Source: Amphiscolops sp. MND2022
Lineage: Eukaryota
Length of the DNA stretch: 64,000 bases
Direction: 5' to 3'
Assembly (NCBI GenBank): GCA_964187785.1
Contig: OZ076410.1
Span: forward strand, 26,722,001 to 26,786,000
The notes under the pieces are model-generated. The model made no database searches. It worked only from the letters and a program-made list of their open reading frames with translations, and had not been told where the DNA came from. The position numbers and the translations under genes are program-made. This document shows positions 1-64,000 of this stretch, piece by piece; the stretch's first letter is position 1, and each line of letters opens with the position of its first letter.

Positions 1-364
1 ACAAAGGACTTTGGTCTGAGTATAACGAGTACAAAACGAAACCGCAAGTTAAAAAAAGAACAAGCTCATTGAGTTGAGGTGATAATGAGGAAATTGGTTG
101 AGACGCGAAAAAGGTTGACAGAATGAACAAGGAAGTTTGCATCAGTCTCGGTAAGAAACCTCGATAGCATCGATTATTGACCTAATCAATCGGGCACCGA
201 GAAACACTAACTGACTCTCCCATTGCAGATATAACAAAAAACGAGATTGCCAAGCTGACTATCGTCTCAATTCAATTGTCCCAGTCGATGCAACGGCGAG
301 ACTCGGACACCAAAGGTCGCATGATTGAACTCATGACAACTATAAAGGACCTAACCCTCGTGTC

Positions 365-1500
365 GTGGTGGGTGCCTTTGTTGCACAGACTGCGGCCAGA
401 CGTAGCCGCCCTCTATCAAGGCTAATGGCACCAATACAGGCGAACGCCTTCCAGAGGTGCATTTTGATGAACGCCCACTCAAAGGTTCAAACGTACCACC
501 ATCTTGACAAGTTAAGGCCCATCAATGATTTCTTGGAAAAAGTGGCAAGAGACTACATAGAGAAGAATGAGTCGTGGGCCAGAAGAGGCACCGATGAGGA
601 AGTAATCGCTCTCCTCGGACGTAGGTTCGGAACGGGCTCTAACAAAATCCACATACAGCAACAATTCCGCACGCTCCACCATACCATGATGAGGCTTTCA
701 TGCAACACTCGCACGCGTTCGAAGGCCTGTGCAGTCAAGGTTTTCCGAATGAGGAGATAGCGGTAAGACGCTCGGAAATCATTCAGCACTTAAAAGACGG
801 AGTGCACAATTTTGAACCGGAAAGAATACCGGCCTCTTGTACGCAAAAGAGCAATACGTAGAGGAACCTTCAACGGTGGAATCACTTAGAATCACTGTGC
901 AACAATGTTTACGCATGCGGCTCTGTCGGCACCGAGCATTATCTGGCGACCCCGCAACAACAAACTCCACTATAAATCAGGAAAATCAGGTACCTCAGCG
1001 TCCGGAGTCAGCACTGGCCCACAATTTGCAGCATCCACCTCAACAGACTGCGCCTTATAAACAACAACAGCTTACTCCAATTGTGACGACCTGTCGTACT
1101 TCGTAGCTGGTTGCACTCCCTTCTCCCCAAAGATCCAAAGATCGAGCGCGTGAACCGATACAACAGTAAGTGATATTTTGCCATACCAAGCGATCCAGCG
1201 GATGGACCTGCCACTCTAACCTGCAAGGCACGACAACGATGTTCTTCAGTGGCATTCTTCATTAAAACAGCCGACGCACTGGTCACCAGGCATCCACAGA
1301 TATGCCGTCGAGGTTAAAAGACAGGACGAGCAACTCAGAGCAGCATGGTATGCCCACTCACGACTAAGATCGAAGCCATTGACGCAGACGACCATATGGG
1401 AATGTTGTATTTATCGGAGATAGGAAACTACCACGACCAGTGGTAGTTACATGCAGAAAAATCAATTTCTCTCTACACTAGAAGTCCCGAAACCCGACTG
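365..1500 (+). pseudogene. Degenerate LTR-retrotransposon gag/protease-like remnant
   Basis: LLGRRFGTGSNKIHIQQQFRTL resembles a retrotransposon gag core; ALV-TRAS at about 1276-1296 resembles an eroded ALVDTGAS protease motif. Many stops and frameshifts; boundaries approximate. Confidence 0.3.
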
Positions 1501-1639
1501 CGCTGTCGTCTGTCAGCAGAACAAAAGTCCCATCCCAACCTAACATTAGCTCAGCGGATAGAAAGTATATGCCGAAACACTAGGTATAAGGTTTGTTGCT
1601 TTGCGGGTTGTACTGTTATGCTTGATATGGTATGCACCC

Positions 1640-1900
1640 AAATAACATCAGTAAAATATACTTCAGCTAAACAACCCTTTCGGAACTCGGAAGTAAGTAT
1701 TGAGTCGCAGGAACTTTAGGGAACACGTTTACAAGATTCTGGGGCGTGTACTGATTTGAGTGTGCCTGCACGTGGTTACTTAGCTCTAAACGAGGGGCGT
1801 TCTTGACGGTAGGAAAATCCCCTAGGAGAAATATTTCGGGAGAAACGTTGGTGTCTGGGTTTGTAGTAATGCCATGCATTTTCTGTGATCTAGGATGTAA
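1640..1900 (-). pseudogene. Possible non-LTR retrotransposon endonuclease fragment
   Basis: ORF 1667-1879 contains IFLLGDF, similar to the GDFN motif of AP-like endonucleases; nothing else is convincing. Confidence 0.2.
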
Positions 1901-3699
1901 GCTGCGAGCGTTGCATTTGATCCGAAGCCGATTGTTTGGAAAGAGTTTGATTTATTCACTCCGGAACGTTACAAAACTGGGCTAGATGCAGTTTGTATTC
2001 ACGTTCAGGATGGATGGCTTTTTCTACAGACAGGTTGTTTCGTAATGATTTACAGGTCTCCAGTTTGTCTATTGCGGATCATAAAAGGCCAAGCGATGCT
2101 GCGTTTAGATAGATTTGAAGCTGACACTGCCCTAGTACAGGTCGAACAACTTCATCATGTTTTACAAAGACAACAAGTTAGATCTCGAGCCAGAGTCTTT
2201 CTCGCTGTCTTACAAGCTAGTCCAATTTCTAAAATTATTCTTTAGAAGCTTTGGAAGTGTTATCTCAAAAATATAATTACGGGTTGGGTCAGCGAATGAA
2301 CCATTGAAACATTCTCGATGTCGATGTATTGTTCTTTTGTCCGGGGAAAAGAGGATCAGTGTTTTCAACATCGTTGACTTCAAATGTAAGTTTAGCTACT
2401 TCATCAAATCCAGTATAATTTGTCCACATGAATCATTATGAGCACATGCAAACAACGGTGCGGTTCCAAGCTTGAAAACGTATAAAAAGCATAGATGTCA
2501 AGAACCTCAGCAAAATTGGCAGTTGTAAAATTAGATCACTGAATTTCATTGGATTAATACATTTTCATCGAGGAAATTTCTCTTTAAAAAACATCCAATG
2601 TTGACGCAACCTGACCATAAGTTTTCTTCACTATCGAGTCCATTTGATCAACTACAGCACAGTCAGGTTTTGAAGCTTTGATTAAAGCTAGTAGCTATCT
2701 TATCACTTCTGTTCATAAAATAGACTCACAGAAAGTCCTTGATGTACATAATAATTAGATTTTTGCTACGGATACTTTAATCAAAGTGAGTTCCCATATT
2801 CCCACAGGGTGGTTTATTGTTTTGTTCTGTGACTCTTTTGTGAGTGTTTTTCGACTTCCCTGAACCAAAAAAACTGCCTAAGCTTTTCCAGGGCTAATTG
2901 CCAATTTATTCATTGCATGCGAATCCCGGACGCAGTTACCTTTTTGACAAATCATGTAATTAACACCATTTCCTGAGCAAGAATGATATGATTTTGCACA
3001 TCCTGTCACAGATGTGTCAATAAGCAAGGAGTTCACTGTATTCATGGAGAGGCGAAGCCGCACATTGGAATCCAGTGGTATCAGTCCGAAGCTTCCACTA
3101 CCAAGACAACCCTAAGAAGGTGCATCATGAAGCATTTTTAGTCGACGCGTTTTAACGAAATGAGCCCGATTATTACAGTGACAAGTGTTTTTCTCGACAG
3201 ACAACAAAATGTATGCGTAGTGGACATTTTTTAAACAGAACAACAGAAGTACAGGACCGGCAAGCAAAAATGCATCTAAGTTAGGGCAAATGGCCCATTT
3301 TTTTTCGTGTACTCATTTTTTATCGTAATATTCAAAACCGGACTGGACAATCCTTGAATTTCTTTTCGGCACTGTGCAACGTTTTACCGAATTTTTGTTG
3401 TCTCCAAAGGGACCCCCTTCAAGTTTTTTGATGTTTTGCAACGAACTGGATTTTCAAAAAGTCGGAAGGGTCGCCCCCTTACAATTTTGAAAATTTTGGA
3501 CATTTTCAGCTTTAGATATAGCGCCGCTTTAGACGTTCCCTCTTTTGAACACTCTGCGACTTATCGGATGAAGAAAAGAAATGGTCCCATTCAATCGCCA
3601 GTTTGATTGATACCAAAATTGAGCGGGAGGCAGAGGTGACGAAGCTAAATTTGTCCTGAACTGTGTATGGCGGCACTTCGTGACTGACTATCCTTGCAT

Positions 3700-6485
3700 G
3701 ACTGACAGATGATACAGCTGGCGAGACTTACAGAAACGATATAATTGGAGCCTTGCTGAACTCTGGACCCCAATCATCCTTCATCACAACGAAAGCAAGG
3801 TCAAAACTCATCATATTGCTTGTTAAACGGTCGACATGAAGAACTCTGCCAATGGTGGACGGCAACAAGCAGCAGGGGAGTCAGGCAGTTTCCGACTTGC
3901 GTTTCAAAAGTTACGACACTAATCCGAAAGGAATCACAAGTGATAAATCTTTAACAAAACAATATTTCGAATTAATTGATGTCATTGAAACGTGTAGCAC
4001 TAGCAGACAAAATCACCCATTAGTTAGTTTGGCGGTGTTCATCCGTTTTTGGGCGCGGATGTGTACGAGGATCTTTTTCTGGACAAATGGACAAAGTATC
4101 AACGACAGCATTATCGCAATTAAGTCTTCGGCTGCGTTATAACTGGAGTGTTTTACTTAAGACTACCTTCGATTTGCATAACTGGATATTGCTCGTCTCT
4201 CTGGAAAATTGATTTCCAAAGAAAACCGTCAATGTTTCAATGTGTGGAACACTACTACACAACACGACCTTGTTGCAGCCGATGGCCGCATATTTGTCCG
4301 TCTATATTTCAATTGTGAGGCACATCAACCCGAAGAACTCTCAAGCAGAGACTGTTTACCTTGGAAAAGAAACTCAGATATCTCGATGATATGAAGCAGC
4401 GATATCGTGATTTCACCAAAGACTTTGTGGACATGGGTCATCTGGAACAAGATCCTCTGTCTTCATGCTTGTGGTTTTCTTTACCCCATCACTGTGTCTT
4501 CAAGGAAAGTGGCTGTGTTCGATGCCAGCAGCAAGTCCCCGAATGCCAATGATTGCCTGTTACTGAATACCGTTTGCAATACGATCTGTTTGACATTAGC
4601 AACCAATTCTTCCTCCATCAACTTCCGTTTTGGCAAAACTGTACCGTCAAGTAGCTTCGGATGAATAACATTTCCATCGAATTTTGTTGGGTGTTTACGT
4701 GACCGACAAGATCGGAGAATTGCGTATTACTCGTGTTAGACATTGTTTTGCCAGCTCCTCAAACCATTCAACCCGAGCGCTTCAAGAGTGTGGCAGAAGT
4801 CGTGGACACAATGCAGATAAGTGAATGTGATTCTCTTTGACTTTTTAGTCAATAATCTACTGAATCGGGCTCATACACCACGCATGGTTTGATCGAGAAC
4901 CTCAAAAAAAGCGGATTGCCACCACGAACCCCAATTTGTCTCCCGTCTACTCAAATACTTTCAAGAACCTGCAATGCGTACGAAATCATCGACGAATTAC
5001 ATCAAATTAAGTCTCAGGAACTGACATGGCATCCTTCGAAAGAACACTTTGTATGTAGTAGTTAGCATATTTCAAACATTACAAAACGATTATAACTCAG
5101 TGATGTTCAAAAAGCATTTCGATCTAATTGTCTCCTTTCCCCAGGTCTCGTAGTATCCAGGTCATCATTCAGTTATGTTTGGATGTTGGAAGCTGGAAAA
5201 TCGAAGCACGCATTAAACTTCTCTGTTTTGTACGCAGACTCGAAAATCGTCTTCTTATGGATCAAAGCAAACCCTGCTTTGTGTCCTACAGTGTGTCTCA
5301 AATTCAATCAATGCTCCCAACAACTCATTTTCAATCATGCATCGACTGAGGAAACCTCCCAGGATGCCAACGCGATGATTATGCATTTTCAAAAGTGCTC
5401 TAAAGACAAATCTGATAGTGATCTTTGGTCGAGATAAAATGGCCTAAGCTTTTTATGCTGTAGTCAAAGCAAATCAAACAGTTCTTTTCAAAACTGCATT
5501 CAGAGCCCTCTCAAATGGTGAGTCCATCAATCCGACGATCTCAAAAGTCACCTTCTACACTTCAATGGACAAAGGCGTCATCAAATCAGACTGACCATCG
5601 GTTGTCAATGATAGACGATCAACGGTATTCTTTGCTTGCGTAACACAGAAGCAAACTGGTAACACTTGCAGTCAATAATGTCCATAGTCGAACACATCAT
5701 AATTGTCCCACAGCATCGTTGCCAGAAATGCCACGTCTTAGCTGTGTCACTTCAGCAATGACTGATTCAGCGTTCGTCAAGACACGTGCCTTGTGGTTCC
5801 GCTTCCACTCAGTGCCAATGCAGCAGCTCAGGGGCTTCTCGCTTTCCAGTCGCATCGACGCTCCCAAACGTGCTTTCTCCTGTCTAGGCATTGGCATCAC
5901 AAGACCGATGCGTCAACGACTACGTAGGTAGCTGTTTTTGTATGTTTTGCATCAAATGTTGTTCACTCAGAGGCGGTATCATCACTGACACCAGATGCAA
6001 TGGTGGCAACTCTGAGATGAGTCATTGCAAGTCGGGATTTCAAATGAGGTTGTGTCAGGCAATACAATCAACTTTGTGGGTGCAAGATATGATTTCATCG
6101 AACAGCAGAAAGTATTTCAAGCAGGCGGGCCGAAAACATACATCAGCATTTAATGATTCATCGTTCCTACTCGCTCATCAACTGTGTTGGACTATGGGAA
6201 GCAGCGCGAAGGGTTACGGGGAAGTCGATCCTCAGGTATGAAGAGATGACAAGCAAGCCGAATGAGCCAAATGAAGCAAGTTCTGAACAATGGTCCTTTG
6301 ATGGCGCTTGCAAATAACTCAGACGACATAACTGTTCTCAACCCGTCGATCTTGTCAGTGGCAGCCGATTGGATGCTATACAACAACCCCGTTAAAGAAG
6401 ATTTGTGCCTGCCCTGATATTGCACGTCTCTTTATTTGTTCTTAATAATGCTCAATTCTCATTCAAACGATGATTAAACTATTGC
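3700..6485 (+). mobile_element. Degenerate BEL/Pao LTR retrotransposon pol (PR-RT-RH-INT), cut by the assembly gap
   Basis: Ordered BEL motifs across frames: ALLNSGPQSSFIT (about 3750, protease), LPHHCVFK and VFDAS (about 4480-4530, RT), ADSKIVFLWI (RNase H region), VHSEAVSSLT, NTINFVGA, GLWEAA (about 6195) and LNNGPL (integrase). Confidence 0.8.
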
Positions 6486-6685
6486 NNNNNNNNNNNNNNN
6501 NNNNNNNNNNNNNNNNNNNNNNNNNNNNNNNNNNNNNNNNNNNNNNNNNNNNNNNNNNNNNNNNNNNNNNNNNNNNNNNNNNNNNNNNNNNNNNNNNNNN
6601 NNNNNNNNNNNNNNNNNNNNNNNNNNNNNNNNNNNNNNNNNNNNNNNNNNNNNNNNNNNNNNNNNNNNNNNNNNNNNNNNNNNNN
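6486..6685. other. Assembly gap (200 N)
   Basis: Run of exactly 200 N; different element families lie on either side. Confidence 0.99.
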
Positions 6686-9600
6686 TCATACCGTCACAAA
6701 AGAATGTCACAAACAGTCTTTCGCGTTTAGACAGAAGTCGAAGTTTTACTATTTTGCCTCAATTTCTCTAGGTTCCCCCGTTATAGCGTTCCCCCGTTAT
6801 GGCTTCTTTGAAAGCTACCCAAAATGTTATGCTACTATAACTTCTATAGGTTTTGGAGCTTGAAGAGAAGAGTCAGGTTATGGGTAGCAGCGACGGGTGT
6901 TTTTATTACGAAATAGGGATGGACCAACATCAATAGCATCAGTCATATGATGGGCATATCAGGAGAAGAAATAATTTTAGGTGTTATGTCAAACTCGGAA
7001 TGAGGAAGAGCTTCGAGGTAAAAATGTGAGGTTGTTGATTGTGGTTTGTTGAAGTGGATTTCATATTATTGGTGGAAGTTGTTTCCATATAACGTGTTTA
7101 TGAGAAAATTGCTATAGGAGGACGATTCAACGTAAGAGAGAAAATTGGAGATTAAATCAATCATTCAGTCAAAACAGTAGAAAAACATAAGATGCTCTAG
7201 CTTTATTACTGAGTGGACTATTGTTAGAACGGTCCAGGATGGAAGCATAAAGTATGACATTGCATTTTGTTGAAAAGATTAAGTGTCACACATTTTCGTT
7301 TAAATCTACAAACGGGTTCAAGAACCAATCGTTCGAAAGGTAATCTATCATCGTTTGGTTAGAGGTATTTAGATAATAGTTTGACCTATGATCAAGTCTG
7401 AACACGGTGAAAAATGTTCGTTCAGACTAAATCAGTGAGAGGGCTAGAAATATAGTCCAAGAAATGGGATTAGATATTCAGGAGGGTACATAGTATGAAG
7501 TTGAGTTTTGCTTTATCAGGCTTCAGGAGCGATCAAAAATTATAATGTGACTGAGGGGTACGTATGTGAGTTGATTGAAAGTCAGCTAGGAGCGTAGATT
7601 GGAAACATTGATATGGGGCATCAGCTACATGCGGATTGAAACAACTTTTGAATTATGGATTAGTTGAAAGCTTGAGGGTGGAGTGGTTCAATGTAATTTC
7701 AATGTTTTTGACATGTCAAACCAGAGTCAAAATTGAATTGAGAAGTATTTGAAGAGTAAAGATCACAATCGGAGTTGGTTTAATGTTTAGGAGTTTGATT
7801 AAAATGTGAAGTTTCAGAGAGAATTTGATATTTGGGAGTGCTTTCAGAGTTAGTGGGTGTGTTATGATCGGAGTTATGATCAGAAATGTCATTTGATAAT
7901 ATTCGAAATATGGATTGATAATGAGAAGTGGTGCAGAATGGTAGTATTAAAGATATGTGAAAATGAGAGGTTCCTTTGGATAATAGGGTCTAGAGTGCTT
8001 TCGAAAGGTATGCAAAGTAGAACCATCTTGCGCCAAAGGTTCATAGGTACTATCAGAGTAATTTTTGGACCAATACGACGAGACTTCAGTTTGCTTGAAA
8101 CATGGACAGGTTTAAAAGGCTTCAGTGAAAGAAGAGAGGAAGTCATATATGTGGCAATGCAATCCACTACCCTCTGAAGGTTCTCTTAAAGTTGAGTTTC
8201 TCTCAAAGTTGAGTGTTGAGTTCAAATGGCATTTGAATTTGTGTGAAAACAATTTGGTAAGGAGAAGCTTTTATTTGGGAAAGAGGGGTTGTAAGCAAAT
8301 CCGAGTTTGATTTGTGGAAGGTTGAGATTTTGAGGTCGTCTCTTTAAATATACGGGGGTTTGGAGTGTACTATTGTATATGGATGTAGTGAACACCGTGA
8401 GAAGTGTTAATAGTGACGTGTTGAAATTGTTTATTATAGGTATAAAAACAAGAATTTGCTTTGAATATTGGGTTTAGAGGGAAATGTTTTCGCTCTTTTT
8501 GGAGCCGTTGATAAACAACGAAAAATACAAGATCATCATTTTGAGATTGTTATAAGAGGGGTAAGGTTAAACGTGAATTAGATGGTACGAAAAACGAACG
8601 CCTTGCAATGGTCAACGAAAGGGAATGACTGTGTGGAGGTTGGCCTAAATGGAGTTTGCGTAATTTTGTTAAACTTTGATGAAAGAGGACTTGTTTTAAA
8701 GATTGGAAGTCATTAGAATTGGTATTATTGGTAAGTAGATTTTAATGATGATCATAGGATTTTCGAAGCAGACTTTTGTGAATTTAAAAAAAATTCACTG
8801 TGGAGTCAAAACTAAAATTGAGTCGGCTTGGTAATCTTTCAAAATCAGGTTCATCAGTAGATTGCTATCTGTTTTGTTCAATAGAGAGGTTTGTTGCAGT
8901 AGTTGTGATTATTTGTTTGAAAGTGTGACAGATTTTGCGAAGTGACAGAATGAAATATGTGGAACATAATGGCATGTAGGTGACTGTGTTACATTCATTG
9001 TGTGTTTGGATGATCATCCCCGTATGTTTTAAATACCCTCTTCATGTTTCATTGAATGACCAACTTTTTTTCAAGAATTAATTCGTTGCATTATTTGATT
9101 TTATGGTCTGGGTGTGACGTTGACTTTTTTTTACTTTTCTTGTGAAGAGGAATAAAGATTGAGTAAAGTCGGTAAAAAGTGTGATTTTAAAATCGGAGCC
9201 TTTGACGATAAAGTCATTTGTTTTTAGATCTCAAGTACTAACATTTCGAGAGTAACTTGAAAGGAAGAAAGCACTTAATTTTTGTTTGAAGGAGTTGAAA
9301 CAAAATTGCATTGATGCCAAATACAGAAGCGTCTACTGTAATACACCGTTTCCGCGTTGAGTGAAGCATATCAGATTTTAAGTGAATCGTCTCGGCTTTC
9401 GTTCCAAATTTTCAGCCAATCACCGGCCACCAAACTAAAAGTGCTTTACAATCAGAATTCAAGTGAACTATATCAGCTTCCAAGTGAGTTAGCGAATAAG
9501 AATCACCAACGACGCTTTCAAATTTAACAAACGCTGACCAAAGAGTGCTGTACATGTACACAAAATCGTATGCGGCATTCGCTTACACTTTCATTCAAGC

Positions 9601-9718
9601 TGCGATTTCGTTCACATTATTTGAGATTTGCTGTAGCAAGCTAATCAATTTCTATTGGTTGTTCATTTAACATCTGATGTGCTTCATTTAACGTGGAAAC
9701 GGTGTATAAAAGTGATAA

Positions 9719-9780
9719 AACAAATACCAAGTTCCACATCCTCTGTTCATGAACAGAGGATGTGGAACTTGGTATTTGTT
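9719..9780. repeat. Perfect 62-bp spacerless palindrome
   Basis: 31-bp arms checked base by base; centre TTCA|TGAA at 9749/9750. Confidence 0.97.
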
Positions 9781-10468
9781 CTGCAGAACTCAATTGAAGA
9801 AAACATCGTTAAGAAGAAGAAGTATATAAAGTGCTATTAATATAAAATTGGAGCAGAAACTTCTTGTTTCAACGAATGACATTAATTAGGTTTCAGAAGA
9901 GTTTTTTGTGGATTCCACCAACTGGTGAACTGGTAGGTTAAAAAGTGTTATTGCCCTCTTCATGTACGAGAAATTCACCAGTGAGCAGAATGTAGAAAAG
10001 ACTGATTGATTGAAATGTATAATTTTGTAGTTGTGCAATTACTTCGAGATTGTGAGGTTTTGTATCCGCAAGGTGGATGAGTATATCGTCAAAACAAACG
10101 AGTGCGAGATATTGGTCAATGAGTTTTTGTGAAAGAAATACAGTTCTTTTATGAAAAAAGTGGAAGTCTTTTTTGAACCTGTAGAAGCTTCTAGTGAAGG
10201 CATAGAGTTTATCATCATAGGAGAATCTATAGTAGTAAAAGTTTCAGCGTTAAGAGGAGCATTTGTGCAACCATTCGTAAGATCAGTGGTAGACTTAAAC
10301 TTTGTTTCAACTCGTGCTAACTGGGGCGCGAGAGGTTCTCTGCGCAGGATGCAAAAAAATGGCCAGTGTTAGAGATTTATTGACGAGCGTCTGCAACAAC
10401 TTTACTTGTAACTCCTTCCAAAAAAAATAAGAGGATTTAAAGAGCGGTGTCATTGACAGGATTTGTCG

Positions 10469-10644
10469 CAAGGGTGGAGCCAATTTGTCTGAGAAAAACG
10501 TGTTCTAATTCCACTAGGTTGTTTTTAAACACTTCTCGATAGTGACTCAATAGCTATAGCTATTGAGTCACTATCGAGAAGTGTTTAAAAACAACCTAGT
10601 GGAATTAGAACACGTTTTTCTCAGACAAATTGGCTCCACCCTTG
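10469..10644. repeat. Perfect 176-bp spacerless palindrome
   Basis: 88-bp arms checked; centre TAGCTA|TAGCTA at 10556/10557. Confidence 0.97.
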
Positions 10645-11251
10645 TTATAACAAGTATAGAGTGTAGTTGAAGGTATTCGTCATTGTTGAAAACAGAGAGA
10701 TTTAATTTTTATTCCAAGAAGTATTTGAGTTTCAGGCGGAAAAAGAAGGGAAGAAAGGCTGTTCTCAATTACTTGAGGAGGTTCTGGAGTTTCGATTTCA
10801 ATGTGAGCGTATCAATACGAGGAACGAATGGCATGTGGTTTAGGTTCAGAACTATTTGGAGTTTATGGATTCAAGAAGGAGTGTACCAAAAAATAAACAT
10901 CTTTGACTTAATAATGCGTAGGTTTAAGCGTAGCAGGTACATCCAATGTAACCTTGTTAGAGAATAGCTGAGTGACGAGTTATGTTTCGAATCATGACTG
11001 AACAGTTACAAGGTTTAGGTTAGAAATTTTGATGGAGATTTGAAGAAAATTCAACGTTTTGTTAGGGCGTGTGTTAAACTATGGAAAAGAGATTGATGTT
11101 CAGTTTAAGTTCAGAAGTGTAGAGTTAAAAAATTGGAATGGAATGATTTGAAAAATGAGTAATTTGTATTGAAACAGACGTAAACTGAAGTTTCTTGAGG
11201 AGTTTGATAGTGTAAATGTAACTGAAAAAGGGATTAACGACCTTAGGGGGC

Positions 11252-11468
11252 TGTTAAGATCGCTAAATCTAGGTTTAAAACAGGTTAGGTACAGTAATAT
11301 CTTTTCAGCTGTTTCTGGATCTATCTCAAGTACATTATGGCAAGAGTATCGTATCTTCTACATCGTGACGTATAAACATAAATAGAGCAGCAACTAATTC
11401 AGTTGTTTATGAGTTTGTTTGACAACAACATTGTTGCTCTTTTTGGGTTGTGACCTTCGTATGTCACA
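11252..11468 (-). repeat. 3' LTR of element B
   Basis: TGTTAAG...GTCACA; direct repeat of 16487-16703. Confidence 0.95.
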
Positions 11469-11478
11469 TTCCCCCCTC
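11469..11478 (-). promoter_or_regulatory. Polypurine tract of element B
   Basis: Purine run (minus strand AGGGGGGAA) directly adjoining the 3' LTR. Confidence 0.85.
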
Positions 11479-12167
11479 GTCATGTGGGTTTGTGATTTGG
11501 GGGTTTTGGGGTGTTGGTTCCGTATAATACGGTTGACTTCTTCTTTTGTCCGTATATTACGGTCTTCTTCTTCTTCACTGTTTTGCGGTGGTGTTGTCCG
11601 TCTTTCCTGTAACAAATCATGGTTATGTTTAATTCTTTTACGGTTATTATTAGTTTGGTAAGGAATACCGCCTAGTTTTTCGGTTTGTTTTGCAAATGGT
11701 AGTCTTCTAGACCTTCTTACGGGCGTTGCTGGTTTAGTTATTATGTGGCCGTGGTTTATACCTGTCTCCGGCGATAGTCTCGTCTCTTTCGGGTGGATTT
11801 GTAGTTCGTCGTCCACATTCAAGCTTATTGGACTGCCTTCACTGTTGTTGTAACAGTTAAATTCGTCATCTGAGACGATACTCAGGTCTAAGTCCGTCAT
11901 GTTGCCGGTGTTCTTCTGTGGGGAAGTGAATTGTCCCTTCTCATTTCTCGGTTGGTCTCTCCTTCGGATCCAGTCTTCGCTGTTTTCGTGGTTGTTCGGC
12001 TTTGGCGGTTCTTTCCTTCTGTAGGCGCAAGTTGTTTGTGGTTCGGTTGATTTGGAGCAAGACAGTTGCTCCGTAGTCGTCTGTCGGGTGTTTATCCGTT
12101 TCGTTGGTGTTAAATTGTTCTGAAATGGTAATGGGTTGGATTTTAGTTTTCTGTGTATTACTTTATT

Positions 12168-13776
12168 TTAATCGGTGGTAACTGTATGTTTTGTACCCGA
12201 AATGGCTATTTGTAGTTTGTTACTAAATTCACTGCCCAATGAATTCGTTTTGTAGTTCTTTTCGTAAAAAGAGAAAGGATATTTGTTCGTACTGACCGTA
12301 TTTAGCGGTTTTTCCGTCTGAGAGAAAGTCATCCCCAGTCTGTACTTCGGATCGGTCGTCTTCTTCTTGGACATCACCAAGTGGTCGGTTATTTCACCCG
12401 TAGAGCTTCGGGTTATGTACACGGACAAGTCTTTCGAGTCGGCTGAAATAGCATTTTTTAGGTTGGTTAATTTCGTTCTGGGTTTTCGTCCAAAATTGAG
12501 TTCGAATGGTGTTTTTTGTAGTTCAGAATGGGTTGTAAATCTAAGCACATATAGTGCTTTGTCTAGACTATTTCTAAGATTGGTTCCGTTTTCTAGGTTG
12601 GCTTTTAGTAAATTCTTCAGAGATTGGATGGTTCTCTCAGCCAATCCCGTTCCAGTATGTAGATTTGCTGTACCGTATTTACGGGTAATATTGTTTTCAT
12701 TACAATATTTACTAAACTCTTTTGATACGAATGCACTTCCCTTATCCGTTTTAATTGATTTCGGGACGCCGTAAATATTGGTATATTCCTTTAGGAATGT
12801 TATTACGGATTCATGATTCGTATTTTTGCAAACTTTTGCCACTGGCCATCGGCTATTGCTATCGACGGCGATTAGTATGAAGGGGAGTGTTCAAAATGTT
12901 TACTATCTAGGTTTCCGGTGAAATCCATTTGGATCTCTTCGCCTGGGTTTTCCGGCGGTTCTATTTTTGTTTTTTTTTCGGTACTGGGTATTTGACATTT
13001 CAAATTCTTACCGGCATTTATGCAGGCGGAGCAGGTCTTTGCTTTTTTCTCAATTTCGACCCGCATGTTCGACCACCAGAAATGGCTGCATCACCACACA
13101 TCTTGTTGACTCCGGGATGCCCGAAAAGGAGTGCGTTCAGTGCTGCGTATCTGAGGCTTTTTGGGACGATAATTCTGTCGTCGACCATGGTAATTTCCCA
13201 GCGGTGGGTTAGTCTCTTTATAATTGGTTTGTAGGCGTCTGGGGCCTGGCTGAGATTGTTGTCTTCGATGCAGCATTGTAGCTCAATCAAGACCAGGTCT
13301 GCGGCGGTTTCTTTGATTAAAGTTTCAAGATCAAGCATGAAGTCTAATTCTGCCGCTCTAACATTGTCTTCTTGCTTCTTGTACCTTATGGCTTTGTTTT
13401 CTATTACGCGGTTGATGCGTACGTAACGTACCGCAATTTCCTCGATTGGCCCGTCTCTAAATTCTTGCACCGGGATGGCTGGGTATGCGCCAGGTTCTTG
13501 GGTTGGGACTGGCTCTTCAGGGGTGAAGGAGACCGTCGACTCGGTCTCTCTATTGGTCTCCATTGGTGTTTCTGCCGATATGCCGTGTTCTTGGTGCTCC
13601 TGTGACGGTTGGTCGCCAAAGTTTTTGAAATATCCCCCGCCGATGTGGGTTGCTCGATGTTCTTCTTTCCGCTTTAGTCGGAGATCGATTCGTTTTACTT
13701 CTTTTCGTTCTTCTTCGTCCGGTCTTCCTGGCACTAGAATTTGTCTTTCTAGCTTCTTGTGGTAGTGATGGCGCAT
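12168..13776 (-). pseudogene. Integrase region of element B (frameshifted)
   Basis: GHPG...C-x2-C zinc finger, IQMDF, KTDKG and GLAER motifs spread over ORFs 13018-13776, 12872-13066 and 12168-12842. Confidence 0.9.
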
Positions 13777-13811
13777 GCTCGCGGGTTTTGTTAATGCGAT
13801 CCGTTGTCTTA

Positions 13812-14300
13812 CTAGATCTCTAATTTCAAATGATAACAGTCTGTCACGGTATGGTTATTGTAATTAGCGGTCGTTTGAAAGTTTGAATGATTGTTTATTT
13901 TGCTGCAGCGCGTACCAGTCGGAGTGCGTCGCGTATCATGCATGACTGCCGTATTGGAGTGATCTGATTGGTTGAAAATCCGGCCGACGCGGTAATTTGC
14001 CGTTGCAAGCTGCGCGATGGCGTTAATCACGAATTCTTCTTCGTAATTTGCTTCCTGTTCCGCTGTTTCGGTGGGATTTCTACAAATAAAGTCCGTGAAT
14101 TTGATTTCTTTCCCCGCGGTGTATTTTAATGTGATGTCGAAATTATTGAGTCTGTCAAGCCACCGGGTTAATCGGGCACTATATTGTTTATTTGCTTCAT
14201 TCTTTTTCAAAAGCGGTTCCAGAGCTTGGTGGTCGGAGAATAGTTGAACTTGTTTTCCGTACAAGTGAAATCTGCACCGCTCTAATCCCCATACTATTTG
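13812..14300 (-). pseudogene. C-terminal RNase H remnant of element B
   Basis: WGLERCRFHLYGKQVQLFSDHQAL...RLTRW...ADF-like end of RNase H; the N-terminal TDAS part is absent. Confidence 0.8.
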
Positions 14301-15784
14301 GTTGGTGGGTTCAGTTTGTTTATGGCTATCGTCTTCTCTTTGTTCGGTCTTATTTCGTCCTGGGCAATAGTGTGTCCCAAACAGACTGTCTCTTTTAAGT
14401 AGAATTTTGACTTTTTCTTGCTCGCCTTGTAGCCTTCGTTTTCGAGTTTTGTGAGTACTGATTCTAGTTTTTGGGTGTGTTCCTCTTTTTTGCCTCGTGT
14501 GACCACTATGATGTCATCTAGCCATACGGGTGATTCGTGTCCGAGCGTGCGGTCTATCTTCTCTTGAAATATTGAAGGAATGTCTGCTGGGCCGTAAAAT
14601 TTTTTTCGGAAACGGTAATATCCACTGATTTTTTCTCCTGTGATTGCAAAATTGCAGTGTTTGCTTGTTTCGGGCGCTAGTTTCATTTGGCCGTATGCAT
14701 AGTCCAAGTCTATTACGGATATCCAAATTGGGTCGGTATCGTTTTTTGATAGTTCCGCGGAAATTTGGTTGAGTAGTTCATCCATGTTCGGCATATGTGG
14801 TCTTTTCTTTATGCAGCTGTTGTTCAGTTTTCTGTCGTCTAATGCGATTTTGACGGATTTGTCCTTCTTTACCGTAATTACTACGGGTGATACAAAGCAA
14901 TCTTCTTCGATTGTTTCTAGTCTTTCTAGATGTCCAGATTCTATTAATCGGTTCAGCTCGTTTTTTACGTCTTCTTGCAGATGGTAGGGTATCGGTCGTG
15001 CTTTTTGTTGTATTGGGTAACATCCCGGTTTTATCTGTATTTTGACTTCGGCGTCTTTTATTGTATGGTTGGTGTTGAAGAGTTTGTGGTACTTTTTGTA
15101 TATGCTTTCTGATTGGCTGGTTTCGTTGTCCATGGAGACTTTATTTATTGTTATTGGCAGTTGTTCCAGCCAATTTACTCCCAGTAGTGGTGTGATATCA
15201 TTTCTTTTGGTAATCAGCATCGGTAATTTGGTTGATGTCCCGTTATATTCCGCGGTCACCCATGTTTTTCCCATGAAATTGATTTCATTTCTAGTTACGT
15301 CCTGATATCTTTCTTTCATTGGTTTGATTTCTTTTGTGTTGTGTATCTTCTGGTCGTATGGCATGATGGTGACCGGGGATCCGGTGTCGATGATAAATTT
15401 TTGCTTTTTCCCGTTTATTATCATTTCGACAACGTAGTGGTCGTTGTTGTCGGGAAGTATTTTGTTTATTTGTGTTATTTGGCGGATTTCTTCGGGTTCG
15501 CTTTCTTCTTCTTCTTCTGAGCTTGTTTCTTCCAGATAGTTGATTCTTCTTTGGTCGTTTTTTTTTCTAATTACTGCGGCATACTCGTGCGAAGTGGCCC
15601 ATTTTCTGGCAATTGTTGCATTTCGCGTTTTTTGCCGGACATGTGTGTTGTGGGTTCCAATTTTGTTGTCCACAGAATCCGCAGTTGTTTTTCTTTTGTA
15701 TTGTTCTGCCACCGTATTTATCGGTTTTGAATTTTGGTTGTATTCTTTGGATTGGTTCTTCTTAAATTTCTTCATATTTTGCAA
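14294..15784 (-). pseudogene. Gag C-terminus, aspartic protease and RT of element B
   Basis: 496-aa ORF containing IIDTGSP, SPVV, IDLDYAYGQ and WLDDII. Confidence 0.92.
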
Positions 15785-16400
15785 GTGCGGCTGGTATGGT
15801 AGATTGTTTGTGACGGCGGTCGTAGCTGTTTTGTGTGATAAGTTCTACGGTGGTTTTCAGATTTAGGGTCTTTTCGCGGATAAAATTCTCCCGAAGTTTT
15901 TTATCGGTTATGATTGTGTTGAATTTCGATATTAATAGGTCTTCCTGTTTAATATCTTTGAATTCGCAGTTCTTTTCGAGTGTTATCAGCTTTTTCCAGT
16001 GTTCTTCTGGTGTCTCGTTTTCTTCTTGTTTGGCCCAGAAGAAATCTCCTCGGCTGTGGTATGTATTTCTTTTCGGCATGTAGTACTCTTTGAATAGTTG
16101 TATTAGTTTATCGGTTGTAATTGTGTCTGGGTCCGTGTTGAATTCGCCTTTTGTGATAATTTCAATTGCTGACGGTCCGGCGCCCCAGATAAAATCTTGT
16201 CTGATTTCTGGTTCTTTTATATTCCAGGGGTCTCCGGTTGGTACCGTGTCATCCGTTGATATCGGTTTAATGTCGATATTGTAGATTCTTTTTATGTAGT
16301 ACCGGAGTCTTTCGGTCCATTCTTTGGGTATGTATAGTTTTTTGCCGTCTAGTCCGGTGTCTTCTAGATATGGTAGTTGTATTTTGGTTGCCACGGCCAT
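15762..16400 (-). pseudogene. Gag N-terminal part of element B
   Basis: 212-aa ORF starting 86 nt inside the 5' LTR boundary, with gag-like RGDFFWAKQEENET; frameshifted relative to the downstream ORF. Confidence 0.8.
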
Positions 16401-16467
16401 TTTGGTATAGTTGTATGTTGATAGGGTAAAAAGGGGTAAAAGAGGTAGACAAATTTGGTAAAAATAA

Positions 16468-16486
16468 AATCTTGCTTACTGCGCCA
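16468..16486 (-). promoter_or_regulatory. Primer-binding site of element B (tRNA-Ser-like)
   Basis: TGGCGCAGTAAGCAAGATT abuts the 5' LTR; from memory it resembles the complement of tRNA-Ser 3' ends (not verified). Confidence 0.8.
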
Positions 16487-16703
16487 TGTTAAGATCGCTA
16501 AATCTAGGTTTAAAACAGGTTAGGTACAGTAATATCTCTTCAGCTGTTTCTGGATCTATCTCAAGTACATTATGGCAAGAGTATCGTATCTTCTACATCG
16601 TATCGTATAAACATAAATAGAGCAGTAGTTAATTCAGTTGTTTATGAGTTTGTTTGACAACAACATTGTTGCTCTTTTCGGGTTGTGACCTTCGTATGTC
16701 ATA
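16487..16703 (-). repeat. 5' LTR of element B
   Basis: Copy of 11252-11468; the terminal CA is mutated to TA on the plus strand. Confidence 0.95.
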
Positions 16704-16708
16704 GGGGC

Positions 16709-17500
16709 TGTAAGTATTAGCTTCGTGTGGATTGTTAAATATTAATGGCATCTTTCCAATGTCAACAGTGTTCTATAGTTTTGGGAAGAGGTGTTTTTAA
16801 AGACAGAGGATCGTTCACGAGAACGTGAATATCGATTGTTTGGATTTCGATGAGAACGACATCCACGAGAAGGACGGTTATAATTATTTCGATTGAAGTG
16901 AGAATGAGGAGAAATTGAGCCTGAAGAATAACGAGAATTTCGGGAGGAGTTCAAACAATGATTAGTTTCCCTTCGACTAATAATATTGAGCTCAATAGCG
17001 ACGGGAAGGAAAAGTTGTGTGATGAATTTCGATGAGAATTTTGAAATGTTGGTTTAAACGTTGGATTGAGTTTTGTTATCTTTTAAAATTGATAAATAGA
17101 CTCAGAGTGATTGCTTTTTGACAGAATGTACAATAATTGTTAAATGGAGTTTCAGATTTGTTGTTAAGGTCCATTACGTTTTTGAGAAGGAGTTCAAGAG
17201 TCAGCTGTTCGTTTGTGAAGTATCCGATAGTTTCGGAGCGTTCTCTAATAAAAATTCGAAGTGTTGATTTCGAAAGAAGTTTCTTTGGTTTTGATTTTTT
17301 TCTGAATTAATGCTTTCAGAAACAAGCATGTTCACAAGAGATTGGAAGGGGATGGAAGTATCAAGAGAATCAGAAACATGTTTTACTTGTCTTTTATTGG
17401 AGAAATCGTTTAGTCCATGGGGAGATACGAGTGAAAATTCGAGGGTTGGTCTCTCAGTTTTCGGTTTACGGTTCTTGTTTGGCAGGAATTTCATCTTTTA
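16709..17500 (-). pseudogene. Probable gag portion of old Gypsy element A (upstream of the B insertion)
   Basis: N/R/S-rich low-complexity ORF 16742-16954 typical of gag C-termini; same strand and composition as 6900-11251, and contiguous with it once B and one TSD are removed. Confidence 0.45.
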
Positions 17501-17786
17501 ATGCAAAATGACAAAAAAATTCGTTGTCTATTTGACTGAAAAGAGATATCTTCAAGTTGAGCCGAATATGCATGTTTGTGGGTGTTGAATTGTTTTTTTA
17601 TCAAAAAACTAGGTAAAAGGAAGACCAATGATTTTTCTATACTTCACAAAACTGTAAAAAAAGCTGGGATCCAAGTAAAAAAAATTGTGCAATGAGGTGA
17701 CCGATAATTTTTTCGGAGATTACATGTGATCCAAGAAGTGAAAACGTTTGGAAGCATCTGCGAGAGCAGCAATTAGAACCGAAGGG

Positions 17787-18826
17787 TGTCATGCCTGATG
17801 CATGAAAATACAAACGATGATGTGGATAACTATCCTACATACTAAAGATGAAAAGTAAACCGACAAACAACGAACGAACATTAACGACGAAAAAGAATGT
17901 GGTGTACTAAACCACATCACAAAACTTAAACTTGAATTTGCCAAACGCATCATTGTTATTCAATCCCTAAATGACTTTGCTCTATTCACCCATATTTCAT
18001 ACATTTGCTACATATACATTGTAAACCAAATTCGCGACATTTTAGTTGGCTGTGAAAGTAATGTGGATGATGTACCATCATTAGATTTTCGCTTCAATAT
18101 TATTAGTCTTGTGATCAATATATACTGTGACCATTCACTCAATTGATGCTAGTAGTGTAACCACATTATGATATCAAGTATTGAGTCATGTAACCATAGC
18201 AACGCAATTCAACGCAAATGCATTTTGTTTCGGTGCTACGACAAAATTGCGCAATTACTAACCAAGGTGTGAACGAACGAAGCGATGTGATTGGTTGATG
18301 TGGTCACATGACCAACGTCGCCATAAATGTTACCAAGCGAAATAGTACCAGCAGTAGATTTTGTGATAGCTTGATATTCAGTTGTTAACTACGTATCTTT
18401 CAGTTTGAAATAATTTCATTACTTCAATACTTAAACCTGTCTTCTCAACTATTCAATAAAACTTCAAAACTCCTACACTTTCCTTTATGGTTAAAACTAG
18501 ATCTAAAACAGCTAGAAACACACCCTCGAATATGAACGGATCAGACAGGTACAGTGATGTTGAAAGCGAAAGCAGCATTCCAGAAGTTCTCACGAGAGAA
18601 CAAATGAACGAATTCGGCAATGGAAACTTATTGGACTATGGAAATGAGACAGAACGACAATCAGTAAATCAGCGGTTCACTGAAATGAACAAGCATATTA
18701 GCGAGTTAACGAATCTTGTTCTCACATTAACTGAAAAAATATCCTCTAACGAGAAGACATCCTCTAGCAATAGAGAAGGGAACGTTCTAAACACTACTTC
18801 AGCTGAAAACAGTACACGTTCCGACA
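17787..18826 (+). mobile_element. Solo LTR (1040 bp)
   Basis: TGTCATG...CCGACA flanked by identical 5-bp AAGGG (17782-17786 and 18827-18831); AATAAA at about 18456; contains an ORF from 18487. Confidence 0.85.
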
Positions 18827-18849
18827 AAGGGGTCATTTGTTGTCCTTGA
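18487..18849 (+). CDS. LTR-encoded N-terminal Gag-like extension (MVKTRSK...), truncated at the LTR end
   Basis: Open for 113 codons up to the LTR end at 18826; the last few codons come from flanking DNA. Position and basic N-terminus parallel the LTR ORF of element D. Confidence 0.55.
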   Translation: MVKTRSKTARNTPSNMNGSDRYSDVESESSIPEVLTREQMNEFGNGNLLDYGNETERQSVNQRFTEMNKHISELTNLVLTLTEKISSNEKTSSSNREGNVLNTTSAENSTRSDKGVICCP

Positions 18850-21300
18850 AAAAGTGGTTATTGACTAAGGATAGACTTTGAAAACATGATTATGAGGTAT
18901 TGGAGGCAATGGAGATTGAGAAAATGGTCGTTGAAAGAATAGAAATAGTATTTCAAGGGATGCATAACAGTCATAAAGAGTTTGATGATGGTATTGTGTT
19001 TGAGATGATGATTGTGAATCAAAAATGATTGAAGAAAAAAGAGAAGTGTTCAAGGTAGAAAAAGATGAACAATGACGTTGAGTAATATGAGGTGGGTATG
19101 TGTCTAAAGGAAGAAAAGAGCTATTGATTGAAAGAGAAGAATGGAAAACGTATTATGATTGGTATAGTAAGAGGAATGAGGAGAAGTTGACGAGTATTAC
19201 AAATTAACTGAGTTTAGAGAAGATGGATGAGTGGTGACAAGGGGAGGCGGATGATATGAAATAGGACGAGAATTGCCAGTACTGTGTGCGAGAACTTGAA
19301 CATTTGAGTAAAGCAATATTTGCAGGAATAGTTGGAAAAGAAAATCAGAGTTTGTTTCAATGGTGAATGAGTGAATTGTTTGTGTTTAATATGGTCGAAC
19401 AGGGTCACAAAGAGCAATACATCTATCAACAGACTTTATAGAGTCAAAAACTTTTGAAGTCAAAGTGGTCTAGTGGAAAATCGAATAAATTATCAACTAC
19501 AGAGTATTTTTTCGTCTTCTGATATAAGGAGAATGTGTACTTGGTTTTGTACTTCTGATAGAAATTTAGGAACGCACCTTGGTTCCCTCTATCGCATATT
19601 AGTTGATAACTATGTCGGAGCAGTTTTCTAAGGAGGAGAGAGTAGATATTCAATTGATCTTTATTTTCGCAGTGCAGAGTATGTTTAAACAAGCCGGGAA
19701 CGGCACAAGTGGGCGCCATATCTAAGGCTCGAAAGCAGCAAAAGGACTTCAAAGAGTCAGATATTCTTTTACAGTACCCGAAAAGCTCGAAATTTGGATC
19801 AAATTGGCGCTAACAGGGCATTACGATACATATGCCGAAACATCTTGCAATTTCGATCACAGCCAATAAAAACGCGTTCTTATTTCAGATACGCGTTACG
19901 AGTTTTGCCCGTTACACAGTGTGATTTGGCGTATTGATCAAAATACAGTAAATGACTACTTTACATTCGCTACAATTAAGTAATTTGACTGGTTTCCACT
20001 TCACACACGATTGGAAGCATCGTTTGGACTTATTTTTACTCACGGTGTTTACCAAAATTTTCTCAATCAAATTCAAGATGCTAATACGACGTAAGCAAAT
20101 CCAGGTATTCTTAAGACGGATTTCAGATTGAAATTTTTTTACTGGTTTCCACTTTTCTCTAGTTACGCTCAATGATCACAATCGGCAATTTCTGATTACA
20201 CTGTGAATCACAATCAGCGTTGAACACAATGCACTGGTTGACTAGAATACGGTTCATTCTCGTTTTACGGAAAATACACTTTACACTTGATGATAAACTC
20301 GTTTTTTCCACTTTTGTGGCATATGTATTGTAATGGGGGGACCCTTTCGGGTTTTTCAACATCCATTGTTGCAAAACATCACAACGTTGAATCGGGGACG
20401 CGTCAGGGAAAAAAAATTCGATGAAAAAGACTCACAATGCCAAAGCAAAACCGAAGCGCTGACTAAAATTTGAAATTGGAAGTGGTGAACTTGTAGTAAA
20501 TCGGTTTGTAACCAATAAGGCGGTTGTTTTCGATAGTTTCCGATATGAGAAATGTCCAAAAAAAAGTTTCATTCCAAGAGAGTGCTTGAAATTAGGAAGG
20601 ACTGAAAACAAGTTGTGATAAGAGGTTATTCCTTTCGACTAGCTGGAGAAAAAAGCGAGAAAATCTATAGAAGTGGGGAGCTAAAGATTTTCAGGACAAT
20701 TTTTAAGAAGGTTGATTGGTGTTTGAGTGTCTTGTAAAAGTAGAGAAAAAGGAAGTTCATCTGGAGTTTCAGTTAAGGATTGAGTGTCTATATAGTTATG
20801 ATGGTTACCGTTATGATGGTTACGAATTGAGGGGCTGAAATTGAAAACATAAACAATATAGTTAGGGTTTTCAAAAGATTCAGAGAGTACGTTCTTGTGA
20901 GACACGTTGAGTAGAGTCAAAAGCAAAGGGGAGATGTATGAAAACAGTGGAAGTGGTAGACATTATGGAATGTGGAGGTTGGTGATATGTAATGGTGTCG
21001 TGGTGATAAAATAGAGATATAGAAGATCAATGATAACACTAGGGTGGAGTGATGGCACTCTATGTGGGGAATGGCTAAATTTTCATAATATCCGACATAG
21101 TTTGAGATGAAGAAAAGATAGGTGTAGTGGTAATTAAGGAGAACAAAACTGGGAGGGCAAGTAGCCTTCAAAGTTTAGTCTCGTTCCAAGACACATTACA
21201 CGCCATTTACTGTCTAGATATGAGCAAAAAAGTTTCTGCGTTTTGTCCCGGTGCCAGTGGAAAGAATACTCTCAAGATCTAGTTGTAGTTGAGGTGCGAA
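18832..21300 (-). mobile_element. Degenerate non-LTR retrotransposon (LINE) ORF2 remnant
   Basis: Eroded RT motifs in order on the minus strand: RSI..LLSP..RKLL (about 19620-19660), NQGAF (about 19570), DF.K.FDS (19441-19464), PLSPL (about 19230); possible endonuclease remnants at 20700-21170. Boundaries approximate. Confidence 0.5.
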
Positions 21301-21549
21301 GGGAGTGTCTATGTTTTTTGTTTATTCAGCAAACAATTTTAAATATTTACCACCTTGCAGTAAACACCCTGTATAATTTGATGCTATGTGTTTTTCAGTA
21401 ATTGTGGATTTAGACCTGTTCTGATGATAGAAAAATCTGATTCGGAAAAATGAATCCACTCGTGGTGGTTCTACGTAGCAGTGGATCGACATGGACAAAA
21501 TCTTGAAAACCAGTAAATTACAACGTCGCAAAGTTCTAATAGGCCAAAA

Positions 21550-22450
21550 CCCAGGTTTTCGATCTTTGCGAATCTGTGCAGATCTGCAGGATTTTTGCAG
21601 ATCTTTGCAGATATGTGCAGATCTGCAGAATTGTTGCAGATCTTTGCAGATATGTGCAGATTCGAAAAAAAACTGACGTACTCAGAAATACAATAAAAAC
21701 CCCACAGAGATGTCAAACGAATATTAAAAGTGTTTAAAACTGGAGAGAAGTCTCATTTATGGCAAAATGATGAAACATTTTTCTGCAGCAATCTGTACAG
21801 ATCTGCAGAGTTTTGCAGATCTTTACAGATCTTTACAGAGCCAAACAATTACTATAACGTATTCCAAGTTAACAGCAATTACTAAAAATACTCCAACAAA
21901 TTATGTTGCGGAAATATTACAAAAACAACTTTTCATCAACATATCGACCAACCCAGATGGTTGCCACATGTCAAATTTCATCGGCCAAAACGAAGTCAAT
22001 ATGACAAACGAGCCTCTTAAAGTTCAACAATCACTTCTGGAAAGTTCGAGTGAAATGGATAAATTACCGTGTTTTACCAAAACTGCATTTTCTCCCGTCA
22101 CAAAAGTTTTCGTGATGGGGACAAATTTTCCTTCTCAAGACTTTTGAGTGATGGAGAGTTTCAACTGACTGACCCTAGGTCAGCTAAAATACTAAAATAA
22201 AAAAAATGAAGTAGTTGAAGAAGTCCAAAAATCAGTATATTGGTTCCTTAGAAGCTGCAGAAAAACATATTTCTGCAGAAATCTTTAAAAAAATCTGCAC
22301 ACTTCTGTAAAGATCTTGCAGATCTGCACACTTCTGTAAAGATCTTGCAGATCTGTATGGATCTTCAAGATTCAGTGCAACGATCTTTGCAGAACCCTGC
22401 AGAAAAAATCCTGCAGATCTTCACAGATTCGCAAAGATTGAAAACCTGGG
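21550..22450. mobile_element. Non-autonomous TIR element (MITE-like, 901 bp)
   Basis: 41-bp TIRs CCCAGGTTTTC(G/A)ATCTTTGCGAATCTGTG(C/A)AGATCTGCAGG with 2 mismatches; subterminal GCAGATCT repeats; AAA on both flanks (possible 2-3 bp TSD). Confidence 0.85.
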
Positions 22451-22922
22451 AAACGATGACCCACGGAAGGCTCAAAAATTATGAAACGTTGCCAACTAGT
22501 TCAAACTTTGTAAACTTTCGAGCATGTGAGTATTGGAAGTGAACTGAATTGGGGATCCGCTGGTATCAGAAAACATTTTCTTTACAAAATTGAAGGAGTC
22601 TCTTGTTATGGAAAGCCTGAGAAATCGTTAATTTCGTTGTGAACATTCTGTGGCTTTGCTCGAAACATTGATATTATTGTGAAGCTGCAGAAAAGAAAAC
22701 ATATTGAAATCTGAAGAAAAGCAATGATTGAAAACTTACTACATAGCAAACATTTTCTACTTGCTTCATCGTTATTTGTCTAGCTGTTATTTCAATGTCA
22801 CTGTTCACGGGCGACATGACCGCATGGACAATTATGCAAAATAAAATAGAACCAAAAGTTGCTTCTTTTAACCGCTCCCCGTACTGACAACCCATGGTAA
22901 CCCACCACTGGCCATCGGTGGA

Positions 22923-23082
22923 CCACCGGTGGCCACCGGTGAGGGAAAATTAGATTACATGGAAGCTTTCCCACCGGTGGCCACCGGTGAGGGAAAATTA
23001 GATTACATGGAAGCTTTCCCACCGGTGGCCACCGGTGAGGGAAAATTAGATTACATGGAAGCTTTCCCACCGGTGGCCACCG
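22923..23082. repeat. 48-bp tandem repeat, 3.3 copies
   Basis: Unit CCACCGGTGGCCACCGGTGAGGGAAAATTAGATTACATGGAAGCTTTC, identical copies. Confidence 0.97.
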
Positions 23083-23186
23083 ATGGACCACCGATGGACC
23101 ATCGGTGGAAATTTCGAAAATTTCGGAAATGAAAATTTCGTTAAAAATTTCTAGCAACTACAAAATTTCTAGTATTCACTACACGG

Positions 23187-23331
23187 AATACCTTTAGACG
23201 CATCAAAACCAAACAGAATGGGAAAATTTTCAGGAACGGTTCTGAAGCTTCTGTAAACCTTCTGTAAATACCTTTAGACGCATCAAAACCAAACAGAATG
23301 GGAAAATTTTCAGGAACGGTTCTGAAGCTTC
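23187..23331. repeat. 65-bp direct duplication, period 80
   Basis: AATACCTTTAGACGCATC...CTGAAGCTTC at 23187 and 23267. Confidence 0.95.
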
Positions 23332-23604
23332 CATTACAGTGCATAGGCAAGCTATTTTGCTGCTTGTCGTGGAATCCGGGACACGAAAATCCCGCTGCTT
23401 GTCCGTGGAATGCTTGTTTGTGGAATTCGGGACATATGACGTAATTTGCCAATTTTGCACGGTTAAAGGTATGGTCGTGGAATCCGAGATATTGAAAGCA
23501 CAAATTGCGCTTTGAGCAAATTAAGCTTGCCTATGCACTCTAATGTCTGTAAACCCTGTTGGCAGATTCAGATCGTGTCCGAAAAACGTTTTCCACTGGT
23601 TATA

Positions 23605-24330
23605 CAGTGAGTTTTTCTTTAGATCTTATTCCCCCTCTATCCGGTTTCATTTAAGTGATTTTAGATTTTATTCCGGTGTTTTTTCAGTCATTTTAGATCT
23701 TATTCCGGTGATTTTTCAGTGATTTTAGATCTTATTCCGTTGTTTTTTCAGTGATTTCAGATCTTATTCCGATTTCATTTCAGTCATTTTAGATCTTAAT
23801 CCGGTGTTTTTCCAGTCATTTTAGATCTTATTCCGGTGTTTTTTTCAGTAGTTTTAGATCTAAGTCCGGGTTTTTTTTCAGTAATTTTAGATCTTATTCC
23901 AGTGATTTTTCAGTGATTTTAGATCTTATTCCGTTGTTTTTCCAGTGATTTCAGATCTTATTCCGATTTTATTTCAGTCATTTTAGACCTTAATCCGGTG
24001 TTTTTCTAGTGATTTTAGATCTTATTCCAGTTTCATATAAGTGATTTTAGATCTTATTCTGTTGTTTTTTCAGTGATTTTAGACATAAACAAGTGGTTTT
24101 TCAGTGACTTTAGATCTTGTTCCAGTGTTTTTCGGTACTTCTAGACGTATTCTAGTGGGTTTTCCAGTGAGTTTAGATCTCATTTCAGTGTTTTTTCGGT
24201 ACTTTTAGATCTTATTCCAGTGGTTATCCAGTGAGTTAAGATCTTATCCCAGTGGTTTTTTTCGATAATTTTAGATCTAATTCCAGTTGTTCTTTGATAA
24301 TTCTAGATCTTATTCCTGTGGTTTTTTCAG
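23605..24330. repeat. About 32-bp minisatellite array (roughly 22 units)
   Basis: Consensus TTTTAGATCTTATTCCGGTGTTTTTTCAGTGA; a block of variants recurs at a 194-bp period (23694 versus 23888). Confidence 0.95.
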
Positions 24331-24958
24331 AAAAGAGCGCATTTTGTGGTGGCCACCAGTAGACCACCCCTGCCCACCACAAAATGTGTCATTACCACCG
24401 CGGTGACCACCGGTGGGGCTGCGATGGGAAGTGCGGTGGCCACCGGTGGGTTGCCCTGGGTTGTCAGCACGGGTACAAAAATACCTGCTTCAAACACTCA
24501 CAGCCATTTTTGTTCTCAACATATATCCTAGCAGAAATCTGTTTCCTCTTTAGATCCCAATCTTTTCGGCGACCACTGTAAAAACCACCGCCGTAGAAAA
24601 ATATACCATAAAATGTTTCCATACATGGTGCTTATTTCACTTTTTCTTGTCACAACAAGCGCGGTTTTAAAACGTGAGGTCTCGGTAAGTACCTAAGTAC
24701 TCGGCCGCTACATGCAATCAACGGCGCACGACTAAAAGCTTTTCCCACAGTTTCAACCAAGTTTTCATTTCCTTCTTCGGTTAGACAATCATTAATTTTG
24801 TTTTATTCTTAGTCGGTCGAACATTTTCGCATTCTCAAAAGTGCATTATTTTTTTCAATACTATTTCTTTCTCCTACCGAAAAAGTATCGATTATTTTTT
24901 TTCATTCGTGACAACTACAATTTCCCAAACCGCACTCACAGACATCAGAGCTTAGAAC

Positions 24959-25264
24959 ATGTCTCCAGCGATACATGACGTACAAGGTGTAACGAATGCA
25001 ACCTCCTCCACCTTCGCGTGGGACCCCGAACAGGTGGGACAAACGGGGGGAATGGGCGGAATGTCTATGGCCGTCGTGCTCTCGGTTGCCACGTTCGTGA
25101 TGGCATTCGTCTGGGTGTTGGTGCACAAGGTGAACAAGGGCCAATGCAGCCAGGGCACCAATGATTCAGAAACCATGGGAGCAGACAACTCCTCAAGACA
25201 TTCTTGCCTGGGTGCGGACTCCTCGGGTGCAACTGTTTCTCGAGGTGCCGAAACTGAACTTTGA
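24959..25264 (+). CDS. Candidate 101-aa single-pass membrane protein or exon of unknown origin
   Basis: Uninterrupted ATG ORF, GC-richer than its AT-rich flanks; hydrophobic stretch MAVVLSVATFVMAFVWVLV followed by HK; no transposon motifs recognised. Confidence 0.35.
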   Translation: MSPAIHDVQGVTNATSSTFAWDPEQVGQTGGMGGMSMAVVLSVATFVMAFVWVLVHKVNKGQCSQGTNDSETMGADNSSRHSCLGADSSGATVSRGAETEL

Positions 25265-26249
25265 CTGTTCAAGATAAATCTAGTAGTTAGTACCAGCTTG
25301 AATGTTTCTTGAATTAATGTTGCTATTTATTCAATAATTTATTGTTTGATGTCCTCATTCTCGTGCTATTGAAAAAACTGAAACTATCTAGAAGCTACGA
25401 TGTTGATATCTGATGAAGTGTGTATAATTGCGAAAAAACCTCCATCGATGAAAGTCAATATATTTGAAAAAGAAACGGCACTTTTTCCTTGAAAGGTCCA
25501 GGAAAAGGCCGAAATATGCAGCTGGGAAAGAACTTAAGGTGCCTTAGCAGGGGAACCTTTCTGACAGTACTCTAAGACCTAGTTTTTGCCCAAAAAACTT
25601 ATTTGCAGAAGATTTTTTTTCAGTTGACGAGTGATTTCTCGATTGAAAAGTTCCGTAGAATTTCCAATTCCAAATATGTCGTCACGTGATACGTCCGGGA
25701 AAGCAGGTGAAAACAGTTCCTAAACATTTGTGCGTTTTTTGGCATTCTTCTCAAGTCTGAAGGAAGTGATCTTGCTGACACAAATTACATTAGACTTTAC
25801 AGATTTGACCAGATCTGAACAATAAAATAATAAATAAACAAAAGCAGATCGGTGATGTTTCTAATTGCGTTCAATTGGTTCTGTAGATATCCGTGAGGTT
25901 TTTCAAAATTATGAAAGAGAATCAAGTCGAAATTGAAGTTATTGATGTAACTTTATGCGTTGGGTCATCAAAAAAGCAGCGTTCGTTTACAGTCAATGAA
26001 TAAATTTCAGAAGTCTAAGTTATATCTTTCAAAATGCAGTTTTTCGATTGTCAACTCAACTCTTGAAACTGGTTTAGTCACAGTTCTCACCGGACTGGTG
26101 TGTGGTTGCCTACGAGTGGGGTCCCGAAAGGGGTCCGGATGCAAAACTCCCAAGATTGTATTTTGGACTTCAAACTTTTAATAAAGTAAGTGAACTGTCA
26201 CTGATCAAAATCATCTAAAGATCTAAAATGAAAATGACTACCTAAAAGA

Positions 26250-29200
26250 ACAAATTTAAATGATTTCACGCATTTCCACAAAGACGTTTAGCTACGCCGA
26301 AGTAAGACCATTATCCACCATTAAAAACCTACAGGAACATGCTCGACACAAAACATGCCAGCTTAGAAGACATCATTGCCACGTTCCACCGTAGTCACAT
26401 ACGCCCCCAATGTGTCGAAACTGCGAGATGCAAATGGGAACAACTCCACTTTGAACCATCAGGACAAAAGTTCAAAGACTTCCTGGAACAATATCAGAAG
26501 CTTGCCCAAGACGCTTAAGGTGATGATGCACTAACAATTATCAAAACCTCATTCTACGTTAAGATTCCACCACATCTTAAGCGAGTCCCAAACTAAGCCG
26601 ATTGGACACAGAACCCTATGATACAACAGTACAACACCTTGAACGCGGAAGGGAATTGAATGGCTTGTCAGCACCCATAGAGAGAAGCATCACAGAAGTA
26701 CACCAAATCGATGTACAAGACCCCCACAGCAGCAACAAAATCCACCCCAGCCAGCAGGGCCATGCTACAGATATGGGCATGCAGGACAAATTATCAAGAA
26801 CTGCAACTCCCACACTAGTGGCAAGAATCGCATTGCTAATAGCGCAAATTGATTCCCACGAAAAACCTCTGGACCTAGAGGTGACAATATCAAGTCGTAT
26901 TTGAACGCTCCTACGCACTGCAGAACTCCATGACAGAATCTGGCGTGGCCACGATCTCATCCTTACTTTGGATGACCACTGATCACACCTTACCTATTGT
27001 GAGCCTGCTAGGCTACCCATGGACCAAAAACCTCAGGATGACCTTCCATGCCATGCCCAATACTCGAAAACCTACCACCTGCAATACAATGCACACTCTT
27101 AACGCCCCCTCACTTAGAATCAACACTAATTCATCTGCTTTTCACTCTCTCCGTCATACTCACTACCCCGATGCAGCAGTATGGGTGAGATTATTCGTAC
27201 AAACCCATCTAATCTCATGCGACCTTCTTCCTTTCAGGTCACAACAGCTCGAAAGGCGCGCAACAAAGGCAACTGCGTCTCAAACGGAAGAACTGACCCA
27301 TGTGAGACCTGCGGGGAGGAGAGTCATACAACACAAGAGTGCTTTTCAGGGACAAACTTGGCAAATCGCCCACATTACCCAAACTCCGAACAGCTCAGTA
27401 CGCTCGGGGCAATTTCACCTCAGCCCAGCTGCTGTATCAAACCCAACCAAGTAATCAAACGGTCTACCGAACACAAACCCCAATGGCCACAATGGAGACC
27501 CAGTCTCAAGTCCAAACCCAAGCCTAAAAACAGCTAAAACACTAGTTTCGCCGCGTCTTCAGTTTAGGGAATAACTCGATACACAACAGTCCACAACAAA
27601 TGAACCGACAAGCACATACAATTACGAAATATACGAATCGAGCAACGACCAACCATCTCTCCGCTGGCAGCGAAGATGGCAAATTCATAAGCTCAACAGA
27701 TACAACAGACGGTCAACCACGAAACGCACTAAACGAGATTACCACAATGGTGCATAGAGAACCCGACAGACTACAATACTACAAAACGATCTCTACAGAC
27801 AGGTACCTCCCCTGAGACCAGCATCCATGACCCAGATTTCAACAGTGACTCATGCTATGATTCCCAAATCGATGACCGAAACACTCTAACGTTTAGACAG
27901 CAATAAAACACGCCATTTATGAAGTATATCTAACGAAGAGGAATGGACATATCAACCGATTGCAGCCAATACATGAAACACGCTCAACCAATCCCAGAAT
28001 ACAATCCAAAGGAAGAATGTGTAACCGAGATAACTGTCGATCACACAATTAATACAATAAAACCCACCCTCAAACGCAAAGGTCCAACCATCATCGTCAC
28101 ACAATCACAAGCTAAAGAACAGACAATCTACATCATCAGAGAGGGCATACTCAGGTCACTAAGGATGGAAGTTGCATCTGACTACCAACCAACCGAAACC
28201 ACAACCGACAGCCACAGGACCGAAGCTGTGGACCCTGCAACCTAACACAAACAACGGAAACAAAAACCTCCAAACCGCAAACAAGGAGAATCAAAAAGTC
28301 ACTGCTAATGCAACCCATCTCTCCACCCCGAAAAGACGTTAGTCTCTACCATTCCTCAAACCAGTCTTTCAGAAAAAGAAGTCGAGGACCCTCAACAAAT
28401 TACGAATAACGATACCAACATACAATTCGGAGCCACTCCCTAGGATGTACAATACATTTCAACACATGGCAAATCACTGCCCTAACCTATAGCCCAGATT
28501 GCAGTATGTCTGACCCGAGACCCAGTAACTAAAGAGGGTTGCGTACCCACTTTTCAGTGATCACTATCTAAAAGAAGAAGAACTCCCATGGAACTCCAGG
28601 AACTCATCCTAGACGCCCTCAAAGACTGGCGAATTAGGCGATTGCATGTCAGAAGCAGATTACAACAAATACATCAAAAGTCCTCTAAAGACATTATTAA
28701 AGAGATGGACCCACCCGCATTCAAACTCCAAATCGCTAGGTACCACCTCGGAACCCCTACAAAAACGATAATGCTCCACTTTGATATGACGGACTGGAAT
28801 TTCAAGGAAACATCTATTGTTGCCAAAAGAATCACAGGACATATGAATGGCCTGACCTTCCTCAAAAATAACAGCGCCGTCCTAGACGTGAGTCAAGGGT
28901 TACTACACTTCCCTCACTTCACGTACTCCATCGAAACCTACGAAATACCACAGAACAAAAACTGTATAAAGCTCAAAACAACTCCATCACAAAACTAGCC
29001 GAAGCAACGCAAACAATCACAGCAAACACTGATATGTCATCAACTATCGAATCAACCGGTGTCATAAGCCTAGCCACCAATCATTGCTGTGGCAATCCTC
29101 CAGTGACAGCAAGCTCCATATTCACAGCCAAAAACCGAAAAGATGAAAAGTTGAAAAACGGAAAGTCCCACCACATACACAATCAAAAACATCACTACCA

Positions 29201-32200
29201 TAGCGGAAGTCAAAATAATGTTCCCAGACGAAGCGAAAGAACTCGAAACCCTAAACGTAACAGCGCTAACAGTGCTTGCAGAAGACTACTCAAAGGATTT
29301 CGTCGCATACCCCAACGAGCTCGTAAAGACTTCAGACAAACCGTCTACCAACCAAAACTTCTGGTTCCATACACCAGAAAACCGGGCGACTCAAAGACAC
29401 ATACACCCAAGTCGCATACGGAAACCAAAAAGCCCCAAGATAATAAAAAAACTAAACCCAAACAACAGCCTCGGGAAAAATTCAAATTCCTCAAAAATTT
29501 TAAATGGAGTGACTCGCAACTAAACCATGAAAGCCAAAAAGACACTGAAGAAATCATGATTGAATTTAGTGTTATATTTGCCAGGTGCAGACTGGACATT
29601 TGAATCAATCACGATTTCAAAATCGAATTCACGCCAAAAACCGTAGATCCAGTCTATTCCCAAAGCCTGCCCTGTCCGATCAATCTAAAGGAGGACCTCA
29701 TCGTAGAACTAATGTTAATGCACTACTTTGGCATTTTCACAACTCTCCCCTTAGCAAATGTGCCAGAAAAAAGTGTCATATTTGCAAAAAAGAAACCGAA
29801 TGGGAAACTAAGCCTCCTCCTCGATCTCAGAAAGGTCAACGACCTGCTCGCGCGGGTGATTATATCAATAAATATCATCCAGTCAGTACCTTGACAGATG
29901 CTGCGGAACACACGCTCACCACGTTCTACTAAAAGCAGACGAGACGTAATTACAATAAACTTTGTCAGCATGACGTTTGCGTGACTCAGAATGACCCAAG
30001 ACCTCAGCCGACACTGTCACTCTTTCAAACTTCATATCGACAAGGCCATAAAGACGAATGAATGCGCACAATCGCTGGACGACATTGAAGTAGCAACTAG
30101 CGCTCCCGAATATTAAAAAAAACAATTTGAGAGATGCGTTTCAATGCGTCCGCAAAGCAGGATTCCGGCTTACGTTGTCCAAATGTCAGTTTGAGGTCAA
30201 GGAAGTCAAATCTCTTGTACGGACGATGGGCGCGGCAAAGGAAGACGACCAGGTACATCTACAGCGGCTCACATTCCCCAGAACGAAAGAGGAATTGCAA
30301 AGATATAATAGCTTTGGTAACTACAATAGGAACTACATTCTTGGATTGTCTGAAGAGATCGCTGCGTTCCACCAATTAATGAAATCCAATCAACAGGCAA
30401 AGGTAGATCAGGTCTTGATCACGAACTTCAAGCAATAAACGGCAGAACGTGGTAATGACAAACGCAAACTTCAAGAACGGTGTTTACGCACTGATGACAG
30501 AAGAAGACCCCAACAAAAAATATTTGAGAAAAAGTATGCGCATGAGGCATTGGGGTCAAGCATTTTCTATTCTTCACAGCTGATGATGTCCTGTTGTGCA
30601 AAAGAACGTTTACCAAAATTTTTGTGCATTTATGTATTACAGCCACTTCTTGTGGGGATCTTCACAGCCAACAAAAGTCCTAACAGAAAACAAACCTGAA
30701 ACAAAGTTCTTCCAGATAAAGATCCTCCCAGTCAGTTCCAATCGCTCTGGTATCCAGACGAATGAACACTGCAGCAGACTACTTATGATGATTAGATGTC
30801 GACCCCATATAAAAAGTCTTTCTCCAAATCAGATGAGCTTTACCGAACACGACGATACAGGTGAACATCCAAACCTCAGACCTCCACGTCGGAGACCTAT
30901 TCAATTTCCTAACAGAAGATGACTCCGAAACAGAAGGGGTCATCTGGGAAAAAAACAATGGGCGGAGTAAAAAAAATACACACATTCAAATTAACATATC
31001 GACTCTAAAGCTGACACCAATGCCCCAGATTCGCAAACGGAGAACTTGCCCTTGGTTTGCAACAACATGCAAGATACAGACCGATAACAACAACGACATC
31101 TGCATGACAACACTAACTACCAACGCAGTATTAGGCCCCACAAACAACCAGATGCTGTACTCAGAAACCTTAAACTTAAAACCCTGAAAGAACCTCACGA
31201 AACCCAACTATTGAGTGACAACTACAGAACAGCAAGGTACCTTGCTGAAGAGGACAGAATAAACATCGAAGATGGAATTCTCTACAGACAGTACTACAGA
31301 GGTTCCGTGAAGGTGAAGTACTTAGAGTCCTGCTTCCAGAATAATTGAATGAATTTATCCAACACCAACACGGGTTGTTTATGAAACATCCCGGCATCGC
31401 CAAATTTATGCAACACTGTCGCGAAGAGTACAACTTCCCAGGCTTCGCCTTGAAACTATACTGGCACATCTCACTATGAACAGAATGTATCCAAACAGAA
31501 AAAAATACGTTAACAGCACGATCACCGCACCACCACTGATAGATATATCGAAGATGGCAATGGGACTCAAAGATGCCCTCCAGATGGACATAGTACCCTT
31601 CTATGACACATCAGGGGGATACATTGCAATTGTCACAGCAATGGATATTTACTCCCGGTACCTCTTCGCATGCAACGTTGTCAGAGTAGATACAGAAGCA
31701 GTGGCCCGAGTCCTGACTGACATAATTACGAGACACTCTTATCTTCCAACACCCATATTAACAGACAAAGGATCCCATTTCATGTCAGAAGCTACAAACA
31801 TCTAGGCACTGGGCACTTGAAACACGCCACCACCAAACACGCAGACACAATCGGCAACCTGGAAATTACCCATGCGTCCCTTAAAGAGAACGTCCAAATC
31901 ATGACAGGGAAAGACGTACGGTGTGGCACCAGTTCCTCCCAATTGCTGTAATAAACTATAACACATACACATCCCAAGGACGCGAGCTTAGCAGAATTTT
32001 ATGGAGAAGTGCCTTTTATATCTCAAATACGGACTAAAAACACCAAACAACACTCCTAAAAACAACCAAACAGCCGATGAGGTTCTTCAACAGACACAAC
32101 AAATCCTCAATCAAACCCAACAATTGTTCATGCAGTCATACGTTCAACCAAAATTCTACAATGACAAAAAAGCACCAGTTAACCTACTAGTAGTAAACGA

Positions 32201-35030
32201 CTACTGTTGTGCACTACAACCAAAGGCGCATAGCCAGACGACAAAACTACAGTTTCCAGAATACCTTTGGACGGGACCATACATCGTTGTCAAGAGCCTA
32301 CCCAACAACTATTACTTAGTACGAAAACTTCTTTCCAACCTTACACAGATTTTGCACTGAATCCGATTGCGACCCTTACATGCAAATAAACGACTGCCTT
32401 CCATCGCAGTTTCACCCAAGGGATTCCAGCATGATACCGAGGTGACGGTCATAATAAAACATGACGACCCTTATGCAATGGCGTGGCAAGAGATCTATAA
32501 GGAACACAAACTTCAGCAAACAGATTTTCAAACAATAATATCTGATCTAGTAGACATGACCCCACAACCGATATCCCTAAAAGTAAACCCCAACCACCGG
32601 ATCCCCGACCCACTGCAAGAACCACAAGGGACAATGCGAAAGATCAGTGAGAACCAATTATCCCAAATAAATCTTGTGAAATTGAAACAATCCCACTATT
32701 CACAAAATCGCCCCGGCAATCCACGTACAATCTTCGACGAACACCAGGTTTAAATTGGAAACCAGACTTTGCCCATTACAATTGCCTAGACGTTAACCCA
32801 TAAAACAATCCCACCAACTCCAGACCCAAAAACTCCAAACAGTGACCTGAACGACGCTCTAGAATTACAAACATTTTCAGACCACGGCGTAAACGATGAT
32901 CACAAAAATGAAATTCCTCAGACACAAGCCTGGTAATGCGTCCCAAACTGAAATCTGAAATCTTCTCGGCTTCTAAATGGCTAGAGACGACTCTCCCTTA
33001 CTCTGCAGCTAGGATGAAAACAAGCAGAGTCCCAATACTGAATTGTTCATTGAGTCGCCGCCCCCGAAAAAAGTCACGTTTAACAACATTTCTCATGACG
33101 CTGGAAACTCTTTTGTTTCTTTCTTCGCATGGGACAACAACCTCGCTGCAGCCTGTGCAGTTTCAAGAACACCAACAGAAAGAACAATGTCAACTGCAGA
33201 TGTGGAACCAGAACCCTCGCGGCACACTGCCTGGCCAGACGACATCCGAGCTTTCCATTTCCCAGAATAGTAGTCATTGCAACACCGAAATAGACTAGCC
33301 GAGATGTCTTTGTAGGCATGACGACCGATACCAGCCCTGATATTGAACGTACTGCGAGCCAAAAATTGATATCTATTAAGAAGATTGATCTTCAGCTCCT
33401 CCAAAGCACTCCATAATCAGCAAATCATTCGACACAACTTTCGAGCCAAGGACAAACGACTGCATTCCACAACGCGCAGACCGAATAACAGAAGGAGGCA
33501 GACCTGTTCCACTGACCGAAACAGCAACGGGAGGCATGCGCTGCGAGCAGGACACACAATAGATCGAAACAGTCGAACAACTCGCTTTACATGAGTCCGA
33601 CACTGAGAGCTCTCGCTGGCTTCCAAATACTCAAACACATCAACAACTTGCAAATACATGGCGAAAATTCAGAGACTTGAACTCATTCACCCACTCTTCG
33701 CGATCCACATCGTCCAAAGAACCAGCTTCCTGAAGACAGGCAACAAGGTCCTGGAAGAAGTCCACAACGTGATCGGCGTCACGACCTAGTACATATCCAC
33801 GCTCAAGCAACTGAGTAAACGGGTGATACGAGAGGTGGCTTAGGTAGAAGAACTGAGCAACTTCAGGAATTCCAAAAGGTAGCCCTGACACTCGCGATCA
33901 GTATACTCAAACAATCTGTCGACGGAGGGTAGCTGGCTCACTGTTTTGACTTTACCCAACAGACTCCTGTAGAAGAAGCAAAACTCCATGAAATTGTTGC
34001 ATGCATTTTCTTTGACAGTTGGTTCGAATTTCCTAAAATTGCACAAGAAACACAACAGAACAACAACAAAAACGCTAGCGTAGGCATTCCTAGGTGATCA
34101 GAGCACAACAATGAATCTAGTTCCACAACGTTCAGAGACTTCTATATCAGAAATACATCGTTGGAGAGACAGAGCCTGACATCAGCCCGAGTGTTCAATA
34201 ACTCTTGCAGCATATCACACAGGGAAATGAAGGGAACAACGCGAGTGTCCAGACAGAGACGCAATCGTGGCATATTCAGCGACCAAGCCTGATAACGGAC
34301 TCTTTTCAGATGCTGGGCCAAACGCTCCACGGTCACATATAGACATTGAATAGGACTGGCGGATAGTTTTCAATGGCAACAGAGCCTCGACGAGTCGAGA
34401 CGAGTGACAAGGCCCGCGGTAAACACTTAGTCGCTGCTTCACAAGAGTCAACAACAAGATCTTCATCCACAAGACACAATTCGCGCAAGGAATCATCGGG
34501 ACAGCAACGGAGGGTACCCTTCACACCTGAGAAGGAAGACTGCAAAGACAGCTAAATGGGCTATCACCTAGCCTTCAGTTCAGGCGACGCAGTACACGAG
34601 GATACCTTGTCTGCACAAGTACAACCAGAGATCCAGTCTTGCTCCAAGTAACCGAGGCATGTGGACTGTCAACGGGCAGAGTCGTCGGAAATTGGCTCCA
34701 AAGGCGGCACAAGAAAACCTGCGAACTATGACCCCTCAGCAATTCAAACAGACACCGGATGAGAATAGTTGGAGGTACATTGGACGTGACGTCAGCCAAT
34801 GCATCGACTTCGCCCTCAATCAATCTGTTCATCTTGCCCAATGCAACAGGGTGAGTCGTCTCCGGTTCGGCTCACAACTCTGCCGGCACTTCTGCAACCG
34901 AAATGGCATCCAATTTCTTTGTGTATATGATGTTCTGCTCATCAAACAACTACAAGTCAGTACGTTGCTAAGAATTGCACTAGCAGCCGAGTGGTCTGGA
35001 ACACAGTTCAAAACTTCTCGGACTTCATTT
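26250..35030 (+). mobile_element. Degenerate Ty3/Gypsy element C (gag-pol plus antisense accessory gene; LTRs not found)
   Basis: Gag core similar to D (ARCKWEQLHFEP versus AKHKWHRLIFDP); protease about 28590-29000; RT with LDD at 30075-30083; integrase LQMDIVP and TDKGSHF; GPY motif about 32275. Boundaries approximate. Confidence 0.88.
33093..35030 (-). pseudogene. Antisense hAT-transposase-like gene of element C (5'-truncated, frameshifted)
   Basis: Chain of minus-strand ORFs (34829-35011, 34575-34841, 34333-34545, 34142-34336, 33840-34055, 33640-33891, 33093-33404) colinear with the antisense gene of D; LVSTRRGS at about 34382-34400 resembles hAT TRWxS. Confidence 0.6.
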
Positions 35031-35320
35031 CGAGCCCATCCCAGTTTCTCTTTAGTTCAACGGCAGGTGAAAGAAAAAGATCAAATTCTACTTTGTTGTA
35101 AATTGAAAGATCGTTGATTGTTGATTTCACACAGAGGAAGATCTAGTAGAATCAAAGCTTCTCCACCTAAATTTCGAGAGATGAAACGGAAAAGTAAAAG
35201 CGCTGAATGACTATCGCATCCTGATATATCTGGTTCAATTTATTATACCACAGAAGCTAATATTCTTCTGGCTGAAAAAGAGATCAGACTTCAGAAAATG
35301 ACAATCGAATGTCTATGAAT

Positions 35321-35760
35321 TAGAGATGTGCCGGAAATATCCGGCAGGAACTGGAAAATTTCTTGTTCTGGTATCCGGCCGGAACAAAAATAATTCCGGC
35401 CGGATTTTCTAAGCAATATTTGTCTCTGTAAAAACAGTTTTTTTTCACAAAACTCAATTTCAGGATTTAATTTTCCTTCAGGTTATGATGAAGAAACAGA
35501 AGTTTCTCGCTTTTTTTGGAAGTAATCGACCCCGCTTTTCCTCGTACACGTTCCCAACTTCGGAGAAGAGTCCTTCAGAATTTTTGAAAAGTTTCTTCAA
35601 ATTGGGGTATGATTCGATATTTTTCCACCATGCGTATGGATTTGTATCTTCTGGTAGAAAAACTCGGATTTGTAACATTTGCTGATCCCCATAGTATGTA
35701 TGTCCGGAAAAAGAGAAGGTTTTTTTCAGAATGCCATGTCGCAAATTGTAAAACGGTCAC
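35321..35760 (-). mobile_element. hAT DNA transposon 3' fragment (dimerisation domain and one TIR)
   Basis: TAGAGATGTGCCGG at 35321 resembles a hAT terminus; ORF 35478-35744 has NPYAWWK...YPNL...SEGLFSEVGNVYEEKRGRLLP, the hAT C-terminal dimerisation signature with an internal deletion. Second TIR not seen. Confidence 0.75.
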
Positions 35761-35799
35761 CCAAAATAACTCAGAATCTAAAAACCTTCTTGTCCATGC

Positions 35800-38700
35800 T
35801 GTGGCAGATCATAAGAGAAGTAACGAACATGCATTTGACACTTTTGATTGGATCTTTTATATTTTGCAAAGTTTCAATGGCACACAATCACAAGATGAAA
35901 CAAGACAAATGGTCAAAACTTTTCTGGCCCCTGAAATGTTTCATGCACAGACGTATGACAATCGGTGCGACTACGAAAAATAAACTTCCCAATGCTGGTT
36001 CTCGTTCTTCACGACACAGTGAACGTCGTCGTCTTCAAGGTCGACGACTTCAAACATCTGTAGCATGACTTACATATGGTAATTGAAAAACGAGAAAAGA
36101 AGAAAATCTAGGAATCTTGTCATTGTTCAACGATCAACCCCTTAGCTATAGTCTGGTGACCTCATCTACATTAGAAGAAAAATAGTGTTGGCAGGATCAA
36201 AACCGCGATGTCAAGGATAATTGTGATGAAACATTTCGAGAGTCTTTTGGAAAATTTCCATTGACAGTACAAGATACCATAGAAATTCCTAAGGTGACAC
36301 AGAAAAACATCAACGCGAGTCCATTACGGCAGCCATCTCTACTCCGACTAAAATGTGGGAGCGCTCCAAAACCCAGAACGACGTCATCTAGGCGAAAAGA
36401 TAAACTGAGAAATCTGCGGTACTGATAAGTGTGCTATACTAAGCACATTAACGATGGACCATGCCTCAAATCTCTCAACCTCAATGGAGCCTTCCCTGAG
36501 CGAGCTGGGGTAAGTTGAAATATGCCGCTCTTTCGCGAAATTCACCAGAATGGTCCGAAAACCGAGCCTCTCCACGGGCGTTATCCACAATTCCCCAATA
36601 GATGACAATGTGCAAAGTTAAGTCGTTTGAAGACGCTCGTCAAAGGGAAGTAAAAGCAGGGTTTGCAGGGCAAAGCTCTTTTCGGGCACTTTACCACACT
36701 GCTAGGTGCATACTATTCCAACGATTTGAAGACCTCAGACTGTAGTGAATGCACAATTGAAACTTATTTACACGTTTCTTCGATCTTTTTCTCAAACAAC
36801 TCGATTCAGCTGCAATTATCAAGTACGCTCAGCTCTGCTTCACTTGTGTTGTCGTTTGATTTGAATAAGAAGAAAAATTTCACTGGCAACTTCAGTTTGG
36901 AGTCATTTTTGATGTGTGCATTACCAAAACTACCTACGGAACTGACAAGAAATGGTTGTTCTATGCGGAAAGAAGAGGTTACGCAACCTTACTTATTGCT
37001 TTCACCGAAGCATCGTGGAAGATATGTAGATCAATTTTATTCTGCCCTGACTCGAGATTTGTTTTTTTTTTAAATTGGCTCTGATTTCCATTTCTTAATT
37101 TCCTTTCGATCTTCTTCGTTCAGTTCTTTCTAATGCGCCTGTCCGTTCTCCCTCCAATTTGATTCCAGCAACAGTCGTGTTCCAATGGTGAAAGTAATAG
37201 AAACACTGTTTCCAGAGGGCGATTACAACTGCAACATGGGATAACACCGCTCTCTGTCTTATCTTGTTTCAATCTGCATTCTGCGACAGACTTCCAGGTT
37301 CCATTGCAGCTCTGCTTCAATATCTTTGCTAAAAGAAGGTGACTTGCCGACAGGTTCGATAGTCGTCATAGTGTTTTCGCAGTTGCTAAAGTCTTTTGTC
37401 AAATGAAAACCTTCCTTTGCCTTATTCGCTCTGAATGCTTTGTAGATTTCAGAAGCCTGCTCAGCACAGGGAACACACTTGATAACGTTATCTATGTGCT
37501 TCTGATAGTTTCGGATATCAGTTCCCTATTTTGTCGGGAGTTTTATTGGTTGTCCCTTGCCACTGTTCCGCAGCAGGATTGTCACAAGTTGGTGAATTAT
37601 TTGCTCCAAAAATTGTCTTACGAACTCGTACACTCTGACTTCGTACACTTTGGTTCGTTTGGATTGTCTCTCCATACAACTTGAATTTTTTAACAAACTT
37701 AGGGCGGTACCTACTCTTGTAAGAACATCACCCCAATGTCAGTGGCAACGGAAATCTTCTGTCATTTGAATCTGAAGAATATTCCAATCAGATTCTGCGC
37801 TACGACCGGTCATGTCAAAATGTTGTAGTTCAGTAAGATGCCACCTGAGGTAAGAGGTTGCGTTGCAGATTTGTTTGAATTTTTGACTGTGTGATGTGGT
37901 TCGTATCACTGTCATTTTGTAGATTCTAACTCTTCTGACTCCAAATTCTTGTCAGGCCTATACTCCAACAATTTCATTTGGGTCAATGGAGAAGAGTAAT
38001 CGTTCGGCAAAGAGGGCGATTTCTTCACAAGAAAAGATCTATTTTTTTCTTTTGCGATCAAATGTTTGTTCTCGCATCTACAAAGCTTTCTCATCTTCCG
38101 TGGACCTTCCAAAGACATCGCAGCGAGTTGCATATGATTCATTGTCCCACAAGGTTACTGCACAAGTCATCTGCACAGCTTCTTGTGGTGGTAGTGGTCC
38201 ACAGAGGGTCCAACCGAGTTTAGTTTTCACTACCCACGGCTCGTCAGGCGTGCTGTTTTTTATCTTCTGTGATATGGTTGATGTATTTGGTAACATGTTT
38301 GTCCCAATATCAATTTTACATCTTTGTGTTTCAAAGTTTTTTTCACTCAGAAACGACAAATGAACGAAAATTGTTTGAGATCCCGATAGTTGTAGATCTT
38401 TGCTCAGGGGTGTTTATTTGGATGAGTGTAGATTGTTATGTGGTGTGTGTCGCGTTTTGAATTGCCATGACTTCACAAGGTTAATCGTTCGCATTTCATG
38501 TCATTTGACAGATGTATTCCATCCGCACTCCTGTCAGTTGCTTCAACATGAGAATTAAACTTAGCTGACATTGTCTGTTCTTTCCAATTGGTATGATGAC
38601 CGGTATGGCCGCAGATTTCCATTGCTCTTCAGTGAGCAAAATGCTGAAGTCACATCCACTTCCTGTTGAGGGTCTTTTCCACTCTCTTTTGGCCAACCAT

Positions 38701-39100
38701 TTGCCTCGCGTTGTAGCAGTTGATAGTTCCGCCTGCTACAACCTTTTACTCCACACGATTGATATGGGCAATCTTTCACCACATGACTTCCGGAAAATTA
38801 ACTGAATCAGAGTTTCAACTTTTGAGAGCCATATCGAGTGACTGATTTCTGATCCAAATAAACTGCTTCTCTTCTTTTTACTCTTTCAAAACACTCTGGA
38901 GACAACAATGCTTCACTTTTCAACAAGATATTTCCAGTTGCTTTTGCTACTCCGCCCTCGGACAAGTGTTTCTTCGTTGTTTTCTAGCAATTTTTTGTGT
39001 TATGGTTTTCATCCAGCATATTAATATATGAGTCTCTTGTCTTGCAATTGACTGTCACCAACATTGGCGATTGATCAAGCTTACTGGGTGTGGTTATACT
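35800..39100 (-). mobile_element. Second degenerate BEL/Pao element (gag-PR-RT-RH-INT)
   Basis: Cys-rich gag motif (about 38560-38780), KTKLGWTLCGP and WDNES (about 38080-38240), IFGANNSPTC and HIDNV (RT, about 37470-37620), VFGPF (integrase, about 36550). Boundaries approximate. Confidence 0.75.
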
Positions 39101-40350
39101 TTTTGTTGATGCTACAGATAAGATTGACAATCACATCCAGGGTCTGAAGATATACTTTTGTTACAATGTGGGAATGGATGAAACGTGCTGACTGTAATTC
39201 AACGAGCGCCGAGTACAACCGTTTTGAGAACCATAAAACATTCAAGTTTGATACTCTCAGTTCATGAAACTTTATTGTGTGAAAATATCTGGGTTTGTTC
39301 TGTGACAAAATTTTCGATAGACTTACAAAAGTTTTTCAAATAGTGGTGTGCGTGAAATTTCGAACATTATTCGATTACGAGATCTTTGATTTTTTCACCT
39401 TTTTCCTTTGCCAGACAAGTCGTGATTTTAAATTTTTAAAATTCTTGTTTGAAGGCTCCAAAAAGACACACAACAAACACATGTCTGAATAAAAGATCTT
39501 CGCTGGAAAACATGATAGCGCAGTTTCGATTCTAGGGTAATAGTACTGCTTAATACTCAACTTATAATTTGCTTTTTATTTTTTGATAAAACATCAAATG
39601 GCATGGACTACATTACATGCAGGTAGGAAGTTTTGTCACGAAATCTTAAGTCTTTATTTTTTTTGCCAATGCGGAACTTGTTGGACATATCTCCAAGTAA
39701 ATAAAAAAATTTCTGAACTACTACCTTTCGAACTTCTACCACACTCTAAAACACTGAGGAAATTGGGGAAAAAATCGGTAGTCAAACGGAGTGAAAGGCT
39801 CATGAAAAGTATTTGTGTGACCCTTAGTTGCAACTGCTTGAAACTTTTACATGATTTTATAGGCTACCGAGCACTTTTGGCATGATTTTTGGAGAATCAT
39901 TAATGCTAAATATTTCCCTGATGCAATGCTGTATTAATTCAAGTATTAATTAGGATTTCTTTACAATTTGGCGGGTTTTCAGAGCAACATCAAGGAAGTT
40001 CAAGAAAAATTCTTCGCAAAATTTTTCCATGTTTCTGGGGCAAACCCTCAACTTTTGTGAGTTCTGAAGCTAACATATGAGGTAAACAAATTTTTGCGTG
40101 CGCCAGTGTGGCAAACAAATTCGTATAACTGGAAATGTTTTCGACAGAAAATTTTTTTGCATGCAAACTGCTGAATTACGCAATTTTCATCACTTTTCGT
40201 GTTTTGAAAAACAAAAACAATCCATTTTTCCAAGTTCCATACAGTTTTTTAGGAAACTACTTCAGAACGGAGTATTAAAACTGGCTGTTTTTATTGGTTG
40301 ATGTTTCAACATTTTTGCAAACTTTTTTCAGCACCGAAGGTGTTTAGAAA

Positions 40351-41914
40351 TGTCGCAGGCGGCCGCCTGCGATGGTAACAGGTACACGGTCGCATATGGT
40401 TATTGCAGGGCCCTACCCGGAACAATTCCGCTAGATTGAGGAAATACAAGCAGTTGAGCCAAGAGGTCCAAGGCAGACATAATTAAAACTTTTACAAAAA
40501 AACTGTTTTGTATTACTGGTTTGTGTTACTATAGCATGTAATTGCATACAGTCAGTAGCTATATTACTTGTTAGTTATATTTTAAAACAAGTAAATATAA
40601 TTAGATGTGCTGTGAAATGGACACCAAGGCGTACAGGTAGAGGAAACGCGTTCAAAGTGTTTCCTCTCCTGTCGCTGTGGACAAGAAGTCCAAATTAAAT
40701 TCAACCAATCACATCTCAGCATTCAACTGAGCACTCTAATACAGCGTTGATATTAGTGGACATTATGGCTACGCGCCGTTCCTTTTCAAATAAAGATATA
40801 CTCGCTAAGGCGATGGGACACTGAGTCCAATTTGACTGGTGCTTTCATGATTGTAGTAAAAGACTTAATTTGAAGAATAGTGTTGCGTACAATTACATTC
40901 TTACAAATAAAGGTGCTATATCTGATGCCCCCTTCATGGCTCAAAGGCCGTATTTGGCCAAAGTCCAAATTCTCCTGTCTAAAGTATATGCGAGTGTGAT
41001 CAAAACATGTAATTATTACATGAATGTTACATGCAGTGTTGCCTTCATCGTCATAAAAGTGCAGTTGTCCCTTAAGGACGAGCGAGGCGGTGTAACGCCT
41101 TTGAAATGGCCAATAGGTCATTGCGTCATGTAACCCTGAAAGAGGTGATGCTTTTTTAGAATAGTACTTATCAATTTTTAGAACATGACAGTTCTTTTTT
41201 CGATAGTCATGCAGTCTATCATATATATACCCGGGACTCTTGGACCGGAGGACACAATTTAGTTATATATGCAGCCTATGAATTGATCTTATTCTGTTTG
41301 CAAGCCTAAAGATAATTAATTATTACCTCTTGCAATTGTCCCTTATGCCTTCTACAAGGAAACAAAAGGCGAAAGCTAGAAAGTCATGGGAAAAGGACAT
41401 GATGTCTGACTTTAAAAATATGGACGTAATGATAGGAAATGAAAACACTAATCCTATTGAACGTGAACTTTCAAACATGATCGGAACTGTGGTAAACGAT
41501 CAAGACATTGAGTCCAATCCCCAATCTTCGCGGTATGAAATTCATGGAAATGAATTTGGGCATTATGCTCATGAAAATGCAATTCCTAGGCAAGATAGAA
41601 TTCGAGAGACGCTGGAAACTTTTACTAGAGAATTCAACATGAGACTTTCACAAGAAATGGATTCAATGATGTCAATATTGCATAATCAGATAAACAGGGC
41701 GATAAGCACAGCAATCAAACCGAGAGAGTGATTCCAAAGATTCAAAATATAGTGAGTTCGATTTCATCCTCAGGGAATCGAGACACTGAGGCCAGTTCGT
41801 CCCCCAATAGCCAGGAAACCGCTGAAATGAACAATGGGTTTAGAAATAAAATTGCGAAAAAGGACTCACAGTCTACTGGTGACCTTAGAACACCTACAGA
41901 CAGCAGTCCTTACA
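40351..41914 (+). repeat. Putative 5' LTR of element D (about 1564 bp)
   Basis: Start supported by 82-bp copies after PPTs (2 mismatches); end inferred from ...TTACA followed by PBS-like TGGTGACAGGAG. No full 3' LTR in the window to confirm the length. Confidence 0.65.
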
Positions 41915-41926
41915 TGGTGACAGGAG
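41915..41926 (+). promoter_or_regulatory. Putative PBS of element D
   Basis: TGGTGACAGGAG directly after CA; from memory one mismatch to a tRNA-Leu-type PBS (unverified). Confidence 0.55.
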
Positions 41927-43043
41927 CTACCGACACCCAACGGCAATTTCCTGAATTCCTGACTGGACGAATCCACTCGCACCCGAACCTTGAGAGACAA
42001 GAATCAAGCCATAACGTCTCTTTGGACACTACTCTACCTGCCCCAGTGCCTGAGGTGCCACAAACACCCCAGGACCCGATAAACAGATTGGCTGATGTGC
42101 TGGTCAATCTCCAGACAAACCACACTCGATGACAATTAGACCAGTTACAACCACCCCATGACATTTGATGGCAGAAGTGAGAAATTTCAATTCTTTGAGG
42201 ACTTGTTCCATACAAGGATAAAAATGCAACCCGTAATGACCGAGCAAATGAAAATTAATAATTTTCACTCCTTGCTCCGGAAGGAGGCACTGCAAACATT
42301 CAGGAACATAAACACCATCAACCGTCAAACACTTGAAGACGTCCTGGGCATATTCCGACGCAAATATGTAAAACCAGAATCGCAGGCAACAGCCAAACAC
42401 AAATGGCACAGACTCATTTTTGACCCTAATACGATGAAATTGCCTGAGTTTTTGGAGGAGCTGAATCAAGGTGCCGAGAAAGCCTTTGGTGAAAATGCCA
42501 AAAGCATGATTGACAGCTTGGTCCATGCCAATCTACCACCAAAGCTAAAGCGATCTGTCAACATGGCCCGTCTAGAAAATGGGACATATGAAGAAATTGT
42601 AGCTCATCTTGAAAGAGAGCTCGAACTCAATGCATTGGAGGAATCGGATGACCTAGCAATCGCCACAATGGCCTCAGCGTCCACAAGTAGCCGAAACTTA
42701 CTATCCACTGGCATTGACACCAACAAAGAAGCACAATGCGCCTACTGCAAGGCAACCGGCCATTTTTACAAAATTGTCCAAAGTTGAAAAAGAAAACGGA
42801 ATTAGAGGACAAGACTGGCAAGAAATCGCAGCGCCCAACATACCCATCGTGTGATACATGCGGGAAAAAGAATCACCCGACGGAACGATGTTGACAAGGC
42901 GCTGGAGCGCATCAACGACCCAAGAGGAATCGCAATGATGACAAAAATAACGATGACTCAAAAGAGGATGAAAAACCCAAGAAGACAAATAATAATAATG
43001 AAACATCCTCCTCAGGCCAATCCAATTCCAAGAAGCCCGTGTC

Positions 43044-43053
43044 AAAAAACTGA
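43044..43053 (+). promoter_or_regulatory. Predicted -1 ribosomal frameshift site AAAAAAC followed by the gag stop
   Basis: A AAA AAC then TGA; the pol frame (ORF from 43056) is -1 relative to gag. Confidence 0.7.
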
Positions 43054-43055
43054 TT

Positions 43056-46000
43056 TTGCCACGACTCCAAATACATGACTATATGCCAGTACGACAATAT
43101 GTCATATCATATCCTCCAATAGTAAACATCCGACAATATGTTAAAGACACCAATTGCATCCAGTCCGTTGTCTGGCAGCAACAGATTGAAAAAGCCTACA
43201 TCAAAACTTACAAAGCAGTACATAATGATCGCCCAGACCAATACTATGACATGGACTACACTAAAAACTTTACGACCCAATTCCGACCTTACCATTAAAC
43301 GAAAATTACAACACTCAATACATAGACCGCGACTACGGAAAAGACCCGTATTGGGATGATGAAATATACGATAAACAAAACCTACAATTTAGAGGTGACG
43401 ACTATCCTCCAACGGATGACGAAGAAGATCCTGAAATACGGGACAACAAACTAACTCAAACCCTCATTGAGCTTTGGCAAACAAACTCCGAAGCAATGTT
43501 CTCAGAAATTGAGGAATCATACCATCAGGAAGACCCCAAGTGCCTTTCTAGCCTTTTCGACAAAACAGCCTTCTTGCACCTTCTAGTTGAAAAGGAGGGA
43601 GAAGCATCATACGTTCCCCTTTCAACAAACCTTGGACACAAATTCAAAAGACGGATGCTGTATTTCCCAATGGATTTTGGGGAGCTAACCTTAGACGGCC
43701 TAATAGACACTGGGGCCCACTCCAGTGCAATACCAGAAGCAGATCTCCGGAAAATACGCTTATGGGTGCCTCAATCCATAGTAAAGGAGGGACCTGTTCC
43801 ATCTTTCCAAATAATGGTCGCAAATGGGGATTTAGAAACCCCGAAAAGTACCGTCGAACTAAAGTTTGAAGTCGGAGACATAGAGTTCCACGAAATTTTT
43901 TTAGTAATGGAAAAATTGTCTAGTCCCATAATTGGACTGATGTTCCTGCAAAGAAACCACACAGTCCTGGACATGCACCAAGGTTTTTTAAACTTTCCCT
44001 ATTTCTCAATGCAACTCAAAACGGCTGACCACAAAGACTCAAATGTATTGGAACCTATCGTCAACCCCGAGGATGTCACAATTTCGCCAAATGACCATGC
44101 AGTCATACCCATTCAATCTCAAATCTACGCAGAAAATGCTGTTACGGGCATACTAAAACCCAGTGACCTTCTGCATGAAGAAGGCGACATAACCTTTTGT
44201 GCCGCTATAGTTACACTACATGAAGGGGCTATGAGGATACACGTTAACAATTTCACCGATCAACCCTACAAACTCAAGAAAGGGATGCATTTTGCCAATT
44301 TCTCAGTATTGACTCCTGAGCAGATGAAACATGTCAGGCCAATAGACCCAATGTCCACCTGACATTTACTTAACGAAAAGGAGGAAGATGCAAATTACTA
44401 CATTAGTAGTCTACATAAAGCCAACAGAAACAATGACCAATACGAACAATACTGGTTCCCAACACCTGAAAATCCAGGGGACGAAACGACCCATACCCCA
44501 ATACAACAAAAAATTCTCAGAGAATTACGAAACTTGCAAGATTTAGAACAACTCAATCCGCATGCTGATGCAGAATCCCGCCGAAAATTCCTCAACAATT
44601 TTGACTGGAAAGACTCAATGCTACAACAGCTTGTGATCAGACAAGAAGAAACTCTATTAGTAGAATTCCATGATATTTTCGCACGCCATAGATTTGACAT
44701 TGGCGTCAACGAAGAATTTACAGTCAAATTGACCCCAAAGGACGAATCACCTGCTTACAGTCAGAGCCTACCTACTCCGGTCAACCTCAAAGAGGACATA
44801 TTGTTCGAACTGGCACTACTTCACACGAACTGGTATTATAACGAATTTACCATTCTCAAAGTACGCCATTCCCATATTTGCGCAGAAAAAACCCAATGGA
44901 AAACTGAGACTGTTGGTGGATTTGAGAAAAAATAATAATCTGATCTCAAATGATTACGTCAATAACAACCACCCAGTCAGCACGTTGACGGACGTTGCGC
45001 AACACAAGGCCGGCAAAATTTTTTTGTAAACTCGACTGTTCACGAGCTTACCACTGTCTCCCCATTGCAGACCAGAAATCCATTGAATTGCTAGCCTTTA
45101 ACTTCACCAGCAGGACATTTCCCTACAGAAGATTAGCTCAAGGACTCAGCCGAGCCCTATCGGCCTTCTCCAGTTTGATGAGAGAATATCTGGATCGTGT
45201 TATAAAAGCCGACCAATGCGCTCAATATGAGACGATATCGGCGTTGCGGCAACGGATGCCAACCAACTCATCGCCAACTTAAGAGCAACATTCCAATGCA
45301 TTAGAGAAGCGGGAGTGAAACTATCCATGCACAAGTGCCATTTTGGGGCCACTGAAATCGATTTCTTTGGGAGAACAATTACCCCTGAAGGGGTCAAACC
45401 CCAAAAGGAAAGAATTACCAATTTCTTGGAAAAAACGAAATTTCCGAAGTCCAAGGAGGCCTTGCAATGTTATCTTGGCTTCCTCAATTACTACAGGAAC
45501 TACAAACCGATATTATCTGAAAAATTAGTTCCCTTCTTCCAACTCCTCAAAAAAGACGAAAAAGTCCTGGTGACAACAGAACTAGTAGAACAGTTCAATG
45601 AAATCAACAGAGACTTAGACAGGTGCAGTCAATTAGCGCTGAAACAACCCTTACCAAACAAGCAATTGGTCCTTATGACCGTTGCAAGTTTTACGGCAGC
45701 CGGTTACGCTATACTGACCGAACACGACCCAAATCAGAAATTCACTTCGCCAATAGCATATGGATCAAAAACATTCACTCCTTCTCAACTCAAAATGTCA
45801 ATATAAGCAAAATAATTCCTAGCAATATATTACGTGTTCAAGGAGTTTGGACACATCTTCTTGGGAACACCCAAACCAGTAATCATCCTCACGGACAATA
45901 AATCGGTCACAAGGTTCTTCCAGAAAAAGATAATACCACCGCCACTCTGGAACGCTTGTGATTTTGTGATCCAATTCGACTTCACAATAGCTCACATTAT

Positions 46001-48140
46001 TCCAGGTAAAAATAACACAGTGGCGGATTATCTGTCCCGCATGGAAATGGACTTCAATGAAAAATTAATCCTGAAAATACGTGAGGACGTGGAAACACAA
46101 CCAATCGAAGTTAATGTCCAATCGGCAGGAGTGTCCGAAGAAGAACAAGTCTTTTTCACTGAAGAACACAATGAAACGGAAGAACAGATTTGGGAACGGA
46201 AAAAACAATCCCAAAAGGGAGCCAAGGTCCTGAGCCAATAATACACATTGATGCAATTACGGAAAACTCTGTGGAGGAACTCACCAATTTCACTCAGAAA
46301 TTACGACGAACAATCCAATTATTACTAGAGCAATCTAAAGATCAGACGCTACGACAATTGAAAGCAAAAATCCAACAGGAGGAATATTCAGAGGAATATC
46401 TTCAACAAGTTATTCGGTACAAACATTACCTCCATAATTTTGACCGTCTAGTCCTGAAAGATGAAGTTATAACACGGTAATACTATGGTGAAACTGGACA
46501 AGTTAAAATCACCAAATCCTACTGCCAAAACATTTACTAAAAGAACTACTGAAAGCAATACACGGCACGGCACATCGACACCCAGGCATTTCAAAAATGC
46601 TACAGGAAATACGACAAAAATACTACTACCCAGGAACAGCAAAGCATGTTAAAGAGTGGGTAGAAGGATGCGAGATATGTGCCAAGGACAAACGTGTCCC
46701 GAACAACGCAATAACACTGGAACTCTTTAATTTGACTGAATGGGACCTTGGACCAGAAGATGCCATGCAAATTGACTTGCTACAAATATTGCCCGCTAGT
46801 GGAGGATACCAAACGGTAATGACAGCGATTGACGTCTTTTCAAGATATTTATTTGCATACCCGCTAATTGAGGCAACTGCCACAAATGTATTGAAAGTGA
46901 TATTTGATATCATGACAAAACATTCATACCTGCCAACAACCGTCATCACGGACAAGGGTCCGCGTTTACCTCCACAATTATAGCGGAAATTACAAAAGTT
47001 TTCGGCATAACACTTAGATGCGCCACAACTAAACACCCGCAGACTATTGGCAAACTAGAAAGGACGCATGCCTCACTTAAAACAAATTTAAAAATGGCCT
47101 CAGGGGAATATCGACGACAATGGCACAAATACCTGCAAGTAGCTGAGCTCAACTATAATACAACATACCATTCTAATATCGGATGTGAACCGAGTAAAGT
47201 CTTTCATGGCCGAATTCCCTTCAACGTTCTAGATCATAAATTGGGAAACAATCCCAATAAAAATTTCCTGCCAACTACGGAACTTGCGGAAAAAGTACAA
47301 CAGAGGACAAAAACCCTCATTGATCAAACCAAGAAGAAGATCATGCAGTCCTTTTTGAAATACAAAGACTACTATGACAGAAAGGCCAAAGCTGCTCCGC
47401 TTAAACAAAAAAAGGACTATTGCTTTATATTGCAACCCAAATATGACAGTCAAGCATCAAAAGTTCCATTTAGAGAATACCGATGGATTCGAGATTCGAC
47501 CTTTCATCATTCAAAAAGTCTTAACAAACGATAAATATATCGTGCGTCGAATTATTACTGATAAAACGCAAATACTACATCGGATTAGACTGAAAAAAAT
47601 GTACCTAATACGCCCTTACAGGACAATTACGCCGGCGAAAAGCTACAACCCGACGAGGAGATAGTAATACCGCAAGACGATTTGTATACTATCTCATGGG
47701 AGGTAGACTTTGATTACGACTTATTTGAAACGAGAAAAGATGATTGGCCGGACACGGCCACGCGTCGGCTGAATGACGCCGCAAGCGGCGGAGTGAACTA
47801 TCAAGTCACCGAAGATGAACGCTGCAGCTTGGATGAAGATGGAAAACGCAGCGGTGAACAAGCGAATGCAAGTGACGTCAACGAGAATCAAATAAAGCCG
47901 ACCACCGGCCAACAGCCGAGACGCGACGTCCCCGCTAAATGAATCGCCTAGTGGGACAGAAAATGAAAATGACGTCACTAATGATTTAGACAACACGGAA
48001 ATCGCTTCAAATGGAGGCGCAGATATTACCGTGCCCGGAATATTGGAAAATGAAAAAACTGAAGAAAACTCTAGCCCTAGAGGAGGGAAATGTAAAGACC
48101 TAACCCCAGCCCCAACTTTTCTGATGAATACAGATACTAG
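43056..48140 (+). pseudogene. pol of element D (PR-RT-RH-INT, many frameshifts)
   Basis: LIDTGAHSS, KLDCSRAYH, frameshifted Y-DD at about 45226-45236, TVAS (RNase H), HPG...CEIC, MQIDLL, TDKG; long C-terminal tail ending DEYRY-TAG. Confidence 0.93.
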
Positions 48141-48363
48141 TCAGACATGTGAATTAACGTCCCAAAGGCCACATGGACCAGATAATGATTTTTAACAGGG
48201 ACTACTCAGACTTTTTTTTAATTTTTTAAAAACAATCATACGTCGACAAAGCGACTAACAACCAACAGACCATACACGAAACTGTGAAGTAATAATACAA
48301 TAGATACAAGGAAGCAGAACAACAAATAAACAGAAGTTTGAAACGAATGTACAGTATGTACAT

Positions 48364-51300
48364 TTAGGACTTAGAAGTAGATTGTTCAAGTTTTCTTGGG
48401 CAGCACCCACCTCCGCAGGTTCCGTAGGGTCAAACATAACTTTCCGTTTCACCGCACCTGGGGATTTTTTCCGTCGACCAGAGTTGCTGGGAGAACTTGA
48501 ACCAGAGGCCGAACGACTAGAAGAGACTGACTTAGACTTTTGAGCGATAGACTTGTATGTTGCGTGCATTGTCTTGAAAAAGCTGTTTCTGCCAAAGGCA
48601 TCCACATGACTCCAAGGATCACACGCCACATAACCAGAATTAAACTGCCCAACAAGTTCACGAAACTTTGCAATTGACTCCTAACTTGTACATACAGAAA
48701 TAGCTTAAGGAAAACGGGCCAAATACGATTGTGATGGTAGAAGAACATCACCCAAGCTACCTGTGTGGCTTTGCGAATCTACGTCTTGAGATTGTATGGG
48801 AGGTAGTAAAGGGGTTTCTTCGGTAAGGCACAGACAGCTGAGTCGGAATAGTCGATACAGATGAGGACGATTCTTTAGCTCGGGCATTGTGGACAGTATG
48901 TCCACCATGTCTGTGAAACCTCCTGGTGAAAAATTCAAGCGAGAATACATCCGACGGAAGTGGCCTAAGAATTCCAAATATTCATCGCGACAGTCGTATT
49001 CAGTAGAGCCATCCAACCAGCCCCGGAGACTGAAACTTCGGCAAAGTGCCACGAAGCAAAATGAAGCTTGCTCTAGAGGAAGGTTCAACAAAATATGAGG
49101 ATCGGAACAGGCCATCCTCCTCGCAATATCTGCGTTTAAACTGACATGTCCAAGAAATTTTTCGAGCAGGAAAACGATGTAACTTCTCGCCTGAGCAACG
49201 AATTTTTCCTTGGCTTCTTCAACAAAGTGCGGAAGATTAAGGATAGGACCTTCCCTGTCGCTGTAATCCCTCTTTACTTTTGCGGTTGCCGCTTCATCAA
49301 GATCCAATTTCAGCCGTGAACGGGTTAGAAAGTCTCTGGAAGACAGGTGACGGAGTTCGGCTGCACGCATTATTGGTAGTTGTGTCCAATCAGTATCTTT
49401 GGGAAGATCTTTGATCAAAAGAGACCGGTAGCAAAGCCTGCGAACAGAGCAGTTCAATTGGCCGAAGGTGAAGAATCCTGAGTCTCGGTGGCCAACTAGG
49501 CTCCTCTCGAAGCACACATTGTCTAAACAAACAAATGGACGTTTAGGATATTAGACATCTATGTGAAAGGATACGATTTGCCACCTAAGAAATTTTCCTC
49601 CAATATTGGAAGGATATTTACAATCATATACAAGCCTCCCGTAGAATTCCAACTTGATAGGGAAGAATCTAATAATTTGCCACTCGAGAATCTGAGGCTG
49701 AAAAGGCACAGTAACTTGGTGAAAATTCTGAGAACAAAAGTATCAGATGCATACCCAAGAGATCATTTAGTAACATTATTCTTGACTCCCAGCATCTCAT
49801 ATGTTGGCGCGATTCTAGTAATATGATCCAAAAACGGCCCCCAGTTAGTGATGATTTCGGAACGAATAGTTGGAAAGGAGCGCATCCGTAAATCACAACT
49901 GAAGATAGCCTAGAAACAACAAAGTTTAGCACGAAGAAGGAAATACATGCAGGAAATGTCGAGGGTTAACAAGACCAACCTTGGCTAGCTCAGGAGTGCG
50001 GACGAACCAAGGCTCATCGAGGCTTCCGGCGAGGAAGGCTACCAATTATTTGAGCTGGGTGTAAATGTCATTGCGCACAAACACACTTCCCTCTCTTTTC
50101 CGCATCAGACTATGTAGTGACAGGACGTTGTAACGGAATGGGTACTCTATTCCTTTTGACAATAAGGACGATTGCTCGACTGTTTGCAGAACATCGGATG
50201 TACATCCCGACATACACACCATCTGGGGTGATTTCGATAAGAAGGAGAAAAGGCGTGCTACTGCGAGTAATTGGTTTCGGGCAAGGTGTGAGTTGGGGCT
50301 GTGGCGAGCAAGTTGGACTTTGACAAGTCTGTCGGCCTTCTAGTATCGAAGAGAAGCGACTTCATGTGTTCCCTGTTGTTCGAATTCCAGTGAATATAGA
50401 CCAGTCTCATTCACGGATAACGCTATGTCCTCGATGCCACGCAGGAAGACATGGTGGAAGATAGCCTGAAAGAATACAAGTAAATTGGAGTAATTACGTA
50501 CCAGCTTCATGACTTAAATGTCAACCTCTAACTGTGCCATCCTATCAACCTGAAGGAAAAGGAGAAGGGAATGGAACATCTGCTTACCGCGATCATGGTA
50601 GAGCTCCAGTCGAGGTCGCCGAACATTTCCTGGTGGTTAGTGAAGTTTCTCACCTCCGTCCAAAGTCCTTCTAAGACGCTGAGATTGCCAAAATGTGGTA
50701 CAAAGCGGGCAATGAGTAATATCTGGGTGCCAATCCGGACATCCTCAGGATTTGAAAGTCCCCAACCCCAGCCATGTACTCTTCGTAAAAAGGAAAGCAT
50801 GGTCCGATGTCCATCAGTGGAGCAAATTCAAAGAGCGGTTTTTCCTTTTCAAGCTCGATCGCCGATAGAATGTGTCCATCTCGGCCTCTAACAGCATGAA
50901 CGGTTACTCCGGGGATTTTGTCAAACTTGCCCAAGTGCTCATAGCGCCATCTCTGGTCCCCTCTCAAATGAGCTTCGGATTGATAATGCCTGCCAATTTC
51001 CCTAGCCCCTTTGGAATAACTCGACACGTTCGTTTTGCAAAATTGACAGTAAATTTTATGTTTATTGTGGAAAGGGTCTAACAGGACAGTAACAAACACC
51101 CTCGTCCACTGGATGCCTTAAAAATAGGCTGGCTTCATTACTTTCCCCGGTCGGCTCATCAGTCTACGCTTTTTGCGTGGGGGACTTGACACAGCGCCCT
51201 GTGGAGCAGTTTGAGCTTGAATGGTAGATAGTGGCTGGTAATCACCCTCGCTGTAGCCAGGGCTAGGGACAGTGTAGTAACTACCGCCGGGAAGAGACTC

Positions 51301-51902
51301 TCCTTCCATGGGTCCGCCCGCAACTCTTGGGTAGATTTTGCTGGCCCCGATTGAGCACCTGAACCGAACCCAGCAATCCCAATCTCCTCATCTGAGGCCA
51401 GGGCCCCACTGGTGTATCCATCAGTAGTGTAACCTTCGCTGTCATTCTCGATCTCAGAGGTGGCAGGCTTAGCCTTGAAGGGACTTTCTCCTCCAATCAA
51501 TGCCTTGCGAAATCGTGCTGGTGGTTGTCCCTTTCCTCCGTAAACGGCCTGGAGGACGAGCGCACGCATGCTGTGCAAGGATGTTCTGACCGCTTCATCT
51601 GAGATACATTTAAGAACAGCATGGATCTGTGGTTCACTAAAGGCCACTGTTGTATGTCCTAGTGAGAGTTCGACGGGATTAGTAGTAGTTTGCGCAATAG
51701 AGCTCGTCCATTTGGCGACATTGGTTCAGGAATTTTCAACATAAACAGAAAAGCTCTCTTCGGCACCACTGCTGGATGACATATTGGATGCCGGACGAAG
51801 GTCTGTGTTTTCACCACTAGTAGCAGTCGGTTGTTCCTCCACAGTTTCTGGAGTTTTATCCAAGAAAGGTGTTTTCACAATAGAGTGATCTTCTGACGAC
51901 AT
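48364..51902 (-). pseudogene. Antisense hAT-transposase-derived gene of element D (only copy with the native C-terminus)
   Basis: Frameshifted chain from MSSEDH (51902) through the BED-like finger to ORFs 48705-49517 and 48255-48629; carries a 423-bp deletion relative to the other copies. Confidence 0.65.
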
Positions 51903-52839
51903 TCCTGAAAGGAAAGAAGAAATTTAGCGGACAAACTTCCTAAATTTGAAATCCCTTGTGCCGCCTTAAATGCTTCCGGAAGTAAGAAAGTATTCAAAAT
52001 GAAACACGTGAAATATGTGTTTATTGGGACAGGAAGTACGTGAACCGATTTGGACCCTGATCAAGTTCATTTCTGTTCAAATCAAAGTAGGAAACACCTA
52101 CCGCTTTGTGGTTAAATCCGAGGTTATGGCCGGTTGGATCACAGGGGTTTTGGAGAATTGCGGAATTGGTGTGAGGAGATGTATTAGAATGCCGGAAAGC
52201 AGTCTAAAATGCAGGAAGACAGCTATCCAATGTATCCAAGTGAAGACCACAAGAATGAGAATGTTGTAACTTTGTCAACAACTCTGTATGTATTTGATAG
52301 ATATGACGGCGGAAAGCTCTGGTGTTCAAAAGTGTAGGGCGTCAAAAATCTGCACGTGAAGAGAATTGAAATTGGCTGGGAGTTGTCAATGGGGACCTGG
52401 AGTCGATTGTCCCGGGAAAAATCCACAAGGGAAGGGGCGATTGGACACTGAGTCCCAAGAGGAAGACTATGTTAAAGTGGAGTATAAATAAATATAAAGA
52501 GAACCTAATTGTCGAACTATCGGCTAAATAGTGATAATGACAATGATTAAACACTGGGTAATACAAGTGAAGAAGAAAATGGAAGAATTTAATATGGCAG
52601 ATATGAAGAGACTTAGCGGCTTGATGAAAGGTTTTAAGAAGGAAAATTTTGTTTATTGAAATATTTCCAGACGGGAAACGAAACAGAAAACCCGGGAAAA
52701 AAATCGTGATATTGTGAAAATCCCGCGAGGCGAAGGATCGCCATTCGTACGATTTTAACCGCTCAAGTCAGCTGCCTCCGAACCCCAAAATACTAAAGTT
52801 CTTTCCAAAATTGCCAAAAAAATAACAAAAGCTAGATTC

Positions 52840-53750
52840 ATGTCTGACTTTTCTGAAACATTCCCTTTGGACTTCCAGGGCGTTGCTCAATCTGTTGGAG
52901 CTCCTGCAATAAAATACATTTCAAGCGACGAAGGCGAGAGAATGGATTCCTTCGACGGTGACTCAGGGACGACGTCTACGTCTCATCTGAAGAAGAAACG
53001 CTGGATATCGAAATTATGGCCAGATGCATAGAGAGACAAATGACTGAACCCATTGCTATTCCCAACGCTGAGACATCAGGTACTCAAGCTAGGTGCGGGA
53101 CACCTAAGCCAGATTTGCCGCCCTTCCCTACATTTACACAACAGTTTTTCAACCTGGGTATGGGCAACGGACCTATTGGACGGGATGACCGAATTGACCC
53201 AATCATCCCATTAATATTTGCATACGACCTACGACCTAATATTGATACCCTAATGTTGCCACCGCCAGAAGATCAGGGACCAGCCTACGAACAAGATATA
53301 CCGAGTTGCTCTTACTCGGCAAGCTCTACTTCAGTCGAGACTGTCGCAAATCACTTCAATGATATGACAGTGTCTGGAAACGCTGACCTGTTGGGCTGTT
53401 CAGACTGCGTGGTTTGTGGGAAGCCAGTTCAACAAATACAGGATGAAGCAACTATTGACTATCTCGACAAAACGGTTGTTCCAGGCGAGACGTTAGCTGA
53501 AACCGAGAGAAGAAAGAGAGCTTTCTTGGACGGTATGGCTGCTGGCACGTTTTTACTCGTGCCAGGGGGAGTGTCGCAGGCGGCCGCCTGCGATGCTAAC
53601 TGGTACACGGTCGCATATGGTTATTGCAGGGCCCTACCCGGAACAATTCCGCTGAACGGGTTAGAAAGTCTCTGGAAGACAGGTGACGGAGTTCGGCTGT
53701 ACGCATTATTGGTAGTTGTGTCCAATCAGTATCTTTGGGAAGATCTTTGA
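52840..53750 (+). CDS. Sense accessory ORF (ORF3), copy 1; unknown function
   Basis: 244-aa ORF 53016-53750 plus an acidic N-terminal piece from 52840 one frameshift away; C-x2-C-x2-C motif; reads through the PPT and U3. Confidence 0.55.
53564..53571 (+). promoter_or_regulatory. PPT of element D (copies at 58764-58771 and 63965-63972)
   Basis: AGGGGGAG directly before TGTCGC, the LTR start. Confidence 0.75.
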
Positions 53751-56660
53751 TCAAAAGAGACCGGTAGCAAAGCTTGCGAACAGAGCAGTTCAATTGGCCG
53801 AAGGTGAAGAATCCTGAGTCTCGGTGGCCAACTAGGCTCCTCTCGAAGCACACATTGTCTAAACAAACAAATGGACGTTTAGGCTATTAGACATCTATGT
53901 GAAAGGATACGATTTGCCACCTAAGAAATTTTCCTCCAATATTGGAAGGATATTTACAATCATATACAAGCCTCCCGTAGAATTCCAACTTGATAGGGAA
54001 GAATCTAATAATTTGCCACTCGAGAATCTGAGGCTGAAAAGGCACAGTAACTTGGTGAAAATTCTTAGAACAAAAGTATCAGATGCATACATAAGATCAT
54101 TTAGTAACATTATTCTTGACTCCCAGCATCTCATATGTTGGCGCGATTCTAGTAATATGATCCAAAAACGGCCCCCAGTTAGTGATGATTTCGGAACGAT
54201 TAGTTGGAATGGAGCGCATCCGTAAATCACAACTGATGATAGCCTAGAAACAACAAAGTTTAGCACGAAGAAGGAAATACATGCAGGAAATGTCGAGGGT
54301 TAACAAGACCAACCTTGGCAAGCTCAGGAGTGCGGACGATCCAAGGCTCATCGAGGCTTCCGGCGAGGAAGGCTACCAATTATTTGAGCTGGGTGTAAAT
54401 GTCATTGAGCACAAACACACTTCCCTCTCTCTTCCGCATCAGACTATGTAGTGACAGGACGTTGTAACGGAATGGGTACTCTATTCCTTTTGACAATAAG
54501 GACGATTGCTCGACTGTTTGCAGAACATCGGATGTACATCCCGACATACACACCATCTGGGGTGATTTCGATAAGAAGGAGAAAAGGCGTGCTACTGCGA
54601 GTAATTGGTTTCGGGCAAGGTGTGAGTTGGGGCTGTGGCGAGCAAGTTGGACTTTGACAAGTCTGTCGGCCTTCTAGTATCGAAGAGAAGCGACTTCATG
54701 TGTTCCCTGTTGTTCGAATTCCAGTGAATATAGACCAGTCTCATTCACGGATAACGCTATGTCCTCGATGCCACGCAGGAAGACATGGTGGAAGATAGCC
54801 TGAAAGAATACAAGTAAATTGGAGTAATTACGTACCAGCTTCATGACTTAAATGTCAACCTCTAACTGTGCCATCCTATCAACCTGAAGGAAAAGGAGAA
54901 GGGAATGGAACATCTGCTTACCGTGATCATGGTAGAGCTCCAGTCGAGGTCGCCGAACATTTCCTGGTGGTTAGTGAAGTTTCTCACCTCCGTCCAAAGT
55001 CCTTCTAAGACGCTGAGATTGCCAAAATGTGGTACAAAGCGGGCAATGAGTGATATCTGGGTGCCAATCCGGACATCCTCAGGATTTGAAAGTCCCCAAC
55101 CCCAGCCATGTACTCTTCGTAAAAAGGAAAGCGTGGTCCGATGTCCATCAGTGGAGCAAATTCAAAGAGCGGTTTTTCCTTTTCAAGCTCGATCGCCGAT
55201 AGAATGTGTCCATCTCGGCCTCTAACAGCATGAACGGTTACTCCGGGGATTTTGTCAAACTTGCCCAAGTGCTCATAGCGCCATCTCTGGTCCCCTCTCA
55301 AATGAGCTTCCGATTGATAATGCCTGACAATTTCCCTAGCCCCTTTGGAATAACTCGACACGTTCGTTTTGCAAAATTGACAGTAAATTTTATGATTATT
55401 GTGGATAGGGTCTAACAGGACAGTAACAAACACCCTCGTCCACTGGATGCCTTTAAAATAGGCTGGCTTCATTACTTTCCCCGGTCGGCTCATCAGTCTA
55501 CGCTTTTTGCGTGGGGGACTTGACACAGCGCCCTGTGGAGCAGTTTGAGCTTGAATGGTAGATAGTGGCTGGTAATCACCCTCGCTGTAGCCAGGGCTAG
55601 GGACAGTATAGTAACTACCGCCGGGAAGAGACTCTCCTTCCATGGGTCCGCCGGGCAACTCTTGGGTAGATTTTGCTGGCCCCGATTGAGCACCTGAACC
55701 GAACCCAGCAATCCCAATCTCCTCATCTGAGGCCAGGGCCCCACTGGTGTATCCATCGGTAGTGTAACCTTCGCTGTCAGTCTCGATCTCAGAGGTGGCA
55801 GGCTTAGCCTTGAAGGGACTTTCTCCTCCAATCAATGCCTTGCGAAATCGTGCTGGTGGTTGTCCCTTTCCTCCGTAAACGGCCTGGAGGACGAGCGCAC
55901 GCATGCTGTGCAAGGATGTTCTGACCGCTTCATCTGAGATACATTTAAGAACAGCATGGATCTGTGGTTCACTAAAGGCCACTGTTGTATAACCTAGTGA
56001 GAGTTCGACGGGATTAGTAGTAGTTTGCGCAATAGAGCTCGTCCATTTGGCGACATTGGTTCAGGAATTTTCGGGCAACTACTTTGAATATCAGGTTCGG
56101 CCTCCTTGCTAACTGCATTGCGCTGTTCTGGCTCCTCTCCTTCCACTGATGAATTGAGATTCATGTCGACAATGCTGGAGGTGGGCCTATTCAACAGTCC
56201 ATCGACCCCTGTGCTGTCTTACAGATCTTCCTTATTCACTGGCATCGGTTTCAAAATAATTCTTCACCCGATCCTGTGTCCAATCTATTGAAAGAGCATC
56301 AATTTGACTGAAGATGCCTTGCTCCTTAGGGTCGCCTTGATGTTTTCCTTGATGGCTTGTCTCAAGCGCTTCAGACTCCGAGGCCTTTGCTAGCTCTGTC
56401 TCGAGTTCTTTTGATTGCGGGACCTGTGTCGTCGTTGACAAGAAGGTGATGTCTAAACTAGGGTCATTGGTTGCAAGGGAGAGCAAGGTATTATCAACAT
56501 AAACAGAAAAGCTCTCTTCGGCACCACTGCTGGATGACATATTGGATGCCGGACGAAGGTCTGTGTTTTCACCACTAGTAGCAGTCGGTTGTTCCTCCAC
56601 AGTTTCTGGAGTTTTATCCAAGAAAGGTGTTTTCACAATAGAGTGATCTTCTGACGACAT
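53654..56660 (-). pseudogene. Antisense hAT-like gene, copy 2 (C-terminally truncated at the array junction)
   Basis: ORFs 56232-56660, 55994-56194, 55005-55982 (325 aa; YCQFCKTNVSSYSKGAREIVRHYQSEAH at 55302-55385), 53895-54266 and 53596-53853. Confidence 0.65.
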
Positions 56661-56662
56661 TC

Positions 56663-56859
56663 CTGAAAGGAAAGAAGAAATTTAGCGGACAAACTTCCTA
56701 AATTTGAAATCCCTTGTGCCGCCTTAAATGCTTCCGGAAGTAAGAAAGTATTCAAAATGAAACACGTGAAATATGTGTTTATTGGGACAGGAAGTACGTG
56801 AACCGATTTGGACCCTGATCAAGTTCATTTCTGTTCAAATCAAAGTAGGAAACACCTAC
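56663..56859 (-). other. Candidate 197-bp 5'-UTR intron of the antisense gene (also 51905-52101 and 61863-62059)
   Basis: Donor G|GTAGGT; acceptor CTAAATTTCTTCTTTCCTTTCAG|GAATG, ending 2 nt before the ATG. Confidence 0.55.
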
Positions 56860-58039
56860 CGCTTTGTGGTTAAATCCGAGGTTATGGCCGGTTGGATCAC
56901 AGGGGTTTTGGAGAATTGCGGAATTGGTGTGAGGAGATGTATTAGAATGCCGGAAAGCAGTCTAAAATGCAGGAAGACAGCTATCCAATGTATCCAAGTG
57001 AAGACCACAAGAATGAGAATGTTGTAACTTTGTCAACAACTCTGTATGTATTTGATAGATATGACGGCGGAAAGCTCTGGTGTTCAAAAGTGTAGGGCGT
57101 CAAAAATCTGCACGTGAAGAGAATTGAAATTGGCTGGGAGTTGTCAATGGGGACCTGGAGTCGATTGTCCCGGGAAAAATCCACAAGGGAAGGGGCGATT
57201 GGACACTGAGTCCCAAGAGGAAGACTATGTTAAAGTGGAGTATAAATAAATATAAAGAGAACCTAATTGTCGAACTATCGGCTAAATAGTGATAATGACA
57301 ATGATTAAATACTGGGTAATACAAGTGAAGAAGAAAATGGAAGAATTTATTATAAAGGAAATGAAAGTTGAATCAGCAGTGTGACAAGATGTCAAAATTG
57401 GAGTTCGTGGCTATACAGTTTGGTGTCAACTTTGTTGTTATTTACAATTTACAGCATTATGTGGATAAAGTCTGCCAGCGGTATCTACATCATTTCATTT
57501 ATTTCGAAAACTTTGTTATTTTTGAGAAATTTTTCATGATTTTATCATTCTTTTATTTCGTTTCAAAGTCACTTTTTATTATTCCTTATATGACTTGGGA
57601 AGCCATTTTAACTGGGGAGGAATTTTGCTGCATTCCTATTGGTTGATCAGATTGATGGTGGACGGCGTGGCTGATTGCCATATCTTCACCTACTTGAAAC
57701 TCTCAAGTACCTGATGAGTGTTAATAAACACTTGTAGTAACACTCCTAGCTTGAGAGTGCTAGCATAACTGATGATGAGTAACAAAGTAATTGTCGGCAG
57801 ATATGAAGAGACTTAGCGGCTTGATGAAAGGTTTTAAGAAGGAAAATTTTGTTTATTGAAATATTTCCAGACGGGAAACGAAACAGAAAACCCGGGAAAA
57901 AAATCGTGATATTGTGAAAATCCCGCGAGGCGAAGGATCGCCATTCGTACGATTTTAACCGCTCAAGTCAGCTGCCTCCGAACCCCAAAATACTAAAGTT
58001 CTTTCCAAAATTGCCAAAAAAATAACAAAAGCTAGATTC

Positions 58040-58950
58040 ATGTCTGACTTTTCTGAAACATTCCCTTTGGACTTCCTGGGCGCTGCTCAATCTGTTGGAG
58101 CTCCTGCAATAAAATACATTTCAAGCGACGAAGGCGAGAGAATGTATTCCTTCGACGGTGACTCAGGGACGGCGTCTACGTCTCATCTGAAGAAGAAACG
58201 CTGGATATCGAAATTATGGCGAGATGCATAGAGAGACAAATGACCGAACCCATTGCTATTCCCAACGCTGAGACATCAGGTACTCAAGCTAGGTGCGGGA
58301 CACCTAAGCCAGATTTGCCGCCCTTCCCTACATTTACACAACAGTTTTTCAACCTGGGTATGGGCAACGGACCTATTGGACGGGATGACCGAATTGACCC
58401 AATCATCCCATTAATATTTTCATACGACCTACGACCTAATATTGATACCCTAATGTTGCCACCGCCAGAAGATAAGGGACCAGTCTACGAACAAGATATA
58501 CCGAGTTGCTCTTACTCGGCAAGCTCTACTTCAGTCGAGACTGTCGCAAATCACTTCAATGATATGACAGTGTCTGGAAACGCTGACCTGTTGGGCTGTT
58601 CAGACTGCGTGGTTTGTGGGAAGCCAGTTCAACAAATACAGGATGAAGCAACTATTGACTATCTCGACAAAACGGTTGTTCCAGGCGAGACGTTAGCTGA
58701 AACCGAGAGAAGAAAGAGAGCTTTCTTGGACGGTATGGCTGCTGGCACGTTTTTACTCGTGCCAGGGGGAGTGTCGCAGGCGGCCGCCTGCGATGCTAAC
58801 TGGTACACGGTCGCATATGGTTATTGCAGGGCCCTACCCGGAACAATTCCGCTGAACGGGTTAGAAAGTCTCTGGAAGACAGGTGACGGAGTTCGGCTGT
58901 ACGCATTATTGGTAGTTGTGTCCAATCAGTATCTTTGGGAAGATCTTTGA
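58040..58950 (+). CDS. ORF3, copy 2
   Basis: Near-identical to 52840-53750 with the same frameshift. Confidence 0.55.
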
Positions 58951-61860
58951 TCAAAAGAGACCGGTAGCAAAGCTTGCGAACAGAGCAGTTCAATTGGCCG
59001 AAGGTGAAGAATCCTGAGTCTCGGTGGCCAACTAGGCTCCTCTCGAAGCACACATTGTCTAAACAAACAAATGGACGTTTAGGCTATTAGACATCTATGT
59101 GAAAGGATACGATTTGCCACCTAAGAAATTTTCCTCCAATATTGGAAGGATATTTACAATCATATACAAGCCTCCCGTAGAATTCCAACTTGATAGGGAA
59201 GAATCTAATAATTTGCCACTCGAGAATCTGAGGCTGAAAAGGCACAGTAACTTGGTGAAAATTCTTAGAACAAAAGTATCAGATGCATACATAAGATCAT
59301 TTAGTAACATTATTCTTGACTCCCAGCATCTCATATGTTGGCGCGATTCTAGTAATATGATCCAAAAACGGCCCCCAGTTAGTGATGATTTCGGAACGAT
59401 TAGTTGGAATGGAGCGCATCCGTAAATCACAACTGATGATAGCCTAGAAAAAACAAAGTTTAGCACGAAGAAGGAAATACATGCAGGAAATGTCGAGGGT
59501 TAACAAGACCAACCTTGGCAAGCTCAGGAGTGCGGACGATCCAAGGCTCATCGAGGCTTCCGGCGAGGAAGGCTACCAATTATTTGAGCTGGGTGTAAAT
59601 GTCATTGCGCACAAACACACTTCCCTCTCTTTTCCGCATCAGACTATGTAGTGACAGGACGTTGTAACGGAATGGGTACTCTATTCCTTTTGACAATAAG
59701 GACGATTGCTCGACTGTTTGCAGAACATCGGATGTACATCCCGACATACACACCATCTGGGGTGATTTCGATAAGAAGGAGAAAAGGCGTGCTACTGCGA
59801 GTAATTGGTTTCGGGCAAGGTGTGAGTTGGGGCTGTGGCGAGCAAGTTGGACTTTGACAAGTCTGTCGGCCTTCTAGTATCGAAGAGAAGCGACTTCATG
59901 TGTTCCCTGTTGTTCGAATTCCAGTGAATATAGACCAGTCTCATTCACGGATAACGCTATGTCCTCGATGCCACGCAGGAAGACATGGTGGAAGATAGCC
60001 TGAAAGAATACAAGTAAATTGGAGTAATTACGTACCAGCTTCATGACTTAAATGTCAACCTCTAACTGTGCCATCCTATCAACCTGAAGGAAAAGGAGAA
60101 GGGAATGGAACATCTGCTTACCGTGATCATGGTAGAGCTCCAGTCGAGGTCGCCGAACATTTCCTGGTGGTTAGTGAAGTTTCTCACCTCCGTCCAAAGT
60201 CCTTCTAAGACGCTGAGATTGCCAAAATGTGGTACAAAGCGGGCAATGAGTGATATCTGGGTGCCAATCCGGACATCCTCAGGATTTGAAAGTCCCCAAC
60301 CCCAGCCATGTACTCTTCGTAAAAAGGAAAGCGTGGTCCGATGTCCATCAGTGGAGCAAATTCAAAGAGCGGTTTTTCCTTTTCAAGCTCGATCGCCGAT
60401 AGAATGTGTCCATCTCGGCCTCTAACAGCATGAACGGTTACTCCGGGGATTTTGTCAAACTTGCCCAAGTGCTCATAGCGCCATCTCTGGTCCCCTCTCA
60501 AATGAGCTTCGGATTGATAATGCCTGACAATTTCCCTAGCCCCTTTGGAATAACTCGACACGTTCGTTTTGCAAAATTGACAGTAAATTTTATGATTATT
60601 GTGGATAGGGTCTAACAGGACAGTAACAAACACCCTCGTCCACTGGATGCCTTTAAAATAGGCTGGCTTCATTACTTTCCCCGGTCGGCTCATCAGTCTA
60701 CGCTTTTTGCGTGGGGGACTTGACACAGCGCCCTGTGGAGCAGTTTGAGCTTGAATGGTAGATAGTGGCTGGTAATCACCCTCGCTGTAGCCAGGGCTAG
60801 GGACAGTATAGTAACTACCGCCGGGAAGAGACTCTCCTTCCATGGGTCCGCCGGGCAACTCTTGGGTAGATTTTGCTGGCCCCGATTGAGCACCTGAACC
60901 GAACCCAGCAATCCCAATCTCCTCATCTGAGGCCAGGGCCCCACTGGTGTATCCATCGGTAGTGTAACCTTCGCTGTCAGTCTCGATCTCAGAGGTGGCA
61001 GGCTTAGCCTTGAAGGGACTTTCTCCTCCAATCAATGCCTTGCGAAATCGTGCTGGTGGTTGTCCCTTTCCTCCGTAAACGGCCTGGAGGACGAGCGCAC
61101 GCATGCTGTGCAAGGATGTTCTGACCGCTTCATCTGAGATACATTTAAGAACAGCATGGATCTGTGGTTCACTAAAGGCCACTGTTGTATAACCTAGTGA
61201 GAGTTCGACGGGATTAGTAGTAGTTTGCGCAATAGAGCTCGTCCATTTGGCGACATTGGTTCAGGAATTTTCGGGCAACTACTTTGAATATCAGGTTCGG
61301 CCTCCTTGCTAACTGCATTGCGCTGTTCTGGCTCCTCTCCTTCCACTGATGAATTGAGATTCATGTCGACAATGCTGGAGGTGGGCCTATTCAACAGTCC
61401 ATCGACCCCTGTGCTGTCTTACAGATCTTCCTTATTCACTGGCATCGGTTTCAAAATAATTCTTCACCCGATCCTGTGTCCAATCTATTGAAAGATCATC
61501 AATTTGACTGAAGATGCCTTGCTCCTTAGGGTCGCCTTGATGTTTTCCTTGATGGCTTGTCTCAAGCGCTTCAGACTCCGAGGCCTTTGCTAGCTCTGTC
61601 TCGAGTTCTTTTGATTGCGGGACCTGTGTCGTCGTTGACAAGAAGGTGATGTCTAAACTAGGGTCATTGGTTGCAAGGGAGAGCAAGGTATTATCAACAT
61701 AAACAGAAAAGCTCTCTTCGGCACCACTGCTGGATGACATATTGGATGCCGGACGAAGGTCTGTGTTTTCACCACTAGTAGCAGTCGGTTGTTCCTCCAC
61801 AGTTTCTGGAGTTTTATCCAAGAAAGGTGTTTTCACAATAGAGTGATCTTCTGACGACAT
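58854..61860 (-). pseudogene. Antisense hAT-like gene, copy 3 (truncated)
   Basis: Near-identical to copy 2 (ORF 60205-61182, 325 aa). Confidence 0.65.
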
Positions 61861-63240
61861 TCCTGAAAGGAAAGAAGAAATTTAGCGGACAAACTTCCTA
61901 AATTTGAAATCCCTTGTGCCGCCTTAAATGCTTCCGGAAGTAAGAAAGTATTCAAAATGAAACACGTGAAATATGTGTTTATTGGGACAGGAAGTACGTG
62001 AACCGATTTGGACCCTGATCAAGTTCATTTCTGTTCAAATCAAAGTAGGAAACACCTACCGCTTTGTGGTTAAATCCGAGGTTATGGCCGGTTGGATCAC
62101 AGGGGTTTTGGAGAATTGCGGAATTGGTGTGAGGAGATGTATTAGAATGCCGGAAAGCAGTCTAAAATGCAGGAAGACAGCTATCCAATGTATCCAAGTG
62201 AAGACCACAAGAATGAGAATGTTGTAACTTTGTCAACAACTCTGTATGTATTTGATAGATATGACGGCGGAAAGCTCTGGTGTTCAAAAGTGTAGGGCGT
62301 CAAAAATCTGCACGTGAAGAGAATTGAAATTGGCTGGGAGTTGTCAATGGGGACCTGGAGTCGATTGTCCCGGGAAAAATCCACAAGGGAAGGGGCGATT
62401 GGACACTGAGTCCCAAGAGGAAGACTATGTTAAAGTGGAGTATAAATAAATATAAAGAGAACCTAATTGTCGAACTATCGGCTAAATAGTGATAATGACA
62501 ATGATTAAATACTGGGTAATACAAGTGAAGAAGAAAATGGAAGAATTTATTATAAAGGAAATGAAAGTTGAATCAGCAGTGTGACAAGATGTCAAAATTG
62601 GAGTTCGTGGCTATACAGTTTGGTGTCAAATTTGTTGTTATTTACAATTTACAGCATTATGTGGATAAAGTCTGCCAGCGGTATCTACATCATTTCATTT
62701 ATTTCGAAAACTTCGTTATTTTTGAGAAATTTTTCATGATTTTATCATTCTTTTATTTCGTTTCAAAGTCACTTTTTATTATTCCTTATATGACTTGGGA
62801 AGCCATTTTAACTGGGGAGGAATTTTGCTGCATTCCTATTGGTTGATCAGATTGATGGTGGACGGCGTGGCTGATTGCCATATCTTCACCTACTTGAAAC
62901 TCTCAAGTACCTGATGAGTGTTAATAAACACTTGTAGTAACACTCCTAGCTTGAGAGTGCTAGCATAACTGATGATGAGTAACAAAGTAATTGTCGGCAG
63001 ATATGAAGAGACTTAGCGGCTTGATGAAAGGTTTTAAGAAGGAAAATTTTGTTTATTGAAATATTTCCAGACGGGAAACGAAACAGAAAACCCGGGAAAA
63101 AAATCGTGATATTGTGAAAATCCCGCGAGGCGAAGGATCGCCATTCGTACGATTTTAACCGCTCAAGTCAGCTGCCTCCGAACCCCAAAATACTAAAGTT
63201 CTTTCCAAAATTGCCAAAAAAAATAACAAAAGCTAGATTC

Positions 63241-64000
63241 ATGTCTGACTTTTCTGAAACATTCCCTTTGGAGTTCCTGGGCGCTGCTCAATCTGTTGGA
63301 GCTCCTGCAATAAAATACATTTCAAGCGACGAAGGCGAGAGAATGTATTCCTTCGACGGTGACTCAGGGACGGCGTCTACGTTTCATCTGAAGAAGAAAC
63401 GCTGGATATCGAAATTATGGCGAGATGCATAGAGAGACAAATGACCGAACCCATTGCTATTCCCAACGCTGAGACATCAGGTACTCAAGCTAGGTGCGGG
63501 ACACCTAAGCCAGATTTGCCGCCCTTCCCTACATTTACACAACAGTATTTCAACCTGGGTATGGGCAACGGACCTATTGGACGGGATGACCGAATTGACC
63601 CAATCATCCCATTAATATTTTCATACGACCTACGACCTAATATTGATACCCTAATGTTGCCACCGCCAGAAGATAAGGGACCAGTCTACGAACAAGATAT
63701 ACCGAGTTGCTCTTACTCGGCAAGCTCTACTTCAGTCGAGACTGTCGCAAATCACTTCAATGATATGACAGTGTCTGGAAACGCTGACCTGTTGGGCTGT
63801 TCAGACTGCGTGGTTTGTGGGAAGCCAGTTCAACAAATACAGGATGAAGCAACTATTGACTATCTCGACAAAACGGTTGTTCCAGGCGAGATGTTAGCTG
63901 AAACCGAGAGAAGAAAGAGAGCTTTCTTGGACGGTATGGCTGCTGGCACGTTTTTACTCGTGCCAGGGGGAGTGTCGCAGGCGGCCGCCTGCGATGCTAA
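63241..64000 (+). CDS. ORF3, copy 3 (runs off the window end)
   Basis: Same sequence as copies 1 and 2. Confidence 0.5.

Follow-up and report, generated by a model that had tools for sequence, protein, structure and literature searches.

Tandem duplications are made by polymerase-theta end joining (TMEJ) in the repair mutants brc-1/brd-1 of C. elegans (PMC7368036) and TONSL of Arabidopsis (PMC13031629). As described in these two reports, they lie head-to-tail at apparently random places, are kilobase-scale (about 10-300 kb), carry short microhomology or small insertions at their junctions, and are rare in wild type. Tandem repeats derived from LTR retrotransposons have been described in plants. 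In the account of maize CRM1TR and CRM4TR, the monomer combines part of an LTR with the adjoining 5' UTR, and an illegitimate first junction was followed by homology-driven growth into long arrays in or near centromeres (PMC3648361). The Lathyrus satellites are described as tandem repeats that arose inside LTR elements, with arrays that are a property of the family and spread with the element (PMC7004042). The tandem LTR retrotransposons of rice and other plants are reported as tandem structures inside a single gypsy insertion, in which the whole element is repeated between full LTRs (PMC11899658).

The locus analysed here lies in a window of 64,000 nucleotides of the Amphiscolops sp. MND2022 assembly (contig OZ076410.1). 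As in the maize repeats, the unit joins part of an LTR to adjoining element sequence, but it is made up of the 3' internal region and 82 bp of LTR, in three copies and in an animal host. In contrast to the Lathyrus arrays, it is private to one dead insertion; unlike the tandem elements of rice, it has just 82 bp of LTR in the repeat, a single gag-pol and a non-homologous first junction. The analogy with plant LTR satellites drawn in the initial annotation is loose, the host being an animal (Wnt genes are present in the genome). The genome-wide set of duplications resembles the TMEJ products, with the differences that periods here are 0.5-8 kb, the genome is a natural one, the pathway is inferred, and the array junction has a 1-nt overlap. 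The preferred reading (probability about 0.8) is that a three-copy repeat formed in an old, broken Ty3/gypsy element by a break-and-rejoin duplication long after insertion, followed by one unequal exchange, and that no working gene was gained.

Structure of the element and the array

The host element is assigned to the Ty3/gypsy LTR retrotransposons on the basis of its LTR ends, target site and pol order. Pfam matches on fragments (some of them below the curated cut-off) gave the order protease, weak dUTPase-like match, RT/RNase H and integrase, and the element's own pol is broken. The complete 3' LTR (1,558 bp, 63973-65530 in window numbering) was found in the adjoining sequence together with the AGAAA-like target site that had been predicted there (AAAAA). 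Exact 5-bp target-site duplications were present in 8/11 relatives checked.

Table 1. Coordinates of the element, the repeat units, their junctions and the accessory genes (window numbering)
Feature	Position	Strand	Remarks
5' target-site copy AGAAA	40346..40350	+	AAAAA at the 3' side, past the window (4/5 match)
5' LTR	40351..41914	+	1,564 bp, TG...CA ends
gag frame start	41345	+	inside the 5' LTR
Primer-binding-site-like stretch	41915..41931	+	starts TGG, directly after the 5' LTR; candidate by sequence
Fragmented gag-pol	41345..48140	+	Ty3/gypsy order; single copy, outside the amplification
Antisense accessory gene, 3' end	48400..49317	-	left end approximate; outside the repeated unit, joined only by unit 1
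Unit 1	49318..53653	+	4,336 bp; most diverged copy, two later deletions
Antisense gene part, unit 1	49318..51902	-	common breaks near 50761 and 51687; further 423 bp lost
Sense accessory gene, unit 1	52840..53750	+	frameshifted near codon 43
Polypurine tract (53564-53571) and LTR bases 1-82, unit 1	53564..53653	+	3'-LTR-derived allele at LTR position 25
Junction 1	53653..53654	+	fuses LTR base 82 with internal base 49318; overlap of 1 nt
Unit 2	53654..58853	+	5,200 bp
Antisense accessory gene, unit 2	53654..56660	-	frameshifts near 56234, 56022 and 55095; truncated by the junction
Sense accessory gene, unit 2	58040..58950	+	same break as in unit 1
Polypurine tract and LTR bases 1-82, unit 2	58764..58853	+	same 3'-LTR-derived allele at LTR position 25
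Junction 2	58853..58854	+	same as junction 1 base for base
Unit 3	58854..64000	+	5,201 bp; ends at 64054 in the true 3' LTR, final 54 bp beyond the window
Antisense accessory gene, unit 3	58854..61860	-	truncated and frameshifted as in unit 2
Sense accessory gene, unit 3	63241..64000	+	same break; native stop lies beyond the window, at LTR bases 87-89
Polypurine tract and start of the full 3' LTR	63965..64000	+	LTR 63973 to 65530, passes the window end

The three head-to-tail units (Table 1) were delimited by self-BLAST and pairwise alignment. Every unit ends with the purine tract AGGGGGAG and LTR bases 1-82, as the initial annotation had reported, and the fusion of LTR base 82 to internal base 49318 that it described was recovered exactly at both junctions. 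Relative to the other units, unit 1 has lost 423 bp after 51735 and 442 bp after 52595. At least three units had been claimed; in this assembly the array has exactly three, with two junctions, since unit 3 leads directly into the complete 3' LTR. A long array running on past the window was ruled out on the same ground and by the 4/5 target-site match. In a genome search, the junction was matched in full at 2 of the 40 places listed, and it was absent from other insertions among the matches listed.

Ages and order of events

The two LTRs differ at 74 of 1,556 bp (4.9% divergence, 95% identical). Units 1 and 2 show 38 differences in 4,334 aligned bp (0.9%), and units 2 and 3 are separated by 11 substitutions in 5,200 bp (0.2%) and one 1-bp indel in an A-run, in line with the scattered single-base differences noticed earlier between these copies. 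The units are thus 5 to 23 times younger than the LTR pair, and the comparison of 38/4,334 with 74/1,556 (binomial P about 1e-48) supports a post-insertion timing. In addition, an allele at LTR position 25 that is derived in the 3' LTR occurs at all three unit ends, and neither in the 5' LTR nor in the LTRs of relatives.

The 46 variable sites among the units (21 derived in unit 1 alone, 13 common to units 2 and 3, 4 confined to unit 2, 7 confined to unit 3 and 1 unresolved) give the tree (u1,(u2,u3)). The order of events was insertion, then drift of the LTRs to 4.9% and frameshifting of the accessory genes, then the first duplication; unit 1 was later shortened by its two deletions, and the third copy appeared. 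The first duplication falls at about 18% of the element's age and the third copy at about 4%, with the caveat that gene conversion between units could blur these ages. Tree and ages fit the two-step history proposed at the outset, i.e. a duplication and then a recent, homology-driven third copy. Judged from its sequence, the element would have been old, broken and pseudogenised before the triplication.

These ages bear on an origin of the repeat in reverse transcription, through a template switch that returned from the internal region to U3. Strand transfers happen inside the LTR during LTR-element replication, and the junction does lie within the LTR, 82 bp past the polypurine tract. Units born in this way should be as old as the LTRs, and reverse transcription is not the source of the units because they are far younger than the insertion; they also have in common a mutation acquired by the 3' LTR once the element had inserted, and the junction occurs in no other insertion among those listed. 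Only gene conversion erasing nearly all divergence could rescue this origin, and the clock-like tree argues against that, which leaves it barely credible.

Condition of the accessory genes

Damage to the antisense gene was scored by indels relative to the relatives; in-frame stops were excluded, because the gene may have introns. Frameshifting indels in both accessory genes are common to all three units, including the break near codon 43 of the sense gene, whose family encodes 272-279 aa. Both genes were thus frameshifted before the first duplication. In units 2 and 3 the antisense gene is without its 3' end (about 300 codons), and in units 1 and 2 the junction deletes the native stop of the sense gene and appends 31 foreign codons. 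Pfam searches with both genes gave nothing near the cut-off. No longer homologue of a 483-aa antisense piece (taken from a relative) was found at E 0.001 among 6,904 candidates, which is weak evidence. For the 3' part of the antisense gene, a possible likeness to hAT transposases was probed by PDB profile search, fold prediction and fold search; there was no PDB sequence match below E 0.049, the model had a pLDDT of 49 and the best fold Z was 5.5, values that speak neither for nor against it.

According to the initial annotation, the repeat might raise the dosage of the two accessory genes. An amplification of this cassette that was selected for, or driven by the element, is very improbable, even though the unit spans most of the region from pol to the 3' LTR. 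It is contradicted at the protein level by the frameshifts that predate duplication; units 2 and 3 lack the antisense codons mentioned above, the sense frame has accumulated 5 amino-acid-changing and 2 silent changes, and the element's pol is itself broken. As far as the reading frames indicate, no working gene gained dosage, because the frameshifts are common to all units and units 2 and 3 are without the antisense 3' end. The triplication is likely neutral.

Junctions and proposed mechanism

The exact microhomology at the junction is 1 nt (T), which has a chance level of 45%. For the near-match CCG(C)T, from which a microhomology-mediated duplication had been proposed, 13% of 2,984 random position pairs did as well or better, and it was dropped as a clue to mechanism. 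The junction points to no single end-joining pathway, because the overlap is only 1 nt.

In the preferred break-and-rejoin reading, a chromosomal break would have been repaired by linking LTR base 82 to the upstream base 49318. The first junction is probably an end-joining product, of a polymerase-theta-like kind in which the sister chromatid would have served to extend the broken end, and the same process would be a likely source of many kilobase duplications across the genome. The 82-bp LTR piece would then merely mark the site where the break fell. The third copy was probably added by misaligned homologous exchange, which would reproduce the junction exactly; the crossover would lie within the final 369 bp of the unit. 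It counts against this step that, of about 4,300 homologous bases, only the final 369 can hold the crossover; these 369 bp are the third-longest tract of perfect identity, and so a possible, not the likeliest, place for it.

The same tract enters a rival account of the third copy, in which the first duplication is real and the assembly linked second units from two haplotypes by way of the one real junction. The switch point of such a chimera would likewise fall in these 369 bp, over which units 1 and 2 do not differ, and the 0.2% between units 2 and 3 could be an allelic distance. On the other side, 11 substitutions and one homopolymer indel are unlike error noise, the array contains no N gap, and no second copy of the locus of at least 96% identity was present among the LTR-search matches listed. 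Real triplications and an array of roughly ten units occur elsewhere in the sample, though these would share any weakness of the assembly. An artefact is considered unlikely, and an unequal exchange the more probable origin of the third copy.

The locus, a neutral triplication within a pseudogenised element, is of minor importance in itself. It is useful as a dated case of non-homologous duplication followed by homologous expansion, the first steps from retrotransposon pieces to satellites.

Duplications in relatives and in the genome background

Nineteen relatives (19 stretches, 354 kb) were scanned with one rule and yielded three clean tandem duplications, one of the accessory region and two of pol, where 5.3 were expected from the background. 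They are independent, with breakpoints different from those of the array. A relative on C9 has duplicated nearly the same accessory region, and two others carry partly deleted duplications there, all of which speaks for the dosage proposal; the duplication of pol in two relatives speaks against it. In total 4/7 family events (including three partly deleted ones found by eye) fall in the accessory region, compared with its 36% share of the length (P 0.27), so that a mild bias toward this region may exist within the family. Selective amplification of the accessory cassette, as first claimed, did not hold up: relatives duplicate pol as readily, and the background is about 15 events per Mb.

For the background, 1.0 Mb of arbitrarily chosen genome gave 15 kilobase-scale tandem duplications (16 rule matches minus one 114-bp minisatellite), two of them triplications, with periods of about 0.55-7.9 kb and identities of 93-99.7%. 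A 160-bp blunt duplication was left out as below the 400-bp rule. Junctions were too complex to score in 3/15 events. Among 16 scored junctions, 7 had insertions and 5 had microhomology of at least 3 nt (P 0.003); these 5 were among 9 simple junctions (chance 6.5%, P 1e-4). By its junction sequences, the genome-wide set shows the pattern described for TMEJ-made duplications (PMC13031629, PMC7368036).

It is conceivable, though doubtful, that the germline of this animal is a natural tandem duplicator, producing end-joined duplications of 0.5-8 kb, of which roughly 15 per Mb survive (about 16,000 in the whole genome), possibly through a lost or weak suppressor such as TONSL-MMS22L or BRCA1. The MMS22L C-terminal family gave no match in this genome, and neither did the positive controls, so that this negative carries no weight. 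Of wider interest is how densely recent kilobase duplications bearing end-joining scars are spread over this genome: should the density prove unusual among animals, it would provide a natural model for a mutational process familiar chiefly from worms, plants and tumours that are deficient in repair. If the tandem-duplicator reading is true, retrotransposon copies with their LTR clocks would date the process, the array being one datable example.

The background also bears on the proposal that the array is a nascent macrosatellite that is still growing in the population and has larger alleles elsewhere in it. Two copies suffice for unequal exchange to produce further ones, the third copy arose recently, C8:20.02-20.04 Mb holds an array of about ten units of 1.4-1.7 kb, and CRM1TR and CRM4TR are described as having grown from LTR-element pieces (PMC3648361). 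The proposal is nevertheless improbable: the assembly holds three units and two junctions and no long array, and a single expansion event falls in the last 18% of the element's age. Background duplications mostly remain at two or three copies, and one of the two triplications repeats the two-step pattern (1.1%, then 0.4%).

Structure and extent of the array

The locus is a real, ordinary triplication inside a dead element. Self-BLAST of the window returned a direct repeat with a period of 5,200 bp and a shorter first copy, and three units (u1, u2 and u3) were delimited by alignment (see table). At both junctions, LTR base 82 was fused to internal base 49318, and each unit ended with the purine tract AGGGGGAG and the first 82 LTR bases, as the initial annotation had accurately described. 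When the adjacent DNA was checked for array length and the 3' LTR, unit 3 was found to run on into a complete 3' LTR, differing from the 5' LTR at 74 positions in 1,556 bp and followed by AAAAA (AGAAA at the 5' end). Exact 5-bp target-site duplications were found in 8/11 relatives checked (other insertions of the family in this genome). A genome search with the junction gave full-length matches at 2 of the 40 places listed, both inside the window, these counts being lower bounds. Since unit 3 leads into a complete 3' LTR with a target-site match, and the junction occurred only at those two listed places, the array consists of three units in one insertion. Without two of its units the element would measure ~15.6 kb, as does a relative that is not rearranged.

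The pol fragments were in Ty3/gypsy order, with a weak dUTPase-like match after the protease (E 8e-4, below the cut-off). The gag frame begins within the LTR, so that the 3' LTR also has a gag start, reading on into flanking DNA.

Coordinates of the features (window numbering unless a contig is named; L001 and L002, neighbouring DNA just past the window)
Feature	Coordinates	Size	Remarks
5' LTR	40351-41914		
Unit 1	49318-53653	4,336 bp	alignment
Unit 2	53654-58853	5,200 bp	alignment
Unit 3	58854 onward		alignment; runs on into 3' LTR
Complete 3' LTR	63973-65530	1,558 bp	neighbouring DNA past the window
dUTPase-like match	43496-44362		weak
gag frame start in LTR	41345-41914; L001:2967-3530		
Conserved sense accessory gene	52840-53660; 40351-40439	273 aa	
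Deletion junction, unit 1	52590-52605		442-bp deletion
Second family member	L001:4300 to L002:4800		opposite orientation
Tandem duplication, C9 relative	C9:56,807,584-56,817,357	4.8-5.0 kb	accessory region, 98% identical
Tandem duplication, C8 relative		3.5 kb	pol
Tandem copies, C3 relative	C3:4,348,235-4,351,125	770 bp	pol, ~3.8 copies
Background triplication	C3:50,176,612-50,184,850		>=99% identical
Background triplication	C8:20,175,842-20,179,859		>=99% identical
Background array	C8:20,023,103-20,038,319	1.4-1.7-kb units	about ten units, 93-97% identical
Perfect palindrome	10469-10644	176 bp	
Perfect palindrome	9719-9780	62 bp	
32-bp minisatellite	23639-24330		about 21 copies
Gypsy-like element	11252-16701		minus strand; direct repeats of 215 bp, 97% identical, at a spacing of 5.2 kb

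Timing and order of the duplications

The LTR pair differed by a Jukes-Cantor distance of 0.049, units 1 and 2 by 0.0088 and units 2 and 3 by 0.0021; relative to the age of the element, the two splits thus fall at 18% and 4%, respectively. With the relatives as outgroups for polarity, the 46 variable sites comprised 21 derived in u1, 13 shared by u2 and u3, 4 private to u2, 7 private to u3 and 1 unresolved; the sequences thus point to a clock-like unit tree, (u1,(u2,u3)). At LTR position 25, the 3' LTR and all three unit ends carried a derived base that was absent from the 5' LTR and from the relatives' full-length LTRs. The low distances, the tree and this shared allele indicate chromosomal duplications long after insertion. 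An origin of the units in reverse transcription was ruled out by distances far below that of the LTR pair and by the 3'-LTR-derived allele in all unit ends.

Divergence, tree and private deletions all lend the first duplication good support. The two deletions of unit 1 are later still, because the relatives and units 2-3 retain those bases. The junction of its 442-bp deletion carried an apparent 4-nt insertion resembling sequence just downstream, possibly templated.

The near-microhomology CCG(C)T, previously offered as a clue to mechanism, proved uninformative: exact microhomology was one base, reached by 45% of random pairs, and the looser match was attained by 13% of 2,984 random pairs. The junction alone indicates a non-homologous event and nothing further. 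The second junction was identical to the first, as would result if the third copy arose by homologous misalignment between existing copies. Because unit 2 carries the unit-3 alleles as far as 58484, the exchange is confined to the final 369 bp of unit 2; among the perfectly matching tracts of the older copies, this one ranks third in length. That the third copy comes from the assembly rather than the genome is judged unlikely.

Coding content of the units

The sense accessory frame is one of a numerous family of mostly 272-279-aa proteins (96 matches among 3,038 candidates), for which no Pfam match was found. The conserved gene crosses the polypurine tract and extends 89 bp into the LTR. As its native stop (LTR bases 87-89) lies beyond base 82, units 1 and 2 have 31 foreign codons at the junction in place of the last residue. 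The sense gene was frameshifted near codon 43 in all three units, with an additional pair of compensating indels downstream. In the antisense gene, frameshifting indels near 55095 and 56022 were common to all units (in-frame stops were left out of this damage count), and an acceptor-like stretch preceded the first methionine. The repeated unit does not include the 3' end of this antisense gene (about 48400-49317), leaving truncated copies in units 2 and 3. Given the shared frameshifts and this truncation, the proposed rise in dosage of both accessory genes was abandoned; the triplication raised the dosage of no intact gene.

Duplications within the element family

In 19 stretches with relatives (354 kb; most, not all, with a near-complete element), one uniform rule identified three clean tandem duplications. 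The C9 duplication was independent, covered nearly the same accessory region and had a 1-nt insertion at its junction; the other two lay in pol. Nearly all of the 5' LTR was also lost from the C3 relative. Three more, partly deleted duplications were recognised by eye (accessory region, two; host flank, LTR and gag, one). Breakpoints differed among all family duplications. The accessory region makes up 36% of the length and held 4/7 family events, including the studied locus (P 0.27); with 2/3 clean duplications in pol, selective amplification of the accessory cassette was not borne out. The family rate (3 observed, 5.3 expected) was not above background. About 0.8 kb past the 3' LTR lay another, more distantly related member of the family, with 63-81% identity.

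Genomic background and comparison with known systems

Five arbitrarily placed 200-kb regions of this genome only (C5, C3, C8, C1 and C10) were sampled. Matches per region numbered 0, 3, 6, 2 and 5, with none in the C5 sample; after one minisatellite was dropped, the density was 15 tandem duplications per 1.0 Mb (95% interval 8-25). Periods were about 0.55-7.9 kb and identities 93-99.7%, and the set included a 5.5-kb duplication (99.3% identical) and two triplications, one with the same two-step pattern as the studied locus (1.1% then 0.4%).

Tandem repeats are known to be seeded by retrotransposon pieces (PMC3648361; PMC7004042), and the CRM-derived repeats (PMC3648361) have first two steps that the studied locus resembles. 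The host is an animal, since Wnt genes are present. Whole-element tandems are described as common in plants (PMC11899658); the locus was negative in tests for that class. It was also negative in satellite tests, contrary to its earlier reading as possibly a nascent macrosatellite. The C8 array with 302-bp subrepeats is a better young-macrosatellite candidate.

What deserves further attention is how densely end-joined kilobase duplications are spread across the genome. Sixteen junctions were scored (12 background, 4 family), with classes assigned by eye from local alignments: 7/16 carried insertions of 1-16 nt, some of which later substitutions may mimic, and 9/16 were simple. Microhomology of 3-4 nt was present in 5/9 simple junctions, where chance predicts 6.5% (P 1e-4, or 0.003 over all 16). 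Reports on worm and plant repair mutants describe short microhomology and small insertions at polymerase-theta-dependent tandem duplications (PMC7368036; PMC13031629), the same signature as at this genome's junctions.
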